A DNA stretch of 64,000 nt. It comes from an uncultured Solirubrobacterales bacterium. Its GTDB lineage: Bacteria > Actinomycetota > Thermoleophilia > Solirubrobacterales > 70-9. The stretch lies in NCBI GenBank assembly GCA_963695275.1, contig OY968772.1, forward strand, positions 1,627,267-1,691,266. The letters are read 5' to 3'. The position numbers were made by a program, and so were the translations under genes. Positions within the stretch are counted from its first letter, which is position 1; every line of letters starts with the position of its first letter. The notes beneath the pieces were generated by a model. It worked only from the letters and a program-made list of their open reading frames with translations. It was not told the DNA's origin and ran no database searches. This document shows, one piece after another, positions 1-64,000 of this stretch.

Positions 1-434
1 GCCGCTTCGCACTGTTCGACGATCCGCTCCACCTCGCCCTCCGCCATGACCACCCCCTGGCCAAGCGCAAGCGGGTGCGACTCGACGACCTGCGCGAGGA
101 GGCCTGGGTTCAGACCTCGGCCGCCAGCCCCTGCGCCAAGCAGGTGATCCGCTCCTGTCATGCGGCCGGATTCGAGCCGAGCGTCTCCTTCGAGAGCGAC
201 GACTACCAGACGGTGCAGGGACTGGTCGCCGCCGGCGTCGGGGTGGCACTGATCCCTCAGCTCGCCCTCTCCGCCGTTCGCGACGACATCGTCGTGCGGG
301 CGCTGGACCCGGCGAGCCCACTGCGGAAAGTCTTCGCTGCGACGCCGCGGGGCGCCGCCGTGACCCCGGCGGTGGCGACGATGCTCGACGTGCTGCGGGA
401 GGCTTCCCGCAGCACGTCGAGTCCGCCGCTTTGA
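1..434 (+). CDS. LysR-family transcriptional regulator, C-terminal effector-binding part (5' end outside window)
   Basis: Frame 3 is open from the window edge. '..DHPLAKRKRVRLDDLREEAWV...GVGVALIPQLAL..' is the usual LysR substrate-domain pattern. The listed ORF 75..434 starts at an internal Met. Confidence 0.75.
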   Translation, partial: RFALFDDPLHLALRHDHPLAKRKRVRLDDLREEAWVQTSAASPCAKQVIRSCHAAGFEPSVSFESDDYQTVQGLVAAGVGVALIPQLALSAVRDDIVVRALDPASPLRKVFAATPRGAAVTPAVATMLDVLREASRSTSSPPL

Positions 435-437
435 CCT

Positions 438-1802
438 CTAGGCGGTACCGCCAGCAGCGGGCGGAGCCGCCGGAGCCGCTGCCGCGGTCACGCCAGCGGG
501 GTACCCGAGCGACGGCACGTCGGACGGGTACACCTCGTGGCCGTGGACGGCGATGTCGCCGATCTCCATTTCCTCATCGGACATCCGCAGCGGGATGAAG
601 ATCCCGACCAGCTTGAGGAGGATGAACGTCCCGATTGCCGAGAAGGCGATCACCCACGCCGCCGTGTACGCCTGTACCCAGAGCAGGTGCAGGCCACCGC
701 CGGAGATCAGGCCTTCGTGTTCGCCCGCCATCAGCTTGTTGGCGAAGATGCCGACCAGGAGACCTCCGGCAACCCCGGCGAACCCGTGCGTGTAGACCAC
801 ACCGAGGGTGTCGTCGACGTTGCGGAAGGGCCGGACCCGACTGAGGTAGTTGAGCGCGAGGTAGACGAGGACCGAGGCAACCACCCCGATGATGATCGCG
901 CCCCAGCCGTTGACGAACCCGGCACCGGGGGTGATCGCGACGAGGCCGACGATCATGCCGTTGACGCTGCCGATCAAGCTCGGCTTGCGGCCGGTGATGT
1001 AGTCCATCCCGACCCAGACCAGGAAGGCGACGGCGGTGCAGATGTTGGTGTTGAGCAGCGACGCGGAGGCGACTTCTCCGGCGCTGTACCAGTCACCGCC
1101 GTTGAACCCGTTCCAGCCCATCCACAGCAGACCGGCTCCGATCGCGACCATCGCCAGGTTGTTCGGAGCGTCGACCTCGCGATCACGCTGCAGCCGCGGG
1201 CCGATCACCCACGCCGCGATGAAGCCGGAGGCGCCGGCGGCGAGGTGGATGACGTAGCCACCCGAGTAGTCGATCGCGCCCTGCTGGGCGAAGAAGCCCC
1301 CGCCCCAGATCATGAAGGCGTTGATCGTGTAGATCAGCAGCGTCCACAGCGCGACGAATGGGATCCACGCCTTGAAGTTGAACCGCCCGAGCACTGATCC
1401 CAGCATCAGCAGCGGAGTAATTGCCGCGAAGACGATCTGGAAATAGGCCAGCGTCGACATCGGGAAGAGGAATTCTTCTTCCGGCAGATCCCCGATGTGC
1501 GCCTGTTCAAGCAGGCTGTGACTGTTGAGGATCGAGCCTGGCTTTCCCCACATGTTTCCGAAGAAGCCGCTGGTCGCGCCGAAGATGTGCATCGGATCGC
1601 CGAACGCCATCTTGAAGCCGACCAGCACCCAGAGAATGAGCACGATCGCGAAGGCGACGAACGCCATCATCATCGAGTTCACAGACCAGCGCTTCTGCAT
1701 CACGCCGCCGTAGAGAACGACCAACCCCGGGATGCTCATCAGCCCCACCAGGGTGGCGGCCGTCATCTGCCATGAATTGGCCCCTTCGCTCAGATATTCC
1801 AT
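438..1802 (-). CDS. amtB: Ammonium transporter (Amt/MEP/Rh family)
   Basis: About 11 TM segments. Hallmark blocks are 'DYSGGYVIHLAAGASGFIAAWVIGPR', 'GWNGFNGG' and 'THGFAGVAGGLLVGIFA' (twin-His pore). Confidence 0.95.
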   Translation of the reverse strand: MEYLSEGANSWQMTAATLVGLMSIPGLVVLYGGVMQKRWSVNSMMMAFVAFAIVLILWVLVGFKMAFGDPMHIFGATSGFFGNMWGKPGSILNSHSLLEQAHIGDLPEEEFLFPMSTLAYFQIVFAAITPLLMLGSVLGRFNFKAWIPFVALWTLLIYTINAFMIWGGGFFAQQGAIDYSGGYVIHLAAGASGFIAAWVIGPRLQRDREVDAPNNLAMVAIGAGLLWMGWNGFNGGDWYSAGEVASASLLNTNICTAVAFLVWVGMDYITGRKPSLIGSVNGMIVGLVAITPGAGFVNGWGAIIIGVVASVLVYLALNYLSRVRPFRNVDDTLGVVYTHGFAGVAGGLLVGIFANKLMAGEHEGLISGGGLHLLWVQAYTAAWVIAFSAIGTFILLKLVGIFIPLRMSDEEMEIGDIAVHGHEVYPSDVPSLGYPAGVTAAAAPAAPPAAGGTA

Positions 1803-2024
1803 TGAACTGGCGCTTCCTTTCTTTCAGTCAATCGATCGTGCGCTAACACCGGTTCACTTGACGAGACGGCTCCCCAGCCGGTCACACGGAGCCCATATTT
1901 GGACTGGCGTAACCCTTTCGCCGCGGACGTCAAGCCGATAGGTACAACTGTCCAAAGATCCACGGCCGAGTTTCTCCCGAATGGCGCAATTCGAGGCCGC
2001 ATGGAGGGATAAAGTGGCCGGGCA

Positions 2025-2342
2025 ATGCCACTGGAAGGCCATTACGAGCGGCAGATGACCCCCCTGTACAAGCTCACCCCACGCGAGTTGAAGGCGGCTT
2101 TCGGGGTTCTTGCCGTGACTCTCGCCGCGCTTGCCGTGGTGATCCTGATGACGGTCGGCGACAGCCCGGCACCGGTCGCCGAGGGCTGCATCAAGACCGA
2201 AGTCGCGGGCATCGTCGGTGCCGAAACGATCCACGCCTGCGGTCAGGAAGCGGTCGAGACCTGCACCCACGCGGCGGAATTCACCGGCGCCCGGGCAGAG
2301 ACCATCGTCTCCGATTGCACGGCCCGCGGCATCGAGTTCTGA
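2025..2342 (+). CDS. Hypothetical small membrane-anchored protein with 4 Cys
   Basis: ORF with one TM segment ('AAFGVLAVTLAALAVVILM') and a Cys-containing ectodomain. No family recognised. Confidence 0.4.
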   Translation: MPLEGHYERQMTPLYKLTPRELKAAFGVLAVTLAALAVVILMTVGDSPAPVAEGCIKTEVAGIVGAETIHACGQEAVETCTHAAEFTGARAETIVSDCTARGIEF

Positions 2343-2368
2343 GCCGCGTCGCTCTGAGTGCCGGCGGG

Positions 2369-3133
2369 CTAGCCGAGCGCCGCGAGGATCGCTTCGAGCT
2401 CCGCAACCACGTCGCCACCCAGCTTCAGCTCGGCGTCAGTGTCGTAGGGGGTCTCGCCGACGGTGACGATCGCCAGGCGGCCGCCGCGCTCGAGGGTCAG
2501 CTGCGGCAGCCCGGCCACCGGGTAGACCGCAAGCGAGGAACCGACGCAGATCATCAACTCGGCCCGCTCGGCGAGATCGCGGGCGCTGGCCATGGCGCTT
2601 TCGGAAAGCATCTCGCCGAAGAGGACCACGTCCGGTTTGACGGCGCCGCCGCAGCTGGAGCAGATCGCGACGCCGGCAACGTCGAAGAGCGCGTCGACCT
2701 CGTCGAGTCCGAAGGCCGTGGCGCAGCGAGTGCAGGAGGAGGTCTCGATCGAGCCGTGCACCTCGATCACGTCTTCCGAGCCGGCGGCGCGGTGCAGGCA
2801 GTCGATGTTCTGGGTGATCACGGCCTCGATCAGGCCGCGGCGCTCGAGCTCGGCCAGCGCCTCGTGGGCAGCGTTGGGGCGTTTGTCGCCGAGCGACTGG
2901 AAGCGCGGCCGGTAATAGGACCAGAAGCGCGCCGGGTCGCGTTCGAAGACGTCGATGTGGGCGACCTCCATCGGGTCGACGTTCGCCCACAACCCGGTCT
3001 CCGGCGTCCGAAAGTCCGGAATCCCGGACGGCACCGAAACCCCGGCCCCTGTCAGCACCACCGTGCACCCCGACCCGCGAATCAACTCCGCAAGTCGCAA
3101 AATCTCGGCCGACGGGCCGATTTCGGGAGCCAT
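2369..3133 (-). CDS. cobB: NAD-dependent protein deacylase, Sir2 family
   Basis: Contains 'GAGVSVPSGIPDFR', 'QNIDCLH' and the Zn ribbon CTRC..CSSC. Start trimmed to ATG 3133 so it does not overlap the upstream gene's end. Confidence 0.9.
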   Translation of the reverse strand: MAPEIGPSAEILRLAELIRGSGCTVVLTGAGVSVPSGIPDFRTPETGLWANVDPMEVAHIDVFERDPARFWSYYRPRFQSLGDKRPNAAHEALAELERRGLIEAVITQNIDCLHRAAGSEDVIEVHGSIETSSCTRCATAFGLDEVDALFDVAGVAICSSCGGAVKPDVVLFGEMLSESAMASARDLAERAELMICVGSSLAVYPVAGLPQLTLERGGRLAIVTVGETPYDTDAELKLGGDVVAELEAILAALG

Positions 3134-3165
3134 CGCCCCGCTATCGGCCCGTCGGCGGGCTGTTG

Positions 3166-5166
3166 CTAACTGCCGCTCCATTTCGGGGTGCGCTTGCCGA
3201 GGAAGGCGCCGATGCCCTCTTTGGCGTCATCGCTGGCAAAGGCGGCGGCGAAGCCCTGCTTCTCGGCCTCGATGCCCTCGTCCAAGTCGCCTTTGGCGGA
3301 GACCGACTTGATCAGCCCGACCGCTACCGGCGCCTGCGAGGCCAGCTTGCGACCCCACATCAGCGCCGTCTCGAACAGCTCGTGATCGGGGACGACCCGG
3401 TTGACGAGGCCCAGTTCCAGCGCCTCCTCGGCGAGGACGGCGTCGCCGACCAGGTTCATCTCCAGCGCTTTGTTGGACCCGACCAGGCGCGCCAGTCGCT
3501 GGGTGCCGCCGAAGCCGGGGATGATCCCCAGCTTGATCTCGGGCTGGCCGAAGACGGCCGCCTCGGCGGCGATCCGCACGTCGCAGGCCATCGCCACCTC
3601 GCAGCCGCCGCCGAAGGCGATCGAGTTGACGGCGGCGATCGTCGCCACCCGCTCGGTCCCGAACTCACGCAGCAGCGCGTGCGCCTCGTGGATCAGCTTC
3701 TCGCCGGTGGCCTCGTCCATCTGGGTGAAGGCCTTGATGTCGGCGCCGGCCGAGAAGACGACCGGGACCGCGGAGGCGATCACCATCGCGCCAACCCTGT
3801 CGGCGGCCTTGACCTTCTCCCAGACCGTGCCGAGGTCGCGGATCACGTCGGGTGAGACGGCGTTCATCGGCAGGTTGGCGAGCCAGGCGATCGCGACGCC
3901 GTCGCGGGTCTCCAGCTTCACCGTCTCCGCCTGCTCGCCCTCGTCGGGCTGCGGGTAGGGGTAGAAGCCCTGGCCGGAGGCGAGGCCGAGGCGACCCTGG
4001 GCGACCAGGCGCTTGAGGGTGACCGGCGGCGCGAAGCGCTCCCCGTGCTTCTCCTGCAGCTGCTCGAGCTGCTCCAGCACCTTGCCGAGGCCTTCGACGT
4101 CGGCTTTCCAGAACGGCGGCAGCAGGCCCCGGCGCGGGTCGAGCCCGGCGCCGGCCATCATCCCGAGGTCGATGTCGCGGACCGAGCAGATCCCTTCCTC
4201 GAGCAGCAGGCAGGACTCGATCAGGGCGCGGCCGGTGAACATCGCCACCAGCTCCTCGGCGTCCGGGGCGGCGTCGCCCGGGATCGTCTGCTGCCCGTCC
4301 TTGAAGAAGCCCTCGCCGCCGCTCTTGGCGCCGAGCTTGCCGTCAGCCACCAGCTGCTTCAGGCCCTGGTGGACGTAGAAGGTCTCGCCGTAGGACTCGT
4401 TGAGGTGCTCGGCGACGTGGAGGACGGTGTCGAGGCCGAGCAGGTCGGTGAGGAAGAACGGTCCCATCGGCGCCACTTTCGCCTCGGCGATCGCCTGGTC
4501 GATCTGCGCCAACGAGAGCCCGTGCTCCTCCTGGGCGCGCCAGATCTCGCCGATCGTCGCCATCAGGATTTTGTTGACGACGAAGCCGGGGACCTCACCG
4601 CAGACGATCGGCTGCTTCTTGATCGCCTGGGCGAAGTTGTAGGCGGCGGTGGCGGTCTCCTGCGAGGTGTACTCGCCGACGATCACCTCGACCAGCGGCA
4701 TCACCGAGGCCGGGTAGAAGAAGTGGAAGCCGACGACCTTGTCGGAGCGCAGGGTCGATTCGCCGATCTCGGTAATCGAGAGCGAGGAGGTGTTGGAGGA
4801 GAGGATCGCGTGACCGGGGGTGGCGGCGTCGATCTCGGCGAAGACCGCCTGCTTGATCGCCATCTTCTCCGGCACGGCCTCGATCACGAAGTCGACGTCG
4901 CCGAACTCGTCGTAGCTGGTGGTGCCGGTGACCAGGCCCATCACCTCGGCCAGACGGGCGTCGGCCTGCTCCTGGGTCAGCTTCTCCTTCTTGACCAAGC
5001 GGGAGAGCTGGCCCTCGGTGACCGCGCGGGCCTTCTCGACGGCGGCATCGACGAACTTCTGGTCGATGTCCTTGACGACGACGGGGATATCGGCGGCGGC
5101 GATCGCCTGGGCGATCTCGCCGCCCATGGTGCCGCCGCCGACGACGGCGGCCTTGGAAACGAACAT
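3166..5166 (-). CDS. Bifunctional 3-hydroxyacyl-CoA dehydrogenase (N-term) / enoyl-CoA hydratase (C-term)
   Basis: N-terminal Rossmann 'VVGGGTMGGEIAQ' plus an HCDH C-domain. The C-terminal crotonase fold shows 'VFSAGADIKAF' and 'AFGGGCEVAMACD'. Confidence 0.9.
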   Translation of the reverse strand: MFVSKAAVVGGGTMGGEIAQAIAAADIPVVVKDIDQKFVDAAVEKARAVTEGQLSRLVKKEKLTQEQADARLAEVMGLVTGTTSYDEFGDVDFVIEAVPEKMAIKQAVFAEIDAATPGHAILSSNTSSLSITEIGESTLRSDKVVGFHFFYPASVMPLVEVIVGEYTSQETATAAYNFAQAIKKQPIVCGEVPGFVVNKILMATIGEIWRAQEEHGLSLAQIDQAIAEAKVAPMGPFFLTDLLGLDTVLHVAEHLNESYGETFYVHQGLKQLVADGKLGAKSGGEGFFKDGQQTIPGDAAPDAEELVAMFTGRALIESCLLLEEGICSVRDIDLGMMAGAGLDPRRGLLPPFWKADVEGLGKVLEQLEQLQEKHGERFAPPVTLKRLVAQGRLGLASGQGFYPYPQPDEGEQAETVKLETRDGVAIAWLANLPMNAVSPDVIRDLGTVWEKVKAADRVGAMVIASAVPVVFSAGADIKAFTQMDEATGEKLIHEAHALLREFGTERVATIAAVNSIAFGGGCEVAMACDVRIAAEAAVFGQPEIKLGIIPGFGGTQRLARLVGSNKALEMNLVGDAVLAEEALELGLVNRVVPDHELFETALMWGRKLASQAPVAVGLIKSVSAKGDLDEGIEAEKQGFAAAFASDDAKEGIGAFLGKRTPKWSGS

Positions 5167-5224
5167 TCGGGTGAGTCCTCCGATTTTGGCTTGACGGAGC
5201 GGCGCGGGCCGCTGGAACCGCAGG

Positions 5225-6919
5225 CTATACGGATGCCTGCGGCTCCCGCCCCTCGGCCTCTTCGCCCTCCTCCGGCTTGAAGCGCTGATAGGCGAAGGCG
5301 CCGATCAAGAGCAGCAGACCGAGGGCGACGAACGACAGCGCTCGCGGCAGCTCTTCGAGCTCGGCGAGGTCGTAGGTCCAGACCTTGCCGATCACCAGCG
5401 CCAGCAGGGCCAGGCCGCCCAGACGGACGTTCACGGACCGCCGCACCATGCCGACGATCACCGCGCCGAGGCCGGCGGCGGCCCAGAAGGCCGAGAGCCA
5501 GGACTGGCCGATCTCGCGAGCTTCGCCCCCCTCGTCGGTGCCGATCGCGTCGATGATCAGGACCGAGCCCAGGTAGACGAACCCGGTGGCGCCGACGAAG
5601 CCGGCCACGGTCGCGACGCGGCGATCGACACCGCGGCCGAAGTGCCAGCAGGCGAGAGCGGCGACGGCACAGGAGGCGATCGCCACCAGCGAGCTGCCGA
5701 GGTCGTCAACCCCTTCGGCGATCGCGGCCGGCGGCGCCTCGATGACGAGGACATGGGCGATCGCGAGGCCGAGGAAGCCGCAGGCCGCCAGCAGCAGGCG
5801 CCTCGCGTCGGAGAGCGCCGGTGCCGGCGACGCGTCGACCCGGGTCGAGAGATAGGCGAGCGCGGCGGCCGCGGCCGCCCAGGTGGCGACGACCGTGGGG
5901 CCGTCGAAAGCGCTGGCGACCCCGAACGCCGCCAAGCCGATCCCGCCGCCGGTCAGGAGCGAGCCGATTTCGCGGTGGACGCCGAAGCGGATCGCCGCGG
6001 CGCCGAGCAGGAGATGGGCGGCGGCGAAGCCGAAGATCCAGGCGTCCAGGGCGAGCGCCGAGCCGCCGCCGATCACGACGGCGCCGGCGCCGACGACAAA
6101 TACGCTGCCGCTGAGCAGCAGCAGCCAGGAGGAAACCGGCAGGCGCTCTTCGCCGCGGCTGCGCAGCTCGTAGCCGAAGGCGGCCGCCGCGTAAAGGACC
6201 CAGAACCCGACCAGGACCGCGAGGACGAGCGGAACGGGCTGGCTCGGATTGGGCTCCCCCTCGAGGGTGATGAACCCGCTCGAGCCGATCCAGGCAACGA
6301 GCTGGGGAGCGGAGATCGCGAAGGCGCCCAGCGCGAGCCAGTCCCAGCGCTGCCAGAGGAGGACGCCGACGCCGGCGGCGAGGGCAATGGCGACGAAGGC
6401 GATCGACCCGCCCTCGCTGGCGGTGCCGACGAAGATCGGCGCGGCCAGGGCGCCCAGGATCCCGACGCTGCCGACGAGCATCGAGGACCAGCGCACGGCG
6501 ATGGCCACCCCGATGACGCCGATCAGCGCCGCGGCCTCGAGACCGAGGACCGGCGAGATCAAGTCGTAGGTCTGGGTGGCGACCACCGTCGTCGCGTAGA
6601 GGCCCGGAATCCCGACGGCCACCAGCAGCCGGCCGAGCTCTATGTGTCCCTTCCGTTCATGCAGCCAGACGCCGGTGCCGAGCAGCAAGAGGGAGCCGAC
6701 CGCGGCGAGCAGGGCGCGCACCTCCTCCGTGAACCAGCTGCTGTCGACGGCGCTGCGCATCAGGAAGACGACGCCGAGCAGAGTCGCGAGGCCGCCGACC
6801 CAGGCCAGCACCCGACCGCCGAAGAGGCGCTCGAGCTCGATTCTCGACATCGGGTTGAAGGAGCCTGGCGGTGGCTCCTCCCCGTGTCCTGCCGGTTGAT
6901 CCAGTCTCTCGCTGTACAT
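5225..6919 (-). CDS. Polytopic membrane protein, DUF2339-like
   Basis: More than 12 predicted TM helices. The N-terminal 'LERLFGGRVLAWVGGLATLLGVVFL' resembles the DUF2339 family as I remember it. Confidence 0.7.
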   Translation of the reverse strand: MYSERLDQPAGHGEEPPPGSFNPMSRIELERLFGGRVLAWVGGLATLLGVVFLMRSAVDSSWFTEEVRALLAAVGSLLLLGTGVWLHERKGHIELGRLLVAVGIPGLYATTVVATQTYDLISPVLGLEAAALIGVIGVAIAVRWSSMLVGSVGILGALAAPIFVGTASEGGSIAFVAIALAAGVGVLLWQRWDWLALGAFAISAPQLVAWIGSSGFITLEGEPNPSQPVPLVLAVLVGFWVLYAAAAFGYELRSRGEERLPVSSWLLLLSGSVFVVGAGAVVIGGGSALALDAWIFGFAAAHLLLGAAAIRFGVHREIGSLLTGGGIGLAAFGVASAFDGPTVVATWAAAAAALAYLSTRVDASPAPALSDARRLLLAACGFLGLAIAHVLVIEAPPAAIAEGVDDLGSSLVAIASCAVAALACWHFGRGVDRRVATVAGFVGATGFVYLGSVLIIDAIGTDEGGEAREIGQSWLSAFWAAAGLGAVIVGMVRRSVNVRLGGLALLALVIGKVWTYDLAELEELPRALSFVALGLLLLIGAFAYQRFKPEEGEEAEGREPQASV

Positions 6920-7016
6920 CGGACTCCCCTTCCGTTCGCGTGCTTGTTGACCGTCGGTCGGTAACCGTAGCAGCAGCCTTATCGACCATTGGTCAGCAGC
7001 CGCTAGGATGTAGGCG

Positions 7017-7622
7017 ATGAACCAGCCCGCCTACACCCGCCTCGACGTCGACGAGCGGCGCCAGCAGCTGCTCGAACTGGGCGGCGAGCTGTTCACCAGC
7101 CATCCCTACGACGAGCTCTCGATGAGCCGGATCGCCACCGAGGCCGGCATCTCGAAATCCCTGCTCTACCACTACTTCCCGAGCAAGCGGGCCTTCTTCG
7201 AGGAGACGTTGAGCGCCTGGGCCGAGCAGCTGCGGGAACGGACCGAGCCGAACCCCGAACTGCCGCCGCTGGAGCAGCTCAAGGGCAGCCTCGAGGCCTT
7301 CCTCTCGCTGGTCGAGGAGAACGCCGGCGCCTACCGCAACCTGATGGACAGCGCCACCGGCGTCCCCGAGATCCGCGACCTGATCGACGAGGTGCGGCGC
7401 AAAACCGCGCAGCGGATCCTCGCCGAGCTCTACCTGAGCGACCCTCCGCCGAAGGCTCGGACCGCGGTCAACGGCTGGCTCTGGTTCATGGACGGAGCCT
7501 GCCTCAACTGGATCGAGCATCGGGACATCGAGCGGGGGGAGCTGAGGGACCTGCTGCTCGGCGTTCTGATGGGGGCGCTGCTGGCCGCCGACGCGCTGCC
7601 GGACGTCACTCAAGTCCCTTAG
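7017..7622 (+). CDS. TetR/AcrR-family transcriptional regulator
   Basis: N-terminal HTH 'YDELSMSRIATEAGISKSLLYHYFPSKRAFF'. Confidence 0.85.
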   Translation: MNQPAYTRLDVDERRQQLLELGGELFTSHPYDELSMSRIATEAGISKSLLYHYFPSKRAFFEETLSAWAEQLRERTEPNPELPPLEQLKGSLEAFLSLVEENAGAYRNLMDSATGVPEIRDLIDEVRRKTAQRILAELYLSDPPPKARTAVNGWLWFMDGACLNWIEHRDIERGELRDLLLGVLMGALLAADALPDVTQVP

Positions 7623-7646
7623 CCGGGCTGCCGATATCCGGAGTTC

Positions 7647-8171
7647 ATGCGCAGGGGCACCTCCATCCTTCTCGCGGGGGCGATCGTGGCCGTGCTCACG
7701 GCCGGGCTCTGCGCGAGCGCGCTCGGCAAGGTGCCGATCGCGACCCTGACGCCGGGCGGTCGGGCGATCGCTCCCCCCTCCGCCCCGCCCGCGGTCAAGG
7801 CGATGATCGAAGCGGCCAACCGGATCCACCACCGCCCCTACGTCTGGGGCGGCGGCCACCGGCACTGGAACTCGCGCGGCTACGACTGCTCCGGCTCGGT
7901 CAGCTACGTGATGCACGCCGCCGGGCTGCTCGAGTCCCCTCTGGACTCGACCGGGTTCATGCGCTGGGGCGGCGGTGGAGGCGGCAGCTGGGTGCGGATC
8001 TACGCCAACCACGAGCACGTCTTCGCCGTCATCGCCGGCCTGCGCTGGGACACCTCCTACAGCGAAGACGGCGACCGCAGTGGTCCCGGCTGGAGCGAAG
8101 AGATGCGGCCGGCCGACGGCTTCCGCCTGCGCCACCCGCTCGGGCTCGAACGTGTGGTTCCGCTCTCCTGA
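7647..8171 (+). CDS. Secreted NlpC/P60 (C40)-like peptidase
   Basis: Signal/TM at the N-terminus. 'YVWGGGH..GYDCSGSVSYV' gives the catalytic Cys context, followed by the 'NHEHVF' His. Confidence 0.65.
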   Translation: MRRGTSILLAGAIVAVLTAGLCASALGKVPIATLTPGGRAIAPPSAPPAVKAMIEAANRIHHRPYVWGGGHRHWNSRGYDCSGSVSYVMHAAGLLESPLDSTGFMRWGGGGGGSWVRIYANHEHVFAVIAGLRWDTSYSEDGDRSGPGWSEEMRPADGFRLRHPLGLERVVPLS

Positions 8172-8346
8172 CGGGCGCGAGGCGGAGCCGACAGCAGGGA
8201 CAACCGGCGGCTGGCAACGCTGTACGCCGGTACAAAGGCGCCCCGAGCGCCCTCCGGTTAGGCTCTTTTGGCTCTTCATAAGGGAGTTAGACCGCTAATC
8301 GAACGCGCCCGCACCGGCGCGCGACAAGTGAGGGACAAGCCAAGCG

Positions 8347-10497
<2,151 letters not shown>

Positions 10498-10532
10498 CTG
10501 GCGAGGGGACGTTCCTAACGGGGCGTCCCCTT

Positions 10533-10658
10533 CTACTCGTCGTCTTCGTCGTTGTCGCGCACGGCGCGGTAGATGATGTAGCCGATCGCCGCCAAGCCGA
10601 GGATCGGGATCAGGCCGCCGAAGACGGCCGGCCAGGCCTCGGTGGCACTCGGGATCAA
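10533..10658 (-). CDS. Possible 41-aa single-TM micro-protein (not in ORF track)
   Basis: My own translation gives (TTG)IPSATEAWPAVFGGLIPILGLAAIGYIIYRAVRDNDEDDE*. The TTG overlaps the TGA of the upstream phosphoesterase gene (TTGA). Confidence 0.25.
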   Translation of the reverse strand: MIPSATEAWPAVFGGLIPILGLAAIGYIIYRAVRDNDEDDE

Positions 10659-11869
10659 GGTGCGGGCAGACCCGGGCCGCCGTTGAGCGGGTTGAGGTCG
10701 GCGAGCATCTCCAGCATTTGCGGCTGCGGCGCGTCGTTGTCGATCAGGATCGCCGTGCCCGGCCAGGCGTAACGCAGGTAGCGCGCATAGGCCTGGCGCG
10801 AGCCGAGGTCCGGCTCGTAGATCCAGGAGCCGGTGTTCCAGTAGCGGTTCTGGCCATCGCCGACGCAGCGCACGTCGGCCAGCGGCTGGTGGGTGTGGGC
10901 GAAGACGATCTGCTGCCCCTCCCCGCCCCAGTCGAGGTTGCGGACGACCTGGGCGAAGGCCTCGAGCGCGTGCTCGGAGGGGTCGCTGCGCGAGACCACG
11001 GTCGGCTCCGGGTAGATCGGCCGCGCGGCGGCCGGGCCGGTGAGTGGCTGCTCGCGCGCCTGGCGCGCGGCCTCGCCGCGGACGACGGCGTCGAAGTGAG
11101 CCTCACTGGGCAGCGACTCGGGGCCGCTCGTCTCCCCCTGGCCGCGGTCACGCAGTTTCGCCGCCAGCCGCTCGGCTCCCCGCACCGGAGCGCCGAGGGC
11201 CTGAGCGAAGCGGCCGGCCCGCTGCGCGGCGCGGAAGACGTTCTGCTGGGCGTGGGTGCCGTGCGGCATCTGGGCGGCGATGTAGAGCCACTCGGTCAGC
11301 AGCGTCGTCACCGACTCGTAGTCCTCGATGCAGCTCGGCTCCTCCGGCCCGCCGGCGGCGATCGCCCACAGGGTCCGGGTCAGCAGACGGTCGCCGCGCG
11401 AGCCGCTGAGGCGCGCGTGCGGGTCGAGGTAGTGGCCGTGGGTGCAGAGGACGTCGCCGCAGCGGTAGGTCGGGTAGGCGATCTCGATCTCGACCCCGGG
11501 CAGGCGGCGCTCGAGGAATTCGCGGAAGAAGCCGGGGCCGGTCGGCACGCTCGGCCGGTGGCCGCTGGCCAGCTTCGTCTCCAGCCGGTCCTCGTCGTCG
11601 CGGTGGACGAGGTGGTGGTCGTGGTTGCCGGCCAGGAAGACGAGCTTGCCGCCGACCATCTTCTCGGCGATCAGCCGCAGCAGCCCATCGGCGGCGTCGA
11701 CCGCGTCCTCGACGGCGCCGAAGAGGAAGTCGAAGAGGTCACCGAGGAAGATCAGCTCATCGATGTCGTCGAGCTGGGGCGCCAGCCGCTCGAGGAAGAC
11801 CTGCTCGGCCAGCAGGTCCCGGCCCGTCCAGGCGCCGAAGTGGGTGTCGGAGATGACCAGCGCACGCAT
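10655..11869 (-). CDS. Metallophosphoesterase (calcineurin-like)
   Basis: Motifs 'ISDTHFG', 'FLGDLFD', 'GNHDHH' and 'THGH'. Confidence 0.8.
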   Translation of the reverse strand: MRALVISDTHFGAWTGRDLLAEQVFLERLAPQLDDIDELIFLGDLFDFLFGAVEDAVDAADGLLRLIAEKMVGGKLVFLAGNHDHHLVHRDDEDRLETKLASGHRPSVPTGPGFFREFLERRLPGVEIEIAYPTYRCGDVLCTHGHYLDPHARLSGSRGDRLLTRTLWAIAAGGPEEPSCIEDYESVTTLLTEWLYIAAQMPHGTHAQQNVFRAAQRAGRFAQALGAPVRGAERLAAKLRDRGQGETSGPESLPSEAHFDAVVRGEAARQAREQPLTGPAAARPIYPEPTVVSRSDPSEHALEAFAQVVRNLDWGGEGQQIVFAHTHQPLADVRCVGDGQNRYWNTGSWIYEPDLGSRQAYARYLRYAWPGTAILIDNDAPQPQMLEMLADLNPLNGGPGLPAP

Positions 11870-11883
11870 CGAGTGGCGCGAGT

Positions 11884-13335
11884 CTAGGCGGCGCGGTCGC
11901 GCACGCGCATCCGCAGGCCCCCGACCGGCGAGAGCGTCGGCATCTGGCGGATCGTCATCGTGCGGCCGGGGAGGGCGTCGAGGCGCAGGCGCGAGAGCAG
12001 CATCGTCGCCACCAGCTTCACCTCGGTCTGGCCGAAGCGCTTGCCGATGCAGATGCGGGAACCGCCGCCGAAGGGGACGTAGGCGCCACGCGGCAGCGCC
12101 GCCTTGCGCTCGCGGGTGAAGCGCTCAGGGACGAAAGCCTCAGGATCCGGGAAGACCTCGGGGATGCGGTGGCTGGCCCAGGAGCAGTAGTTGACGTAGG
12201 CGTCCCTGGGCACCGTGTAGCCGCCGAACTCGAACTCGCGGACGGCGCGGCGCGGGCCGATCCAGGCCGGCGGGTAGAGCCGCAGCACCTCGTCGAGCAC
12301 CATGTCGAGGTAGGGCATCTCCTTTTCGAGCTGGTCGACGCTGGGCGTCGCCCCGCCCAGCACCTGCTCCTGCTCCTCGTGCAGCCTGGCCAGCGCCTCC
12401 GGGTGGCGCGCCAGCTCGTGCAGCATGAAGGTCAGGGTCGAGGTCGAGGTGTCGTGGCCGGCGAACATCAGAGTCATCACCTGATCGCGGATCTCGCGGT
12501 CGCTGAACGCCTCTCCCCCCTCACCGCGAGCGCCGACAAGAAGGCTGAGGATGTCCTGGCGGCCGGAGTCGGGATTGGCGCGGCGGCGGGAGATCTCGCC
12601 GAAGACGATCTCATCGAGGACCACCCGCGAGGAGGTCATCCTGCGCCAGGGCGAGCCGGGCCCGCGCAGGAGCCGCAGCTGGAAGTCGATCCCGTAGTAG
12701 CCGAGGGCGCGCTCGAAGTGCTCGGCCGCGGCGGCGCCTTTGCCGGCCTCGTCGGGGTCGAGCCCGAGCAGCGCCCGCATCGCGATCCGCATCGCCAGGT
12801 TGCGCATCCAGTCGTAGACGTCGGCCGTCCGACCCGGCGCCAGCTGCGAGATCGCCAGCTCGGTCTCGGTCGCCATCGCCGCCACCGCGGCGGCGATCTG
12901 CTCGCGGTGGAAGGCCGGCATCATGATCGCCCGGGCGCGGTCGTGGTAGTCGTCGTCGACCGTCAGCAGCCCATCGCCAAGCAGCGGGATCAGGTCGCCG
13001 AAGCTCGACTCGCGCCAGTGGAAATTCTCCGGGTGGCCGACGGTGACGAAGTGGTTGGCCTCGGGACCGAGCATGAAGATGACCCGCGAGTGCAGCAGCC
13101 GCATGCTGAAGATCGGCCCATGCTCTTCGTAGGCGCCGAGCAGCAGCGGCAGTGGGTCGTGGGCGATCTGGTGGGTGCGGACGAGGCTGAAGTCGGCCGG
13201 CCCGGGCGGGAACTTGCCCCGCTCCCGCCACTCCTCGTAGATGTCCGCAGCCACCCGGCGCAACGGGTTGGCGGACATCTGTGGCGGCCGTGCAACCGGG
13301 GCCGAGGTGTCGACGGTGGCCATCGCGCCGATCAT
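11884..13335 (-). CDS. Cytochrome P450
   Basis: Heme loop 'FGGGSRICIGKRFG', I-helix 'AGHDTST' and ExxR 'EVLR'. Start trimmed to ATG 13335 (or 13323), downstream of the rlmN stop. Confidence 0.9.
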   Translation of the reverse strand: MIGAMATVDTSAPVARPPQMSANPLRRVAADIYEEWRERGKFPPGPADFSLVRTHQIAHDPLPLLLGAYEEHGPIFSMRLLHSRVIFMLGPEANHFVTVGHPENFHWRESSFGDLIPLLGDGLLTVDDDYHDRARAIMMPAFHREQIAAAVAAMATETELAISQLAPGRTADVYDWMRNLAMRIAMRALLGLDPDEAGKGAAAAEHFERALGYYGIDFQLRLLRGPGSPWRRMTSSRVVLDEIVFGEISRRRANPDSGRQDILSLLVGARGEGGEAFSDREIRDQVMTLMFAGHDTSTSTLTFMLHELARHPEALARLHEEQEQVLGGATPSVDQLEKEMPYLDMVLDEVLRLYPPAWIGPRRAVREFEFGGYTVPRDAYVNYCSWASHRIPEVFPDPEAFVPERFTRERKAALPRGAYVPFGGGSRICIGKRFGQTEVKLVATMLLSRLRLDALPGRTMTIRQMPTLSPVGGLRMRVRDRAA

Positions 13336-13360
13336 AACTGGCTGCCCAGCCAGTTTTATC

Positions 13361-14341
13361 TCAGGCGGCGGTGGCGGCGAGCTGGCCGCAGGCGGCGGCA
13401 ATGTCCTGGCCGCGGGTGAGGCGGACGGTGGCGGTGAGGCGGTGCTCGGCGAGAATCGCGCGGAAGCGCTCGATCCGCTCTGGCGAGGAACCGTCGTAGG
13501 TCCCGGTCGGGTTGTACGGGATCAGGTTGACCTTGTAGACGCGGGGGTCGAGCAGGGCGGCCAGTTCGCGGGCGTGCCCGGGCAGGTCGTTGACGCCGTC
13601 GAGCATCACGTACTCGACGAAGATCTTGCGGCGGCGCTTGGCGCGGTAGCGGTCGCAGGCAGCCAGCACCTCGGCCAGCGGGTAGCGGTCGTTGACCGGC
13701 ATCAGCTGCGAGCGCAACTCGTCATTGGGCGCGTGCAGGGAGAGCGCCAGGGCAACCGGCATCTCGCACTCGGCGAGGCGATCGATCCCCGGCACCCAGC
13801 CGACGGTCGAGATCGCGGTGCGGCGATTGGTGACGCCGAGGTCGGGCAGCCGTTCGCAGGCGGCCAGCACGTTGTCGACGTTCATCGTCGGCTCCCCCAT
13901 CCCCATGAAGACGACGTGGTCGATCTCCTCGAGGCGGCGGAAGTGCAGCGCCTGGTCGAGGATCTCGTCGGCGCTGAGGTTGCGGGCGAACTTCATCTGG
14001 CCGGTGGCGCAGAAGGTGCAGGTCAGCGGGCAGCCCGACTGCGAGGAGACGCAAACCGAGCGGCGGCCGTCGCGGTAGCGCATCAGCACCGCCTCGATCG
14101 CGCGGCCGTCGGCCGTGTGGAAGAGCGACTTGATGGTGCCGTCGTCGGACTTCGCCTCCGCCTGCAGGGAGAGCGTCGAGAGCGGCACCGCGAGCTCGAG
14201 CCGGTCACGCAGCGTCCCCGGCAGGTTGGTCATCTCCCCATAGGAGGAGACGCCGCGCGCGACCCACTCCCAGACCTGGGCGGCGCGGTAGGCGGGCTCG
14301 CCGGCGTCGGCGAGGGTGCTGGCGAGCAGGGCGCGGTCCAT
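13361..14341 (-). CDS. rlmN: 23S rRNA/tRNA (adenine-C2)-methyltransferase RlmN (radical SAM)
   Basis: 'CPLTCTFCATGQ' is the CxxxCxxC cluster. 'MGMGEP' and the C-terminal 'AACGQL' Cys are also present. Confidence 0.9.
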   Translation of the reverse strand: MDRALLASTLADAGEPAYRAAQVWEWVARGVSSYGEMTNLPGTLRDRLELAVPLSTLSLQAEAKSDDGTIKSLFHTADGRAIEAVLMRYRDGRRSVCVSSQSGCPLTCTFCATGQMKFARNLSADEILDQALHFRRLEEIDHVVFMGMGEPTMNVDNVLAACERLPDLGVTNRRTAISTVGWVPGIDRLAECEMPVALALSLHAPNDELRSQLMPVNDRYPLAEVLAACDRYRAKRRRKIFVEYVMLDGVNDLPGHARELAALLDPRVYKVNLIPYNPTGTYDGSSPERIERFRAILAEHRLTATVRLTRGQDIAAACGQLAATAA

Positions 14342-14361
14342 CGGGCGAGTGTACGGAGCGC

Positions 14362-14937
14362 CTACTGGTGGATCTTCTCGCCGCGTTCCAGCATGGCGAC
14401 GAACTTGTGCAGGCGCCGCTCCCGGGTCTCCGGCTTTTTCGCGTCGTTGAGCCGATAGACGATCGCGTAGCGATTGGCGCCGTCGAGGGTGGCAAAGAAC
14501 TCGCGGGCGGCCTCGTTGTCATCGAGCTCGCGCTGCAGGTCGTCGGGAACTTTCGCCGTGCGCTGGCCCTCGTAGGCGGCCTCCCAGCGGCCGTCGGCTT
14601 TGGCGGCTTCGACCTCGACCAGCCCGGCCGGGCGCATCGCCCCACCGGCGATCAACTCTTCGGCCTTGTCGCGATTGATCCGCGACCAGCGCCCGCGCGG
14701 CCGCCGCGGCGTGAACCGCTGCAGGAAGAACTTCTCGTCGTGGCCGCGCTTCTGGCTGTCGATCCAGCCGAAGCAGAGCGCCAGCTCCAGCGCCTCCGCA
14801 TAGGTGACGCTCCGCTCCCCCGACCCTTTCTTGGCGACCTTCAGCCAGAAGCCGTCAGGCCGCTCATGGTTCTCCTCGAGCCACGCCTCGAGCTCGGGCG
14901 GAGCGGCGAAGAGGAGGATCGGGAGGTCGTCGGGCAC
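14362..14937 (-). CDS. YdeI/OmpD-associated family protein
   Basis: 'FWLKVAKKGSG..SVTYAEALELALCFGWIDSQKR' matches the YdeI family pattern. Confidence 0.75.
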   Translation of the reverse strand: MPDDLPILLFAAPPELEAWLEENHERPDGFWLKVAKKGSGERSVTYAEALELALCFGWIDSQKRGHDEKFFLQRFTPRRPRGRWSRINRDKAEELIAGGAMRPAGLVEVEAAKADGRWEAAYEGQRTAKVPDDLQRELDDNEAAREFFATLDGANRYAIVYRLNDAKKPETRERRLHKFVAMLERGEKIHQ

Positions 14938-14967
14938 GGCTTGATTCTCACGCAGACCGCGGGGCTC

Positions 14968-15813
14968 TCAATTGCCCAGGGCGTCCGCCAGCAAATCGAC
15001 CTGGGCCGGATCGCTGGAGGAGGGGCAGAAGATCAGCTCTCCGCAGCCAGCGTCGGCGAAAGCGGAGACGTACTGGCGCACGGTCTCGGCGTCCTTGGCG
15101 GCGCTGCCGACGATGTAGGCGGCGATCTCCTTGCCGAGCCAGGCGTAGTAGTCGCCCAGGCCGGCTTCTGCATCCGCCTCGGCGTCGTCGCCGAGCGCGA
15201 AGTAGGCGAGGCCCATCAGTCGCGGCACACCGTCGCGGCCGGCCTGCGACCACGCCGCCTTCGCCTTCGCGGCCAACGGGGCGTACTGATCGGGGGGTGA
15301 GCCGCCGGCGATCCAGCCCTCGCCGAAGCGGGCAGCGCGCTCGAACGAGGCCTCGACGCCGCCGCCGACGACGAGCCGCGGGGCGCCCTCCCGCCCCGGT
15401 CCGACCTCCTCGCCGGCCCAGACCTCCTGCATCCTCTCCAGCATCGCATCGAGCTTCTTGCCCCGGTCGCCCGTCGCGATGCCGCTGACCTCATAGTCGT
15501 CTTCGCGCCCGCCGAGCCCGATTCCCAGCGTCAACCGACCGCCCGAGAGCGCGTTCAGGCTCAGCGCCTGCTTCGCCAGCGCGACCGGATTGGCGCGCAA
15601 CGGTCCGAGCAGGACCGAGGTGCAGAGGCCGATTCGCTCGGTCACGGCGGCGGCGCCGGCAAGCGCGATCAGCGGCTCGTAGCTGTCATAGGCGACGCGA
15701 TCGATCGTGCCCAGGCTGGAGAAACCGCGGCCGTCGGCCCGGCGCGCCCACTCGATCAGCTCCGCCCCGCTGGTGCCCGCCACTGCGTTGGGAAGTCCGA
15801 TGCCAACGTCCAC
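14968..15813 (-). CDS. LLM-class (luciferase-like) F420-dependent oxidoreductase
   Basis: TIM-barrel LLM pattern 'VGIGLPN..', 'RLTLGIGLGGRE'. Start set at GTG 15813, preceded by GAGGAGG. The listed 364-aa ORF has an Arg-rich non-coding-looking extension that would overlap the TetR gene. Confidence 0.8.
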   Translation of the reverse strand: MDVGIGLPNAVAGTSGAELIEWARRADGRGFSSLGTIDRVAYDSYEPLIALAGAAAVTERIGLCTSVLLGPLRANPVALAKQALSLNALSGGRLTLGIGLGGREDDYEVSGIATGDRGKKLDAMLERMQEVWAGEEVGPGREGAPRLVVGGGVEASFERAARFGEGWIAGGSPPDQYAPLAAKAKAAWSQAGRDGVPRLMGLAYFALGDDAEADAEAGLGDYYAWLGKEIAAYIVGSAAKDAETVRQYVSAFADAGCGELIFCPSSSDPAQVDLLADALGN

Positions 15814-15878
15814 GTCTGTCCTCCTCGAAGTCGGTGTAGAACGACCGTAGCCAACGCCGTCCGTCGGCTCCTGACCGC

Positions 15879-16451
15879 CTACCCCGGCAGCTCGGCTTCC
15901 AGTCGCTCGAGGGCGCCGCGGGCGTAGTCGAAGACCTTGGCGTCGCCGCTGAGGCGGTAGCGGGAGTTGGCGCCCATGATCACCGCGTAGAGCTCGAAGG
16001 CGAAGCGCTCGGGCTGCTCGACGCCGGCGACACGGGCCTGGCGCTCGAGCTCGGCGAGCCAAGTGTCGAGAGCGCCGGCGATGGCGTCGCGGACGGGGCC
16101 GGGACGGTCGTCGTACTCGGCCGAGGTGGCTCCCCAGAAGCAGCCGCCGGAATAAAGGTCGAGGTGGTCCAGATAGCGCTCACCCATCGCCCGCAGGCGC
16201 GGCGCGCCCTCGGGGGCATTCAGCGCCGGCTCGATCACGGCGGCGCGAAAGCGCTCGGCGGCGGCTTCGATCGTCGCCAGCTGCAGCTCCTGCTTGGAGC
16301 CGAAGTGGGCGAAGAGGCCGCTCTTGCTCATCCGCAGCTCGGCGGCGAGGCGGCCGATCGTCAGCCCCTCCAGGCCCTCGACCGAGGCGAGGTCGACGGC
16401 GCGGTCGAGGATCGCGGTGCGGGTCTGGGCACCCTTGGTGGCGACGGTCAT
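15879..16451 (-). CDS. TetR-family transcriptional regulator
   Basis: HTH 'LEGLTIGRLAAELRMSKSGLFAHFGSKQELQ'. Confidence 0.85.
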   Translation of the reverse strand: MTVATKGAQTRTAILDRAVDLASVEGLEGLTIGRLAAELRMSKSGLFAHFGSKQELQLATIEAAAERFRAAVIEPALNAPEGAPRLRAMGERYLDHLDLYSGGCFWGATSAEYDDRPGPVRDAIAGALDTWLAELERQARVAGVEQPERFAFELYAVIMGANSRYRLSGDAKVFDYARGALERLEAELPG

Positions 16452-16470
16452 CTCCTCCAGGCTACAAAAA

Positions 16471-16486
16471 GCACGAACGTTCGTGC
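16471..16486. promoter_or_regulatory. Perfect 16-nt palindrome GCACGAACGTTCGTGC, probable TetR operator
   Basis: Read directly from the sequence. It sits in the 91-nt divergent intergenic region between the TetR gene (start 16451) and the cupin gene (start 16543). Confidence 0.55.
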
Positions 16487-16542
16487 AAATCGCTTAGGAT
16501 GCCGCCGCAGCCCAGACAGGGACAGAACGAGGAGGAGGAACC

Positions 16543-16938
16543 ATGAGCAGCTACGCGGTGAAGAACATCGACGAGATGGAGGCTGTCTTCCGCGGCGCCT
16601 TCAAGCGCGCCCGGGCCGAGCTCGGGGTCGAGTCGTTCGGCATGCAGGTGATCGACATGCCGGCCAACTACGAGAACTACCCCGAACACGACCACACCCA
16701 TGACAACCAGGAGGAGGTCTTCCTGGTCATGCGCGGCGGCGGCGAGATCGAGATCGAGGGTGAGCGCTTCCCGCTCGACGACAACCACGTCGCCCGGGTC
16801 GGTCCGGAGACGAAACGCAAGATCTGGCCAGGACCGGAGGGAATTCGCCTGGTGGTCCTCGGCGGAACTCCGGGCGAGTCCTACGAAGCTCCTGACATCA
16901 CCAAGCTGGGCGAGCCCGACCCGATGGCGGCGAGCTAG
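16543..16938 (+). CDS. Cupin-domain protein
   Basis: Cupin motifs 'HDHTHDNQEEVFLVMRGGGE' and 'ARVGPETKRKI'. Strong RBS GGAGGAGG upstream. Confidence 0.75.
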   Translation: MSSYAVKNIDEMEAVFRGAFKRARAELGVESFGMQVIDMPANYENYPEHDHTHDNQEEVFLVMRGGGEIEIEGERFPLDDNHVARVGPETKRKIWPGPEGIRLVVLGGTPGESYEAPDITKLGEPDPMAAS

Positions 16939-16960
16939 GAACGTCCCATAGGCTGCGCGG

Positions 16961-17863
16961 GTGCTTCGACGCTTTTCGTCCGCAGCGGCGCTCCTGGCAG
17001 TAATGGCGCTCGCCGCCCCGGTGGTGGCGAGCGCCGCGAGTACCCACGCCGAGACCGAAAGCGCGATCGTCGTCGTCTCCGGCGACGTCACCGTCGCCCA
17101 CGGCCAGACCGTCGACGGCGTCTTCGTCGTCAACGGCGACACCACGATCGCGGGCGAAGTGGCCGGCGACGTGGTCGTCCTCAGCGGCGACGTCCTCGTC
17201 TCCGGCCGGATCGACGGCGACCTCTTCACCGCCGGCGGTGAAGCCCGCCTGCTGCCGAGCGCCGAAGTGACCGGCGATGTCGGCTACGGCGACGAGCATC
17301 CGCGGGTCGCGCTCGACGCCCGCGTCCACGGCGACGTCAGCAAGCAGGACTGGCCCGACGTCGGCGGCGTCGTCTCCGGAATCGGCGAGTTCGTGATCTG
17401 GCTCGCGATCACCCTCTCGCTGCTGGTCTTCGGCGCCCTGCTGCTACTGATCGCCCCGCGTGCCGCCGACGCGCTCGAGGCCCGCTCGCGCGAGCGGCTG
17501 GGACCGACGATCGCGATCGGCATCGCGATCGCGATCGTGCTGCCGGTGGTCGCCTTCATCGCCGCGATCACCCTCGTCGGCCTGCCCCTGGCGATCGGCC
17601 TCGGGCTCCTGCTGGCGCCGCTCGGGACCACCGCCTACCTCGTCGCGGCCTACGCACTGGGACGGCGGATGGTCGAGCCGCCCCGCCACCGCATGCTCTC
17701 CTTCCTCGCCGGGCTCGGCGCCCTCCGCGTCGCCGCCTACGTGCCCGTCCTCGGCACCGTCGTCGGCATCGCCGCCCTGCTCTTCGGCCTCGGCCTGATC
17801 GGCGCCGCTATCGGGGCGGCGCGGGATCCGGATCCCGACCCGGCTCGAATCCCGGGCAGCTGA
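16961..17863 (+). CDS. Membrane protein with bactofilin-like (polymer-forming, beta-helical repeat) N-domain and 4 TM C-domain
   Basis: Signal peptide, then repeated 'GDVxVxxGxxVxG' units, then hydrophobic helices. Confidence 0.55.
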   Translation: MLRRFSSAAALLAVMALAAPVVASAASTHAETESAIVVVSGDVTVAHGQTVDGVFVVNGDTTIAGEVAGDVVVLSGDVLVSGRIDGDLFTAGGEARLLPSAEVTGDVGYGDEHPRVALDARVHGDVSKQDWPDVGGVVSGIGEFVIWLAITLSLLVFGALLLLIAPRAADALEARSRERLGPTIAIGIAIAIVLPVVAFIAAITLVGLPLAIGLGLLLAPLGTTAYLVAAYALGRRMVEPPRHRMLSFLAGLGALRVAAYVPVLGTVVGIAALLFGLGLIGAAIGAARDPDPDPARIPGS

Positions 17864-18011
17864 GCACCGGGATCGGCGGGTAGCGCCGGTAGGAGGGGTC
17901 GGTCCGGGAGCGCTCGCAGAGCGAGAAGACCGAGCCGCGGGTGTTGGGGACAAGCCGCTGATGGCGACAGCTGTCGCAGAGTCCGGCCGACGGCCTAGTG
18001 GCGCTCGGCAT
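17808..18011 (-). CDS. Small conserved-looking Cys-rich protein (CxxC...C...C)
   Basis: 'LCDSCRHQRLVPNTRGSVFSLCERS..YRRYPPIPVLSCPGFE' resembles a small actinobacterial family I have seen but cannot name. The 3' end overlaps the convergent gene by 56 nt. Confidence 0.4.
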   Translation of the reverse strand: MPSATRPSAGLCDSCRHQRLVPNTRGSVFSLCERSRTDPSYRRYPPIPVLSCPGFEPGRDPDPAPPR

Positions 18012-18456
18012 TGCGCTTGACGCCGGTGAGGATGCGGCGGGTGGCGAGCACGTGCATGCGGGTGCCGATCACCAGGCCCTTGTAGACGGCGCCCTTGAGA
18101 TGGGGAAACTCGGCCCGGGTCGCGGCCCGCACCCGGGTGCGCCCGCCGTCCAGCTCCTCGAGCCGGAAGATCAGGGCGTAGTCGGAGAAGCGGTGATTGC
18201 CGGCCAGGCCCAGCTCGGCGGGCCGCTCGGCCGTGGCGACGTGGAACCCCGGGAGGGCGGAGCCAACGGCCAGCGGTCGCGGCCCGGCGGCCTCGGTATC
18301 GGCGCAGCCGAGGACGCGGGCGAAGCGCGGGGCACCGGCGGCGGAGACCGTGCCCTCGACCACCCGCAGCAGCGCCGTCCAGGTCGCGTCGCGGCCAGCC
18401 TCGACGACCAGCGCGTGCTCGTCGATGTGCGGCAGCCGCTCGGGGGAAGCGCTCAC
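17995..18456 (-). CDS. SRPBCC (START/polyketide-cyclase-like) superfamily protein
   Basis: Size and pattern 'HALVVEAGRDATWTALL...' fit the superfamily. The assignment is weak. Confidence 0.5.
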   Translation of the reverse strand: MSASPERLPHIDEHALVVEAGRDATWTALLRVVEGTVSAAGAPRFARVLGCADTEAAGPRPLAVGSALPGFHVATAERPAELGLAGNHRFSDYALIFRLEELDGGRTRVRAATRAEFPHLKGAVYKGLVIGTRMHVLATRRILTGVKRNAERH

Positions 18457-18521
18457 GCGACCATGCTATTTGCGGTGTGATCCTGGCCGGGTCCCGCCTT
18501 GCTTACGGCTAGCTTTGAGCT

Positions 18522-20642
18522 GTGAACATGGCGACCCTCTTCGACGCCGACGCGGCCGCCTACACGGGCACGGTCGAGGTGGTCGGCGTCATCTTCCGCG
18601 CCGAGGACGATGGCTACGCGGTGCTCGAGGTCCGCGACGCGGAATCGGGTGAAGGCTTCGCACTGGTCGGGCCCGTCGCCCACCTCGGCGAGGGCGACCG
18701 GGCCGAAGTCAGCGGCGACTGGCAGACCCACAACCGCTACGGGCGCCAGCTGCGAGCCCAGGGGGCGCTGCCGCTCGACCCCGCCGACCGTGAGGGCCAG
18801 GTCGCCTACCTGACCTCGCTGCGCCATATCGGCCCGGCCCGAGCCGAACGCCTGGTCGACGAGCACGGCGAGGGCGTGCTGGCGGCGATCGCCGCCGACC
18901 CGCTGCGCGTCTTCGGCTCCTTGCGCGGGGTCAGTGAAAGCCAGGCCGCGGCGGCGGCCGACTCCTGGCACGCCAGTCGCGCCGTCCGCGACCTCCACGT
19001 CCAGCTCGCTCCGCACGGCCTCGCCCACCTTGCGGCGCCGATCCACGCTCGCTACGGCGAGCGCTCGATGACGGTCCTGCACGAGGACCCCTACCGGCTG
19101 ACCGAGGTCGAGGGCGTCGGCTTCGCCCGCGCCGACAAGATCGCGCTCGCCGCCGACGTCCCGCCCGAGTCCAGCCGCCGCGCCCAGGCCGCCGCCGTCT
19201 TCGCCCTCGCCGAGGCCGAGCAGCAGGGCAACAGCTACCTGCCGCTGGACGAGCTGACCCGGCGCACCGGCCGCCTGATCGGACTGGCGGCCGACCCCGA
19301 CGTGCTGGCGGCGGCGGCGGGGCTGCTGATCGACGAAGGCCGCGTCTACCGCGAGCTGACCCACGCCAGTGAGCTGGCCGTGGCGGCGACGCTGCGCGCC
19401 CGCGTCGGCGCCCCTCCCCACCTCATCCACGATCCCGGCAATACCCCGCGCGAGCAGCTGACCGACGAGCAGTGGGCGGCCGTACGAGGAGCGTTTGCCT
19501 CGCGGGTCTCCGTCCTCACCGGCGGCCCCGGCGTCGGCAAGACGGTCTGCACGAGGGAGATCGTCGCCGAGGCGGAAGCGGCCAACGCCAAGATCGCCCT
19601 CTGTGCCCCGACCGGGCGCGCCGCCAGGCGCCTCGAGGAAGCGACCGGGCACGAGGCGCAGACCATCCACCGCATGCTCGAGTGGATGCCCGGCCGCGAG
19701 CCGGCCTTCCGGTCCGGGCACCCGCTGCCGGTCGACCTGATCATCGTCGACGAGTCCTCGATGCTGAACCTGCGCCTGGCCGAGGTGCTGCTGGCCGGGC
19801 TGGCCGAGACCACCCACATCGTCCTCGTCGGCGACGCCGACCAACTGCCGCCGATCGGCGCCGGCAAGCCGTTCGAGGACCTGATCGCCTCCGAGGCGGC
19901 GCCGGTGGTGCGGCTGAGCCAGATCTTCCGCCAGGCGGCGCGCTCGATGATCACCACCGCCGCCCACGAGATCAACCACGGGCGACCGCCGCACCTGCAG
20001 CCGACCGAGGACCAGGACCACGACTTCTTCTTCATCGACCGACCCAGCCCCGAGCGGGCGCTGGAGACGGTGGTCGAGGTCGTTGCCGACCGCGCCCCAG
20101 CGCGCTTCGAGGTCGACCCGATCCGCGACGTCCAGGTGCTGGCGCCGATGTACAAAGGCGCGGTCGGGATCGACGCTCTCAACGAGCGCCTGCAGGCCCG
20201 CCTCAACGGCGACGGCAAGCGCGCCCTCAACGACCGCTTCCGGATCGGCGACCGCCTGATCCAGACCCGCAACTCGCACGAGCTCGGGCTGATGAACGGC
20301 TCGATCGTCTTCCTCCGCGCCGACGACCCCGACGAAGAGGCGATCGTCGTCGACACCGACGAGGGCGGCACCTTGACGATCCCCTACGGCGAAACCGCGA
20401 CCCTGAAGCTGGCCTACGCGATCTCGGTCCACAAGGCCCAGGGCTGCGAGGTGCCGGTGGTGGTCGGCGTCTGCCACCGCTCGCACTCGCGGATGCTGAC
20501 CCGCCCCCTGCTCTACACGGCGATCACCCGCGCCCGCAACAGCTGCGTGCTGGTCGGCGACCCGGGAGCGCTGGAGGCGGCGGTGCGGCGCGACGACAGT
20601 GGCGGCCGCCACTCCGGCCTGGCCGAGCGCCTGCGCCTCTAG
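18522..20642 (+). CDS. recD2: ATP-dependent RecD-like DNA helicase (RecD2, SF1B)
   Basis: Walker A 'GGPGVGKT', Walker B 'LIIVDESSML', 'LVGDADQLPPIG', 'SVHKAQGCE' and an N-terminal OB/HhH region. Confidence 0.9.
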   Translation: MNMATLFDADAAAYTGTVEVVGVIFRAEDDGYAVLEVRDAESGEGFALVGPVAHLGEGDRAEVSGDWQTHNRYGRQLRAQGALPLDPADREGQVAYLTSLRHIGPARAERLVDEHGEGVLAAIAADPLRVFGSLRGVSESQAAAAADSWHASRAVRDLHVQLAPHGLAHLAAPIHARYGERSMTVLHEDPYRLTEVEGVGFARADKIALAADVPPESSRRAQAAAVFALAEAEQQGNSYLPLDELTRRTGRLIGLAADPDVLAAAAGLLIDEGRVYRELTHASELAVAATLRARVGAPPHLIHDPGNTPREQLTDEQWAAVRGAFASRVSVLTGGPGVGKTVCTREIVAEAEAANAKIALCAPTGRAARRLEEATGHEAQTIHRMLEWMPGREPAFRSGHPLPVDLIIVDESSMLNLRLAEVLLAGLAETTHIVLVGDADQLPPIGAGKPFEDLIASEAAPVVRLSQIFRQAARSMITTAAHEINHGRPPHLQPTEDQDHDFFFIDRPSPERALETVVEVVADRAPARFEVDPIRDVQVLAPMYKGAVGIDALNERLQARLNGDGKRALNDRFRIGDRLIQTRNSHELGLMNGSIVFLRADDPDEEAIVVDTDEGGTLTIPYGETATLKLAYAISVHKAQGCEVPVVVGVCHRSHSRMLTRPLLYTAITRARNSCVLVGDPGALEAAVRRDDSGGRHSGLAERLRL

Positions 20643-20664
20643 AGCCGAACGGGATACTGCGGCG

Positions 20665-21363
20665 GTGAAGGAGGACGCGAAGCCACGCCTGCCGCTCGTC
20701 GAGATCGGGCTCACCGTCGCCGGGGTAGCGCTGCTGGCACTCCTGGTTCTGGCGGTCCCCGCCCTGCGCGACGCCTTCAGCGCCGCGATCCACGGCGACC
20801 AGACCGCGGTCCGCAACGAGATCGACAGCCTCGGCGCCTGGGGACCGCTGCTGATCCTCGGCCTCACCCTGATCCACGCGGTCGTCTTCTACCCGGCCGA
20901 GATCGTCGATGCCGCTGCCGGCTTCGCCTACGGCTTCTTCCCCGCCCTGGCGCTGGTCATGACCGGCTGGATGCTCTCGGCCCTGCTCTGCTTCGCAGTC
21001 GGCCGCTCGGTGGCGCGGCCGCTGCTCGACCGCTGGGTCGGTGAAGAGCGCTTCGAGCGCATCGAGGGCGCGATCGAGCGCGGCGGGCCGACCCTGCTGA
21101 TCGGGATGCGCCTGGTCCCGATCTTCCCCTTCAGCATCGTCTGCTACGCCGCCGGCGCCGCCCGGGTCCCGCTCTGGCGCTACCTCTGGACCACCGCGGT
21201 CGGCTACCTGCCGATCACCGCGATCTCGGTCTACTTCGGCACCCGCCTCGAGAGCCTCTCGCTGACCGACCCGCTGGTCATCGGCACCGCCGCCGGGCTG
21301 CTGGCGCTGCTGCTGGGTGGGCGCTGGGTGATGCGGCGGCAGTCGGCGCGCGCCGCGCCCTAG
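20665..21363 (+). CDS. TVP38/TMEM64 (DedA-related) family membrane protein
   Basis: 'GMRLVPIFPFSIVCYAAGA' is the family signature. Start trimmed to GTG 20665, after the recD2 stop. Confidence 0.8.
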   Translation: MKEDAKPRLPLVEIGLTVAGVALLALLVLAVPALRDAFSAAIHGDQTAVRNEIDSLGAWGPLLILGLTLIHAVVFYPAEIVDAAAGFAYGFFPALALVMTGWMLSALLCFAVGRSVARPLLDRWVGEERFERIEGAIERGGPTLLIGMRLVPIFPFSIVCYAAGAARVPLWRYLWTTAVGYLPITAISVYFGTRLESLSLTDPLVIGTAAGLLALLLGGRWVMRRQSARAAP

Positions 21364-21382
21364 CCTCTAGAACCTCCCGGCC

Positions 21383-23836
21383 TCAGCGAACCCGCTTGAC
21401 GCGGAAGCGAAAGACCGCTGCGCTGGGGTCGAGGTTGCCGGCGCGGTCGCGGGCACGGACCTGGACCACATGCTTGCCGGCGCCGAAGCGACGCGAGATC
21501 CGGCGGGCACAGAACCGCAGCAGGCCGCGGTCGACTTTGCAGACGAAGCTGACGCCGGCCTCGTTGGACTTGAAGCGGAAGGTCCCGCGAACGTGGCGGC
21601 GGTGGGTCCGGATCGACTTCGGCGGGTGCTTGGCGATGCTCGTGCGGGGAGCCCTGGTGTCGATCGCGAAGCCGGCGGTGCCGCTGCCGCCGGAGCGGCC
21701 GGCGAGATCGACGCCGCTGACGGCGATGCCGTGGTTGCCGTCGGCCAGCGCCGCCGGCACGACGAAGGGCGAGGCGCAGGGCTGCGCGGGACCGCCGTCG
21801 ACCTCGCAGCTGAAGGCGACCGGGCGGTTGGCGCTGAACTCGATCGTCGGGCGGCGGTTACGGCTCAGCGGCGCCGGCGCTTTCGTGATCGTCACCTGCG
21901 GCGGCAGCGCCAGGGCGGCGACGGCGGCGTAGGCATCGACGAGACCGGCCCCGACCGAGGTCGGGCCGAAGCCACCGACCGGCCGCGCGGTCCCTTCCAG
22001 CGCTGCCCGCACCTGCGCGGCGGAGGCGCCGGGGTCGGCCTGCCGCACCAGAGCGGCGACCGCGGCCGCGTGCGGCGCCGCGGCCGAGGTCCCGAAGAAG
22101 CGCCAGAGCCCCGCGGAGGGAACCCCGAAGAAGGTGTTGACGCCGCCGTCAGTCGCGGCCAGGTCGGGCTTGGCGATGACCCGTTCGCCGGTCGCCGCGG
22201 CCGGTGCCGAACCGGCGACCGGCCCGAAGTAGTGCTTCACCGGGCCCCGCGAGGAGAATCGCTCCGGGGCGCCAGCGTTGTCGTAGCGGACCGCGCCGAC
22301 CCCGATCGCCGCGGCGGCGGCGCTGTGGCCGAAGACGGCCGGCCCGACCACGTCGCCGAGAGAGGATTCCGGGTACTCCGTCTCCGTCACCCCACGGCCG
22401 TTCTCCAGCAGGGCGAACTTGAGCCGCGGCGAGGCACCGCTGAAGCGGTTGATGACAAGTCGGACTTCCTGCGTCGGCCCTTCGTTTTCCCAGGAGAGGA
22501 ACTCGAAGGGATGTTTTGAGCCGCCGACGTTGTCTTCGACGGCGGCGACCGGCGTGCCTTCGACTTCGACCAGTTTCCCTTCGTCGTCGAGCAGGAAGGC
22601 GTCGAGGTCGGTGGCGACCCCGTTCCACGGCTCGGCCCACTGCAGGTCAACCGCCAGTTCCTGGCCGGCTTCGACCGTGATCCCGAAGGTCCGGTCCGAC
22701 GCCGCCCCGGGGTTGAAGTCCATGCAGTGACCGGGGTGCAGGCCCTGCGGGGACGGCACCCCTTCGCCGGCTTCCGTCGCTTCCACTTCTTCGGAGAGGG
22801 GGACCAGCGCCGCCGGGCAGACGCCCGAGTCGCGGAATTCCGGCGCTTCCCAGGAGGCGATGTCGCGGCCGCCCGCGTCGATCAGGTTGTCGTTGCCGGC
22901 AGCCGAGAAGTAGGAGACGCCGGAGGCGACCGCTTCGTTCACCGCCACCGCAACCGGGCCGTCCTGGAAGAACGGCTCTCCGAAGTAGGCAACGTCGTCG
23001 GCGATCACGCTGGCGCCGTCGCCGGCCAGCGCCTTGATGTTCGCGGCGAATGCGGTTTCGCCGGTGAAGGCGGTGGCGAAGTCGATCGCGGCGCCGGGCG
23101 CGAGGTCGTGGACGATCTGGGCCATCGCCCGGCCCTCGTCGGCACCGCCGGGTTCGCCGTCGTCGAGGACCCTGACCGGGGCGGTCGAGCCACAGGGGCT
23201 GCCAGGGCCCGGCAGGTCGCCGCTGGCAACGTCGCCCGCAGCCCCGGTAACCGCCAGCGGGTCGCGGTCGAAGGAGTCGGAGAGGATGCCGACGGTGACG
23301 CCACTGCCGTCGACGCCGAAGGCGGAGCGGGCGCCGGCGGCGTTCAGCTGTTCGTCGCCCTCGGACCTGGCCAGACCACCGCAGTCGGCACCGCGAACCA
23401 GCGGCGCCAGCGCCTCGGTCACGGCATCGACCCCCGTCACCGTGCCGAGGCGCGGCAGGTCGACGGGCCGGACGGCGGCGGTCACCGTGCGGTAGCGGTG
23501 GCCGACGTCGACGATCTCAGCCCCAGCCGCACGCAGGGCCGGGAGGGCGAGGGCAGCGCCACTTTCGAAGCGCGCTTCGACGAGGACGCGATTGCCGACG
23601 CGCAGCAGGCTGCCAGGGCCGCTGGTGGGGAGGCTGAGACTGGCTGCCTGCTCGGCCCTGGGGGCGGTGCGCAGCGCCGGCTGGGCGAGCTCGTCCAGTC
23701 GCGCCGAGAGGCCGGGGTCGGCCGCCGGCGAGGACATCGCCGCTGCCGAGCCGGGCGCCAGCGCACCAACGGCAAGCAGCGCGGCGAGCGAGGCTCGCCA
23801 CGCGGGGCGGCTGCGGTAACTGCGCCGGAGGTTCAT
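21383..23836 (-). CDS. Secreted S8-family serine peptidase with C-terminal Ig-like domains
   Basis: Signal peptide from 'MNLRR..'. Asp is in 'VGILSDSFD', His in 'IVHDLAPGA' and Ser in 'GTSAAAPHAAAVAAL'. Confidence 0.85.
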   Translation of the reverse strand: MNLRRSYRSRPAWRASLAALLAVGALAPGSAAAMSSPAADPGLSARLDELAQPALRTAPRAEQAASLSLPTSGPGSLLRVGNRVLVEARFESGAALALPALRAAGAEIVDVGHRYRTVTAAVRPVDLPRLGTVTGVDAVTEALAPLVRGADCGGLARSEGDEQLNAAGARSAFGVDGSGVTVGILSDSFDRDPLAVTGAAGDVASGDLPGPGSPCGSTAPVRVLDDGEPGGADEGRAMAQIVHDLAPGAAIDFATAFTGETAFAANIKALAGDGASVIADDVAYFGEPFFQDGPVAVAVNEAVASGVSYFSAAGNDNLIDAGGRDIASWEAPEFRDSGVCPAALVPLSEEVEATEAGEGVPSPQGLHPGHCMDFNPGAASDRTFGITVEAGQELAVDLQWAEPWNGVATDLDAFLLDDEGKLVEVEGTPVAAVEDNVGGSKHPFEFLSWENEGPTQEVRLVINRFSGASPRLKFALLENGRGVTETEYPESSLGDVVGPAVFGHSAAAAAIGVGAVRYDNAGAPERFSSRGPVKHYFGPVAGSAPAAATGERVIAKPDLAATDGGVNTFFGVPSAGLWRFFGTSAAAPHAAAVAALVRQADPGASAAQVRAALEGTARPVGGFGPTSVGAGLVDAYAAVAALALPPQVTITKAPAPLSRNRRPTIEFSANRPVAFSCEVDGGPAQPCASPFVVPAALADGNHGIAVSGVDLAGRSGGSGTAGFAIDTRAPRTSIAKHPPKSIRTHRRHVRGTFRFKSNEAGVSFVCKVDRGLLRFCARRISRRFGAGKHVVQVRARDRAGNLDPSAAVFRFRVKRVR

Positions 23837-23906
23837 CTGGGGCGAGGTATCGACACGGCTGGGTATTCCCTGAAACACGGGCAAGGGCGGTTCCGAGCGC
23901 CGCTGG

Positions 23907-24842
23907 TCAGATGTACGAACCGCGCCGGAACCAGATCAGCAGCCCGACCACGGAGAGGATCAGGCTGCCGATCCCGAGCACGAAAAAGGCGGCGGCGCTG
24001 TCGACCCGGGTGACCATCCACTTGAAGTTCTGGCCGAAGAAGCCGACGACGAAGGAGAGCGGCAGGAAGATCGTCGCCACCACGGTCAGTTGCTTGGTGA
24101 TCTGGTTGAGCCGGTTGGAGACGACCGAGAGGTAGGCGTCGCGGGTGCCGGCGAGGAGGTCGCGGTAGGAGTCGATCTGGTCGGAGATGCGGATCGCGTG
24201 GTCGTAGACGTCGCGGAAGTAGTTGCGCGAGTCGGCTTCGAGGCCGGGGATTTCGAGGATGTCGTCGACCCCGCGGGCAAGCAGGTCGCGCTGCGGGGTG
24301 ACGACCCGGCGCAGGCGCACGAGCTCACGGCGCACGGTGGTTATCTCCTCCAGCTGCCGTGGCTGGGGTCGGTCGAAGATCTCGCCGTCGAGGGTTTCCA
24401 TGCGCTCGTCGAGCCGCTCGAGGATCGGGAAGAAGGAGTCGGTGAGGCCGTCGAGGACGCGGTAGATCACGAACTGCTCGGAACTCGGCGCCTGGGCGTC
24501 GAAGCGTTCGCGCGCTTCTTCGAGCACCGTGCAGGAGCGCTCGTGCGAGGTGACGATGTAGCCGCCGCTGAGGAAGGCGTGCACCTCTTCCAGCTCGATC
24601 CCCCCGTCCTTCCCCTCGACCGCGCCGTAGTAGACGAGGAACATGTAGTTCCCGAAGTCCTCCAGCTTCGGCCGCTGCCCGCGCTTGACCATGTCCTCCA
24701 GCGCCAGCGGATGGAAGGAGAAGGTCTCCTCGAGAGCGGCGACTTCCTTCTGGTCGGGGTCGGTCAGGTCGAGCCAGAAGTACTCGTCGCGCTCCAGCAG
24801 GCCGGCGATCGCGTCGCGGTCGATGCGGTCGAAGAAGCGCAC
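23907..24842 (-). CDS. corA: CorA-family divalent cation channel (GQN variant of the GMN motif)
   Basis: CorA cytoplasmic domain plus 2 C-terminal TM helices with 'LPLSFVVGFFGQNF'. Confidence 0.85.
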   Translation of the reverse strand: MRFFDRIDRDAIAGLLERDEYFWLDLTDPDQKEVAALEETFSFHPLALEDMVKRGQRPKLEDFGNYMFLVYYGAVEGKDGGIELEEVHAFLSGGYIVTSHERSCTVLEEARERFDAQAPSSEQFVIYRVLDGLTDSFFPILERLDERMETLDGEIFDRPQPRQLEEITTVRRELVRLRRVVTPQRDLLARGVDDILEIPGLEADSRNYFRDVYDHAIRISDQIDSYRDLLAGTRDAYLSVVSNRLNQITKQLTVVATIFLPLSFVVGFFGQNFKWMVTRVDSAAAFFVLGIGSLILSVVGLLIWFRRGSYI

Positions 24843-25023
24843 ACCACCACGCTAGATCTGCACCCGGACGCCGCCTGTCCCGAATTCGCGGCGCGGACAC
24901 CGCCGATCCTGCTACGGTCCCCTGCGTTAGAGCCGGTTGATACCGGCAAAGTTTGTGTCTAGCGCTCGCGTCGTTGCTTCACCGCATGCTCCGCGTTCGC
25001 AGCACATTTATGTGGAGGCAAGC

Positions 25024-25230
25024 ATGCCTACTGGAACTGTTAAGTGGTTCAGCGACGACAAGGGCTACGGGTTCATTACGCCCGACGACGGCTCGAAGGA
25101 CGTATTCGTGCATCACAGCGCCATCCTGGGTGAGGGCTTCAAGTCCCTGACCGAGGGCGCCAAAGTGAGCTACGAGTCCGAAGAAGGCCCCAAGGGCCCG
25201 GCCGCCGCGAGCGTTCAGCAGACTTCTTAG
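25024..25230 (+). CDS. cspA: Cold-shock protein (CspA family)
   Basis: '[15 protein letters not shown]' (RNP1) and 'VFVHHS' (RNP2). RBS GGAGG lies 5 nt upstream, and there is a long leader as in csp genes. Confidence 0.95.
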
Positions 25231-25256
25231 TCTCGCACCACGCTTAAGCAGCAAAA

Positions 25257-25287
25257 CGGGACCCGCTACGGTGGGTCCCGTTTTTTT
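25257..25287 (+). terminator. Rho-independent terminator of cspA
   Basis: CGGGACCC-gctacggt-GGGTCCCG followed by TTTTTTT. Confidence 0.85.
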
Positions 25288-25358
25288 ATGCAGCTGGGGG
25301 CTGTTCGGCGATTCAGGGCCGAGCAGTCCAAGGACGCAGGAGCGAATGTGCTCTGCAC

Positions 25359-27230
25359 ATGAGCGACGAGGACACAGGAATGCGAAGTGCCATGAAACGC
25401 CGAACAGACCTCAGAAACATCGCGATTATTGCCCACGTGGACCATGGCAAGACGACGCTGGTCGACGCGATGCTGTGGCAGACCGGCACCTTCCGCAAGG
25501 GCCAGGACGTCGCCGAGCGGGTGATGGACTCGATGGACCTCGAGAAGGAGAAGGGGATCACGATCCTCGCCAAGAACACGGCGGTGACCCGCGGCGACGT
25601 CAAGTTCAACATCGTCGACACCCCCGGCCACGCAGACTTCGGCGGCGAGGTCGAGCGCGCCCTGACCATGGTCGACGGCGTCCTGCTCCTGGTCGACGCC
25701 TCCGAGGGACCGCTGCCGCAGACCCGCTTCGTGCTGCGCAAGGCGCTGGAGTCGAAACTGCCGGTGATCCTCGTCGTCAACAAGGTCGACCGGCCCGACG
25801 CCCGCATCGCCGAGGTCGTCGAGGAGGTCTACGAGCTCTTCATCGACCTCGACGCCGACTCCGACCAGATCGACTTCCCGATCGTCTACACCAACGCCAA
25901 AGCCGGCTGGGCGGCGCTCGAGGAGGGGGTCGAGGGCACCGACCTCTCCCCCCTGCTCGACCTGATGCTGGAGCGGATCCCCGCCCCGACCTACGAGGAG
26001 GACCACCCACTGCAGGCGCACGTGACCAACCTCGACGCCTCGCCCTATCTCGGCCGCCTGGCGCTCTGTCGGGTCCGCAACGGGACGATCCGCGCCGGCC
26101 AGCAGATCGCCTGGTGCAAGGCCGACGGCACGGTCGCCCGCGCCACCGTCGCCGAGCTCTTCATCACCGAGGCCCTGGAGCGGGTCTCCGCCAAAGAGGC
26201 CGGGCCGGGCGAACTGATCGCCGTCGCCGGCATGGAAGAGGTGACGATCGGCGAGACCCTGGCCGACGTCGCGGACCCGCGGCCGCTGCCGGTGATCACC
26301 GTCGACGAGCCCTCGCTCTCGATCGTGCTCGGCATCAACACCTCGCCGCTGGCCGGTAAAGAGGGCACCAAGCTGACCGCCCGCCAGGTCCGCGACCGGC
26401 TCGACGCCGAGCTCGTCGGCAACGTCTCGATCCGCGTCCTCGACACCGAGCGCCCCGACGCCTGGGAGGTCCAGGGCCGCGGCGAGCTGCAGCTCGTCGT
26501 GCTGCTGGAGCTGATGCGCCGCGAAGGCTTCGAGATGACCGCCGGCCAGCCGCGCGTCCTCACCCGCGAGGTCGACGGCAAGGTCCACGAGCCGGTCGAG
26601 CGCCTGGCGATCGACGTCCCCGAGGAGCACGTCGGCTCAGTCACCCAGCTGCTCGCCGGGCGCAAGGGCCGGCTCGAGCAGATGGTCAACCACTCGACCG
26701 GGTGGGTGCGGATGGAGTACCTGGTCCCGGCCCGCGGCCTAATTGGGTTCCGCACCGAGTTCCTCACCGAGACCCGCGGCACCGGCATCCTCCACCACGT
26801 CTTCGACCGCTGGGAGCCCTGGGCCGGCGAGCTGCGCACGCGCCCGACCGGCGCCCTCGTCGCCGACCGCCAGGGCAAGACCGCCAGCTTCGCCCTCTTC
26901 AGCCTGCAGGACCGCGGCACCCTCTTCATCGGCCCCGGCGAGGAGGTCTACGAGGGCATGATCGTCGGCGAGAACGCCCGCTCCGAGGACCTCGACGTCA
27001 ACGCGGTCAAGGAGAAGCACCAGACCAACGTCCGCGCCGCCAGCGCCGACCTGCTGGTCCGCCTCACCCCGGCGACCCGGCTCTCGTTGGAGAACTCGCT
27101 GGAGTTCGTGCGCGACGACGAGTGCGTCGAAGTGACGCCCGAGTCGGTCCGCCTGCGCAAGCTGGTGTTGGAGAAAACGGCGCGCCAGAAGGCGGCGCGC
27201 CAGCGCTCCCGCGCCGGCGTCGCCAGCTAA
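25359..27230 (+). CDS. typA: Translational GTPase TypA/BipA
   Basis: '[16 protein letters not shown]', '[12 protein letters not shown]', 'NKVDR' and the BipA-specific C-terminal domain. The true start may be ATG 25380 or 25392. Confidence 0.95.
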
Positions 27231-28852
27231 CCCGGCTCGCGGGCGGCTGGTTCCGCCGCGGCGGGCTGCCGGGTCGGGATCCGGCCGGTGAAGGCGAGCC
27301 CGACCAGGGCGAGCAGGGCGAGGACCGCGAGGGCGGTGCGCAACCCGACCAAGCGCGCTTCTTCGTTCTCTTCGACGACCGCGTCGGTGGTCCGCGACGA
27401 GATCCCCGTCGCTTCGTCGAGCGCGGTTTCCAGTTCGTCGTTGGAGAGGAAGGGGATGCCGCCGGAGAGCTCGGTCGAGGCCCGCGCCTGGACCGAGCTC
27501 GGCACCGCGGGGTTTTCTTCGACCCCGGTGAGGAAGGAGGAGCTGAGGGCGGCGATGATGATCGCGCCGGTGAGCGCGGTGCCGATCGAGATGCCGAGGT
27601 TGGTGACCGTGTTCTGCAGACCGCCGACCTCGCCGCTCTGCTCGTCGGGGACGGAGGAGACGGTGACGCTGCCCAGCTGCGAGGCGAGCGCGCCCATCCC
27701 GAGGCCGGCGAGGAGAAGCGGCACGGTGACGATCTCCGCCCCCGCCCCGGCCTCGAGGGCGGCGACCAGGACCACCAACCCGGCGAACATCCCGAGGAAG
27801 CCGAGCCTGACGACCCGGCGCGGCGAGACGTCCGGGAAGGCTTTCGGGATTCCGGCGGCGGCGAGGATCAGGGCGAAGGAGAGCGGCAACAGGCGCACGC
27901 CCGTTTCGATCGCCGAGAGCCCGAGGGCGATCGAGAGGAAGAGCGGCATCGCAAAGAACAACCCACCCTGGAGGAAGTACTGGAAGAAGAACGAGGTGAG
28001 GCCGGCGCGCAGGCCCGAGACCCGCAGGATCGCCGGGTTGACGAGCGGCTCGCCGTCGCGCTCGGCCAGGCGATTCTCCCACCAGAGGAAGAGCGCCAAC
28101 ACCGCGGCGCCGCCGAGCAGCATCCAGATCACCGGTGAGAGCCCGATCCATTCGGGCGCGTCGGGCTTGGCCTTGACGAAGCCCCAGGTCCCGGAGCGGA
28201 GGACGCCGAGCACGATCAGGCCCAGGCCGACCGCCGAGAGCCCGGTCCCGACCAGGTCCAGCTTCACCTTCCGCTCCGCCTCCCCGGCCTCGATGCGACG
28301 GGCGAGGACGAGGATCGCGAGCACGATCAGGACCTCGCCGGCGAAGACGTAGCGCCAGGAGAGGTAGGTGGTGAAGAAGCCGCCGACGATCGGGCCGACC
28401 GCGACCGCGACCGCCGCGGCCGCGGTGACCAGGCCGTAGGCGCGGGGCCTTTCACTGGGGCCGAAGTTGGCCGCGACCAGGGCGACGATCGCAGGGAGGA
28501 TCAGCGCCGCCCCCAAACCCTCCAGGCAGGACCAGCCGATCAGCAGCACCGGCAGGTTCGGCGCCAGCGCGGTGGTCATCGAGCCGCAGCCGTAGATCAC
28601 GCAGCCGATCGCAAAGGCGCGCTTGCGACCGATGATCTGGCCGATCTTGCCGCCGGTGATCATGAACGAGGCCATCACCAGCGTGTAGAGGGTGATCGCC
28701 GTCTGGATCCCGGTGACCGTGGTGCCAACGTCCTTGGCGACGGTGGCGATCGAGACATTCATCACCGAGCTGTCGAGCATCATCAGGAACTGCCCGACGC
28801 AAAGCGTGAAGAGGATCAGGCCGGCGGCGCCGGCGCTCGCCTTGCGGGCCAC
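27227..28852 (-). CDS. MFS transporter, DHA2 (EmrB/QacA-like, 14 TMS)
   Basis: Only the C-terminal 541 codons of the listed 880-aa ORF look coding ('[36 protein letters not shown]..'). GTG 28852 lies 2 nt after the TGA of the upstream DUF2252 gene. Confidence 0.85.
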
Positions 28853-28854
28853 GT

Positions 28855-30231
28855 TCAGAGCTTCTCGGCGTCGATGCGGCCGGAGTCGATCGCCGCCAGC
28901 AGCGCCGCGTGGTCGCGCTCGCTCTGGTCGGCGTAGCTCTCGGAGAACTCGGCGATCGCCCCGTCGAAGGCGTCGCTGGCACCGAGGTAGGCGGCGATCG
29001 CGATGCGGTCGCCGGAGCGGGCGTGGGCACGGGCCAGGGTCCAGCCGCACATGCGGCCGTAGATCTCCAGCCCGCGCGGGCTCAGCCGCTCGACTTCGAC
29101 CGAGAGCTTCCAGTCCCAGAGCTGGCGCAGGTAGAAATCGCGGTCGCGGCCGTCGAAGCCGACGGCGGGACACCAGCCGAGGAAGATGTCGCTGGCCGCC
29201 TGCATCAGCCGCTGCCCCTCGACCACCCGCCGGCCGTGATTGCGGTAGCGACTGGCACCGGCATAGGGCTCCAGGACCGAGGCCTCGGCCTCCTTCGCCT
29301 GCAGCACCAGCGGGTCGTCGTCGTCGCTGCCGGTCAGCAGCACAGCCCAGGCACGGGTGCCGACGCTGCCCACTCCGACCACCTTGCGGGCGATGTGGCG
29401 GAAGCGGTAGCCGTCGAGCAGATGCTGGCGGTCGGTCGGCAGAGTCTCCCGGTAGGCATCGAGCAGGTGCATGAAGGTCTCGCGCAGGTCGCGGCTCTCG
29501 CCCGCCGGCAGCAGCTCCTCGATCGGGACGATCAGCGGTGGCTGGCTGATGAACCGCAGCTCCCCATCGACCTCGTGCGTGAGCTTCCTCAGCGCTCGCA
29601 GGCTGTCCTTGGAGCGCGCCTTGGCAACGCCCTTTTGGACCCGCCCGACCGCCCGCGGGTCCTCCGCCTCGATCTCGCCCATCACCGCCTCGGTGTCGAG
29701 CCGGGCGTACCAGACTTCGAGGTTGCTCTGGGAGGCGAAGGCGCGCATCGTCTCGCGGTAGGAACGCGCCGCGCTCAGCACCGCGGCGGCGCGCTGCTTG
29801 CGCTTGAAGCCACTTTCGCGGCCGGCGATCGCGAAGCTGGCGGCGAGCCGCTTGACGTCCCACTCCCACGCCCCCGGCAGCGACTCGTCGAAATCGTTGA
29901 GGTCGAAGACGAGGCGGCGGTCGGGGGCGGCGAAGGCGCCGAAGTTGGAGAGATGGGCGTCACCGCAGGCCTGCACCCGCAGACCCGAGGCCGGCGTGGT
30001 CGCGAGGTCGGCGGCCATTACCGCGGCGGCGCCGCGGAAGAAGGCGAAGGGCGAGACCGACATCCGCCCGTAGCGAATCGGCACCAGCTCGGGAACGCGC
30101 GAGGTGGCCTGGCGCTCGAGGATTGCGACCGGGTCCTCACGATCGTCGGGCGGGGACCAGTCGGCGTGGGAGGTGCGGCGGGCGCTCGTGCGTGCGGCCC
30201 GACCCTGCTCTGCTCGTTCGCGAACGTCCAT
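28855..30231 (-). CDS. DUF2252-domain protein
   Basis: 'RYGRMSVSPFAFFRGAA..CGDAHLSNFG..FDLNDFDE' is the DUF2252 signature. Confidence 0.8.
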   Translation of the reverse strand: MDVRERAEQGRAARTSARRTSHADWSPPDDREDPVAILERQATSRVPELVPIRYGRMSVSPFAFFRGAAAVMAADLATTPASGLRVQACGDAHLSNFGAFAAPDRRLVFDLNDFDESLPGAWEWDVKRLAASFAIAGRESGFKRKQRAAAVLSAARSYRETMRAFASQSNLEVWYARLDTEAVMGEIEAEDPRAVGRVQKGVAKARSKDSLRALRKLTHEVDGELRFISQPPLIVPIEELLPAGESRDLRETFMHLLDAYRETLPTDRQHLLDGYRFRHIARKVVGVGSVGTRAWAVLLTGSDDDDPLVLQAKEAEASVLEPYAGASRYRNHGRRVVEGQRLMQAASDIFLGWCPAVGFDGRDRDFYLRQLWDWKLSVEVERLSPRGLEIYGRMCGWTLARAHARSGDRIAIAAYLGASDAFDGAIAEFSESYADQSERDHAALLAAIDSGRIDAEKL

Positions 30232-30301
30232 CCGCGCACCGTACCGCGACGGCGGGCCGATTCCCTCACCCGATCGGGAGGAAATCGGCCCGCCGGTTGA
30301 A

Positions 30302-31528
30302 TCAGACGGACGCGGGTGCCTGCTCCGCCTGGCTCTGCTCGGAGGCCTGGGCCTTGGCGTCCGGCGCCGGCACGTCAGCGGCCTGGCGCGGCAGCAGCAC
30401 TTCTTTGGCGATGACCAGGCGCTGAATCTGGCTGGTCCCCTCGTAGAGCTGCATGATCTTGGCGTCGCGCATCAGTTTCTCGACCGGGTACTCCTTGATG
30501 AAGCCGTAGCCGCCGTAAACCTGGACAGCGTCGGTGGTGACCTCCATCGCCGAGTCGGCGGCGAAGCGCTTGGCCATCGAGGAGATCTTGCTGTTGCGCA
30601 CGCCCTGGTCCAGCAGGAACGCCGAGTTCCAGGTCAGCAGGCGGCCCGCCTCGACCTTGGTCGCCATGTCGGCGATCATGAACTGGATCGCCTGGTGCAT
30701 CGCGATCGGAACGCCGAACTGGACCCTTTCTTTGGAGTAGTCGGTGGCGTACTCGAGCGCCGCGCGGCCGATGCCGACCGCCATCGCGGAGACGCCGGGA
30801 CGGGTGCGGTCGAGGGTCATCATCGCCAGCTTGAAGCCCTTGTGTTCCTCGCCGAGGAGGTTCTCGGCCGGGATCTCGACTTCGTCGAAGGAGATGGTCG
30901 CGGTGTTGGACGCCCGCTGCCCCATCTTGTCCTCCTTCTTGTCGACGGAGACCCCGGGGAGGTCGGCGTCGACGACGAAGGCGCTGATCCCACGGTGACC
31001 GCCCTCAGGGTCGGTCTTGGCGAAGACCGTGAAGTAGTCGGCGTAGGTGCCGTTGGTGATGAAGCACTTGGAGCCGCTGATGACGTACTTGTCGCCCTTC
31101 TTCACGGCCTTGGTCTTCATGCCCGAGACGTCGGAGCCGGCGTCCGGCTCGGTCAGGCAGAAAGAGGCCAGCTTTGGGCTTTCGCACAGCATCCCGAGGT
31201 ACTTCTTCTTCGTCTCCTCGGAGCCGCCGAGGGTGACCGGGGCTGAGGCGAGGCCGTTGGCGGCCAGCGAGGTGCCGATGCCGGAACAGCCCCAACCGAA
31301 CTCCTCCTCGATCAGGCAGCCGGAGAGATAGTCGAGGCCGGGACCGCCGTAGGCCTCGGGGATGTGGGTGTTCATCAACCCAACCTCCCAGGCCTTGTTG
31401 ATCACGTCCTGGGGCCAGCCGCCGTCCTTGTCGAGCTCCCAGGCGACGTTGCGCATGTCTTTCTCGGCGAAGCTGTGGGCCAGCTCCTGCAGGTCCTTCT
31501 GTTCATCGGTCAGGGTGAAGTCAACCAC
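30302..31528 (-). CDS. Acyl-CoA dehydrogenase
   Basis: ACAD N, middle and C domains: 'CLTEPDAGSD', 'ITNG' and 'YEGTSQIQRLVIAKE'. Confidence 0.95.
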   Translation of the reverse strand: MVDFTLTDEQKDLQELAHSFAEKDMRNVAWELDKDGGWPQDVINKAWEVGLMNTHIPEAYGGPGLDYLSGCLIEEEFGWGCSGIGTSLAANGLASAPVTLGGSEETKKKYLGMLCESPKLASFCLTEPDAGSDVSGMKTKAVKKGDKYVISGSKCFITNGTYADYFTVFAKTDPEGGHRGISAFVVDADLPGVSVDKKEDKMGQRASNTATISFDEVEIPAENLLGEEHKGFKLAMMTLDRTRPGVSAMAVGIGRAALEYATDYSKERVQFGVPIAMHQAIQFMIADMATKVEAGRLLTWNSAFLLDQGVRNSKISSMAKRFAADSAMEVTTDAVQVYGGYGFIKEYPVEKLMRDAKIMQLYEGTSQIQRLVIAKEVLLPRQAADVPAPDAKAQASEQSQAEQAPASV

Positions 31529-31599
31529 CGGTCGGGGCTCCTTTTAGTTGCTTGAAGACTTGCTCTGGAGCGCCGCCGCCGGGGCGAGCGTTCCGCCGA

Positions 31600-31615
31600 T
31601 TGACTGGTCAGTCAA
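31600..31615. promoter_or_regulatory. Inverted repeat TTGACTG-gt-CAGTCAA upstream of the acyl-CoA dehydrogenase gene; candidate operator
   Basis: Read directly. It lies 72 nt upstream of ATG 31528 in a divergent intergenic region. Confidence 0.4.
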
Positions 31616-31689
31616 CCAGGCCGAAGGTTAGCGAATGGACCCGCTTCCGTGGGCGGTTTACCCTTGTGATCGTGGATCTGCCGTTGGCC

Positions 31690-32154
31690 ATGTCCCCGAG
31701 CTCGCAGTGCCTGGTGGTGCTGCTCTTCACCGGCGTCGCGGCGCCGGTCGCAGGGATGCTCTTTCGCCACGTCTCCCGCGGCTGGGACTCAGTCGGCAAG
31801 GGCCCGTTCGCGATTGAGCAGCAGCTGCCGCTGGTGCCGCGTTACGTCTCCGGCCCGGCGCCGGCCGTCGATCCCGCGATCCAGGCCGCCGAGGTGCGGC
31901 AGATGCTGAAGGCCAAGCAGGAGCGCCAGCGCCGCCGCGGCGAGGCGCCGATCGACGTCGAGGTGGAGACGACACGGCTGTTGGCGCCCGAGGAGGCACC
32001 CAGCGCTGGCGCCCGCCAGGACGCTGAGCTGCGGGCCGAGGTGCGGCAACTGGTCGTCAGCCGCAACGAACGGCGGATGCGCAAGGGCCTCGATCCGCTC
32101 GATGTCGAGGCCGAGACCAAACGCCAACTCGAAGATTTCGTAGGATCGCCGTAA
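31690..32154 (+). CDS. Hypothetical protein, N-terminal TM plus charged coiled region
   Basis: ORF frame trimmed to ATG 31690 ('MSPSSQCLVVLLFTGVAAPVAGMLF'). Repeated 'RRRGEAPIDVEVET / MRKGLDPLDVEAET' units. Confidence 0.4.
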   Translation: MSPSSQCLVVLLFTGVAAPVAGMLFRHVSRGWDSVGKGPFAIEQQLPLVPRYVSGPAPAVDPAIQAAEVRQMLKAKQERQRRRGEAPIDVEVETTRLLAPEEAPSAGARQDAELRAEVRQLVVSRNERRMRKGLDPLDVEAETKRQLEDFVGSP

Positions 32155-32489
32155 TGGCCGGCGCCGAGGACAATCTCTACGAGGTCGAGCAGCTGCTGGT
32201 GCAGCCCGGCACCTACTTCAACCCCCAGACCGAGGTCGTGGTCGTCGTCGACGACTCCGCCTCGATCGACCAGGAGGTCTTCAACATGGAGGCCTACGAG
32301 GGAGCGGACTGGGTGCGGATCTCCGACGAGATCCCGATCGACGAGGACGGCCGTGACCGCGCCCTCGAGGCCTTCCAGACGCATTACCACCCCGGCTCGG
32401 CCGGGTCGGTCTCCGAAACCGCGCTCGAACAGGGCGACGAAGAGCTCGACGAAGGCGAGACCGGCCAGGACCCCGGCCGCGAGGACTAA
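32154..32489 (+). CDS. Hypothetical acidic protein
   Basis: ATG overlaps the upstream TAA (TAATG). No family recognised. Confidence 0.45.
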   Translation: MAGAEDNLYEVEQLLVQPGTYFNPQTEVVVVVDDSASIDQEVFNMEAYEGADWVRISDEIPIDEDGRDRALEAFQTHYHPGSAGSVSETALEQGDEELDEGETGQDPGRED

Positions 32490-32499
32490 GCGGCCACCG

Positions 32500-32967
32500 A
32501 TGCTGGAGCCAGGGGACAGAGCGCCCGCCTTCACGCTGTCCGACCAGGACGGCAACAAGGTCAAGCTGACCGACCTCAAGGGCGAGACGGTCGTCGTCTA
32601 CTTCTACCCGCGGGCAGAAACGCCGGGCTGTACGACTCAAGCCTGCGGCATCCGCGACCGCGGCGACGAGTACCGCGAGCTGGGCGCGCGGGTGCTGGGG
32701 ATCTCACCCGACGAGCCGGAGGCGCTGCGCAAGTTCGCCGACAACCAGAAGCTCGACTTCACCCTGCTCTCCGATCCCGATCACAAGGTCGCCGACAAAT
32801 ACGGCGCCTGGGGCGAGAAGTCGATGTACGGCAAGAAGTACATGGGAATGCTGAGATCAAGCTTCATCGTCGACCCCAAGGGCAAGATCGCCCGGGTCTT
32901 CCCCAAAGTCCAGCCCAAAAAACACAACGGGCTGATCCTCAAAGCACTCGCGGAACTCGCGGCCTGA
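32500..32967 (+). CDS. bcp: Peroxiredoxin Bcp (thiol peroxidase)
   Basis: 'GDRAPAFTL..VVVYFYPRAETPGCTTQACG'. Start trimmed to ATG 32500. Confidence 0.9.
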   Translation: MLEPGDRAPAFTLSDQDGNKVKLTDLKGETVVVYFYPRAETPGCTTQACGIRDRGDEYRELGARVLGISPDEPEALRKFADNQKLDFTLLSDPDHKVADKYGAWGEKSMYGKKYMGMLRSSFIVDPKGKIARVFPKVQPKKHNGLILKALAELAA

Positions 32968-32970
32968 GGG

Positions 32971-33036
32971 CGGGTCCCGGGTGGGACCCACCTGCGCGAA
33001 CTGCGGGGAGGCTTGGCGGGTCCCACCCGGGACCCG
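32971..33036. terminator. Twin-hairpin bidirectional terminator between convergent bcp and the antiporter gene
   Basis: GGGTCCC-gggt-GGGACCC (32972-32989) and CGGGTCCC-accc-GGGACCCG (33017-33036). The two units are reverse complements of each other. Confidence 0.6.
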
Positions 33037-33039
33037 TGT

Positions 33040-34044
33040 TCAAGCACCAGCTGCGACGACGATGATGAAGCTGGCGTAGAGGAGGAACCAGCCGATGACC
33101 GCTGGCAATTTGAAGCGGCGCGCTAGGTGGAGGCTCTCGTAGGCCAGCAGTCCTCCCGCCAAGCCGAGGCCGATTGAGAGGATCGCGTTGCCGCTGAGAT
33201 CCCAGTCGGTGAAGATCAGGCCGATCCCGACCGGGATCATCGACTGGAAGACCATCGCCCCAGTGATGTTGCCGAGCGCCAGCGCGTCCTTGCCTTCGCG
33301 CACCCAGAAGAAGCTGTTGACCTTCTCCGGCAGCTCGGTCGCCAGGGGCGCCAGGATCAGGGCCAGGACGAGGGCCTCGACGCCGATGCTGTCGGCGATC
33401 GTCAGCAGCTCTTCGACGAAGAGGTGGGCACCGCCAACCATTGCCCCGAGGCCGACAAGCAGCTGGATTACGCAGAGCGAGAGCGCCGGGTCTTCGCGGC
33501 GCTCGCCGCGGCGCTCGAAGATCAGCGGGTTCAGCGACTCCTCGCTCTGGACCTCGCCGCTGCCGCGCAGGGTGAGGCGGATGTAGAAGACGTAGGCGAC
33601 GAGGAAGCCGACCCCGACGGCGATGCGGACCGGCGCCGGCGGACCCCAGGAGAGCAGCCCCGCGAGGGTGAAGAGGACGAGGAAGAAGGTGAGGTCGCGC
33701 TCCAGGGTCGGCCTGTGCACGTCGAGCTGAACCCCCTGCTCGCGTTTGTGGCGGTAGAGGTAGGCGAAGAGCCCGACCAGGCCCATCGCCAGCGTCGCCA
33801 GCAGGAAGGGCGCGCCGACGATGGCGCCGATCGCGACGTCTTCGGAGCCGGCGTTGACGCTGAGCAGGGCGACGATCGCGATCAGCGTCTCCGGCATCGC
33901 CGTCCCGACCGCGGCCAGCAGGCTGCCGACCGCCCCCTCTCCCAGCTCCAGGTTGTGCCCGATCCACTCCACCGCATTGGTGAACAACAAAGCGCCGGCC
34001 AGCACCACGGCGAAGCTGAGCAGAAGCAGCAGGGCTTCTCCCAT
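33040..34044 (-). CDS. Na+/Ca2+ exchanger family protein (CaCA, YrbG-like)
   Basis: Two alpha-repeats, 'GTAMPETLIAIVA' and 'GNITGAMVFQSMIPVG', with about 10 TM segments. ATG 34044 overlaps the mazF stop (TGATG). Confidence 0.85.
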   Translation of the reverse strand: MGEALLLLLSFAVVLAGALLFTNAVEWIGHNLELGEGAVGSLLAAVGTAMPETLIAIVALLSVNAGSEDVAIGAIVGAPFLLATLAMGLVGLFAYLYRHKREQGVQLDVHRPTLERDLTFFLVLFTLAGLLSWGPPAPVRIAVGVGFLVAYVFYIRLTLRGSGEVQSEESLNPLIFERRGERREDPALSLCVIQLLVGLGAMVGGAHLFVEELLTIADSIGVEALVLALILAPLATELPEKVNSFFWVREGKDALALGNITGAMVFQSMIPVGIGLIFTDWDLSGNAILSIGLGLAGGLLAYESLHLARRFKLPAVIGWFLLYASFIIVVAAGA

Positions 34045-34349
34045 CAACTCAACCCGAGATCGAACGCGGCCGCGATCGCTTCACCGAGAGCCGGCTCCTG
34101 GCTCTCAAGCAGGAGGCCGATCTGCTCCCCTACGGCATCGGTGGGAATGGTGGTGATGTTGTCGCAACTGACGACCGAGGGCTCCGCGAGGCCGTTCATG
34201 GCATCGACGCCGACCTCGCTGGAGAGCCCGCGGATCGTCGTGGTGATCGGCGCTACGGTGACGGTCCTCAGATGCGGCCGTACGAGCTCACGCGTGAGGA
34301 CCAGCACAGGCCGCGCCTTGTCGAGCCGTGCGACGTGGATGGGCCGCAT
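34044..34349 (-). CDS. mazF: Type II toxin, MazF/PemK-family mRNA interferase
   Basis: 'RPVLVLTRE..VTVAPITTTIRGLSSEV..PSVVSCDNITTIP' is the PemK/MazF pattern. Confidence 0.85.
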   Translation of the reverse strand: MRPIHVARLDKARPVLVLTRELVRPHLRTVTVAPITTTIRGLSSEVGVDAMNGLAEPSVVSCDNITTIPTDAVGEQIGLLLESQEPALGEAIAAAFDLGLS

Positions 34350-34582
34350 CAGGCCAGATCACGCGGGAGGCCCGCCGCGTACTCGGCGAGCCCTGCGAGC
34401 TCCGGGTCCGGACCGGTCCGGGCGAGAATCCGGGCATCCCGTTCCGCGAGGGCACGCCGACGCTCCCGCTCGAGCGCCCGGGTCACGACAGCTGCGCGGC
34501 TGCGCTCGTTACCGGAGTCGACAATCTCGTCAACGAAGTCGACAAGCTCATCTGGGAGTCGGACGGCGATCTGCTTGCTCAT
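34349..34582 (-). CDS. Ribbon-helix-helix antitoxin (MazE/CopG-like)
   Basis: 'MSKQIAVRLPDELVDFVDEIV..RSRAAVVTRALE'. Its stop overlaps the mazF ATG (ATGA). It is the C-terminal part of listed ORF 34349..34894. Confidence 0.75.
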   Translation of the reverse strand: MSKQIAVRLPDELVDFVDEIVDSGNERSRAAVVTRALERERRRALAERDARILARTGPDPELAGLAEYAAGLPRDLA

Positions 34583-34629
34583 CCCATGATGGTAGCGAAA
34601 CGGTAGCACCCAAAGAGTAGGTTCAATCG

Positions 34630-35295
34630 ATGGATTGGACCGACGGGCTTCAGGTCTTCTGTGCCGACGTGGGGTCGATCGCGCGCGGCAGCTTCGCCTG
34701 GGCGCGACGAATCCCAGGTTCCAACGGTGAGAAACCCCAACGGCCGGAGAGCATCGAGTCGCTTGCGGATTCGGTTGTTCATGCCCTCCACAACGGCGAC
34801 CCGGTAGCTCTCGGCTTCGAGGCGCCGCTGTTCCTGCCAGTGCCGGAGGACCCGAATCGACTTGGAAAGGCGCGGCCCTGCGATGCCCCTTCACCGTCGT
34901 GGTCGAGCAGTGTCGGTGCGTCAGTCCTCGCGACGGCGATGGTACAGATCCCGTGGACCCTGCGGGTCATCCACGAACAGGTACCCGACCTTCGGGTACA
35001 CGTTCAGTGGCCACGGTTCGCCGAGCAACGGGAGGGGCTGCTTCTTTGGGAGGCATTCGTCAGCGGGGCGGCAAAGGGTGAGACGCACGAGGAGGATGCT
35101 CGCAGTGGAGTACAGGCATTCTGCGAGCAGCTGCCGAACCCTGGCGACCCCAGCGCCACAGAAACGGAAAGACCGTTCTCCGTATTGGCTGCTGCGGCGA
35201 TTTGGGCGGGGCTCGATCTACCAATTGAGGACACGCGCGGTGGATGTCTGCTTGTACGCGCGACTCACCCACCGGACCCTCTGGGAACAGAATGA
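34630..35295 (+). CDS. Hypothetical protein, possible RNase H-like/RuvC-like fold nuclease (very tentative)
   Basis: ORF in the lower-GC island. Spaced acidic blocks 'VFCADVGS', 'ALGFEAPLF' and 'LWEAF..HEEDA' suggest the fold, but no family was recognised with certainty. Confidence 0.45.
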   Translation: MDWTDGLQVFCADVGSIARGSFAWARRIPGSNGEKPQRPESIESLADSVVHALHNGDPVALGFEAPLFLPVPEDPNRLGKARPCDAPSPSWSSSVGASVLATAMVQIPWTLRVIHEQVPDLRVHVQWPRFAEQREGLLLWEAFVSGAAKGETHEEDARSGVQAFCEQLPNPGDPSATETERPFSVLAAAAIWAGLDLPIEDTRGGCLLVRATHPPDPLGTE

Positions 35296-35326
35296 TGTTT
35301 CTCGCGCAAAGCGGGAGAATGCTGCC

Positions 35327-35758
35327 ATGAGCGAAGGAGTTGACTCAACCCCGAACCCCTGGCGGATTCAGGTGCGTGAACACCCAGCGCGCCGCGATAG
35401 CTCCGAATGGAGGGATGCCATAGGGGCCGCGGTGGAGGCCGCCTATCCGCAGGCGCCGTTCACCTCGCCTCACCTGAAGGCCGCCAGGTTCACCGTCGAG
35501 GTGACCTTCTGGATGACTCCTTTGGACCTGGCGAGGCCGGCCGTCGACCTCGACAACTTCGTCAAGCCTGTCCTCGACACACTCTTCACCTCGCAGAACG
35601 TCCGGAGACTCACCGGGGTCCTTCTCCCCGACGTGAACGACACGCGGGTGTTCCGACTCCTCATCGAGAAGGACGAAGTAGATAGTCCCGAGGACCAGGG
35701 GGCGGATATCACCATCTCCTGGGACCCTGCGACCACCCCGGGTCTCAGCGCCCCCTGA
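35327..35758 (+). CDS. RusA-like Holliday-junction resolvase family protein
   Basis: 'VDLDNFVKPVLDTL' and 'NDTRVFRLLIEK' align with E. coli RusA 'RDLDNLQKAAFDAL' and 'DDAQVVDYRVVK' (quoted from memory). ATG 35327 lies within listed ORF 34862..35758. Confidence 0.6.
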   Translation: MSEGVDSTPNPWRIQVREHPARRDSSEWRDAIGAAVEAAYPQAPFTSPHLKAARFTVEVTFWMTPLDLARPAVDLDNFVKPVLDTLFTSQNVRRLTGVLLPDVNDTRVFRLLIEKDEVDSPEDQGADITISWDPATTPGLSAP

Positions 35759-35910
35759 CGCTCCTCGCGCAAAACAGCAACGGTGGACCGGTTCCCGCTT
35801 CGACCTCGAATCTTCGCCAACCACGCCCCATCTCGCCTCCCTTGATCCACCAGGCGCCTCCAAGGTTTCAAGGGTTGGCGAGCGCCGCGGATCAGAAGTA
35901 CCATCGAAGC

Positions 35911-36264
35911 ATGACTCCGCGCCAGTTCCGCATCGGGGGACTCGTCCTTTCCGCGGCCTTCGCCATCCTCGGCATCTGGGCACTCGCTGAAGCCAAATAC
36001 GGCACCGGCACGCTATGGCTCGTAATGAGCGTTGCGTGGGTGCTGCTCGACTTCTTCAGAAACAACACTCAGCGGGCGCAAGAGCGTCGGCGACAGCGAT
36101 TGGAGGCAAAGTACGCGTCACAACCGATCCCGGCGCAGCCGGACAACCTTCCCCGTTGGTTCAGCCCGGATAACCCGCCTGGTTGGTACTTGAATCCAGC
36201 CACCAACGAACCTGCCTACTGGTCTGAGATCGGCTGGCGGTCGAAGGAACCGAGCGCGACCTAA
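35911..36264 (+). CDS. 2-TM membrane protein with DUF2510-like C-terminal motif
   Basis: 'IGGLVLSAAFAILGIWAL' and 'LWLVMSVAWVLLDFF' are TM segments. 'PPGWYLNPATNEPAYWSEIGW' resembles the GWYxDP..RYWDGxxW motif. Confidence 0.5.
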   Translation: MTPRQFRIGGLVLSAAFAILGIWALAEAKYGTGTLWLVMSVAWVLLDFFRNNTQRAQERRRQRLEAKYASQPIPAQPDNLPRWFSPDNPPGWYLNPATNEPAYWSEIGWRSKEPSAT

Positions 36265-36430
36265 CCAGAATCGTTCATGAAGAGGGCGTCTACGACCGGC
36301 AGGTGACGCGCTCGAAAGTCGCGCAAAGTAGGGGCGCCGTCTCGGCCTTCAGTCTGAACCACGAACTGATTGGGCATCACGAGCATCTCCCCATTCGTCG
36401 CATCACGAAAGGCGTGAGCCTCTGGATCGA

Positions 36431-37648
36431 CTAGACGGTCACGTGATCGGGCAGTCCACGTTCGCCCAGAACGATTTCCGCCACGTACTCGGGTACCTCT
36501 GCATAGCGCTCGAACTGCATCGTGTAGCTGGCTCGTCCCTGAGTCGAGGAGCGAAGGTCGGTGGCGTAGCCAAACATTTCGCCCAGCGGGACGAAGGCCT
36601 GGACCGCGAGCGCGTTGCCGCGCTGGTCCTGGCCCTGGACTTTGCCGCGGCGTCGGGAGAGATCGCCGATGACGTCGCCGAGGAAGTCCTCGGGGGTGAC
36701 GACCTCGACTGCCATCACCGGCTCCAGCAGGACCGGGTTGGCCTTGCGAGCACCCTCCTGGATCGCCATCGAGCCGGCGATTTTGAAGGCCATCTCCGAA
36801 GAGTCGACATCGTGGTAGGAGCCATCGACGAGTTCGACTTTGACGTCGACCATCGGATAGCCGGCCTTGACGCCGTTTTCCAGTGCCTCCCGCATCCCCT
36901 GTTCAGCCGGGCCGATGAATTCGCCGGGGATGGTGCCGCCCTTGATTTTGTTGACGAACTCGAAGCCCTCACCGGGAGCCGGCTCGAGGTTGATGACGAC
37001 ATGGCCGAACTGGCCGCGACCGCCGGTCTGGCGGACGAAACGGGCGACGACCTTCTCGGTCCGCTTGCGGATCGTCTCGCGGTAGGCGACCTGCGGCTTG
37101 CCGACGTTGGCGTCGACTTTGAACTCGCGCAGCATGCGGTCGACGATCACCTCGAGGTGGAGCTCGCCCATGCCGTGGATCAGGGTCTGGCCCGTTTTCT
37201 CGTCGGATTCGATCCGGAAGGTCGGGTCCTCCTCGCCCAGGCGCTGCAGGGCATTGCCCATCTTCTCCTGGTCGGCTTTCGTTTTCGGCTCGATCGCGAC
37301 GGCGATCACGGTCTCGGGGAACTCTCTTTCGAATCGGTTCAGGACTGAACAAACCTGATTGCGGAGCGCCATCAGGTCGTCGTCGTCGATGATCGGCTCA
37401 CCAGACACGACCAACTCCACCGCATACTGCTCGTCCGCGGGACGAACTCTTAACAGCACTACGCCGGAAGGCTCGTCAACAATGAATCGGTGAGCGAGCG
37501 TGTACACGCCTAGTTGTTGAGTACCGTGGAACCGTAGTTCCAACTCTTGGCTCAAGGACTCGCGGAGCGGAGCGGTCAACGCCGCGGCCGAGAGTGGTTC
37601 CGTCCACATGACTTCCAGATGGCTCACGAGGCTTCCGCCGCCTGCCAT
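36431..37648 (-). CDS. GTPase-less EF-G paralogue: novel ~105-aa N-domain fused to EF-G domains III-IV-V
   Basis: Long blocks are near-identical to EF-G ('[12 protein letters not shown]', '[14 protein letters not shown]', '[14 protein letters not shown]', '[10 protein letters not shown]', '[16 protein letters not shown]', '[11 protein letters not shown]'). No P-loop, DxxG or NKxD. Start is ambiguous: ATG 37648, GTG 37627 (GTGA overlap) or ATG 37609. Confidence 0.8.
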
Positions 37649-38463
37649 TCGTTGAAAGACCACACCACCCAATCCGAAGCCCTGAAGTGGGAGGAGACGG
37701 GCTGTGCGCTGGATACGTCCGGAGGACCCTTGGACGGAAACACGGCGAGCGTGATGTCGCGGCCTATCAGATCGCCGATCCGGCATGAGAAAAAGAAGAC
37801 TCGTGGAACAGCACGCTCGACGAGGTCTTTCCGCGCAAAGTTGTAGGCGGGATGCTTGAAGCGCGCGTCCTCCGGCGCTTGCCCCAGGTCAGTGATGATC
37901 GTTACGCAGCGCTCGAAGATCGAATCGCTTGAAATCTGGACGTCAACGTCGCTCTCGTCAGGACTGACTCCCAGCTTGTGCATGCAATCAAACGGACGTT
38001 GCACCGGGAAGATCTCGTCCGTAACCCACTCGGTACGGAGCCGAGTGTCGATCGCATCGATCTCCCACCGTTCGGGAACATCCCCTCGAGCGCTGCGAAA
38101 GGCATCAATCCATTCATCCCTGGTACACGGAAGCGCCTTGTGGGGTCCTGAGAAAACACTAGCGGCGCTTCCCTGGATCCGTACATCGCAGTCGTTCGGA
38201 TCGACGTTGTCTTCGACCAACGCCTTTGCGAATTGAGTTTTGAACAGCTGATAGTCGGCAGGAGACATGCCGAGTGGTACTGCGCGCGACCGCCAGCCGC
38301 TAATCGCGTGTGGCTCGATCCGGAGGAACTTGATGTCGCGCTGGCGGAGTCCATAGCCGGAGGAGTCGCGAATCGGAGGGTCTAATACATTGTCTCCTTC
38401 ACCGGCCGACGTCTTAGTCTCCCCTTTGGTGGGCCCAGTCACAGGGATGCGGGCGCGGTCCAT
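37624..38463 (-). CDS. Hypothetical 279-aa protein, first gene of the EF-G-like operon (enzyme fold unresolved)
   Basis: Intact ORF in lower-GC DNA, preceded by 152 nt of non-coding sequence. It contains '[13 protein letters not shown]' and '[11 protein letters not shown]', but with spacing atypical for Pol-beta NTases. Confidence 0.6.
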
Positions 38464-38615
38464 GGTGCAGAAGCCATCCTAGCGTCTATGTATCGGATGG
38501 CGCAACGAAGCCTTGAACTCGTTAGGAGTGCGCCGAAATGGAGTATTCCCGCTTCCGCGTGAAAGCAGCAGCGAGACGAAATCTCCTCGGCGGCCCCGGT
38601 CCCGCCCCCCCTCAC

Positions 38616-39746
38616 TCACGCAAAGTAGAAAGCCAGCCCAAACACGAAGTAGATCGCCAGCAGCTGCACTCCCTCGAACCAGGTCGACTCTCCGTCTTGG
38701 GTCACTTGATTCGCGATCAGGATCGCCAGCAGGATCGCGCCGAGCTCGAAGCCGTTGAAGACGAGCGCCAACGGATAGGGGCCGAGGAAGAAGGAGGCGA
38801 GGACCAGGACCGGGGCGACGAAGAGGGCGACCTGGGCGCTGGAGCCGACGGCGATGTTGACCGCCAGGTCCATCTTGTCTTTCATCGCGACCAGGACCGC
38901 GACCCAGTGCTCGGCGGCATTGCCGACGATCGCGACGACGATGACGCCGATGAAGAACTCGGAGAGCCCGATCGAGTGCGAGGCCTCGGTGATCGAGCCG
39001 ACCAGCACCTCCGACATCACCCCGACCAGGACGCCGGCGATCGCCAGGGCGATGACCGAGGTCCGCGTCGACCAGCCCCAGCTGTCCTCGTCCTCGTACT
39101 CGGGGTTGAAGAGGTCGCGGTGGGTCTTGAGCGAGAAGAAGAGGCCGATCACGTAGGTGGCGATGAGGACGACGGCGACGGCCAGCGAGAGGTGCTCGAC
39201 GGTGCCGCCGTAGTGAATCGCCTCCGCCCCGGGCGCCGGCAGCCCCTTGCCCTCGACCAGCTCGAAGATCGCCGGCATGATCAGCGCCGCGGCCGCCAAC
39301 ATCAGCATCGAGGTCTGGATGCTGGCGCTGGTGCGGCTGAAGGTCTGTTTGTCGCGGCCGATGCCGCCGGCCAGCATCGCCGCCCCGAGCACGAGCAGGA
39401 TGTTGCCGATGATCGAGCCGACGATCGAGGCCTTGACCACCTCCTGCAGCCCCTGGCCGAGGGCGAAGAGGGCGATGATCAGCTCCGGCGCGTTGCCGAA
39501 GGTGACGTTGAGCAGGCCGCCGATGCCCGGCCCCGAGCGCGCCGCCAGCTCCTCGGTGGCGCGGCCCATCAGCGCCGCCGTGGGGACGATCCCCAGCGCC
39601 GAGGTGGCGAAGACGACCGTTGCCGGAGCGCCGACGATCTCGAGCACGACCGCGATCGGAATCAGCGGCGTCAGCAGATAGGGCCAGCCGAGCGGGGTGC
39701 GGAAGAACGACGCATCCAGCCGCGGCTGGCCTGAACTCGAGTTCAT
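38616..39746 (-). CDS. chaA: Ca2+/H+ antiporter (CaCA superfamily, ChaA/CAX type)
   Basis: Paired 'GNAPELIIALFA' and 'GNAAEHWVAVLVA' motifs with 11 TM segments. Confidence 0.9.
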   Translation of the reverse strand: MNSSSGQPRLDASFFRTPLGWPYLLTPLIPIAVVLEIVGAPATVVFATSALGIVPTAALMGRATEELAARSGPGIGGLLNVTFGNAPELIIALFALGQGLQEVVKASIVGSIIGNILLVLGAAMLAGGIGRDKQTFSRTSASIQTSMLMLAAAALIMPAIFELVEGKGLPAPGAEAIHYGGTVEHLSLAVAVVLIATYVIGLFFSLKTHRDLFNPEYEDEDSWGWSTRTSVIALAIAGVLVGVMSEVLVGSITEASHSIGLSEFFIGVIVVAIVGNAAEHWVAVLVAMKDKMDLAVNIAVGSSAQVALFVAPVLVLASFFLGPYPLALVFNGFELGAILLAILIANQVTQDGESTWFEGVQLLAIYFVFGLAFYFA

Positions 39747-40871
39747 CTACTGGATCATGCTCGCGCACTGCTGCAGGTCGGCGGGGGTTTCGGCGCTTTC
39801 GAGGCAGCTGCGATAGCCGGCTCCACCCGAGCCTTCAGAAGAGGAGCCACCGCCGGAGGAAGAGCCACTCCCCGAGGAAGAGTCGCCGATCACGCCTTCG
39901 AGCAGATTGCCGAGGCCTTCGCCGCTGCTGGCGCCTTCGAGCAGTTCGATCGGGTTGACGTCGAGCTTCTGGAACAGCCCCTGCAGCGGCTTGGCGCCGG
40001 AGGGGGCGGAGATGTCCTGTTCTTCGTTGACGCCACCGAGCGAGAGGTCGAAGTCGACTTCGACCTTTTCGCCGCTGGTGCCCTTCGGTTCGATCGTCAT
40101 TTCCGCCGCGAGCCTGCGGATGATGTTGTCGTCGCCGACGTAGACCTCGACCTGGGCCTTCTTGACGGCAGTCGTCAATTCGCCCTTGGCCTTTTCGAGT
40201 TCGCCGATCGGCAGCGGGCCAGCCGCTTCGAGCTGGCTGCTGCAGGCCGGGTTTTCGCTCAACTTGATGATCGCGTCGATCGCGGCACCGACGTTGAGGT
40301 CGCCGCTGATCTTGGTCGTGCTGGTGCCGTCGACATCAGCGCTGCCGTCGTTGCTCGAGTTGTCGACGAAGTCGCCGACCTTGAGGCCGGTCGCCGCTTC
40401 CTGGCAGGCACTGACGTCGGCCGGATTTTCTTCGGAGCCGCTGCCCTGCTGCTGAGCCTGTTCGAAGCCCGACTTGACGAAGCCGAAGGTGGTCGGGTCG
40501 ACTTCGTACTCGGTCCCTTCGTATTCGACGTAGGCGCGATCGGTGAGCAGCGTCAGGCCGCCTTCGAAATCGATGTTTTCGCCCTTCGCCGAGCCCTTGG
40601 CGCTGGCCGTCATCGCCAGCTGCGGCAGGTCTCCCTTGGTGCCGCTCTGGAACGGTCCGGAGAGGCTGACGTCGATGTCGCCGCCTTCGTCGCCTTCGGC
40701 CTTGATGCCGAGCGAGAGGTCGATGTCGCCGCTCGTCACGCCTTTGAGCGTGGCGTTGTCGATGACCGTCTGCGGGTCTTCACTGCTCTTGTCGCTGCCG
40801 CCGCAGGCGGCGAAAGCGGTCGCCAGCGCGGCAAGCGCGGCGAACAGCACGAAAATGCGGAAACGGCTCAA
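39747..40871 (-). CDS. Secreted lipoprotein, unknown function
   Basis: Lipobox 'ATAFAAC', a Ser/Gly-rich tail and C-terminal Cys residues. The stop abuts the chaA ATG with 0 nt spacing. Confidence 0.7.
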   Translation of the reverse strand: MSRFRIFVLFAALAALATAFAACGGSDKSSEDPQTVIDNATLKGVTSGDIDLSLGIKAEGDEGGDIDVSLSGPFQSGTKGDLPQLAMTASAKGSAKGENIDFEGGLTLLTDRAYVEYEGTEYEVDPTTFGFVKSGFEQAQQQGSGSEENPADVSACQEAATGLKVGDFVDNSSNDGSADVDGTSTTKISGDLNVGAAIDAIIKLSENPACSSQLEAAGPLPIGELEKAKGELTTAVKKAQVEVYVGDDNIIRRLAAEMTIEPKGTSGEKVEVDFDLSLGGVNEEQDISAPSGAKPLQGLFQKLDVNPIELLEGASSGEGLGNLLEGVIGDSSSGSGSSSGGGSSSEGSGGAGYRSCLESAETPADLQQCASMIQ

Positions 40872-40913
40872 GGGGGTGGCTCCTCCTGATCGAAGTCGGT
40901 CGAGTCAGCAATT

Positions 40914-41159
40914 CTAGGGAGGGCCGGCGTCCCCCCGCGATTCGTCGATCGGCGCTGGCCGGTTGTTCGTGGTCAGGTTCGCCGCCAGCGGGAAGAGCAG
41001 GGTGCCGAGGAAGATCAGGGCGACGCCGGCGATGACCATCGCCTTGACCCTGAATACGTGGCCGAGGATGCCGATCGCGAAGCCCGCCAGCATCAGCGCG
41101 ATGTAGGGGCCGGGGCTGTGCGGTAACAGGTCGGCGAGGGGCGGCGCGAGGTCGAGCAC
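40914..41159 (-). CDS. Small 2-TM membrane protein
   Basis: ORF with two hydrophobic helices. No family recognised. Confidence 0.4.
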   Translation of the reverse strand: MLDLAPPLADLLPHSPGPYIALMLAGFAIGILGHVFRVKAMVIAGVALIFLGTLLFPLAANLTTNNRPAPIDESRGDAGPP

Positions 41160-41182
41160 GGAGGCGGATTATCATCGCCCGC

Positions 41183-42061
41183 ATGGCCGAGAGCTCTGTG
41201 GCAGAGGTGAAGGAGGCGCTGGCGCGGGTCGGCTACCTCGCCGACGAGCCGGCGGCGCTGGTCTCCTACCTCGCTCAGGAGCTCGGCAAGCCGGTCCTGG
41301 TCGAGGGCCCGGCGGGGGTCGGCAAGACCGAGCTGGCCAAGGCACTCTCGCGCGCCACCGGCCGCGAGCTGGTGCGGCTGCAGTGCTACGAGGGGCTCGA
41401 CGAGGCGAAGGCGATGTACGAGTGGAACTACCGCAAGCAGCTGCTGCGGATCCAGGCCGGCGGCGAGGGCGGCTGGGACGACGTCCAGGAGGACATCTTC
41501 AGCAACGAGTTCCTGCTGACGCGGCCGCTGATGCAGGCGATCTCCAGCCCCGAGCCGGTGGTGCTGCTGATCGACGAGATCGACAAGACCGACCAGGAGT
41601 TCGAGGCGATGCTGCTGGAGCTGCTCTCCGACTTCCAGATCACGATCCCCGAGCTGGGCCAGGTCTCGGCGACGACGATGCCGATCGTCGTCCTCACCTC
41701 CAACGACTCGCGCGAGCTGACCGAGGCGCTGAAGCGGCGCTGCCTCTACCTCTGGCTCGATTATCCGGGTGCCGAGCGCGAGATGGAGATCGTCCGCCTG
41801 CACGTGCCGGAGCTGAGCGAGTCGGTGGCGCGGCGGCTGGTCGAGGTGATCGAGATGGTGCGCGCCCTCGACCTGAAGAAGCCGCCCTCGATCGCCGAGT
41901 CGATCGACTGGGCGCGGACGCTGCTGCTGATGGGCGCCGAGGACATCGACCGCGAGACCTTCGTCCAGTCGATGTCGATCATCGTCAAGCACCGCACCGA
42001 CATCGACCTCGTCGCCGAGCGCGTCGGCCTGAAACTGGCCGAGCGCAGCCCGGCCGGCTGA
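41183..42061 (+). CDS. MoxR-like AAA+ ATPase (CoxD/CbbQ-like)
   Basis: Walker A 'EGPAGVGKTELAKAL' and Walker B 'VLLIDEIDK', with size and pattern of the MoxR family. Confidence 0.9.
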   Translation: MAESSVAEVKEALARVGYLADEPAALVSYLAQELGKPVLVEGPAGVGKTELAKALSRATGRELVRLQCYEGLDEAKAMYEWNYRKQLLRIQAGGEGGWDDVQEDIFSNEFLLTRPLMQAISSPEPVVLLIDEIDKTDQEFEAMLLELLSDFQITIPELGQVSATTMPIVVLTSNDSRELTEALKRRCLYLWLDYPGAEREMEIVRLHVPELSESVARRLVEVIEMVRALDLKKPPSIAESIDWARTLLLMGAEDIDRETFVQSMSIIVKHRTDIDLVAERVGLKLAERSPAG

Positions 42062-42062
42062 G

Positions 42063-42812
42063 CTAGGGCTCGAAGAACTCGGCCAGCGCCTCGGCCTCGG
42101 GTGGGCCGTCGTAGGCGAGCCGCCCGTCGCGGACGCCGACGCAGCGGCTGGCGGCGGCGATCACGTCGGGGCGGTGGGTCGAGACGACAACCGCCGCCCC
42201 CGCCTGACGGGCCTCGGCCAGCAGCTCGAAGAGGACGTCGCGGCTGGGCGGATCGAGGCCGTCGAAGGGCTCGTCGGCGAGCAGAACCGCGAACGGCCGC
42301 ACCAGGGCGATCGCAATCGAGGCCTTCTGGCGCATGCCATGGCTGAATTCGGAGGGGAGGCTGTCCTCCCACTGGCCGAGCCCGAGCCGCTCCTGCAGCT
42401 CGCCCGCGCGCGCTCCCCCGTCGTCGACGCCGTGCAGAGCCGCGACGTAGGCGAGGTGCTCACCGAGGCTGAGGTCTTCGTAGAAGACCGGCGCGTCGGG
42501 CAGGTAGGAGAGCGCCCGGCGGGCGGGGATCGTGCCGGCCTGCTCACCGGTGATCGCGATCGAGCCCGAGGACGGCTCCAGCAGGCCGGCGGCCATGGTC
42601 AGAAAGGTCGTCTTTCCCGCCCCGTTGGGACCGACCAGGGCGACGAGCTCGCCCGGCCCGAGCTCGAGGCTGAACGAGGTGAGCGCGATGAACCCGTCGT
42701 AGGTGCGACCGAGGCCGCGGGCGGCCAGCACCGGGGCGGGCCCGGACTCCACTTCGACCCCGACTATCAAGATGCCACCGCGGTCTCGTCGGCCATCCGT
42801 TTGCCCAGCCAC
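42063..42812 (-). CDS. ABC transporter ATP-binding protein
   Basis: 'GPNGAGKTT', 'LLADEPFDGLD' and a degenerate signature 'FSHGMRQK'. An alternative TTG 42770 start overlaps the permease TGA. Confidence 0.85.
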   Translation of the reverse strand: MAGQTDGRRDRGGILIVGVEVESGPAPVLAARGLGRTYDGFIALTSFSLELGPGELVALVGPNGAGKTTFLTMAAGLLEPSSGSIAITGEQAGTIPARRALSYLPDAPVFYEDLSLGEHLAYVAALHGVDDGGARAGELQERLGLGQWEDSLPSEFSHGMRQKASIAIALVRPFAVLLADEPFDGLDPPSRDVLFELLAEARQAGAAVVVSTHRPDVIAAASRCVGVRDGRLAYDGPPEAEALAEFFEP

Positions 42813-44329
42813 CAGGCCATCGCCACCCCGATCAGGAGCAGGAAGAACTCGAGGCTGATGGCGGCGCTCGTCGCCGAGCCGCCGTGGCGCGCCGCTTCCC
42901 GCGCGGCCAGGACCGGCCCGCCCGCGGCGACGACCGCGATCACGATCGGCGCCGCCGACTGCACATAGCCCAGCGACGGGTTGAGGACGTAGGCGTAGGG
43001 ATCGTTGGTGGCGCTGAGGGCGGCGCAGCAGACCAGGACCAGCGCGGTCGGAAACAGCATCGCGACGCCGACACCCGCAGCGCTCGCCGAAGGCCCGAGG
43101 GCGAGCGCCGCCAGCGTCGCGCAGAGCAGCACTGCCGCCATCGCCGCGAAAGAGGGGACGAGGTGGCGCTGGATCAGATTGGCGGCCGCCAATGGCAGCA
43201 GCTCGCGCCGGGTCGGGTGGTCGGTCTCCTGGGCCAGCGGCTCGACCAGGTCGAGTGCGGCGACCATCAGCAGCAGACCGGGCAGGACGAAGAGCAGCGT
43301 GACCCCGCTCCAGGCCGCAGCGGTGGCGGCGCCGGCCGCGATCCCGATCGCCAGCACCCTGACCACCCGCCCGAGCGGCCAGCGCAGGAAGCTCTGCCAG
43401 CCGCGCCGCCAGACCGGGTGACGAGACGAAGCCGCCGCGCCGAGGCGGATCCAGGGCCGCCGCCGCGGCCGCTCGGAGGCGAGCTGGCGGCGCAGCAGCA
43501 CGACCGTGCGCAGATCCTGGACCGAGGCCGAGAAGCGCAGCTCGGCGGTCAGCGCCGCCCGCCGCCGCGCCGCCTCGAGGGCGATCCGGCCAACTCCACG
43601 CAAGGCGGCCGCGGCCAGTACCAGCACGATCGCCAGCCCCACCCCGGCCAGGACCAGGTGACTGCCCCCGCCCTGCAGCGGCAGGGTCCCGATCTCGCCG
43701 GCCAGCGTCGCCGGCGAGGTGGTCGCCCCGAGCACCAGGTCGGCGAGCGTCCAGGCGAGCAGCCCGGTCCCGAGCGCCGAGGCCACGAGTGGCCGCAGCC
43801 GGCGCCCGGAGGCGAGCAGGGCGGCAGCGAGAGCGCAGAGCGGCAGCAGGGCGCCGAGCAGCGCCAGACAGACAAACCAGGCGACCGGCGAGCCGGGCAG
43901 GCGACGGAAGACGAAGTTGCCGACGACGGCGCCCAGCACAGCGCCGGCGAGGACGGCGATCCGCAGCTGCCGCCAGGCCGCCGGGCGCAGTGCCGCGCCG
44001 CGGTCGATCGGCGCCAGCAGCACGTACTGGACCTCGGCGGCCTCGATCGCCAACGGGCCGCCGCGGGCCCCGGATCGCAATCCCATCAGGACCGCCAGGG
44101 CCAGCGCCAACCCCAGCACGGCGGGCCCGTGCTCCTTCATGTCCGCGATCGCGGAGGCGCTCGCCGGCGCCTCCTCGACCCAGCCAGCGATGACCGCGAG
44201 GGCGATCCCGCCGAAGATCGCCGCCAGGTAGACGCGGTAGAGAACCTCCATCACGTCGATCTGCGCGACGAAGCGGCGGCGACGCGCAGCGCGCAGTTCG
44301 CCCAGCGCCACGGTCTGCTCGCTACTCAC
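42767..44329 (-). CDS. Polytopic membrane protein, putative ABC-associated permease
   Basis: Only the C-terminal ~520 codons of the listed 986-aa ORF look coding ('..RRRRFVAQIDVMEVLYRVYLAAIFGG..', 10+ TM). Start is GTG 44329 or ATG 44251. Confidence 0.6.
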   Translation of the reverse strand: MSSEQTVALGELRAARRRRFVAQIDVMEVLYRVYLAAIFGGIALAVIAGWVEEAPASASAIADMKEHGPAVLGLALALAVLMGLRSGARGGPLAIEAAEVQYVLLAPIDRGAALRPAAWRQLRIAVLAGAVLGAVVGNFVFRRLPGSPVAWFVCLALLGALLPLCALAAALLASGRRLRPLVASALGTGLLAWTLADLVLGATTSPATLAGEIGTLPLQGGGSHLVLAGVGLAIVLVLAAAALRGVGRIALEAARRRAALTAELRFSASVQDLRTVVLLRRQLASERPRRRPWIRLGAAASSRHPVWRRGWQSFLRWPLGRVVRVLAIGIAAGAATAAAWSGVTLLFVLPGLLLMVAALDLVEPLAQETDHPTRRELLPLAAANLIQRHLVPSFAAMAAVLLCATLAALALGPSASAAGVGVAMLFPTALVLVCCAALSATNDPYAYVLNPSLGYVQSAAPIVIAVVAAGGPVLAAREAARHGGSATSAAISLEFFLLLIGVAMAWWLGKRMADETAVAS

Positions 44330-44347
44330 CCTCCTATTATCGGTGCG

Positions 44348-45778
44348 ATGAGCCCCGCCTCGCCCTACGGGCCCAAGGCCGACGCCGGACCTCCCGGTCT
44401 GGCGGCGAAGCTGCTCGGCTTCTGCGACGAGCTGCGCAGCGAGGGCGTGGCGGTCGGGACCTCGGAGATCCTCGACGCCTTCGCCGCCCTGGAGATGGTC
44501 GACTGGACCTCGCGCAATGACTTCCGCGAGGCGCTGGCGGCGACGATCGCCAAGTCGCAGGAGGACCGCCGCGTCTTCGAGCTGCTGTTCGACCGCTTCT
44601 TCTTCCGCGCCGCCGAGGCCGAGGCGGTCCAGCGCGAGATCACCGAGCGTGGCGAAGGCGAGGGTGGCGGCGAGGGCGAGGCGCTGGGCGAGGGCGGCGA
44701 GCGGATCGACATGGACGAGCTGCGCGAGCAGATCCGCGACGCGATCGAAGCCGGCGACGAGGACCGCCTGCGCGACCTGGCGCGGTTGGCGATCGCCGCC
44801 TTTGGCCAGGCCGAGGGCTCCGGCGTGGTCGGGGTCGACGTGCAGCGGATCCGCCGCACCCTGGGCCTGACCGCCGGCGCCCAGCCGCCGACCGAGGCGG
44901 GCGACGAGCGGCCGCCGCTCGACCGCGACCAGCTCAACAAGTTCGAGCGCCACCTGCGACGCGAGCTCGAGCGCGACCTGATCGAGCGCACCGAGACCCT
45001 GCCTCCCTCCCGCCCGCTGGCGGAGCTCGACCGCGCCCTGCCGACCAATCCCACCCAGGATCTGGCGGCGGTCCACCGCGCGGTCTCGCAGATGAAGCGG
45101 CGACTGGCGACGCTGGGCCAGGAGCAGCGTGGCCACCGCAAGGCCTCGATGGTCGACGTGCGGCGGACGATGCGGGCCTCGCTGGAGACCGGCGGCGTGC
45201 CGCTGCGGCTCAAATACAAGCCCAAGCGCCCGCGGCGGCCGGAGATCTACGTGCTCTGCGACGTCTCGACCTCGGTCACCTCGGCCAGCGTCTTCTTCCT
45301 CTCGGTCCTGCACGCCCTGCACGACTCGTTCCGCAAACTGCGCAGCTTCGTCTTCATCGAGCGGATCTCCGAGGTGACCGACGTTTTCGAGCACGAGCGC
45401 GACTTCGCCGTCGTCGCCCAGCGGATCTCCAGCGAGGGCGGTGTCGCCGACGTCTCCGGCTACACCGACTACGGCCGTGTCTGGTTCGAGTTCCTGACCG
45501 AGATCTCCGACGAGCTCGACCCGCGCTCGACCGTGATCGTGCTCGGCGACGCCCGCACCAACGGCCGCGAGCCGCACGCCGAGGTCTTCGCCCAGGTCGC
45601 CGAGCACGCCGGCCGCCTCTTCTGGCTCAACCCGGAGCCGAAGCTCTACTGGAACTACGGCGACTCGGTGATGGCCGCCTACGAGCGCTACTGCGACGGC
45701 ACCTTCGAGTGCTGGACCACCCGCCACCTGGAGAACTTCGTCAACGTCGTCGCCGGCGGCGTTCCCGCGGCCGAATGA
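44348..45778 (+). CDS. VWA-domain protein, CoxE-like (MoxR partner)
   Basis: 'LLGFCDELRSEGVAVGTSEILDAF' is the CoxE N-domain and 'VLCDVSTSV' is the MIDAS motif. ATG 44348 lies within listed ORF 42884..45778. Confidence 0.8.
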   Translation: MSPASPYGPKADAGPPGLAAKLLGFCDELRSEGVAVGTSEILDAFAALEMVDWTSRNDFREALAATIAKSQEDRRVFELLFDRFFFRAAEAEAVQREITERGEGEGGGEGEALGEGGERIDMDELREQIRDAIEAGDEDRLRDLARLAIAAFGQAEGSGVVGVDVQRIRRTLGLTAGAQPPTEAGDERPPLDRDQLNKFERHLRRELERDLIERTETLPPSRPLAELDRALPTNPTQDLAAVHRAVSQMKRRLATLGQEQRGHRKASMVDVRRTMRASLETGGVPLRLKYKPKRPRRPEIYVLCDVSTSVTSASVFFLSVLHALHDSFRKLRSFVFIERISEVTDVFEHERDFAVVAQRISSEGGVADVSGYTDYGRVWFEFLTEISDELDPRSTVIVLGDARTNGREPHAEVFAQVAEHAGRLFWLNPEPKLYWNYGDSVMAAYERYCDGTFECWTTRHLENFVNVVAGGVPAAE

Positions 45779-46338
45779 GCCGGGCGCTGCTGCTGCGCCA
45801 CGGCGAGTCGGCTCACAACGCCCACACCGGCAAGGAGGCGCTGGGCGACGAGGAGGGCGATCGCCTGACCGAGCTCGGTCGCGAGCAGGCCCGCGCCGCC
45901 GGCCAGGGCCTGGCCGGAGAGGGCGCCACCCGCCTGCTGGCGAGCCCGATGCGGCGCGCGGCGGAAACCGCGGCTGCGGTCGGCGCCGCGTTGAACCTGG
46001 AGGCGGAGACCCTCCCCTACATCCACGAGCTCAGCGCCGGCGAGAGCTTCGGGGACCTGGTCGCGCGGGTGCGGCGACTGAAGGCCGAGCTGGAGGCGCT
46101 GCCGGCCGGGGAGCTGCCGCTGCTGGTCGGCCACGGCATTTTCATCCGCTTCTTCCTGCTCGACTCGGTCCTCGGCGACGAGTTCACGCCGCCGATGGCG
46201 GCGGGGATCTGGAACCTCGGCTCCTACAACTGCGGGCTCAGCCTGTTCTCGCACGGCGAGGCGCGCGACCCCGGCGGCACTGAGGTGCCCGGCTGGACCT
46301 GCCTCAGCTGGATGCGGCGGCCGTGGAATCAGCCGTAG
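45775..46338 (+). CDS. Histidine phosphatase family protein
   Basis: 'LLLRHGESAHN' is the RHG motif and 'LVGHG' is present. ATG overlaps the VWA TGA (ATGA). Confidence 0.85.
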   Translation: MSRALLLRHGESAHNAHTGKEALGDEEGDRLTELGREQARAAGQGLAGEGATRLLASPMRRAAETAAAVGAALNLEAETLPYIHELSAGESFGDLVARVRRLKAELEALPAGELPLLVGHGIFIRFFLLDSVLGDEFTPPMAAGIWNLGSYNCGLSLFSHGEARDPGGTEVPGWTCLSWMRRPWNQP

Positions 46339-47638
46339 CGACGGGGGGCGGATCGTCCGGCGAGACCTGCCACTGCTCGTTGACGATCGCCCCCGGCGGC
46401 GGCGGCACCGGGCCGTCCAGCAATGGGTCCTCGGTCTCGCGCATCCAGGCGTCGAGCCGACCCCTCATCTCCGCCAGCTCCTCGGCCCGAGCCGGGTTGG
46501 CGGCGATGTTGTCGCCCTCGGCCGGGTCGAGCACGAGGTCGTAGAGTTGCTCCTCGGGCACCACCTGCTCGCCCCACCCCGCCTCGACCAGCAGCTCCTT
46601 GCTGGCGCTGTCGTCGCAGTTGGCGAGGATCGGGTGCTCGTAGTCGTCGAACCGCTTGATGTACTTCCAGCGCTCGGTGCGGACAGCGCGATGCGGCTGG
46701 TAGGCGGCGTGGAAGGTCGTCTCGGCGAAGATCGCCTCGTGCAGGCGCTCGGTCTCGCCGCGCACCAACGGCATCAGCGAGGACCCCTGCAGCCAGTCCG
46801 GCGCCTCGACTCCGGCCAGCTCGCAGAGGGTCGGGTAGACGTCGAGGTGGCTGACCGGCGCGTCGACCACCTTGCCGCCGGTGAAGCCGCCCGGGCCGCG
46901 CATCAGCATCATCACCCCGATCCCACGGTCGAACAGCGTCGCCTTCGCGCCCGGGAAGGCGACCCCGTGATCGGTGGTACAGAGGACCAGCGTGTTCTCG
47001 ACCAGGCCGTAGTCGTGCAGGGCGTGGAGGACGGCGCCGATTCCCTGGTCGAGCGAGCGGGCGCTGGCCTTGAAAGCGGCGAAGTCCTTGCGGGTGGCGA
47101 CGACGTCGGGCAGGTTTGCCGGCGGCTGCGAGTAGAGCGTGTCGCGGACCGAGGTCGGGGCAAAGAAGTCGCGGTGGGTCTCGAAGAAGCCGACCGACAT
47201 GAACCAGGGCTTGGTGGAGGGAGCCTCGCGCAGCGCCTCGATCGTCAGCGGCGCCACGTACTCGGCCCGGTTGGAATCGATCGGGACAACCTCGTCGTAG
47301 CCGATCACGCCGGGGTCGACGGAGATGTGCTGCTCGCCGATCAGGGTCGAGCGGTAGCCGGCCCGACGCAGGGCGTGGACCCAGTGCTGGCCGTAGTCGT
47401 TGAGCGCCCAGCCGCGGTGGGCCAGACCGAGCATGCCGTTGTTGTGGCAGTGCAGGCCGGTCAGCAGGCTGGCGCGACTGCCGGAGCAGGTCGGCGCCGC
47501 GCAGAAGGCCTCGCGGAAGAGCACCCCCTGGTCGGCCAGCATCTGGATGTTCGGGGTCGGGACCTGGAACCCGTAGGGCTGCACGTAGCGGCCGCTGTCG
47601 TGCGAGTGGATGTAGAGGATGTTCGGGGGCGAGTTCAA
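46304..47638 (-). CDS. Sulfatase (alkaline-phosphatase superfamily) with non-canonical C-S-G-S-R motif
   Basis: 'ILYIHSHD', 'APTCSGSRASLLTG' and 'TTDHG' are the sulfatase family blocks. Confidence 0.9.
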   Translation of the reverse strand: MNSPPNILYIHSHDSGRYVQPYGFQVPTPNIQMLADQGVLFREAFCAAPTCSGSRASLLTGLHCHNNGMLGLAHRGWALNDYGQHWVHALRRAGYRSTLIGEQHISVDPGVIGYDEVVPIDSNRAEYVAPLTIEALREAPSTKPWFMSVGFFETHRDFFAPTSVRDTLYSQPPANLPDVVATRKDFAAFKASARSLDQGIGAVLHALHDYGLVENTLVLCTTDHGVAFPGAKATLFDRGIGVMMLMRGPGGFTGGKVVDAPVSHLDVYPTLCELAGVEAPDWLQGSSLMPLVRGETERLHEAIFAETTFHAAYQPHRAVRTERWKYIKRFDDYEHPILANCDDSASKELLVEAGWGEQVVPEEQLYDLVLDPAEGDNIAANPARAEELAEMRGRLDAWMRETEDPLLDGPVPPPPGAIVNEQWQVSPDDPPPVATADSTAAASS

Positions 47639-47743
47639 GTGGGTACTCCCAGGGTCGAAGTGCGAGAGAGGTTAACGATCGCGACCGGCCAGCCGGGTTT
47701 TTGCTGTCTTTGTTGATTAACTTACTCAGCAAGAACTCCTCCC

Positions 47744-48643
47744 ATGCAACCCGACCGCTCCTACATCGTCTGCGCCACGCCCCGAAGCGGCAGCACCCTG
47801 GTCTGCCACGCGCTCGGGGAAACCGGCGTCGCCGGGCGGCCCGAGGAGTACTTCGAGGCACTGCGCCACAGCGGCCGCCCGCGCCGCCCCGAGGAGTACT
47901 TCGTCGGCGTCGAGGACCCGACGATCCGCGACCATCTCGGTGAGCGCGCGGTCGGCAGCGAGCTCCAGCCCCGCTCACCGCTATGGAGCCGTGCCGCCTA
48001 CGACCGCTACCTGGAGTGGGCCTTCGAGGCCGGCACCACCGCCAACGGCATCTTCGGCGCCAAGCTGATGTGGGGCTACTTCGGCGACTTCGTCAGCCTC
48101 CTGCGCAACGTCCCGGCCTACCGCGACATCCCCCTCGCCGAGCTGCTGCCGACCGTGTTCCCGGACCTCACCTTCGTCCGCGTCGTCCGTGCCAACAAGG
48201 TGCGCCAGGCGGTCTCGCTGTGGAAGGCGGTGCAGACCGCGACCTGGCGCGAGGACCAGGCCAGCGCCAAGGCGGTCTCGCTCGAGGACGGCGACTCTCC
48301 CCCCTACCGCAGCTTCATCGAGGAGCACCGGCCGCAGCTGCGCTTCCACTACCGGGCGATCGAGCACCTGCTCGAACAGATCCTGATCGAGGAGTCGCGC
48401 TGGGACGCCTTCTTCGAGCACTCCGGGATCAAACCCGTGCTCATCCTCTACGAGAACTTCGCCGCCGACTACGAGACCAGCACCCTGCGCCTGCTCGAGC
48501 GCCTCGACCTCTCCCCTCCCGACGAGTTCGAGTTCGAGCCGCGGATGAAGCGCCAGTCCGACAACGTCAACGACGACTGGGTCAAGCGCTACAGCGAGCT
48601 GCGGCTGGGGACCGACTTCGACCTGGTCCCGACCAGGGTCTAG
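47744..48643 (+). CDS. Stf0-type sulfotransferase
   Basis: 'YIVCATPRSGSTLVCHAL' is the PAPS P-loop. Overall pattern matches Stf0 (trehalose 2-sulfotransferase family). Confidence 0.75.
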   Translation: MQPDRSYIVCATPRSGSTLVCHALGETGVAGRPEEYFEALRHSGRPRRPEEYFVGVEDPTIRDHLGERAVGSELQPRSPLWSRAAYDRYLEWAFEAGTTANGIFGAKLMWGYFGDFVSLLRNVPAYRDIPLAELLPTVFPDLTFVRVVRANKVRQAVSLWKAVQTATWREDQASAKAVSLEDGDSPPYRSFIEEHRPQLRFHYRAIEHLLEQILIEESRWDAFFEHSGIKPVLILYENFAADYETSTLRLLERLDLSPPDEFEFEPRMKRQSDNVNDDWVKRYSELRLGTDFDLVPTRV

Positions 48644-49128
48644 CTCTCTTTGGTGACCATTTCCTTGGTCCCGGTGCTGGCGACCCAGGCATCGGGCGAG
48701 GCGATCAGCTCCTCGACCACCGGCGGCAGGTTGCCGGAGACGAGATCGGCGAGGGTGACGTTCTCCAGCACGGTGCGGAGACTGGCGCGGACGGCGATCC
48801 ATACCTTCTGCAGCGACTCGGCGTTGCCGTGGTACTCGATCGCCTCCGGCGGAGTCGACTGCACGTGGGCGATCGGGCCCTCGACGGCGCGGACGATGTC
48901 AGCCACGGTCACCTCGTCCGCCGGCTTGGCCAGCCAGTAGCCGCCTTTGGCGCCACGGCGGGCGCGGACGATGCCCTGGTGCTTGAGCTCGAGCAGGATG
49001 TGCTCGAGGAATTGGAGGGGAATGTCCTGGGCTTCCGCCAGGTACCCGCCCTTGATCGGGCCCTCCTCGGCAGCGGCCAGCTCGGCGGCTGCCCGCACTG
49101 CGTAATCGGCCTTGGCTGAAACGCGCAT
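48640..49128 (-). CDS. Rrf2-family transcriptional regulator (no Cys ligands, CymR-like)
   Basis: 'MRVSAKADYAVRAAAELA' wHTH. There are no cysteines, so it is not an Fe-S sensor. Confidence 0.9.
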   Translation of the reverse strand: MRVSAKADYAVRAAAELAAAEEGPIKGGYLAEAQDIPLQFLEHILLELKHQGIVRARRGAKGGYWLAKPADEVTVADIVRAVEGPIAHVQSTPPEAIEYHGNAESLQKVWIAVRASLRTVLENVTLADLVSGNLPPVVEELIASPDAWVASTGTKEMVTKES

Positions 49129-49159
49129 TTAGCTAGTAAACCAGTCGGGCGTGGGCGCC

Positions 49160-50077
49160 CTAGGCCGGCGCCCGCGCCTGGTCGGCCTCTTGCCGGCGCT
49201 GCAGCTCGCGGCGTTTGTTCAGCCAGTGGGGTGCGTAGAGGACCAGCCCCAGGCCCAGAGCGGCCACCGCGGAGGCGATCGGCCAGACGTTCGGGTCGCC
49301 CTTCTGGATCGTGACGATGCCGGAGCCGATCAGGACCAGGCCGAGCGCGGTGCGGATGAAGCCCTGCGGCGCCCTGTCGGAGAGGGCCGAGCCGATGATG
49401 ACGCCGGGGATCGAGCCGACGAGGATGTTGCCGGCGAGCCCGAAGTCGACGTTGCCGCCGACGATGTGGGCGAGGCCGGCGGCCCAGAGCAGGATCGCGG
49501 CATGGAAGACGTCGGTGCCGACGACCTTCTTCGGGGACAGGCGGTAGACGGCGATCAAGAGGATCGCGATCACCGTGCCCGAGCCGGCCGAGGTGATCCC
49601 GATCACGAAACCGGTGGTGGCGCCGATCACGATCGCGGCGATCTTGTGGCGTTTCTCGACCTCGAAGCGGTCGCGCTCCTCGATCAGCTTGCGCAGGATC
49701 AGCGCCCGGCCGAGGGTGATGATCCCGACCATCAGCAGGGTGCCGCCGAGGACCGCGTAGACGAGCGAGTCGAGGCGGTCTTCACCGACGTGGTCGGCGA
49801 GGATCGAGACCAGGGCGACGCCGAGCACGGCCGCCGGCACGCTGCCGAAGGAGAGCCACTTGACCAGCTCCATGTTCACCGTGCCCATGCGGAAATGGCG
49901 CCAGCCGCCGACCGTCTTGGTGATCGCCGAGTAGACGATGTCGGTGCCGATCGCCGTGGTCGGCTGGATCCCGAAGATCAGGATCAGCAGCGGCGTCATC
50001 AGCGAGCCTCCGCCCATGCCAGTCATACCGACGAGTACGCCGATACCCAATCCGAAGAGGACGATTGCCGGGTCCAT
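49160..50077 (-). CDS. Sulfite/anion exporter TauE/SafE family
   Basis: 'GIGVLVGMTGMGGGSLMTPLL' repeats in both halves, with 8 TM segments. Confidence 0.9.
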   Translation of the reverse strand: MDPAIVLFGLGIGVLVGMTGMGGGSLMTPLLILIFGIQPTTAIGTDIVYSAITKTVGGWRHFRMGTVNMELVKWLSFGSVPAAVLGVALVSILADHVGEDRLDSLVYAVLGGTLLMVGIITLGRALILRKLIEERDRFEVEKRHKIAAIVIGATTGFVIGITSAGSGTVIAILLIAVYRLSPKKVVGTDVFHAAILLWAAGLAHIVGGNVDFGLAGNILVGSIPGVIIGSALSDRAPQGFIRTALGLVLIGSGIVTIQKGDPNVWPIASAVAALGLGLVLYAPHWLNKRRELQRRQEADQARAPA

Positions 50078-50161
50078 GGTGAGTTGTGCTGCCGCGCGGG
50101 ATACTTATCGACTTTCCTGACCTGCTTGGTCGGGAGCGCGGAGTGCGCCAGGATACCAAGG

Positions 50162-50923
50162 ATGTCCGTCTCGATTCGCGGCCTCGGCCACTCCTACGCC
50201 GAGCTGCGCACGATCGAGCGGCTCGACCTCGAGATCTCGGCGCACGAGGTGATCGGGCTCGTCGGGCCCTCCGGCTGCGGCAAGTCGACCCTGCTGGAGC
50301 TGATCTGCGGGCTGCAGGAGCCGAACGCCGGGGAGATCGCGATCGACGGCGTCGCGACCGCACCGGGCCGCCTCACCCAGTGCGCCTACATGCCCCAGAG
50401 CGACCTGCTGCTGCCCTGGTACTCGGCGCTCGACAACGCGGCGCTGGCCCTGCGCAACCGGGGACTCGGCCGCAAGGAGGCACGGGAGCGGGCAGGGAAG
50501 CTGTTCGAGCGCTTCGGCCTCGCTGGCTTCGAGCGCGCTGCCCCGACCGAGCTCTCGGGCGGGATGCGCCAGCGCGTCGCCTTCCTCCGCACCCTCGTCG
50601 CCGGCAAGCCGCTGCTGGCCCTCGACGAGCCCTTCGCCTCACTCGACGCGATCACCCGCGGCGAGATGCAGGAGTGGCTGGCCGAGGCATTGCGGACCGA
50701 CCCGCGCACCGTCGTCCTCGTCACCCATGACGTCGAGGAGGCGCTCTACCTCTCCGACCGCGTCATCGTGCTCTCTGATCGCCCAGCCCGGGTCGTCGCC
50801 GAGCTCTCCGCACCCCGGCCGCGAGCAGCCAATCGCGACGCGGCCGTCACCGACGCTGATTTCGTGCGAATCCGCGAGCAGGCGCTCCACGCCCTCCATC
50901 AACCTGCTTCCGCGGTTCCTTAG
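50162..50923 (+). CDS. ABC transporter ATP-binding protein (NitT/TauT family)
   Basis: 'GPSGCGKST', 'LSGGMRQRVA' and 'LALDEPFASLD'. ATG 50162 lies within listed ORF 49151..50923. Confidence 0.9.
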   Translation: MSVSIRGLGHSYAELRTIERLDLEISAHEVIGLVGPSGCGKSTLLELICGLQEPNAGEIAIDGVATAPGRLTQCAYMPQSDLLLPWYSALDNAALALRNRGLGRKEARERAGKLFERFGLAGFERAAPTELSGGMRQRVAFLRTLVAGKPLLALDEPFASLDAITRGEMQEWLAEALRTDPRTVVLVTHDVEEALYLSDRVIVLSDRPARVVAELSAPRPRAANRDAAVTDADFVRIREQALHALHQPASAVP

Positions 50924-50930
50924 GCACGAG

Positions 50931-51710
50931 ATGCGTGGAAAAGGAACCACGGAAGGCTTGAGGCGCTGGATACTCCCCGCACTCCTGCTGGCGGCGCTGA
51001 TCGGAGCCTGGCAGTTGGCCGCCTCGAGCGGCTTTCTGGCCGAAGTCCTGGGGCTCGAAAGCTATCTCGTCCCCTCGCCGGCGGAAGTAGCCGAATCGCT
51101 CTGGCAGAACCGCTCGTTGCTGGCGGAAAACGCCTGGGTGACGCTGCGCGAGATCCTCTTCGGACTCGCCTGCGCGCTCGTCGCCGGGATCGTGTTTGCG
51201 GTGGCGATGCATCTCTCGGGGTTGGTCCGCGATGCCTTCTACCCCCTGATCGTTGCCTCGCAGACGATCCCGATCCTCATCATCGCCCCGATCCTGCTGG
51301 TCTGGCTCGGCTTTGGGATCGGCCCCAAGATCGTCGTCGTCGCCCTGATCTGCTTCTTCCCGATCACGATCAACGTCCTCGCCGGCCTCGACGCCGCCAG
51401 CCCCGAGGCGATCAAGCTGATGCGCAGCCTCGACGCCTCGCGCTGGCAGCTCTTCCGCCGGATCGAGATACCCACGGCGCTGCCGAACTTCTTCACCGGC
51501 GCCAAGATCGCCGTCGTCCTCGCTCCGATCGGTGCTGTCTTCGGCGAGTGGGTCGGTGGCAGCTCCGGTCTCGGGCACCTGATCCTCACCGACAACGCCC
51601 AGCTCGAAGTGGCCCGGGAGTTCGCGGCGGTCGCTGTGCTCTCCGCTATGGCCCTGATCCTGATCGGCCTGCTGGCCCTCGCCGAGCGACGCGTCGTCAC
51701 TTGGCGATAG
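50931..51710 (+). CDS. ABC transporter permease (NitT/TauT family)
   Basis: 6 TM segments and the EAA-type loop 'MRSLDASRWQLFRRIEIPTALP'. ATG 50931. Confidence 0.9.
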   Translation: MRGKGTTEGLRRWILPALLLAALIGAWQLAASSGFLAEVLGLESYLVPSPAEVAESLWQNRSLLAENAWVTLREILFGLACALVAGIVFAVAMHLSGLVRDAFYPLIVASQTIPILIIAPILLVWLGFGIGPKIVVVALICFFPITINVLAGLDAASPEAIKLMRSLDASRWQLFRRIEIPTALPNFFTGAKIAVVLAPIGAVFGEWVGGSSGLGHLILTDNAQLEVAREFAAVAVLSAMALILIGLLALAERRVVTWR

Positions 51711-51720
51711 AACACAGGGG

Positions 51721-52743
51721 ATGAAGTTGCCCCGAATCCCCATGCTCGCCCTCGCGGTCGCGCTGCTTGCCCTCGCGCTCGGACTGACCGCCTGCGGCGA
51801 GAAGTCCGAGGACGCGAGCACCGAAGTGCAGCCGCTGAGCCTGACGCTGGACTTCTACCCCAACGCCGACCACGCCGGGATCTACATGGCGCAGAAGCTC
51901 GGCTACTTCGAGGAAGCCGGGCTCGACGTCAGCATCGACACCCCCTCCGACCCGGCCGCACCGCTGAAGCTGGTCGCCGCCGGCCAGTCGGACCTGGCGA
52001 TCTCCTACGAGCCGGAGGTCGCCCTCGCTCGCGAAAAGGAACTTGATGTGATCGCGATCGGGGCGCTCGTGAACAGGCCGCTGACCTCGTTGATCTGGCT
52101 CGGGAATTCCGGCATCAAAGGGGTCCCCGACCTCAAGGGCAAGACCGTCGCGACCGCCGGCATCCCCTACCAGGAAGCCTTCCTGAAGACGATCCTCTCC
52201 CGTGCCCACCTCTCGCCCAGCGCGGTCAAGGAAGTCAACGTCGGCTTCGGCCTGCTGCCGGCCCTACTCGGGGGCAGCGCCGACGCGATGCTCGGCGGCT
52301 ACAGCAACGTCGAGGGCGTCGACCTCAGCCAACGCGGCAAAGACCCGGTGGTCACCCCGGTCGACCAGCTCGGCGTCCCCACCTACGACGAGTTGGTCCT
52401 GGTCGCCAACCCCAAGGCGCTGGCGGCCGACCCGGACAAGTACCGCCTCTTCATCGCCGCCCTGCAGCGCGGCACCGAAGCCGCCGCAAAGCAGCCCCAC
52501 GCCGCAACCCAGGCCGTGCTCGAAGCCAATAACGGGCTCGACCCGAAACTGACCGAAGCCCAGGTGGAAGCGACGCTGCCGCTGCTCGCGGCGCGCACGC
52601 AGGGCCAGCCCTTCGGTTACATGAACGCCGACGAGTGGGGCACCTTTGCCGGCTGGATGCGCGACAACGGCCTGACCGAGTCGCTGCCGGTACCGAGCGA
52701 ACTGCTCAGCAACGCCTACCTCTCGGGCGAAATCCCCGAATAG
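51721..52743 (+). CDS. ABC substrate-binding lipoprotein (NMT1/THI5-like; sulfonate, nitrate or pyrimidine class)
   Basis: Lipobox 'GLTACG' and the 'LDFYPNADHAGIY' pattern of NMT1-like SBPs. Confidence 0.85.
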   Translation: MKLPRIPMLALAVALLALALGLTACGEKSEDASTEVQPLSLTLDFYPNADHAGIYMAQKLGYFEEAGLDVSIDTPSDPAAPLKLVAAGQSDLAISYEPEVALAREKELDVIAIGALVNRPLTSLIWLGNSGIKGVPDLKGKTVATAGIPYQEAFLKTILSRAHLSPSAVKEVNVGFGLLPALLGGSADAMLGGYSNVEGVDLSQRGKDPVVTPVDQLGVPTYDELVLVANPKALAADPDKYRLFIAALQRGTEAAAKQPHAATQAVLEANNGLDPKLTEAQVEATLPLLAARTQGQPFGYMNADEWGTFAGWMRDNGLTESLPVPSELLSNAYLSGEIPE

Positions 52744-55091
52744 CCGAGCGTGCCTTCGCCGAGCAACCGGCTGATGTCGGTCGCCGGCATCGCCGCGTGG
52801 AAGAGATGGCCCTGGGCGTAGTCGCAACCGAGCCGGCGCAGCTCCGCCACCTGGACCTCGTTCTCGACGCCCTCGGCGATCACCTCCAGCGATAGCGCCC
52901 GGGCCATGCCGATGATCGCCTCGACGATCGCCGTGCGCTCCTGCTCGATGCCGAGCGCGTCGACGAAGGAGCGGTCGATCTTGAGCGCGTGGAAGGGGAA
53001 GCGGTTGAGATAGGCGAGCGAGGAGTAGCCGGTGCCGAAGTCGTCGAGGACGAGGCGGACGCCGATCTCGTTCAGCTCTTCCAGGGAGGCGATCGCGGTC
53101 GCCGACTCCTCGACCAGAACGCTCTCGGTGATCTCCAGCCGCAGATGGATCGGGTCGATGCCGGTGCGGGCGATGATCTCCGCCACCGTCGCGGGCAGGT
53201 CGCGGTGGGCGACCTGACGGGCGGAGAGGTTGACGGCGACGTCAAAGGGGCGGGCGTCGGGGCGCTGCTGGTGCCACTCGAGGATCTGACGGCAGGCACG
53301 CTCCTGGACCCAGCGCCCGATCGGCTCGATCAGGCCGCTGTCCTCGGCGATCGAGACGAAGTCACTGGGATCGAGCAGGCCACGCTCGGGGTGCTGCCAG
53401 CGGACCAGTGCCTCGAGGCCGGAGATCTCGCCGGTCTGCAGGCTGACCACCGGCTGGTAGTGGAGGGCGAGCTCCTCGCGGTCGAGCGCGTGCCGCAGCT
53501 CCCGTTCGACCTCGAGCCGGCGCATCGCACTGGCCCGCATCGCGGCGTCGAAGAGGACGCAGCGGGCGCGGCCGCCTTCCTTGGCCCGGTACATCGCCGC
53601 GTCGGCGTCGCGGATCAGCAACTCGGCGCTGGCGCTGCGCTGCCCGGAGGGGCGGGCGACGGCGATGCCGACGCTGGCGCTGACGAAGTGCTCGACTCCG
53701 TCGAGCGAGAAGGGCTGGGCGAAGGCGGCGGCGACGCGGTCGGCGATCGCCAGCGCCTCCTCCTCGTCGGCGAGGCGGTCGATGAGGACGCCGAACTCGT
53801 CACCGCCGAAGCGGGCGACCACGTCCCCCGGCCGCAGGTGGGCGCGCAGGCGCGGCGCCACCGCCCGCAGCAGGGCGTCGCCGGCGTGGTGGCCGAGGCT
53901 GTCGTTGATCAGCTTGAAGTGGTCGAGGTCGAGGAAGAGGATCCCGATCGGCGAGCCCGAGGCGGTCGCCCGCTTGAGCGAGTCGTTGAGGGCATCGACG
54001 AAGCTGAGGCGGTTCGGCAGGCCGGTCAGGGAATCGTGGAGGACGCGGTGGCGCAGAGCCTGGTCGGCGGCGTGGCGCTCGATCGAGTCGGCCAGCACGT
54101 TGGCGGCGGCCTGGACGAAGGGGACGTCCTTGGGGTCGAAGCTGTGCGGCTCGGTGGCGTGGATGTCGAGCACCCCGAACGGATGGTCTTTGCCGTCGAT
54201 CATCACCGCCAGGCTGCTGGCGGCGCCGACCACGCGCAGCACCGGCGGCATCGTGAAGCGGCTCTCGCCGGCCCAGTCGGCGACGATCGTGTGGGTGCCC
54301 GACTCGAGCGCGGCACCGGCGTGGGAGTCGAGCGCGGCGGAGACGCGGCGACCGGCGCCGACGACCTCGTCCTCGAGGCCGGCGCGAAGATTGAGGCGGC
54401 GGCCGTCGCGGCCGAGCTCCCAGATGCAGGCGCTGTGGACGCCGTCGACTTCGCCGATCAGCGAGATCGCGGCCCGCATCAGCGACTCGGGGTCGCCGTC
54501 CTGCAGGGCTCGCTCGCCGAGTTTGGCAACGACGGCCTGCTGTGCCAGCGCCCGCTGCAACTCGCCCTCGGTCCGCTTGCGCTCGGTGATGTCGTAGAGG
54601 ACTCCGTGCCAGACCGGCACCCCCTTGTCGTCAGCCTCCAGCACCGCTTCGTCGAGCATCCAGACGATCTCCCCTTTACGGGTCCGCAGCCGGTACTCGA
54701 CCGGGCGAGTGGAGCGATCGCCGAGATAGATCTCGGTTTCGTTCGCCAGCGCCTGCTCCCGGTCATCCGGATGCAGGAGGCTGGCCCAGAGGTTGGGGTC
54801 GGCTTTGAACTCCTCCGCCGTATAGCCGAGAATCTCCTCGACCTGAGGGCTGACGTAGTACCACTCGCCGTACTCGCCCATCTCCGAGGTGTAGACGATC
54901 ACCGGCAGCCGCTCGACCAGGCGCCGATAATCCTGACCCCCGGCCGTGATCTGGTCGAGGAATTCGTTGACCTCGTGGTCGGGCCAGTTCCTGTCCCCTT
55001 TAGCCGGCATCGCGTCGTTATCGACAGATCGTCGCGACGCTTGACCACACCCTCTCCCAGGCACGAACTTGTGCAGCCCTCCGGAGCTCAC
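52716..55091 (-). CDS. PAS-GAF-GGDEF-EAL cyclic-di-GMP signalling protein
   Basis: 'RFGGDEFGV', 'GLEALVRW', 'DDFGTGYSSL', an N-terminal PAS ('VYTSEMGEYGEWYYVSPQ') and a GAF domain. Start is GTG 55091 or ATG 55010. Confidence 0.9.
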   Translation of the reverse strand: MSSGGLHKFVPGRGCGQASRRSVDNDAMPAKGDRNWPDHEVNEFLDQITAGGQDYRRLVERLPVIVYTSEMGEYGEWYYVSPQVEEILGYTAEEFKADPNLWASLLHPDDREQALANETEIYLGDRSTRPVEYRLRTRKGEIVWMLDEAVLEADDKGVPVWHGVLYDITERKRTEGELQRALAQQAVVAKLGERALQDGDPESLMRAAISLIGEVDGVHSACIWELGRDGRRLNLRAGLEDEVVGAGRRVSAALDSHAGAALESGTHTIVADWAGESRFTMPPVLRVVGAASSLAVMIDGKDHPFGVLDIHATEPHSFDPKDVPFVQAAANVLADSIERHAADQALRHRVLHDSLTGLPNRLSFVDALNDSLKRATASGSPIGILFLDLDHFKLINDSLGHHAGDALLRAVAPRLRAHLRPGDVVARFGGDEFGVLIDRLADEEEALAIADRVAAAFAQPFSLDGVEHFVSASVGIAVARPSGQRSASAELLIRDADAAMYRAKEGGRARCVLFDAAMRASAMRRLEVERELRHALDREELALHYQPVVSLQTGEISGLEALVRWQHPERGLLDPSDFVSIAEDSGLIEPIGRWVQERACRQILEWHQQRPDARPFDVAVNLSARQVAHRDLPATVAEIIARTGIDPIHLRLEITESVLVEESATAIASLEELNEIGVRLVLDDFGTGYSSLAYLNRFPFHALKIDRSFVDALGIEQERTAIVEAIIGMARALSLEVIAEGVENEVQVAELRRLGCDYAQGHLFHAAMPATDISRLLGEGTLGYSGISPER

Positions 55092-56033
55092 TCAGGCGGC
55101 AAGGCGCAGCGGCGGGCCCTGGGCCACGAGCCGGTGCAGACCGGCCATGGTGAGGGAGCCGACCAAGCCCCGGTAGGGCTCGTAGGGCGCGTAGAACTCC
55201 TCCACCTCAGCGACGCTGGCGCGGCGCCCGAGCCCGGCGAGGCGACCGACCAGCTTGATGTAGCCGAGGTCGCCGGCCGGCAGCGAGTCCATCTCCCCGC
55301 GCCCGAACAGGGCCAGGCACTGGACCGTCCAGGGCCCGACCTGGGGGATCGCCAGCAGGCGCCGATCCGCCGACGGCGAGTCGATCTGACAGCGGCCGGC
55401 GGCGACGACCTTGGCCACCCGCCGTAGAGCCGCAGCGCGGGTCGGGGCGAGGTCCATCGAGGCCAGCTCAGCCGGGGCACGGCCGGCGATCGCCGCCGCC
55501 GCCGGGACGTCACGCAGAGCCCCAGGACCCTCGCCGATCCGCGGCCCCCAGCGGCCGACGATGCGGCGCTCGATCGTGACCGCGCGCTGGGCCTCGATCA
55601 GCTGCCCGATCACGGCTGCCGACAGCGCCTCCCAGGGCCAGACCCGGCGCCGCGGCCGGAAGCTGGGGAAGCGACGGATCAGCGGCCCGACCAGGGGGTC
55701 GCGGCGGAAGCGGCGGTGGAACTCGCCGAGGTCGTAGTCGAGCCCGAGCACGAAGCGCATCCGCTCCAGCGCCAGCTCCAACTCAGGCGCACCGGCCGGG
55801 GCAGGGTCGCCATCGGGAGCAAGCGGCAACGTCACCCGCCCCGGGTCGACAGCCTCCGCCCGCAGAACGACACGATCGGAGGCCGGCTGCCAGGCCCGCA
55901 CCAGCACCGGGCTCACTCCGACATGCAGCAAGCGCGTCGCCACCCCACCCTGAATCCAAAGCGTCCGATCGTCACTCCCCCGCGGCAGCGCGTAGGGCGA
56001 ACCCGGCCGAACCTCTAGCTCGAGCGCACTCAC
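55092..56033 (-). CDS. alkA: DNA-3-methyladenine glycosylase II (AlkA-like, HhH-GPD)
   Basis: HhH 'IPQVGPWTVQCLALFG' and the Asp loop 'DSLPAGDLGYIK'. Confidence 0.8.
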   Translation of the reverse strand: MSALELEVRPGSPYALPRGSDDRTLWIQGGVATRLLHVGVSPVLVRAWQPASDRVVLRAEAVDPGRVTLPLAPDGDPAPAGAPELELALERMRFVLGLDYDLGEFHRRFRRDPLVGPLIRRFPSFRPRRRVWPWEALSAAVIGQLIEAQRAVTIERRIVGRWGPRIGEGPGALRDVPAAAAIAGRAPAELASMDLAPTRAAALRRVAKVVAAGRCQIDSPSADRRLLAIPQVGPWTVQCLALFGRGEMDSLPAGDLGYIKLVGRLAGLGRRASVAEVEEFYAPYEPYRGLVGSLTMAGLHRLVAQGPPLRLAA

Positions 56034-56389
56034 CTGCCGAGCAGGTGCACGTCCACGAGGAAAGAGCGACTGGCAACCACGTTCTGGCGGTCGCGACGTC
56101 GACTCAGGCGACGTGGGGGGCGGCTCTTGGAGCCGACAGCGCTGACCGCCCGCACGGCGGCAACGGTCGCGGCCCCAGCCAGGACGCCACCGGCAGCGGC
56201 CAAAGCGGCGCTGCGAACCTCAGTGCTCAACACCGGCACCGCGGACTCCTCATAAGGCAACGGCAGCGCCCGAACGGGCTCAGCCTCCGTCGGCTCCGCG
56301 TCTTCCTCAGCAACGATCTCGCCGTCTAGTTCGAGGTCACTCACCTCTTCGACTCTAGCGACGGGTGGGGTCGCCTCCCCAAGCCTCAC
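56030..56389 (-). CDS. Hypothetical protein (acidic N-term, one hydrophobic segment, basic C-term)
   Basis: ORF whose stop overlaps the alkA start by 4 nt. No family recognised. Confidence 0.4.
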   Translation of the reverse strand: MRLGEATPPVARVEEVSDLELDGEIVAEEDAEPTEAEPVRALPLPYEESAVPVLSTEVRSAALAAAGGVLAGAATVAAVRAVSAVGSKSRPPRRLSRRRDRQNVVASRSFLVDVHLLGR

Positions 56390-56420
56390 CGCAAATAGCG
56401 AACGTTGAAAAACGCCTCGA

Positions 56421-56543
56421 GAGGGAGGGGTCGGGTGTCCCCGCAGCGCGCGGCGTCCGATTTTCGCCCCGGCGACTCAGCGAGAGAGTCAGGGCTCCCG
56501 GCGAAAATCCCAGCAAGCGGAGGGGATACCCGACCCCTCCCCC
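56421..56543. repeat. 123-nt nested imperfect inverted repeat (long rod-like hairpin)
   Basis: Hand-paired stems: 56423-36 with 56528-41 (14 bp), 56437-42 with 56522-27 (6 bp including G.U), 56459-68 with 56500-09 (10 bp), and 56474-78 with 56486-90 (5 bp, 7-nt loop). Confidence 0.65.
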
Positions 56544-56554
56544 GCAAGCCGCCC

Positions 56555-57691
56555 TTACAACGCCCGCTCGTAGAGCCGGTACTTCTTGACCACCTCGCCA
56601 CCCATCCCTTCCATGGCGCGGTTCATCGGCTTGTTCGTCTCCAGGATCCAGCCCATCTCGCCACCGACGATGCCGCCCGGGACCGCCGCCTCCTCCAGGT
56701 GCCGGAGGTAGAGCCCGGCGGCGATGCCGGTGTGGCGGTAATCGTTCTTGACCCCGAGCGCGAAGACACGGCACTGGTCGATCTTGCGTTTGCCGAGCAG
56801 GAACCTGGCCCAGCCGAAGGGCAGCAGGCGCCCGTTCAGCTTCGCCATCACCTGGTTGATGTCCGGCAGGGTCAGGGCCGCTCCCACCACCTCGCCGTCC
56901 TTTTCGGCCATGTAGGCCCAGTTCTCGGCGATCACCTGCTTCAGGTTCTTGGCCTGGAACTCGACCTCGGCATCGGTGATCGGGACGAAGCCCCAGTTGC
57001 TCCCCCAGGCCTCGTTGTAGACGTCGGTGAAGCGCCGCACCTCTTTGGCCATTTCGCTTTTGCGGAGGTTGCGGATGACGATCCCTTCCTCCTCCAGCGC
57101 CTTCTTCGCGGCGGCGTGGATCGAGGGGTCGAAGCTCTCCCCCTCTTTGAGGCTGCCGAACTGCAGCTCCCACATCAACACGTCCATCGTCTTCGCGAAG
57201 CCCTCGGCTTCGATCAGGTCCTTGTAGAAGGGCGGGTGCCAGGGCTCGAGGATCATCGGTCGCCGCTCGTAGCCCTCGATCAGGATCCCGATCTCGTCGT
57301 TGGTGGTGAAGTCCATCGGCCCGAGGATGCGGGTCCGACCCTTGGCCGCCGCCCACTCGCAGGCGGCGTCGAGCAGCGCCTTCGCCACCTCCGGGTCGTC
57401 GCCGCTCTCGAAGAAGCCGAACATCGCGTCGCTGCCGCCCTGGTACTCGTCCCAGCGGTGATCGACCTGGGCGCTGATCCGGCCCACCGGCTCAGCGTCG
57501 CGCTCGGCGATGAGCAGCTCCACCTCGGCGTGCTCGAAGTAGGGGTTCTTCTTCGGATCGAGGAACTCCATCCGCTCGAAGACCAGTGGCGCCACCCACT
57601 GCGGATGGTCGCGGTGGAGCGTGAACGGCACCTTGACGAAGCGCTTGCGCTCGCGACGCGTTCGCACCGGCCGGATCGAGACGCTTGCCAT
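56555..57691 (-). CDS. GNAT-like acyltransferase family protein (378 aa)
   Basis: 'RPVRTRRERKRFVKVPFTLH..' and the C-terminal 'VFALGVKNDYRHTGIAAGLY' acyl-CoA N-acyltransferase core. Confidence 0.65.
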   Translation of the reverse strand: MASVSIRPVRTRRERKRFVKVPFTLHRDHPQWVAPLVFERMEFLDPKKNPYFEHAEVELLIAERDAEPVGRISAQVDHRWDEYQGGSDAMFGFFESGDDPEVAKALLDAACEWAAAKGRTRILGPMDFTTNDEIGILIEGYERRPMILEPWHPPFYKDLIEAEGFAKTMDVLMWELQFGSLKEGESFDPSIHAAAKKALEEEGIVIRNLRKSEMAKEVRRFTDVYNEAWGSNWGFVPITDAEVEFQAKNLKQVIAENWAYMAEKDGEVVGAALTLPDINQVMAKLNGRLLPFGWARFLLGKRKIDQCRVFALGVKNDYRHTGIAAGLYLRHLEEAAVPGGIVGGEMGWILETNKPMNRAMEGMGGEVVKKYRLYERAL

Positions 57692-57717
57692 GGGTGCCGC
57701 AACCTACACTCTGGTCG

Positions 57718-58983
57718 ATGAGCGAGACCGCGAAGGCCCCGGTCGACGTCTTCGAGAAGGCCCGCAGCCACGATCGGCTCGAGCAGCTCGAAGCGGCCAA
57801 GGAGCACGACCTCCTCCCCTACTTCCGCCTGCTCACCTCGCAGGCCGGCCCGGTGGTGGAGATGGAGGGACGCGAGACGATCATGCTCGGCTCCAACAAC
57901 TACCTGGGGCTGACCGGCGACGAGCGGGTCAAGCAGGCTGCGCGTGACGCACTGGAGACCTACGGCACCGGCGTCACCGGCTCGCGCCTGCTCAACGGCA
58001 CCACCCCCCTGCACGTCGACCTCGAGCGCGAGCTGGCCGAGTGGATGCGGACCGAGGACGCGATCGTCTTCACCACCGGCTACCAGGCGAACGTCGGCTG
58101 CATCGGCACCATTCTCGGCCCCGGCGACACGGTGATCTGCGATTCCGGCGACCACGCCTCGATCCTCGACGGCTGCCGCCTCTCCGGCGCCAAGCTGCGC
58201 CCCTTCCGCCACAACCGCATGGACAAGCTGGAGAAGATGCTGCAGCGGGCGGCAGAGGACGGCGGGGGTGTGCTGGTCATCGTCGACGGCGTCTTCTCGA
58301 TGGAGGGCGACGTCTGCGACCTGCCCCGCATCGTCGAGCTCTGCCAGGCCCACAGGGCACGGCTGATGGTCGACGAGGCTCACGGGGCCGGCGTCCTCGG
58401 CGCCCGCGGCGCCGGTGCCGGCGAGCTCTTCGGCCTCGAGGACGAGGTCGACCTGCGGATGGGCACCTTCTCCAAGAGCCTCGCCTCCTGCGGCGGCTTC
58501 ATCGCCGGCCCGGCCGACGTGATCGAGTACCTGCGGGTCTCCTCGCGCTCCTTCATCTTCAGCGCCTCGGCGGTCCCGGCCGCGGTAGGCGCGGCGCTGG
58601 CGGCGCTGCGGGTGATCCGCGCGGACGGGCCGGAGCTGTTCGAGCGTCTGCTGGCCAACGCCGAGTACCTGCGCGAGGGCCTCCGCCACCTGGGCCTGAA
58701 GGTGATCGAGCCCGGGACGCTGCCCGACGGCACCATTGCCACCACTCCCGTGGTGCCGGTGATGGTCGGCGACGACTGGCAGGCGGTGCTGCTCTGGAAG
58801 GCCCTCTTCGACGCCGGCGTCTACACCAACGTCGCGATCCATCCGGCGGTGCCGCCCGGCGGCGCCCTGCTGCGAACCAGCCTGATGGCGACCCACGAGC
58901 GCGAGCATCTCGACGGCGCCCTCGGCACGATTGCCCGGGTCGTCCAGGACTTCCCAGAGCTCCCGCGCGCCAATCCCTCCTAA
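57718..58983 (+). CDS. Alpha-oxoamine synthase family PLP enzyme (AONS/KBL/serine-palmitoyltransferase-like)
   Basis: 'NNYLGL', 'DSGDHASI', 'DEAHGAG' and 'TFSKSLASCGGF' (PLP Lys). ATG 57718 avoids overlapping the divergent gene. Confidence 0.9.
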   Translation: MSETAKAPVDVFEKARSHDRLEQLEAAKEHDLLPYFRLLTSQAGPVVEMEGRETIMLGSNNYLGLTGDERVKQAARDALETYGTGVTGSRLLNGTTPLHVDLERELAEWMRTEDAIVFTTGYQANVGCIGTILGPGDTVICDSGDHASILDGCRLSGAKLRPFRHNRMDKLEKMLQRAAEDGGGVLVIVDGVFSMEGDVCDLPRIVELCQAHRARLMVDEAHGAGVLGARGAGAGELFGLEDEVDLRMGTFSKSLASCGGFIAGPADVIEYLRVSSRSFIFSASAVPAAVGAALAALRVIRADGPELFERLLANAEYLREGLRHLGLKVIEPGTLPDGTIATTPVVPVMVGDDWQAVLLWKALFDAGVYTNVAIHPAVPPGGALLRTSLMATHEREHLDGALGTIARVVQDFPELPRANPS

Positions 58984-59281
58984 TCCGCCGGTAACGCTTT
59001 CTTGACATCCCCCGTCGTGGGTAGTTTCAGGCTTGGCTCGATGGGAACCAGGTTCTGATCAAGCCGAAATTGTTGCTCTTAGCGGGCGGCCTGCGGTGCG
59101 CACCTCCCACCTCGGGTTGACGATCGCTACTGCCACGGCATAGCTTGGCCTTCTCGCCGAACACCCCGGGCGGGGTGGACGAATTGAGAACTCGGTCCGA
59201 CCGGACCACGGTCTCCAAGTAGTGGAAACCGGTCGGAAGCGAGATACCCAGTTAACCGATTCCTTGAAGGGAGGAGTCCCA

Positions 59282-59653
59282 GTGGACGCTGCCTCTACGG
59301 CACCCGCAACGACGATCGCATCTTCGGTGGAGGCCCCGCAACATATGAGGGCACTCGAACGAGCCAACCTGGTCCGGCTGGCGCGCGCCGAGCTGAAGCG
59401 CTCGATAGCGCGGGGTGACTCCGATCCCTCGGAGGTGGTCCTCGACTGCCCGTGGGAGACGGAGAGCATGACCATCGCCGAGCTGCTGACCAGCCAGCGC
59501 CGCTGGGGCCGTACCCGCGCCCGCAAGTTCCTGTTGCCGCTCTCGCTGAACGAGAACAAGCAGCTGGGCACGTTGACCACGCGCCAGCGCCGCCTCCTCT
59601 CCACCGAGCTCGCCTCCCGCACCACCGGCGGGCGCGAGGCGGTCACCGCCTAG
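59282..59653 (+). CDS. Actinobacterial integration host factor (mIHF)-like protein
   Basis: GTG 59282 is preceded by GGGAGGAG. 'RALERANLVRLARAELKRSIARGD..MTIAELLTSQRRWGRTRARKFL..LGTLTTRQRRLL' parallels mycobacterial mIHF topology (from memory). Confidence 0.65.
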   Translation: MDAASTAPATTIASSVEAPQHMRALERANLVRLARAELKRSIARGDSDPSEVVLDCPWETESMTIAELLTSQRRWGRTRARKFLLPLSLNENKQLGTLTTRQRRLLSTELASRTTGGREAVTA

Positions 59654-60621
59654 AGAACCTTCAGCCGCGCATTCCGCCGACCCGGAAGCTGAGGCCTCCG
59701 GAGGCGCGTTGGAATGCGCGGCGCGCGAGGTAGAAGGCGACCGCGAAGGCGACCGCGCCGGCGCCGAGCGCCACCGCCAGGATCTGGTTGGCGAGGTAGA
59801 AGAGACCGCCGACCGTGAAGACGAAAACCGCCCCCGCCAGCAGGGTGGTGTGAGAGCGGTAACCGGCGAAGTGCTCGCGGATCGCGACCTCCATGCCGCC
59901 GAGCCCGGCCAGGGCGACCCCGATGCCGATCGCGGTCGGGTGCTGGCCGACGATGCCGACGATCAGCGAGATGATGCCGCCGAGGATCGTCAGCTCCGCC
60001 AGCGGCACCTTCCCCCAGGGAGCCGGAGGACGGTCGTCGGGCTTGGCGACGCGGGGCGGCGGCTTGGCAGCGATGGCGGCCGGCTGCTTGGCCGGGGCTG
60101 CGGGTCTGGGTCGCTTTCGCTTGCGCTTCTTGCTCAACGGCCGCAAGCCGCCCGGCTAACGGACATCCCGATGAGACCTTGACCCGCCACCAGCCCATCA
60201 GCATCCCGATCGGGCCGAGGCGGGGGCGCGAGTGCCAGTGGCCACAACCCGGCAGACCGAGGTCGTCGCGGCTCACCTGCACCCACTTGAAGTCCGCCGG
60301 CGAGACCAGCATCTGACGCAGCAGCTCGTGATTTGCGGTCTCGACCCGGGCGCGCTCGCGCAGGGTCAAACGCGCCTCGACGACCCGCTCGGCGAGATCG
60401 TCGCGCAGCTGCTCGAGCTCGCCGAGGCCGAGGATCCGGGGCTCGCCGCCGACCGCGGGAACGCGGTAGTCGATCTCGACCCGGCCGAAGGCCTCGGCGA
60501 GGAGGCCGGCGAGCTCGCGCTCGAGATGGCCGACCTGACGCCGCAACTCGACCCGGGCGAGGCGCTCGTCGACCTCGACGTGGAGCTCATTCAGGCTGTC
60601 TCTTTCGAGCAGATCCGGCAT
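59650..60621 (-). CDS. Hypothetical protein; only the N-terminal ~158 codons (60621 to ~60150) look coding, the remainder is an Arg-rich read-through
   Basis: The coiled-coil-like N-part ends '..GCGHWHSRPRLGPIGMLMGWWRVKVSSGCPLA'. Downstream in the same frame is off-frame-type sequence overlapping the 59661..60146 gene. Confidence 0.45.
   Translation of the reverse strand: MPDLLERDSLNELHVEVDERLARVELRRQVGHLERELAGLLAEAFGRVEIDYRVPAVGGEPRILGLGELEQLRDDLAERVVEARLTLRERARVETANHELLRQMLVSPADFKWVQVSRDDLGLPGCGHWHSRPRLGPIGMLMGWWRVKVSSGCPLAGRLAAVEQEAQAKATQTRSPGQAAGRHRCQAAAPRRQARRPSSGSLGEGAAGGADDPRRHHLADRRHRRPAPDRDRHRGRPGRARRHGGRDPRALRRLPLSHHPAGGGGFRLHGRRSLLPRQPDPGGGARRRRGRLRGRLLPRAPRIPTRLRRPQLPGRRNARLKVL
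59661..60146 (-). CDS. Membrane protein with Lys/Arg/Pro-rich N-term and 4 TM helices
   Basis: This frame has convincing TM helices ('LTILGGIISLIVGIVG', 'LLAGAVFVFTVGGLFYL'). It has a TTG start only, 3 codons after an in-frame TAG. Confidence 0.5.
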   Translation of the reverse strand: MRPLSKKRKRKRPRPAAPAKQPAAIAAKPPPRVAKPDDRPPAPWGKVPLAELTILGGIISLIVGIVGQHPTAIGIGVALAGLGGMEVAIREHFAGYRSHTTLLAGAVFVFTVGGLFYLANQILAVALGAGAVAFAVAFYLARRAFQRASGGLSFRVGGMRG

Positions 60622-60683
60622 CGGGCTGACTCCGAGTGTAGATCACGGCCTGGCCGTGGCAAGCCAAAAATCGGTTAAGGCGC

Positions 60684-61358
60684 TCAGGCGCCGGCGGCCT
60701 CGACCGTCGCCGCCGCCATCCAGAGCGCCTCCGAGACGGCGATCTGCGGCACCCCGTTGACCTGGACGGCGACGATCGCCAGGCGGCGGCTCCCGGGCTC
60801 GACCCCGTACCCCGCGCCGGTGCTCCCGAACAGCAGGCCCACCGGGCACTTTTCGTCGGCGATCGCCAGCGTCCCCCGCGAGAGCTCGCCGGGCTGCCCC
60901 GCCAGCTCCTCACCCGGGGCGGAGTCGCGGATGCAGAGGCCGCCGCTGAGCCGGTCGGCGTCGAAGGCGCGCAGGGCGACGCCGGTCTCGACGGTGGCGA
61001 CGGTGAGCGCGTCGAAGGGCATGCCGTCGCTCTTGAAGGCGCCCTCGCGGATGCGCTCGAAAGCAAGCTGCTCGATCGGGGTGCGGGTGCGATCGGGGTC
61101 GAGGCCGATCTGGCGGAAGAAGACTCGATAGGCCCAGGGGATCGGCCGTTCCCGCAGGTGGATCGCCTGGGCGCCGTAAAAGCGGTCGGAGAGATCGCGC
61201 AGGCGGCGGCGGACCGGCTCGGGGCTCTTGCCCGGGCGGGCGTCGACCTCGACCCAGGCGATCCCGAGGCCGGGGAACTCGGCGGCGATGTGCGGCGCCA
61301 CCCAGCCCTGCTCGGGAGCCGGATCCCAGCCCATCCCCGGCTCCGACACCGAGCTCAC
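60684..61358 (-). CDS. B3/B4 tRNA-binding-domain protein (PheT B3_4-like)
   Basis: Pattern 'PIPWAYRVFFRQIGLDPDRTRTP..ER..G.F.S..MPFDALTVATVETGV' is typical of stand-alone B3/4 domain proteins. Confidence 0.75.
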   Translation of the reverse strand: MSSVSEPGMGWDPAPEQGWVAPHIAAEFPGLGIAWVEVDARPGKSPEPVRRRLRDLSDRFYGAQAIHLRERPIPWAYRVFFRQIGLDPDRTRTPIEQLAFERIREGAFKSDGMPFDALTVATVETGVALRAFDADRLSGGLCIRDSAPGEELAGQPGELSRGTLAIADEKCPVGLLFGSTGAGYGVEPGSRRLAIVAVQVNGVPQIAVSEALWMAAATVEAAGA

Positions 61359-62017
61359 CGGCGCTCCGCCGCCGCCCGGCTGGCGTCGAGCAGCCGCTCG
61401 ACCCGGGCCTCGAGCTGGGCCTTGGTGAGGTCGCCGATGCTGGCGCCGGCCAGCGTGCCCCCGGGATGGACGTAGGCAAAGGTCGGACAGCCGCCGACCT
61501 TGTAGAGGCTGGCGACGGCACCATCGCGGTCGTACCCGACCGGCAGCTTCCAGCCGTGCTGGTGGATCAGTTCGCGAACGGTGTCACGGTCGTCCCGCAC
61601 GTCGAGCGAGAGGAAGTTCACGCGTCCACGGTAGCGCCGGTAGGCGGCATTGACCACGTCCTGCTGATCGGCGCAGTCGCCGCCTTTGGTGAACCAGAAA
61701 GAGATCACCAGCGGCAGGTCGAAGAAGTCACAGACGCGGAGTGCGCCAGGGGTGTCGATCCGGCAGGCGGCGGTACGGCGGGCGTCCTCGGGACAGGGCA
61801 GGGCAGAGCTTTCGCAGTCGTCCTGAGCGACGTTGGCGTCGCCTTCGAGCTCGCCGGCGGCAGCCGGCACGGCGAACTCCGGCAGCGGCCAGCGCGGCGG
61901 CTGGCGGTCGAGGCCGAGCGTCCCCTCGCCACCGCCGTTGCTCAGGGTGCCGATCGTGGCGACGACGATGATCACGAGGAAGAGCAGGCCGACGATGACC
62001 GAGTAACGATCCCTCAT
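61355..62017 (-). CDS. Membrane-anchored thioredoxin-fold (TlpA/redoxin-like) protein with degenerate active site
   Basis: N-terminal TM. 'LVISFWFTKGGDCADQ' sits where WCxxC is expected, and 'GGCPTFAYV' resembles the cis-Pro loop region. Confidence 0.55.
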   Translation of the reverse strand: MRDRYSVIVGLLFLVIIVVATIGTLSNGGGEGTLGLDRQPPRWPLPEFAVPAAAGELEGDANVAQDDCESSALPCPEDARRTAACRIDTPGALRVCDFFDLPLVISFWFTKGGDCADQQDVVNAAYRRYRGRVNFLSLDVRDDRDTVRELIHQHGWKLPVGYDRDGAVASLYKVGGCPTFAYVHPGGTLAGASIGDLTKAQLEARVERLLDASRAAAERR

Positions 62018-64000
62018 CGTTCCTCGTTCCAGGCGAGGACGGCGGGGAGCACCACCAGCACCCCGGTCAGGGCGACGGCAAGGTCGATCACGGTGACGGT
62101 GCCGAAGTCCCGCAGCATCTGGATGTCGCTGGCGATCAGCACCGCGAAGCCGGCGACCGCGGTCGCCCCCGAAGCGAGCACGGCGGCTCCGGTGCGCTCC
62201 CAGGCCCGTCGCAGCGCCTCCTCCAACCCACGCCCGCCGACCCGCTCCTCGTGGAAGCGACCGGCGAGGATGACGCCGAACTCGGTGGCGATCGCGATCG
62301 TCAGCGCCCCCAGCGCCGCCGACATCGGGTTGAGCGGGATGCCGGTCAGCCAGAGAATCAGCGAGGCCCAGCCGGTCGCCAGCAGCGTCGGCACCAGCGG
62401 CACCAACGCCCGGGCGAGCGAGCGGTAGACGGCAAGCAGCGCCAGCGCGACCGCGAGCAGGCTGGCGAGCGTCAGCCAGTAGCGGCTGGCGGAGAGGTCG
62501 GTGGCGGATTCAGCCGCGATCGCCGAGAGGCCTGCCAGCCGCACCTCCACCCCGGCCGGCGGCCCGCCGGGAGAGCCGGGCTGTCCGATCTCCGCCCGCA
62601 CGCGGTCGATCAGCGCCTGCTGGTTCTCCAGCGACTCGGTGCGGATACCGAAGGACAGCAGCGCCTCGTGCCCGACTTCACCGGTCTCCGGGTCCAGCGG
62701 CGCCACCTGCCGCAGGGCGTAGGCCGAAAGCGCGGCCAGCGTTTCGTCGATCCCCCGGCGCGTCAGCTTCTCGTTGCCGCGGGTGAGGAAGTCCGAGAGC
62801 GCCGGGCCGGGACAGACGTCGGCGTCGAGGCAGCTGGGGTTTTCGCCGCTGAAGCCGTTGTCCTCGAGCACCCGCTGCTTGAAATCGGCCATCCAGGCAA
62901 TCGTGGCGGGGTCGGTCAGGTCGGGGGCTTTGACGCTGACGTCGAGTTGGCCGGAGACGCCGGTGGTGGCCTGGAGGGTGTTGAGGTCTTGGACGGCGGA
63001 GGAGCCCTGGGGAGCGAGGGAGCGGACGTCGGAGACAGTGTCGACTTGGGTACCCACCCCCCACCCGACAACTGCCAAAGCGAGGCTGACGCCCAGGATG
63101 CGTCGGGGGTGTGAGAGGGCTAGGGACAGGAGGCGGTCCGGCACGCGGGTGAGGAGCGCCCTGTCCCCAGGGCTCTTGCGCCGGAGGGAGAGGGCTGCGA
63201 AACCCGCGGTGAGCGCCAGCAAGAATGCGAGGCCGATACCCACCAGGAGGAGCAAGCCAAAGCTACGGACCATGGGCGTGGGCGAGAGCTGGAGGGCGAG
63301 GATGCCGGCAGCGGTGGCGAGGCAGGCTGCGCCGATCGTAGGGCCGCCGGCGATCGCAGCTGCTCGCGCGGCTTCGACTGCTCGAGCGCTGCTGGGCGAG
63401 TTTGTGTCGCTATGCGGCATTAAGTCGCCCAGGGCCTCGTCGAAGCGGGATTGGAACTGGATTGCGTAGTCGACGGCGAGGCCGATCAGGATCGGCAGGG
63501 CGGCGATCGAGGCCATGGTCAGGGAACCGCCGACCAGGCCCATGAGGCCGAAGACGAGGGCCGCAGCTGCCAGCGCGATCGCGAGCGGCAGCAGGCGCAG
63601 GCGGGAGCGGAAGACGAGAAGCAGAGTCGCGGCCATCACCACCAGGGCGACGGCGAAGAGGACGAGGAGGGCGTCCTTGAGGGCGTGTTCGAGACCGTCG
63701 ACGACGACCGGGGCGCCGGAGATGACGTAGCTGCCGCCCTTCAGCTCGAAGCAGGGAGCGGGGGCGCCATCCTCGGCGCAGGCCTGGCGCGGGGTCGTGT
63801 CGTTGACCGCGGCGTCGATCAGAGCAAGGGCGCGGTGGCGTTCGCCGGGGCTGAGGTCCGGCTTCAGACGGACCGTGATCTGGGCCGAGTGGCTGTTGGG
63901 GAAGAGGTAGGCGAGGCGGGCCTTCGGCGTGCCGCGGGCGCGGGCGAGATCGAAGACGACGGTGGCGACGAATTCTTCGTTGTCGAGGCTGGGAGCGCTG
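62014..64000 (-). CDS. MMPL/RND-superfamily transporter (5' end outside window)
   Basis: I translated upstream of the listed GTG 63642 and the frame stays open to the window edge ('..ALKDALLVLFAVALVVMAATLLLVF'). Two TM bundles plus a periplasmic domain. Confidence 0.85.
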   Translation of the reverse strand, partial: SAPSLDNEEFVATVVFDLARARGTPKARLAYLFPNSHSAQITVRLKPDLSPGERHRALALIDAAVNDTTPRQACAEDGAPAPCFELKGGSYVISGAPVVVDGLEHALKDALLVLFAVALVVMAATLLLVFRSRLRLLPLAIALAAAALVFGLMGLVGGSLTMASIAALPILIGLAVDYAIQFQSRFDEALGDLMPHSDTNSPSSARAVEAARAAAIAGGPTIGAACLATAAGILALQLSPTPMVRSFGLLLLVGIGLAFLLALTAGFAALSLRRKSPGDRALLTRVPDRLLSLALSHPRRILGVSLALAVVGWGVGTQVDTVSDVRSLAPQGSSAVQDLNTLQATTGVSGQLDVSVKAPDLTDPATIAWMADFKQRVLEDNGFSGENPSCLDADVCPGPALSDFLTRGNEKLTRRGIDETLAALSAYALRQVAPLDPETGEVGHEALLSFGIRTESLENQQALIDRVRAEIGQPGSPGGPPAGVEVRLAGLSAIAAESATDLSASRYWLTLASLLAVALALLAVYRSLARALVPLVPTLLATGWASLILWLTGIPLNPMSAALGALTIAIATEFGVILAGRFHEERVGGRGLEEALRRAWERTGAAVLASGATAVAGFAVLIASDIQMLRDFGTVTVIDLAVALTGVLVVLPAVLAWNEER

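Follow-up and report, generated by a model that had tools for sequence, protein, structure and literature searches.

A putatively acquired accessory islet between two cation exchanger genes of a soil actinobacterium holds a candidate toxin/immunity module whose immunity-like domain is fused to a partial elongation factor G copy

In the genome of a soil actinobacterium, an accessory islet occupies the spacer between the cation exchanger genes chaA and yrbG (Table 1), within the 64-kb stretch of DNA analysed here (hereafter the window). Both flanking proteins contain Na_Ca_ex domains and their genes are adjacent, 23-134 bp apart, in 17/17 congeners, which carry neither the islet nor mazEF, in agreement with the formerly contiguous exchanger pair proposed in a first-pass annotation. 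A search of 24 congeners found chaA orthologues (83-99% identical) in 22 and no match in two. Between the islet and yrbG lies mazEF, in which the gene for a PemK/MazF-fold toxin follows an overlapping RHH/MazE antitoxin gene (ATGA overlap), as in type II toxin-antitoxin (TA) systems, while the mazF TGA overlaps the yrbG ATG (TGATG). The mazF gene is missing in the 17 congeners and present in the relative L170, where mazEF alone separates chaA from yrbG. The first-pass annotation had treated mazEF as the left border; it does adjoin the islet, but is itself an insertion relative to most congeners. The adjacent exchangers in 17 congeners and the mazEF-only state of L170 therefore point to nested insertions at this site.

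Table 1. Features of the islet and its flanks in window coordinates, with the supporting matches and the GC content at third codon positions (GC3).
Feature	Position	Strand	Evidence or remark	GC3
yrbG-like Na+/Ca2+ exchanger (left flank, core gene)	33040..34044	-	Pfam Na_Ca_ex E 4e-29	0.91
mazF (PemK/MazF toxin)	34044..34349	-	Pfam PemK_toxin PF02452 E 6e-12; PHROG MazF-like	
mazE-like RHH antitoxin	34349..34585	-	NCBIfam YlcI/YnfO N-terminal E 2e-9, MazE E 2e-3; Pfam RHH_1 E 1e-3	
orf221, hypothetical protein	34630..35295	+	family confined to Solirubrobacterales-type metagenomes	0.68
Single-gene cassette holding orf143 (35327-35758)	35302..35773	+	direct repeat TCGCGCAAAGCGG / TCGCGCAAAACAG at both bounds	0.80 (orf143)
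Cassette with 117-aa membrane protein gene (35911-36264)	35764..36342	+	repeat TCGCGCAAAGTAG at 36319	0.74 (membrane gene)
EF-G domains III-IV-V, C-terminal part of fusion protein	36431..37330	-	Pfam EFG_III, EFG_IV, EFG_C E 1e-29 to 5e-45	0.84
Immunity-like N-domain (~100 aa) of fusion protein	37331..37627	-	GTG start overlaps orf279 stop (GTGA)	0.69
orf279, enzyme-like toxin candidate, unannotated family	37624..38463	-	first gene of the two-gene module that is the main cargo	0.68
Upstream (promoter-side) region travelling with orf279 module	38464..38573	-	module edge ~38566-38573	
chaA/CAX-like Ca2+/H+ exchanger (right flank, core gene)	38616..39746	-	Pfam Na_Ca_ex E 3e-39	0.94

Measured against the mazEF-only state of L170, the insertion proper spans 34606..38607 (4,002 bp) and is strain-specific. 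By blastn, L170 is collinear with window positions 30024-34605 and 38608-42062, with 9 nt separating the two blocks, and the breakpoints were mapped against both the closest relative and L170. The same gene order is thus not shared by all relatives, the site being empty in the 17 congeners. The GC content of 34600-38615 is 61.9%, against 68.8% for the genome (SD of 4-kb windows 2.65%), which places it at the 2.8th percentile as one of 21 low-GC stretches in 2.67 Mb, and its tetranucleotide distance is in the top 3%. The lowest 500-nt windows, at 37250-38500, have 57-59% GC; the single-line hand counts of 53-60% in the first-pass annotation therefore had the right direction and a somewhat exaggerated size. 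GC3 is a cleaner signal of foreignness than GC, with values of 0.68-0.80 outside the EF-G part of the islet against 0.893±0.06 (1st percentile 0.70) for the genome's long ORFs. The three signals agree in direction, and the deviation claimed earlier is real when computed properly. As had also been noted, integrase, transposase and tRNA genes are lacking: ARAGORN found no tRNA in the whole 64-kb window, and searches of Pfam, PADLOC, NCBIfam and PHROG found no integrase or transposase domain in any islet ORF. No att repeats flank the islet; the short motif repeats present do not coincide with its outer junctions. The presence/absence polymorphism between conserved flanks and the deviant composition and codon bias are those of a genomic island, and the stretch is best taken as an accessory islet acquired by horizontal transfer, at a site immediately 3' of chaA that has long been variable.

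Beyond what had been described before, the islet is a mosaic of mobile cassettes, and these appear to be small, independently mobile and marked by repeats at their joints. The orf221 cassette (34617-35279) is 87% identical to locus L171, where it stands in a different context; the 385 homologues of orf221 are all unnamed and without a Pfam domain, and orf221 itself has no match in Pfam, PADLOC, NCBIfam, PHROG or PDB. The orf143 cassette recurs at eight loci in at least four other contexts, 98.7-99.6% identical and with the same edges, including integrase/excisionase/TrwC (relaxase)/Ltp elements and a DDE transposase neighbourhood, and the 90% cluster of orf143 has 128 members. The earlier RusA-like label of orf143 has PHROG E-values of 0.02-0.04 as its sole basis, with no Pfam match at E ≤ 0.01 and no PDB sequence match. 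A DLDN..K...D motif is visible in orf143 by eye only. The cassette of the membrane protein, whose DUF2510-like label found no HMM support, occurs alone in L166 and L167 (35764-36284, 89% identity, with the same motif on either side) and joined to orf143 in L163-L165 (98% identity). The two-gene orf279 module was found at 95-98% identity with different neighbours in two independent assemblies, where similarity to contigs L153 and L154 ends at 38566 and 38573, respectively, and other contexts follow; the module is encoded in one of 401 genomes of the class, a sporadic distribution of the kind seen for mobile elements. Short direct repeats, which the first reading had missed, exist at the cassette edges, with TCGCGCRAAGCGG at several joints and edges. 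The motif CRCSCAAAR, defined partly from the very sites said to be marked by it, has six matches in the window, all on the + strand and inside 34607-38625, and shows no genome-wide enrichment.

The islet has no recombinase of its own, its pieces are near-identical in other genomes and contexts, and TCGCGCRAAGCGG lies at the joints; the pieces would therefore have moved in trans, either through a recombinase encoded elsewhere or by recombination at the TCGCGCRAAGCGG repeats. The islet was probably built up in layers, with mazEF arriving first, a state surviving in L170, and a 4.0-kb array of orf221, orf143, the small membrane protein gene and the two-gene toxin/immunity-like module added later between chaA and mazE. 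Integron cassettes are likewise promoter-poor single-gene units with sharp ends, many contexts, head-to-tail stacking and a short repeated core at each joint. Unlike in integrons, however, IntI is lacking nearby, as are attC-like imperfect palindromes (60-140 nt), the repeats consist of direct 13-nt cores with TCGCGCRAAGCGG in place of the integron core GTTRRRY, and one cassette of the islet is on the opposite strand.

The product of orf279 belongs to a family with 26 invariant residues, including GS, HK, SDxDxQISSD, GPP (GPPD in the window) and SSHF..DW. Homologous loci were recovered in three sets (16 + 36 + 40). No fold or sequence match was found in the PDB (AF2 model pLDDT 85), and neither orf279 nor the immunity-like domain is in Pfam, NCBIfam or PADLOC; the invariant polar residues, as the sole basis for this label, make it a candidate enzyme. 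PADLOC v2 also gave no match for the fusion protein encoded downstream or for orf143. In L054, L050 and L070 the orf279 domain forms the C-terminus of polymorphic toxins with WXG100_2 and Gln_amidase domains, and orf279-domain proteins of 1284-2252 aa carry WXG100_2, Gln_amidase and YwqJ-deaminase domains, each followed by a partner of ~110 aa. Such toxins of the WXG100 type occur in the actinomycetes Micromonospora and Mycolicibacterium. The 279-aa protein of the window has no secretion domain, only a disordered 28-aa N-terminus, so that the evidence for a polymorphic toxin is drawn from homologues 32-40% identical to it. The partner gene is directly downstream of the orf279-type gene in most loci examined, a few being without a clear partner and others being cut off by contig ends. 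In most loci checked, the partner start and the toxin stop overlap by 4 nt; in the others they are no more than a few nt apart. The orf279 product is thus best read as a putative toxin domain, with a putative cognate immunity or antitoxin domain encoded by the overlapping downstream gene.

The N-domain of the partner in the window shares 33-37% identity with the N-terminal ends of the partners encoded at other loci of the orf279 family and is homologous to the stand-alone ~110-aa partners (hhalign probability 92%, E 5e-7), with no PDB neighbour (AF2 pLDDT 89). It is fused to EF-G domains III-V, corresponding to positions 400-686 of the 691 of TIGR00484; by Pfam and NCBIfam, no GTP_EFTU domain is present, GTPase domain I and domain II being missing. 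This EF-G part nearly duplicates the corresponding stretch of the resident fusA, which is intact elsewhere (706-aa open frame), with 97% nucleotide identity overall, 99.4% over nt 130-830 and diverged ends; the best fusA among relatives reaches 94%. In two module copies compared, identity is 98.4% for orf279 but drops to 89.6% for the EF-G part (Fisher p 8e-7). The copy is probably kept matched to its host by gene conversion with the native fusA, and such conversion between repeats is expected with or without a function of the copy.

Other host proteins are fused to immunity-like domains elsewhere. These include RpoA in L045 and L046, PNPase in L042 and L082, the SAM synthetase MetK in L084 (identified by reading the sequence) and ribosomal protein S2 in the representatives of five clusters. 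Genome G041 has both a fused rpoA and a native one in its ribosomal-operon context, with 96.5% DNA identity between the two. The same fusion slot is filled elsewhere by TIR, RES, a Type ISP restriction-modification enzyme (L048), vWA, TPR or TM segments.

Polymorphic toxin/immunity pairs with WXG100/LXG toxins are reportedly exported by type VII secretion. The orf279 domain resembles their swappable toxin tips in being a module at the extreme C-terminus of its WXG100_2 and Gln_amidase homologues with a ~110-aa gene behind it, but in the window it stands alone without a trafficking domain and its immunity domain has large C-terminal additions. With type II TA systems such as the adjoining MazEF it shares the two overlapping genes for a putative protein toxin and its protein neutraliser; unlike these, the toxin gene comes first and the neutraliser is without a recognisable DNA-binding domain and is fused to host-protein copies or effector domains. 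Plant NLR integrated decoys and the PrrC-EcoprrI guard pair also employ a host target domain as sensor, either incorporated in the immune protein or associated with it, an analogy of design only, since the protein families and kingdom differ. In the 'decoy immunity' of Ronin in E. coli, a small toxin is coupled to a duplicate of a cellular complex that phages target, and cell death is triggered when phage effectors bind this duplicate (Silas et al., bioRxiv 10.1101/2023.04.06.535777). A host-protein copy is likewise coupled to a putative toxin here, and the Type ISP restriction-enzyme fusion in L048 is a direct parallel. The Ronin decoy is, however, a separate HsdMS complex and not a fusion (bioRxiv 10.1101/2023.04.06.535777), whereas in the orf279 systems the immunity domain is covalently linked to copies of core gene-expression proteins, with a trigger that is only proposed.

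The module is best read as the core of a conflict or defence islet; the earlier suggestion of a defence islet fits MazEF, the toxin/immunity-like pair and the occurrence of the cassettes elsewhere in ICE-like or TA-rich contexts. Islet, mosaic structure and toxin/immunity reading are, taken jointly, quite probable on these comparative grounds, an estimate to which the role of the host-protein copy does not belong. The pair would behave as a TA or abortive-infection unit, in which the fused copy would couple toxin release to the fate of the corresponding host protein and may serve either to bait invader factors or to tether the unit to the ribosome. A tentative proposal, possible rather than likely, is that the orf279/N-domain pair constitutes a novel family of immune or conflict modules in bacteria, built on integrated decoys. 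In these, the immunity domain would be fused to a copy of a host hub protein (EF-G, S2, RNA polymerase alpha, PNPase or SAM synthetase) or a restriction enzyme, the copy kept matched by gene conversion, and a factor of a phage or rival toxin that binds or modifies the copy would free the toxin.

The fusion might instead be an address label, parking the toxin-immunity complex on RNA-handling machines (ribosome, RNA polymerase, degradosome), where the released toxin acts locally or the state of the machine controls release. EF-G III-V, S2, RpoA and PNPase bind or join these assemblies, so that four of the five recruited host proteins are their subunits or ligands; the copies are ~96-97% identical to the native genes, so a fit with native partners is expected, and dN/dS between fused and native copies is below 0.3 (0.23 for EF-G, 0.28 for RpoA). 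MetK, however, stands outside any RNA-handling machine and the TIR, RES, vWA, TPR and restriction enzyme occupants of the slot are not addresses, leaving this explanation rather doubtful. It is unlikely that the fusions are neutral chimeras, in which illegitimate recombination attached fragments of strongly expressed housekeeping genes to the immunity gene, leaving the EF-G tail functionless and the islet plain selfish TA cargo. The EF-G piece is indeed a fragment, only a 91-aa EFG_C remnant is left in L163, and intact reading frames prove little at 97% identity. Against this, the junction falls exactly at the EF-G domain II/III boundary, in frame, and an independent copy retains this junction despite 10% divergence of its EF-G part; linkers join RpoA, PNPase, MetK and S2 to the domain from about their residue 1-5 onwards, the five S2 fusion clusters are <50% identical to each other, and the same dN/dS values argue against it.

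The homologous domains that end WXG100-type toxins followed by a small partner suggest that the module could be an orphan toxin/immunity cassette used in interbacterial competition, as the spare part of a type VII polymorphic toxin, and not an intracellular TA or defence unit. This is quite improbable, as the genome has no second orf279-like sequence for recombination, orf279 has its own start and a conserved upstream region travelling with it, and in its clade 10/10 members stand alone as genes and have fused partners. An assembly chimera of the long-read metagenome bin is very improbable: the genome is a single 2.67-Mb contig (94.8% completeness) with a near-identical 700-nt fusA repeat inside the islet, and the junctions with chaA and mazE are seen in this assembly only, but the insert is cleanly placed in a 40-nt spacer with both flanks collinear with relatives, and independent assemblies show the same inner joints (orf143-membrane gene-EF-G 3' end; EF-G fusion-orf279). 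The prophage remnant considered in the first-pass annotation is scarcely credible, as PHROG matches to a MazF-like moron and weakly to RusA-like resolvases are the only phage-family matches in a total of 4 kb whose pieces are distributed separately, with no capsid, tail, terminase, integrase, repressor or replication genes by Pfam and PHROG.

If the integrated-decoy proposal is true, the list of recruited proteins would reveal the host hubs that are attacked by invaders in these bacteria.

Both genes flanking the islet, yrbG and chaA, encode a Na_Ca_ex domain, as the first-pass annotation had proposed in placing a cation exchanger on either side. Orthologues of chaA were found in 37 of 41 related genomes, and the surrounding ~19 kb was compared for 20. 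In all 17 same-genus loci chaA adjoins yrbG at a spacing of 23-134 bp, and mazF, mazE, orf221, orf143, the membrane gene, the EF-G-like gene and orf279 are absent from every one of them; the idea that a formerly contiguous antiporter pair was interrupted is thus matched by an indel among relatives. In the closest relative, whose ChaA is 99% identical, the 95-bp chaA-yrbG spacer includes a palindromic element, and homology with the window breaks off at 34045, the yrbG start codon, and restarts at 38618, the chaA stop codon. A locus from the ENA assembly of a further relative (L170) has the gene order chaA-mazE-mazF-yrbG and matches the window collinearly in two blocks, 30024-34605 and 38608-42062, which are separated by only 9 nt. 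Taken together with the same-genus loci, L170 indicates that the site occurs in three states: empty, with mazEF alone, and with mazEF plus a 4,002-bp insert (34606..38607). The bounds first drawn for the island, 34600-38615, agree almost to the base with this newest layer. The outer junctions are known from one assembly, and a chimeric assembly is unlikely given that the flanks are cleanly collinear with those of relatives. In three genera belonging to the same taxonomic order, chaA is followed directly by a homologue of the 111-aa gene, with yrbG and bcp missing, and the different genes following chaA across genera suggest that its 3' side has long been variable.

Several smaller features were observed around this site. 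The mazF stop codon overlaps the yrbG start codon (TGATG, 34044-34046), such that the inserted toxin-antitoxin pair is now translationally stacked on the exchanger gene; gene calls for L170 place a 57-nt gap between the two genes, with no overlap. The neighbourhood has another variable spot at a distance of one gene, in the 32489-32500 region between the gene for the 111-aa acidic protein and bcp, where five loci (L023, L028, L030, L031 and L033) carry inserts of ~1.4 to 8 kb, some with partial bcp duplicates. Empty chaA-yrbG spacers (L021:6128-6229, L022, L023 and L028; L027, L033 and L035) hold two distinct palindromic elements of ~60 nt, GAGTCCCGGGTGGGACTCGCC…GGCGAGTCCCACCCGGGACTC and CCTGGCAAGGACGCAGGGAGCG…, which resemble repeats of the REP or MITE type.

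The GC content over 34600-38615 is 61.9%, compared to 68.8% for the genome, which corresponds to the 2.8th percentile of 4-kb genome windows (mean 68.9%, SD 2.65%), and its tetranucleotide distance to the genome falls within the top 3%. The lowest values within the islet (57-59%) occur at 37250-38500. The genome (2.67 Mb) has 21 such low-GC stretches, this one included, and GC content is not decisive by itself, since the conserved lipoprotein gene next to chaA has a GC content of only 64.7%. Third-position GC (GC3), which averages 0.893±0.06 in the long ORFs of the genome (1st percentile 0.70), distinguishes the foreign genes from the native ones, with values of 0.68-0.80 in the islet genes. 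The lower-GC character originally ascribed to the island from single-line counts is thus upheld.

Coordinates and third-position GC content (GC3) of the islet, its flanking genes and the 13-nt repeat copies
Feature	Coordinates	Strand	GC3
111-aa acidic protein gene	32154-32489		
yrbG (flank)			0.91
mazF			0.82
mazE			0.76
orf221	34630-35295		0.68
13-nt repeat, first copy	35302-35314		
orf143	35327-35758		0.80
13-nt repeat, second copy	35765-35777		
Membrane gene	35911-36264		0.74
13-nt repeat, third copy	36319-36331		
Fusion gene (partner of orf279)	36431-37627		
N-domain of fusion gene			0.69
orf279	37624-38463	-	0.68
chaA (flank)	38616-39746	-	0.94
Conserved lipoprotein gene	39747-40871		

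The insert has a mosaic structure, with cassettes as its units. Records of the exact 143-aa orf143 protein come from 13 contigs; the 90% cluster to which it belongs comprises 128 members. Across eight loci that cover at least four contexts other than that of the window, DNA identity of the orf143 unit is 98.7-99.6% from 35299/35302 to 35773/35779 and ends at these positions. These contexts include a tyrosine integrase with an excisionase-like HTH, a TrwC relaxase and an Ltp-like lipoprotein; a Fic gene with a second integrase; a position 3' of mraY with an adjacent AbiTii gene; and an adjacent DDE transposase. In every context the unit starts with TTTCGCGC(A/G)AAGCGGGAG and finishes with CCTCGCGC(A/G)AAGC(A/G)G, which constitutes a 13-nt direct repeat. 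The membrane gene forms a cassette of its own in some loci (89% identity over 35764-36284, the motif again present at either side) and elsewhere accompanies orf143 (98% identity over 35302-36342). A cassette-like match to orf221 (34617-35279, 87%) lies in a different context adjacent to a PIN toxin. The EF-G-fusion/orf279 pair is 95-98% identical in two independent short-read assemblies with unlike upstream neighbours, and the sequence common to copies of this module stops at 38566-38573. The degenerate motif CRCSCAAAR has six matches in the whole window, all on the plus strand and within 34607-38625, of which five lie at or near cassette edges; as the pattern was drawn from those same sites, this clustering is only supportive.

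The islet pieces are concluded to have probably moved in trans. No tRNA was detected by ARAGORN in the 64-kb window and no islet ORF matched integrase or transposase models in Pfam, PADLOC, NCBIfam or PHROGs, in line with what had been read from the sequence alone. The accompanying statement that obvious direct repeats are lacking stands for long flanking repeats, where only short direct or inverted pairs at chance level were found, and fails for the 13-nt repeat at the cassette ends. A simple attL/attR model was dropped, as the motif copies do not coincide with the outer junctions but lie 1 and 9 nt away from them. A dispersed genomic repeat was likewise discarded: TCGCGCRAAG has 12 copies genome-wide, which is no enrichment and lies within the range of shuffled-motif controls (run for TCGCGCAAAG). 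The 13-nt repeat, TCGCGC(A/G)AAGCGG, brackets recurring single-gene cassettes in the window and in L155-L162 and L166-L167, the loci L155-L162 being ICE-like elements with TCGCGCRAAGCGG-bounded cassettes; its TTCGCGCGAA version is a perfect palindrome, and it may be the core site of a recombinase. On a soil contig (L163:4567-4930), all that is left of the fusion gene after the orf143 and membrane-gene pair is a 91-aa EFG_C remnant with 90.6% identity, a sign of module erosion. In L153:1-183 the module lies 3' of a small gene ending …GTVVWPGGADLAPDTLYARV…, which by eye looks like a DUF2442-type small protein, a type often associated with toxin-antitoxin systems.

For the remaining islet genes, the label 'RusA-like' for orf143 has as its basis PHROG E-values of only 0.02-0.04, and the label 'DUF2510-like' for the membrane gene has no HMM support. 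Searches of PDB sequences with orf143 and orf221 gave nothing, and orf221 had no match in PADLOC, NCBIfam or PHROGs. The source names given for near-identical proteins indicate Solirubrobacterales. A promoter and terminator scan and an Rfam search yielded nothing of use.

The orf279 product has no match in Pfam, PADLOC, NCBIfam, PHROGs or PDB sequences, and its family profile none among PDB sequences or Pfam. Its AlphaFold model is confident (pLDDT 85, pTM 0.79), with a best E-value of 0.55 in a PDB fold search; assignment as a nucleotidyltransferase was set aside, the TUT7/Tut1 matches having TM values of about 0.2. Homologues are rare and restricted to Actinomycetota (16 protein clusters, 36 genome loci and 40 metagenome loci), and the 26 invariant residues in the family, which include H108, K109, D172 and D174, suggest that orf279 is an enzyme. 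In Micromonospora, Mycolicibacterium and a Micromonosporaceae MAG, an orf279-like domain forms the terminal domain of 1284-2252-aa proteins, which also hold an N-terminal WXG100-like domain and a 'papain-fold toxin 1' glutamine deamidase, with a YwqJ deaminase in one. Type VII-secreted polymorphic toxins are built in this way, and in them immunity is encoded by the gene that follows the toxin tip. The combination of this architecture with the following gene suggests that orf279 is a toxin domain which the partner domain may neutralise as an immunity protein or antitoxin.

The partner gene lies directly 3' of the orf279-family gene, with a 4-nt start/stop overlap in most checked loci and a start within a few nt of the stop in the rest. 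Free-standing partners of ~105-120 aa occur in Streptomyces, Micromonospora, Mycolicibacterium and other taxa. The N-domain of the window's partner aligns with these over its full length (hhalign probability 92%, E 5e-7) and shares 33-37% identity with other fused partners. Its AF2 model (pLDDT 89) has the layout β-α-β-β-β-α, with a best E-value of 0.06 in a PDB fold search, and no match was found in PADLOC, NCBIfam or PHROGs. The N-domain is followed by domains III, IV and V of EF-G (positions 400-686 of the 691-position model), with no GTPase domain. A literature search found no paper on the orf279/N-domain family or on such host-protein fusions.

Other proteins fill the same slot: PNPase (L042 and L082), RpoA (L045, which equals L086, and L046), S-adenosylmethionine synthetase (MetK; L084, by an N-terminal signature in the translation, with no HMM), a 1287-aa Type ISP restriction-modification enzyme (L048), vWA (L083), TPR (L118), a multi-pass membrane domain (L043) and some unknown domains. 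An N-domain profile search retrieved 89 proteins among 1.84 billion cluster representatives, nearly all with the domain at the N-terminus; C-terminal Pfam domains included ribosomal protein S2 (five clusters), RpoA, GGDEF, vWA, RES, LysM, TPR and others. This survey used 50%-identity representatives and is biased, as fusions clustering with ordinary EF-G, RpoA and similar proteins are hidden. The TIR and RES fusions were each individually confirmed, and an orf279-family gene just precedes the TIR-fused partner (hhalign E 6e-62). The module is sporadic, with the N-domain in one of 401 genomes sampled from the class. In the toxin tree, one clade (98/96) holds every locus-level host-protein fusion (MetK, RpoA, PNPase and EF-G) as well as vWA, suggesting that several host proteins were recruited within one module lineage. 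One Streptomyces locus has the partner domain continuing into an …EADGPIPGPYS… sequence, possibly exonuclease-like, which is a separate downstream ORF in Actinomadura (L079:6696-7295, L076:6938-7717); the run-on is either another fusion or a frameshift.

The fused domains are derived from the host's own genes and homogenised with them. The EF-G part shows 97% DNA identity to the genome's own fusA, located 155 kb away with an intact 706-aa open frame, while the best foreign match among 25 relatives is 94%. Nucleotides 130-830 differ from the native gene at four positions (99.4% identity). Over its first 100 nt the EF-G part resembles the native gene less (84%) than that of another congener (92%), and its last 70 nt have no fusA matches. 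A second module copy (L154) has the identical domain junction, ruling out an assembly artefact. Between the two copies orf279 is 98.4%, the N-domain 96.3% and the EF-G part 89.6% identical (Fisher p 8e-7); that the slowest-evolving part is the most diverged argues that each copy was overwritten by its own host's fusA. Similarly, in another genome (G041) the partner is fused to full-length RpoA, with 96.5% DNA identity to the native rpoA, which retains its usual rpsM-rpsK-rpsD-rpoA-rplQ context. The fusions were therefore rejected as insertions into native genes, both rpoA and fusA being intact. Two contigs of a Conexibacter MAG (L122 and L124) each end within the first 369 nt of rpoA, as expected if fused and native copies broke the assembly.

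The tentatively favoured reading is that the host-protein fusions may serve as an integrated decoy or guard, in which the C-terminal addition would couple toxin control to a cellular hub. Phages are known to direct takeover or anti-defence proteins at RNA polymerase alpha, EF-G, MetK, the RNA-decay machinery and restriction enzymes alike. The restriction-enzyme fusion has parallels in PrrC-EcoprrI and in Ronin. The only decoy immunity reported in bacteria is Ronin (bioRxiv 10.1101/2023.04.06.535777). It is somewhat unlikely that the host-protein copy instead tethers the toxin complex; ribosomes or RNA polymerase would, if so, be an unusual place for a toxin-antitoxin complex. That the fusions are functionless chimeras is slightly less likely still; fused and native copies give a dN/dS of 0.23 in EF-G and 0.28 in RpoA, values from small counts that point to selection relaxed yet not neutral.

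Viewed purely as an island, the islet is a small accessory element of an ordinary kind, yet a clean example of a layered hotspot filled by recombinase-less, repeat-jointed cassettes. Its cargo is of greater interest, as it defines an unannotated candidate toxin family together with a putative immunity domain, which in one clade has repeatedly taken up near-identical copies of the host's core gene-expression proteins. Should the decoy reading be true, decoys of essential host proteins that are built in covalently would represent a new design in bacteria, comparable to the integrated decoys of plant NLRs.

Follow-up and report, generated by a model that had tools for sequence, protein, structure and literature searches.

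Type VII polymorphic toxins of Actinobacteria, as described for the Eat-type loci (PMC13444075) and in the catalogue of Zhang et al. 2012 (PMC3482391), are WXG100/LXG-type proteins whose genes are followed by downstream immunity genes. In a different secretion lineage, orphan pairs of an Rhs toxin tip and its immunity protein are reported to act as type II toxin-antitoxin modules (PMC7043789). Mycobacteria harbor the MenT/MenA toxin-antitoxin systems (DUF1814, AbiEii-like; PMC7450476, PMC10435456), and the extension of tRNA by MenT3 can be reversed by RNase PH, while purified PNPase failed to trim the modified tRNA (10.1101/2024.03.07.583660). Finally, a group of guard/decoy defences that includes PrrC-EcoprrI, PARIS and Ronin has been reviewed in PMC12409349.

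The locus described here, a cassette of two genes (A and B) in a 64-kb window of an uncultured Solirubrobacterales bacterium (the window being the whole stretch of 64,000 nucleotides that was analysed), resembles these systems in several respects. As in type VII polymorphic toxins, the domain that makes up gene A is found elsewhere at the very C-terminal end of proteins that begin with a WXG100-like domain, with a small partner gene directly after it, sometimes in tandem, and among WXG100, deaminase-toxin, SUKH-immunity and EccC-like genes. Unlike in these loci, A in the window lacks an export domain, no main toxin gene lies nearby, and the presumed immunity protein bears a module of elongation factor G (EF-G). 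The toxin and immunity domains also differ from the catalogued type VII pairs in that neither matches a Pfam family. The pair shares with the orphan Rhs pairs a delivery-less toxin tip and an immunity gene inside the producer, which offer a precedent for a weapon turned internal, but it belongs to another toxin family, and the abstract of that report (PMC7043789) mentions no immunity protein with a variable module. Gene A has in common with MenT an actinobacterial origin, a GS...DxD-type signature, a small cognate partner as presumed neutraliser and a link to 3′ exoribonucleases (RNase PH in the case of MenT, a DEDDh exonuclease gene and PNPase fusions here). It differs from MenT in matching no DUF1814 or nucleotidyltransferase family by sequence or fold, and in its two motifs lying 55–75 aa apart.

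The cassette and its genomic island

The features of the cassette and its surroundings are the following:

34044..38615, strand not applicable: lower-GC island (GC profile)
38464..38573, minus strand: leader of the cassette with its probable promoter, at the left limit of the sequence in common with a related locus, L082
37624..38463, minus strand: gene A, 279 aa, standalone copy of an enzyme-like, putative toxin domain
36431..37786, minus strand: open frame of gene B as given in the ORF listing
37624..37627, minus strand: GTGA overlap of the A stop and B start codons (sequence and public gene call)
37319..37627, minus strand: B domain, gene B aa 1–103 (homology to genes after A elsewhere)
37097..37321, minus strand: EF-G domain III of gene B (Pfam EFG_III, E 7e-33, positions 1–75 of 75)
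36737..37096, minus strand: EF-G domain IV of gene B (Pfam EFG_IV, E 5e-45, positions 1–121 of 121)
36476..36733, minus strand: EF-G domain V of gene B (Pfam EFG_C, E 2e-29)
36431-36433, minus strand: stop codon of gene B, after a 14-aa tail following EFG_C

Both open reading frames were found as described in the original prediction, which had also proposed that they form a coupled operon. Gene A ends in GCC TCG TGA, and the GTG at position 37627, from which the public gene call starts a B protein of 398 aa, is preceded by GGAAG at 6–10 nt. Since the stop codon of A shares bases with the start codon of B (GTGA), the sequence indicates that translation of the two genes is coupled. This 4-nt overlap is also the commonest arrangement of A and B across the related loci. 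The non-coding stretch upstream of gene A measures 152 nt (38464-38615), as expected, and a scan for sigma-70 promoter and terminator consensus sequences gave no match.

The cassette lies in an island with a GC content of ~0.58–0.65 (~34.05–38.6 kb) compared to ~0.70 outside, so that the lower-GC island proposed earlier is borne out by the GC profile. This island is set between two Na/Ca-exchanger genes (Na_Ca_ex, 33040-34047 and 38616-39746) and contains, besides the cassette, mazEF and three genes without family assignment, for which PADLOC, PHROGs and NCBIfam returned zero matches. No convincing boundary repeats were found around it. Regarding the neighbours, the mazF half of the supposed mazEF pair is well supported (PemK/MazF at 34044-34349, Pfam E 6e-12), whereas the RHH gene upstream of it shows only a weak Pfam match (E 0.015), and the gene previously called nuclease-like reduces to a sub-threshold match to RusA (E 0.072). 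No fusA is present in the 64-kb window, TypA being the sole other translational GTPase encoded there.

Gene A and its presumed immunity partner

The 279-aa protein had been regarded as an orphan, but its family is known from at least 80 loci, and 16 proteins and 76 loci were collected, with relatives in Micromonospora, Mycolicibacterium and other Actinomycetota. In these taxa the A domain forms the extreme C-terminus of large type VII-secreted (WXG100-like) polymorphic toxins, such as those combining WXG100_2 and Gln_amidase with a C-terminal A domain (L015, L011) or WXG100_2 with an A domain (L056), and a check of at least 15 loci showed the long stretch N-terminal to the A domain to be coded in frame with it. 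The comparison thus establishes gene A as a predicted standalone, non-secreted copy of a toxin domain that tips type VII toxins elsewhere. Two candidates were discarded during the collection: long open frames upstream of A in L006/L047, at first suggestive of a 1,337-aa toxin, were judged a high-GC artefact (their GC pattern is that of another frame, and they have no Pfam match), and P0045 is a repetitive, eukaryote-like false positive.

No match to A was found in Pfam, NCBIfam, PADLOC or PHROGs, neither A nor B matches the defence models of PADLOC-DB 2.0, and no A relative was found in viral contigs. An AlphaFold2 model of A (pLDDT 84.9) gave nothing significant against PDB and BFVD (best PDB E-value 0.56), and a profile of A retrieved just a chance match to PheRS among the PDB sequences.

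The first ~103 residues of gene B, which had been described as an unplaceable N-terminal region of about 105 aa, turned out to be a conserved domain and the partner of A. This B domain has its homologues in the opening ~100 aa of genes that follow A elsewhere (blastp 1e-13); it was detected after A in 53 of 80 loci by jackhmmer and in about 60 of 82 by HMM, so that the co-occurrence of the two genes suggested as a check is found across the family. A word-index protein search with the B domain alone returned nothing, and one with an alignment of 26 B-domain sequences only 13 standalone partners; the conservation of the domain was recognised through gene neighbourhoods. Its AlphaFold2 model (pLDDT 92) has a beta-alpha-beta3-alpha topology with no significant neighbour in PDB, and no match with E <0.09 came from comparing either its fold (with PDB) or that of A (with PDB and BFVD). 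Beyond its EF-G part, B has no PADLOC, PHROGs or NCBIfam match.

The A-B pair is very probably a toxin/immunity-type cassette, since the A domain occurs at the C-terminus of the WXG100_2 proteins mentioned above, the B domain follows it directly in most loci (some of the toxin loci holding tandem B-domain genes), the catalytic-looking residues are invariant in both the standalone and the toxin-tip versions of A, and the neighbours in related loci include WXG100, YwqJ-deaminase, SUKH-3 and EccC-like genes. An export domain, which characterises type VII polymorphic toxins, is thus present in the A family, and an immunity gene lies directly downstream both in the family and in the window. Two genes with overlapping start and stop codons also correspond to the layout of a type II toxin-antitoxin module, but no Pfam DNA-binding domain (HTH, RHH, AbrB etc.) of the kind carried by such antitoxins was found in gene B. 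Residues 1–103 of B are presumed to be the immunity or antitoxin domain and would bind and neutralise A. With this pair a new putative toxin domain and its presumed cognate immunity domain come into view across Actinomycetota, for which there is no Pfam, NCBIfam, PADLOC or PHROGs model and no structural neighbour, and in one clade the tip of a type VII toxin and its immunity protein appear to live as a stand-alone intracellular pair.

As for the activity of A, the invariant residues of the family (D93, R95, G98, S99, S105, K109, D159, D172, D174, R235, G246, P247, D264 and W265) include a GS...SDxDxQ signature, with G98-S99 coming after one predicted strand and D172-x-D174 within another further along. 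The earlier suggestion of a nucleotidyltransferase of the Pol-beta type therefore agrees with the invariant residues, but not with the fold search, in which TUT7, CutA and Tut1 appear only at E 2–6 and TM ~0.2; nor was there any match to Pol-beta nucleotidyltransferase families in Pfam or NCBIfam, or any relevant one among PDB sequences. In related loci 3′–5′ exoribonucleases recur beside the cassette: a DEDDh exonuclease gene adjoins it in 13 loci (matching the PADLOC model “Effector Exonuclease”, the sole PADLOC match among the neighbours elsewhere), and PNPase is fused to the B domain in three (L002, L005, L043). Together with the GS...SDxD motif, this recurrent link suggests that A may be a Pol-beta-like nucleotidyltransferase acting on RNA 3′ ends. 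The assignment is weakened by the unusual spacing of the motif (55–75 residues versus the usual ~10–13) and by the lack of a significant structural neighbour, and a nucleotidyltransferase-like activity of A appears about as probable as its absence.

The EF-G module and its counterparts in related loci

The remainder of gene B is a canonical EF-G1-type III-IV-V unit, with EFG_III, EFG_IV and EFG_C back to back in Pfam and a match to NCBIfam TIGR00484 (EF-G) that covers model positions 400–686 only; the original reading of this region as EF-G III-V lacking the G domain and domain II is hereby confirmed. The module is 66% identical to residues 402–687 of Thermus thermophilus EF-G, spans almost exactly the isolated EF-G III-V fragment of a known structure (PDB 2MZW), and retains both domain-IV tip loops intact in comparison with Thermus EF-G (one of 11 residues, the other SYHDVDSS), again as first described. 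Its junction with the B domain coincides with the EF-G domain II/III boundary (Thermus residue 402) and is followed by 295 stop-free codons. The B domain stands in place of the G domain (P-loop, DxxG, NKxD) and domain II, and because both are missing, the protein predicted from gene B can be neither a translocase nor a GTPase. A tblastn alignment that extends for ~30 residues beyond domain III, matching EF-G domain II to the last part of the B domain, was put down to a chance likeness between beta-hairpins, since the B domain is conserved in partners without an EF-G part.

The module differs from the rest of the cassette in composition and divergence. Its GC3 is 0.85, compared to 0.68 for A and the B domain and 0.87–0.95 for host genes. 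Its dS is 0.387, compared to 0.021 for A and 0.040 for the B domain (~15-fold, Fisher p 1e-7), a step measured over 171 nt where a single short-read contig (L082) ends, and this end could itself be an assembly path into the fusA of that organism. The host-like GC3 and the higher synonymous divergence show a separate, fusA-linked history for the module, which was evidently copied from a high-GC fusA. Its omega of 0.12 (0.69 for A, 0.99 for the B domain), obtained in the dN/dS check proposed at the outset, and its freedom from frameshifts place it, by this measure, under purifying selection and not among decaying pseudogenes. The same EF-G fusion is present in a second, independent sample (L082) in a different genomic context: the similarity between the two loci starts at 38549 by BLAST and can be traced to ~38573 in a gapped alignment, and beyond the shared edge lies a Na/Ca exchanger in the window versus an ECF-sigma-like gene in L082. 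Of the earlier proposal of a captured and decaying fusA fragment, the capture thus agrees with the host-like GC3, while the decay is contradicted by the low omega, the intact frame and the second sample.

Apart from EF-G III-V, found in the window and the second sample, the modules joined to B domains comprise PNPase, RNA polymerase alpha (RpoA), SAM synthetase (MetK) and L17, as well as vWA, RES, ATPases, membrane segments and a whole type ISP restriction enzyme (L009). Their distribution follows the type of A: a standalone A is followed by an extended B in 17 of 22 loci (four of the remaining five being cut by contig ends), whereas the A of a large toxin is followed by a minimal B of ~110 aa in 15 of 17. 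A GC3 step at the junction is seen in the window and in all three PNPase fusions, and the PNPase fusion is retained even though the B domains diverge to 43–66% identity. This pattern shows B of the standalone-A clade to be, as far as can be judged from its homologues, a scaffold with a swapped-in module.

Since the A family pairs with partners carrying PNPase, RpoA, MetK, L17, vWA, RES, a restriction enzyme or no module at all, EF-G is not the defined target of the family, and a specific action of A on EF-G was dropped. The idea of an EF-G-modifying toxin with a target-mimicking antitoxin could at best stand as to the operon of toxin and neutraliser and falls as to the target.

A text search of the 2012 catalogue (PMC3482391) gave no immunity fusions to EF-G or PNPase, and no account of an immunity domain fused to copies of housekeeping proteins was found in the literature. 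The fusion of a B-type immunity domain to copies of essential host proteins is thus apparently an undescribed habit, and the earlier statement that no toxin-antitoxin or defence family built on EF-G III-V has been described agrees with the searches of family libraries and literature. In the standalone-A clade, fusions of the domain to core housekeeping proteins recur, and in composition and divergence these copies follow the host and not the cassette.

Possible roles of the fused modules

The best explanation overall, to which we give slightly less than an even chance, is that of an internalised toxin/immunity cassette in which the EF-G piece serves as a bait or as a probe of ribosome state. 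What was once a weapon against other bacteria would now work inside the cell, in the manner of a toxin-antitoxin or abortive-infection system. The EF-G piece would be either a copy of a host protein attacked by invaders or a sensor for the state of the ribosome; once it is engaged or modified, the grip of B on A would loosen, and the freed A would shut down the cell. For the module itself, the likeliest role we can infer is that of a bait or mimic of host origin, through which neutralisation of the toxin would be linked to the translation machinery, and we propose it tentatively, with somewhat less confidence than the explanation as a whole.

This sensor logic is suggested by the association of the extended B with a non-exported A, by L009, where an entire type ISP restriction enzyme is joined to the B domain in parallel to the tie of PrrC to EcoprrI (PMC12409349), and by the mazEF, PIN, dCTP deaminase-like and REase genes near standalone loci, a defence context that is anecdotal and does not amount to statistical enrichment. 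As in the guard/decoy defences, the toxin would be restrained by a partner resembling an attacked host or defence component. PrrC-EcoprrI, PARIS and Ronin (PMC12409349) differ in being without covalently fused copies of housekeeping proteins, to which a bait role is here proposed to fall. The RES and membrane segments argue against a sensor role, as they look effector-like, and the explanation as a whole is weakened by the missing PADLOC and PHROGs matches and by the absence of the cassette from viral contigs.

Integrated decoys are carried by the NLR receptors of plants. By analogy, a former immunity protein acting as antitoxin might bear several host-protein baits (EF-G III-V, PNPase, RNA polymerase alpha, SAM synthetase, L17), a broader proposal that we consider rather unlikely as it stands. 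Recombination with resident genes would keep the baits matched to the real targets, and binding or modification of a bait by a phage or competitor effector would release the nucleotidyltransferase-like toxin. If true, this would be a bacterial counterpart of the plant integrated decoys, and the list of fused modules would amount to a catalogue of host proteins hit by actinobacterial phages. Modules acting as baits would mean that bacterial immunity has a sensing principle of a new kind and would point directly to what phages target, while modules acting as substrate mimics or repair partners would disclose the action of the toxin.

The latter possibility, that the module strengthens immunity and does not sense anything, is unlikely. 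The module would repair the damage done by A to RNA 3′ ends, fill the substrate surface of A, or dock B on the ribosome. EF-G III-V is the part of EF-G that mimics tRNA in shape, and EF-G, L17 and RpoA all belong to RNA-handling machines. PNPase and the separate DEDDh exonuclease would undo a modification of RNA 3′ ends (e.g., of tRNA), in line with the two independent links of the family to exoribonucleases (the DEDDh gene in 13 loci, the PNPase fusions in L002, L005 and L043) and with the trimming of MenT3-extended tRNA by RNase PH (10.1101/2024.03.07.583660); moreover, the isolated EF-G III-V has been solved as a stand-alone structure (2MZW). However, PNPase left the MenT3 products untrimmed in the same study, the fold search lends A no significant likeness to a nucleotidyltransferase, a repair or mimic role makes little sense for the MetK, vWA, RES, ATPase and restriction-enzyme modules, and the immunity proteins of the secreted toxins face the same enzyme yet carry no module.

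It is still less probable that the fusions are functionless by-products, with the 3′ end of the immunity gene acting as a recombination junction that now and then meets captured or duplicated host genes, and the EF-G piece as a recent, undecayed passenger. In its favour, the GC3 of both the EF-G and the PNPase modules is host-like and hints at a recent origin, the PNPase and RpoA fusions seem to include the native start codon and a translated leader, the exact B protein forms a singleton cluster, and the low omega could come from fusA through repeated conversion instead of selection on the module. A passenger would nevertheless hardly be expected to join exactly at the EF-G II/III boundary with 295 intact codons behind it, to occur in two samples with different contexts, or, in the case of PNPase, to persist with B domains down to 43% identity. 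Nearly every complete standalone-A locus has a module, and what has been captured does not come from the local neighbours but forms a non-random group of core proteins of gene expression.

Polymorphic toxin loci typically hold orphan tip/immunity cassettes (PMC3482391), and the one described here might be a silent representative, kept as recombination stock for a full-length type VII toxin gene at another site in the genome or as immunity against neighbours only. The lack of any export domain on A and the tandem B-domain genes of toxin loci would be in keeping with this, but we regard it as improbable: the 64-kb window contains no relative of a type VII toxin N-terminus and no further copy of either domain, gene A starts from a codon of its own, shares its leader with L082 and retains every invariant residue, and the addition of modules to B in this clade would be left unexplained. 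Very improbable, finally, is the earlier suggestion that the GTPase-less EF-G protein is an effector jamming the ribosomal A site with A as its regulator. The intact domain-IV loops of EF-G III-V would in principle allow ribosome binding, but the B domain is an immunity-type partner of a secreted toxin domain and usually has no module, the conserved enzyme-like component is A, and unrelated proteins take the place of the module in other loci.

For annotation, truncated “EF-G”, “PNPase” or “RpoA” genes beside small unplaced genes should not be written off as pseudogenes. Metagenome contigs of the A family repeatedly stop shortly after entering a housekeeping module, which is what a near-identical copy elsewhere in the genome would lead one to expect, and assemblies will tend to break within such truncated genes.

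Toxin-tip and putative immunity families

Both minus-strand ORFs of the original prediction are present in the window. The first protein (A, 279 aa, 37624..38463), taken there for an orphan, has 16 relatives in the protein collection, and pattern scans identified 76 further A loci across Actinomycetota (Streptomyces, Micromonospora, Mycolicibacterium, Microbacterium, Nocardioides, Kribbella, Conexibacter, Thermoleophilaceae and Acidimicrobiia). The N-terminal region of the EF-G-like protein (B domain, ~100 aa), which had been called novel, gave no matches when queried by itself; a homologous ~100-aa domain nevertheless opens genes after A elsewhere (blastp about 1e-13). It lies directly 3' of A in 53 of 80 loci by iterative search, and then in about 60 of 82 by profile search, so that the co-occurrence sought by the prediction is found; in the commonest layout B overlaps the A stop by 4 nt.

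In many genomes no stop interrupts the A reading frame for 600 to more than 2,000 codons on its 5' side, and codon-position GC supports genuine coding in this frame for at least 15 loci. The same patterns exposed the long frame upstream of A in L006/L047 as an artefact. According to Pfam, the large proteins of related loci L015 (Micromonospora) and L011 (Mycolicibacterium) begin with a WXG100-like domain for export, continue with a glutamine deamidase toxin domain of the papain fold and end in A at the extreme C-terminus; L056 combines a WXG100-like domain with A. A census of 150 neighbouring genes yielded WXG100, YwqJ-like deaminase toxins, SUKH-3 immunity proteins and YbaB, a set characteristic of polymorphic toxin loci of the type VII-secreted class. 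Fourteen residues (D93, R95, G98, S99, S105, K109, D159, D172, D174, R235, G246, P247, D264 and W265) are invariant in both standalone and toxin-tip A, and look catalytic. Together, the large-toxin architectures, the census and the shared invariant residues identify A, at the level of sequence, as a domain from the tips of polymorphic toxins, with the B domain as its downstream partner. In systems of this type the partner encoded downstream is the immunity protein (PMC3482391, PMC13444075), a role that the B domain would fill by analogy.

Two putative toxin domains share one protein in L011 (1639-6666) and L015 (2809-6660), with the deamidase mid-protein and A at the tip. Tandem pairs of B-domain genes 3' of the toxin gene, resembling immunity-gene arrays, were observed in L055, L056/L060, L062 and L064/L065.

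As far as the libraries show, both domains are new families. Searches of PDB and BFVD with the A model, itself confident (pLDDT 84.9), gave no significant neighbour; no model of Pfam, NCBIfam, PADLOC or PHROGs matched A, and no A-family genes were found in viral contigs. The B-domain model (pLDDT 92), which is also confident, shows a beta-alpha-beta3-alpha unit and likewise lacks a significant structural neighbour.

Two invariant motifs of A, D-V-R-L-x-G-S-S-A-x-F-F-S-G-x-H-K and P-S-D-x-D-x-Q-I-S-S, lie on or beside successive strands in the model, separated by a helical insertion of variable length (55-75 aa). The pair may represent a Pol-beta nucleotidyltransferase pattern with an insertion, a candidate activity that is a lead, not a result; the terminal nucleotidyltransferases TUT7, CutA and Tut1 recur among the fold matches at chance level only. 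Independent support for this lead comes from gene context, as a DEDDh 3'-5' exonuclease (Rv2179c/RNase T-like, ~197 aa, PADLOC "Effector Exonuclease") comes directly after B in 12 loci, which belong to four named genera and one uncultured MAG, forming a conserved third gene there with 60-86% identity between genera, and PNPase, likewise a 3'-5' exoribonuclease, is joined to B in another clade.

DEDDh exonuclease genes
About 7040-7700: after B in L016, L023, L025, L027, L028, L032, L033, L035, L037, L038, L039, L040
L020 (Nocardioides), 4687-5283: upstream of A

In L040 the B domain is shortened, and the exonuclease may overlap it or form one protein with it. MenT3, a mycobacterial nucleotidyltransferase toxin, extends tRNA at the 3' end; RNase PH trims this extension, and PNPase did not do so in the same assay (10.1101/2024.03.07.583660).

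Modules joined to the B domain

The EF-G III-V assignment in the window was borne out by consecutive, full-length matches to Pfam EFG_III, EFG_IV and EFG_C in the downstream ORF, and the lack of G domain and domain II by a match to positions 400-686 only of the NCBIfam EF-G model. Alignment to solved structures is nearly gapless against T. thermophilus EF-G residues 402-687 (66% identical), with both domain-IV tip loops conserved, and the module spans almost the same region as the solved stand-alone III-V fragment 2MZW. The coupled GTGA overlap is likewise present: the TGA stop of A is shared with a GTG, a few bases downstream of GGAAG. The public-record gene call for B starts at this GTG and gives a 398-aa protein, a singleton at 90% clustering, encoded on a 2.67-Mb contig.

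This fusion is one case of a rule by which different loci carry different modules on the B domain, as surveyed in the related loci and through an exhaustive HMMER run that took the B domain of the window as query.

Modules joined to the B domain in related loci (L) and in B-domain proteins from the protein search (P)
EF-G domains III-V: window, L082
PNPase, from about the first residue: L002, L005, L043
RNA polymerase alpha N-terminal domain: L006/L047
SAM synthetase: L045
L17-like segment, N-terminal to the B domain: L071
vWA domain: L044
Complete type ISP restriction-modification enzyme: L009
Multi-pass membrane region: L003
RES domain: P0043
VirD4/HerA-like ATPase: P0040
Weak ORC/Cdc6-like ATPase: P0036
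Further membrane modules: P0035, P0046
Several modules without assignment: various loci and proteins

The number of housekeeping fusions is probably an underestimate, since 50% clustering puts them into clusters of the genuine housekeeping proteins. A helical C-terminal module of ~240 aa, ending in ...LVxCAMTREEFVAxVR, recurs in P0037 and P0044.

The architecture of B tracks that of A. Among non-redundant loci with standalone A (lacking an export N-terminus), B is extended by a module in 17 and carries none in five, four of which are cut by the contig end, leaving L020 as the only truly minimal case. With large-toxin A, B is minimal (~105-135 aa) in 15 of 17 loci, the two exceptions being doubtful. 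The A proteins most similar to that of the window likewise come from standalone-A loci (44-52% identity; all others 27-41%).

Origin and maintenance of the housekeeping modules

The truncated architecture was found again in L082 (Logan SRR28902864, an independent sample), with the same A, the same junction between B domain and EF-G and 95.4% DNA identity over 1,415 bases. Similarity begins ~85-110 bases upstream of A and the flanks beyond differ, the upstream neighbour being a Na/Ca exchanger in the window and an ECF-sigma-like gene in L082. Since the cassette is shared and its neighbours are not, these sequences indicate that it has moved. The ECF-sigma-like protein (L082 131-1552, minus strand, 473 aa) has a long Pro/Glu/Ala-rich tail and is unrelated to the window flank.

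Divergence between window and L082 (the EF-G part covers 171 nt at the end of one short-read contig)
A: DNA identity 98.5%, dS 0.021, omega 0.69
B domain: DNA identity 96.1%, dS 0.040, omega 0.99
EF-G part: DNA identity 89.5%, dS 0.387, omega 0.12

Synonymous changes are in excess in the EF-G part (Fisher p = 1e-7). GC3 steps from 0.68 in both A and the B domain to 0.85 in the EF-G part (surrounding host genes 0.87-0.95), and the three PNPase fusions show a similar step (A 0.65-0.69, B domain 0.57-0.66, PNPase 0.90-0.92; host flanks of L002 0.94), while vWA, membrane and unassigned modules have the composition of their own cassettes. The PNPase fusions keep one junction, TRVSVEI.GSEISFETG, and PNPase parts that are 90-98% identical, on B domains diverged to 43-66% identity, which indicates an old fusion that has been maintained. 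Seven metagenome contigs, and L082 as well, break off within the housekeeping module, some dozens to some hundreds of codons in; this suggests the response of assemblers to a second, nearly identical copy in the sample (the resident gene), and that such fusions are a general assembly blind spot. Contigs from different assemblies that end at 3' in such a module are L002, L005, L006, L043, L045, L047 and L082.

Taken together, selection, GC3, junction and contig-end results refute the proposal of a decaying fusA fragment. The simplest reading is that the module would have been copied from a host-like fusA with which recombination continues; alternatively, the swapped part is the segment of A and B domain.

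Proposed role and gene neighbourhoods

Homology, gene order, architectures, composition and selection are established, and the mechanism that follows is proposed. The B domain would bind and neutralise A; in the standalone clade the pair would act inside the producing cell, and the appended module would set the condition for the release of A. The standalone pair would in this resemble orphan Rhs tip/immunity pairs, which work as toxin-antitoxin modules (PMC7043789).

We tentatively favour the module as a sensor or bait, since modules are almost confined to loci whose toxin is not exported, and blocking an incoming toxin needs no add-on whereas a resident toxin needs a trigger. By analogy, the hypervariability of the modules, as in arms-race sensors, would fit sensing. 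Phages are known to take over core gene-expression proteins, the kind from which the housekeeping modules derive, and this too may speak for it. The whole restriction enzyme on the B domain of L009 recalls PrrC held by EcoprrI (PMC12409349), a further point for this reading. The main rival, which we consider rather improbable, is that the module strengthens immunity, acting as a repair enzyme, tRNA-shaped substrate mimic or ribosome anchor; that it is a non-adaptive by-product seems unlikelier still. Toxin/immunity and toxin-antitoxin pairs are of known kinds; no immunity domain in covalent fusion with a host-tracking copy of an essential protein was found in the polymorphic-toxin catalogue or full-text searches, and there is a substantial chance that the B fusions, read as sensors, hide a new sensing principle.

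The cassette lies, as predicted, in a lower-GC island (4.5 kb), between two Na/Ca-exchanger genes and together with mazEF and three unassigned genes.

Other window features
34044-34600, minus strand: PemK/MazF toxin (E 6e-12) at the far end of the island, following a weakly matched ribbon-helix-helix antitoxin (E 0.015) as in mazEF; the mazF start and the Na/Ca-exchanger stop overlap at 34044-34047
34630-35295: 221-aa ORF, no match in any library
35297-35758, plus strand: 153-aa ORF
35842-36264: 140-aa membrane ORF, no match in any library
25248-27230, plus strand: TypA/BipA (TIGR01394, 913 bits), the only other translational GTPase of the window

The 153-aa ORF, a neighbour described as nuclease-like, has a DLDNFVKPVLD motif and a RusA match that is sub-threshold only (E 0.072, in a longer frame); it may be the remnant of a prophage-type Holliday-junction resolvase. 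Within the 64-kb window, fusA, a second A or B domain and relatives of type VII toxin N-termini are absent.

Elsewhere, PIN_2, DUF4325 (weak) and dCTP deaminase-like genes neighbour the standalone A and PNPase fusion of L005 (248-5724), and a REase-ARP gene adjoins L001; these single loci hint at a possible defence-island setting. Finally, in L020 (Nocardioides speluncae, 2501-9810) an EccC/FtsK-like ATPase follows B, and a full-length EF-G2 paralogue (NF009377, 1056 bits) adjoins the exonuclease-A-B cluster, a second EF-G-family gene near the A family whose adjacency may be due to chance.
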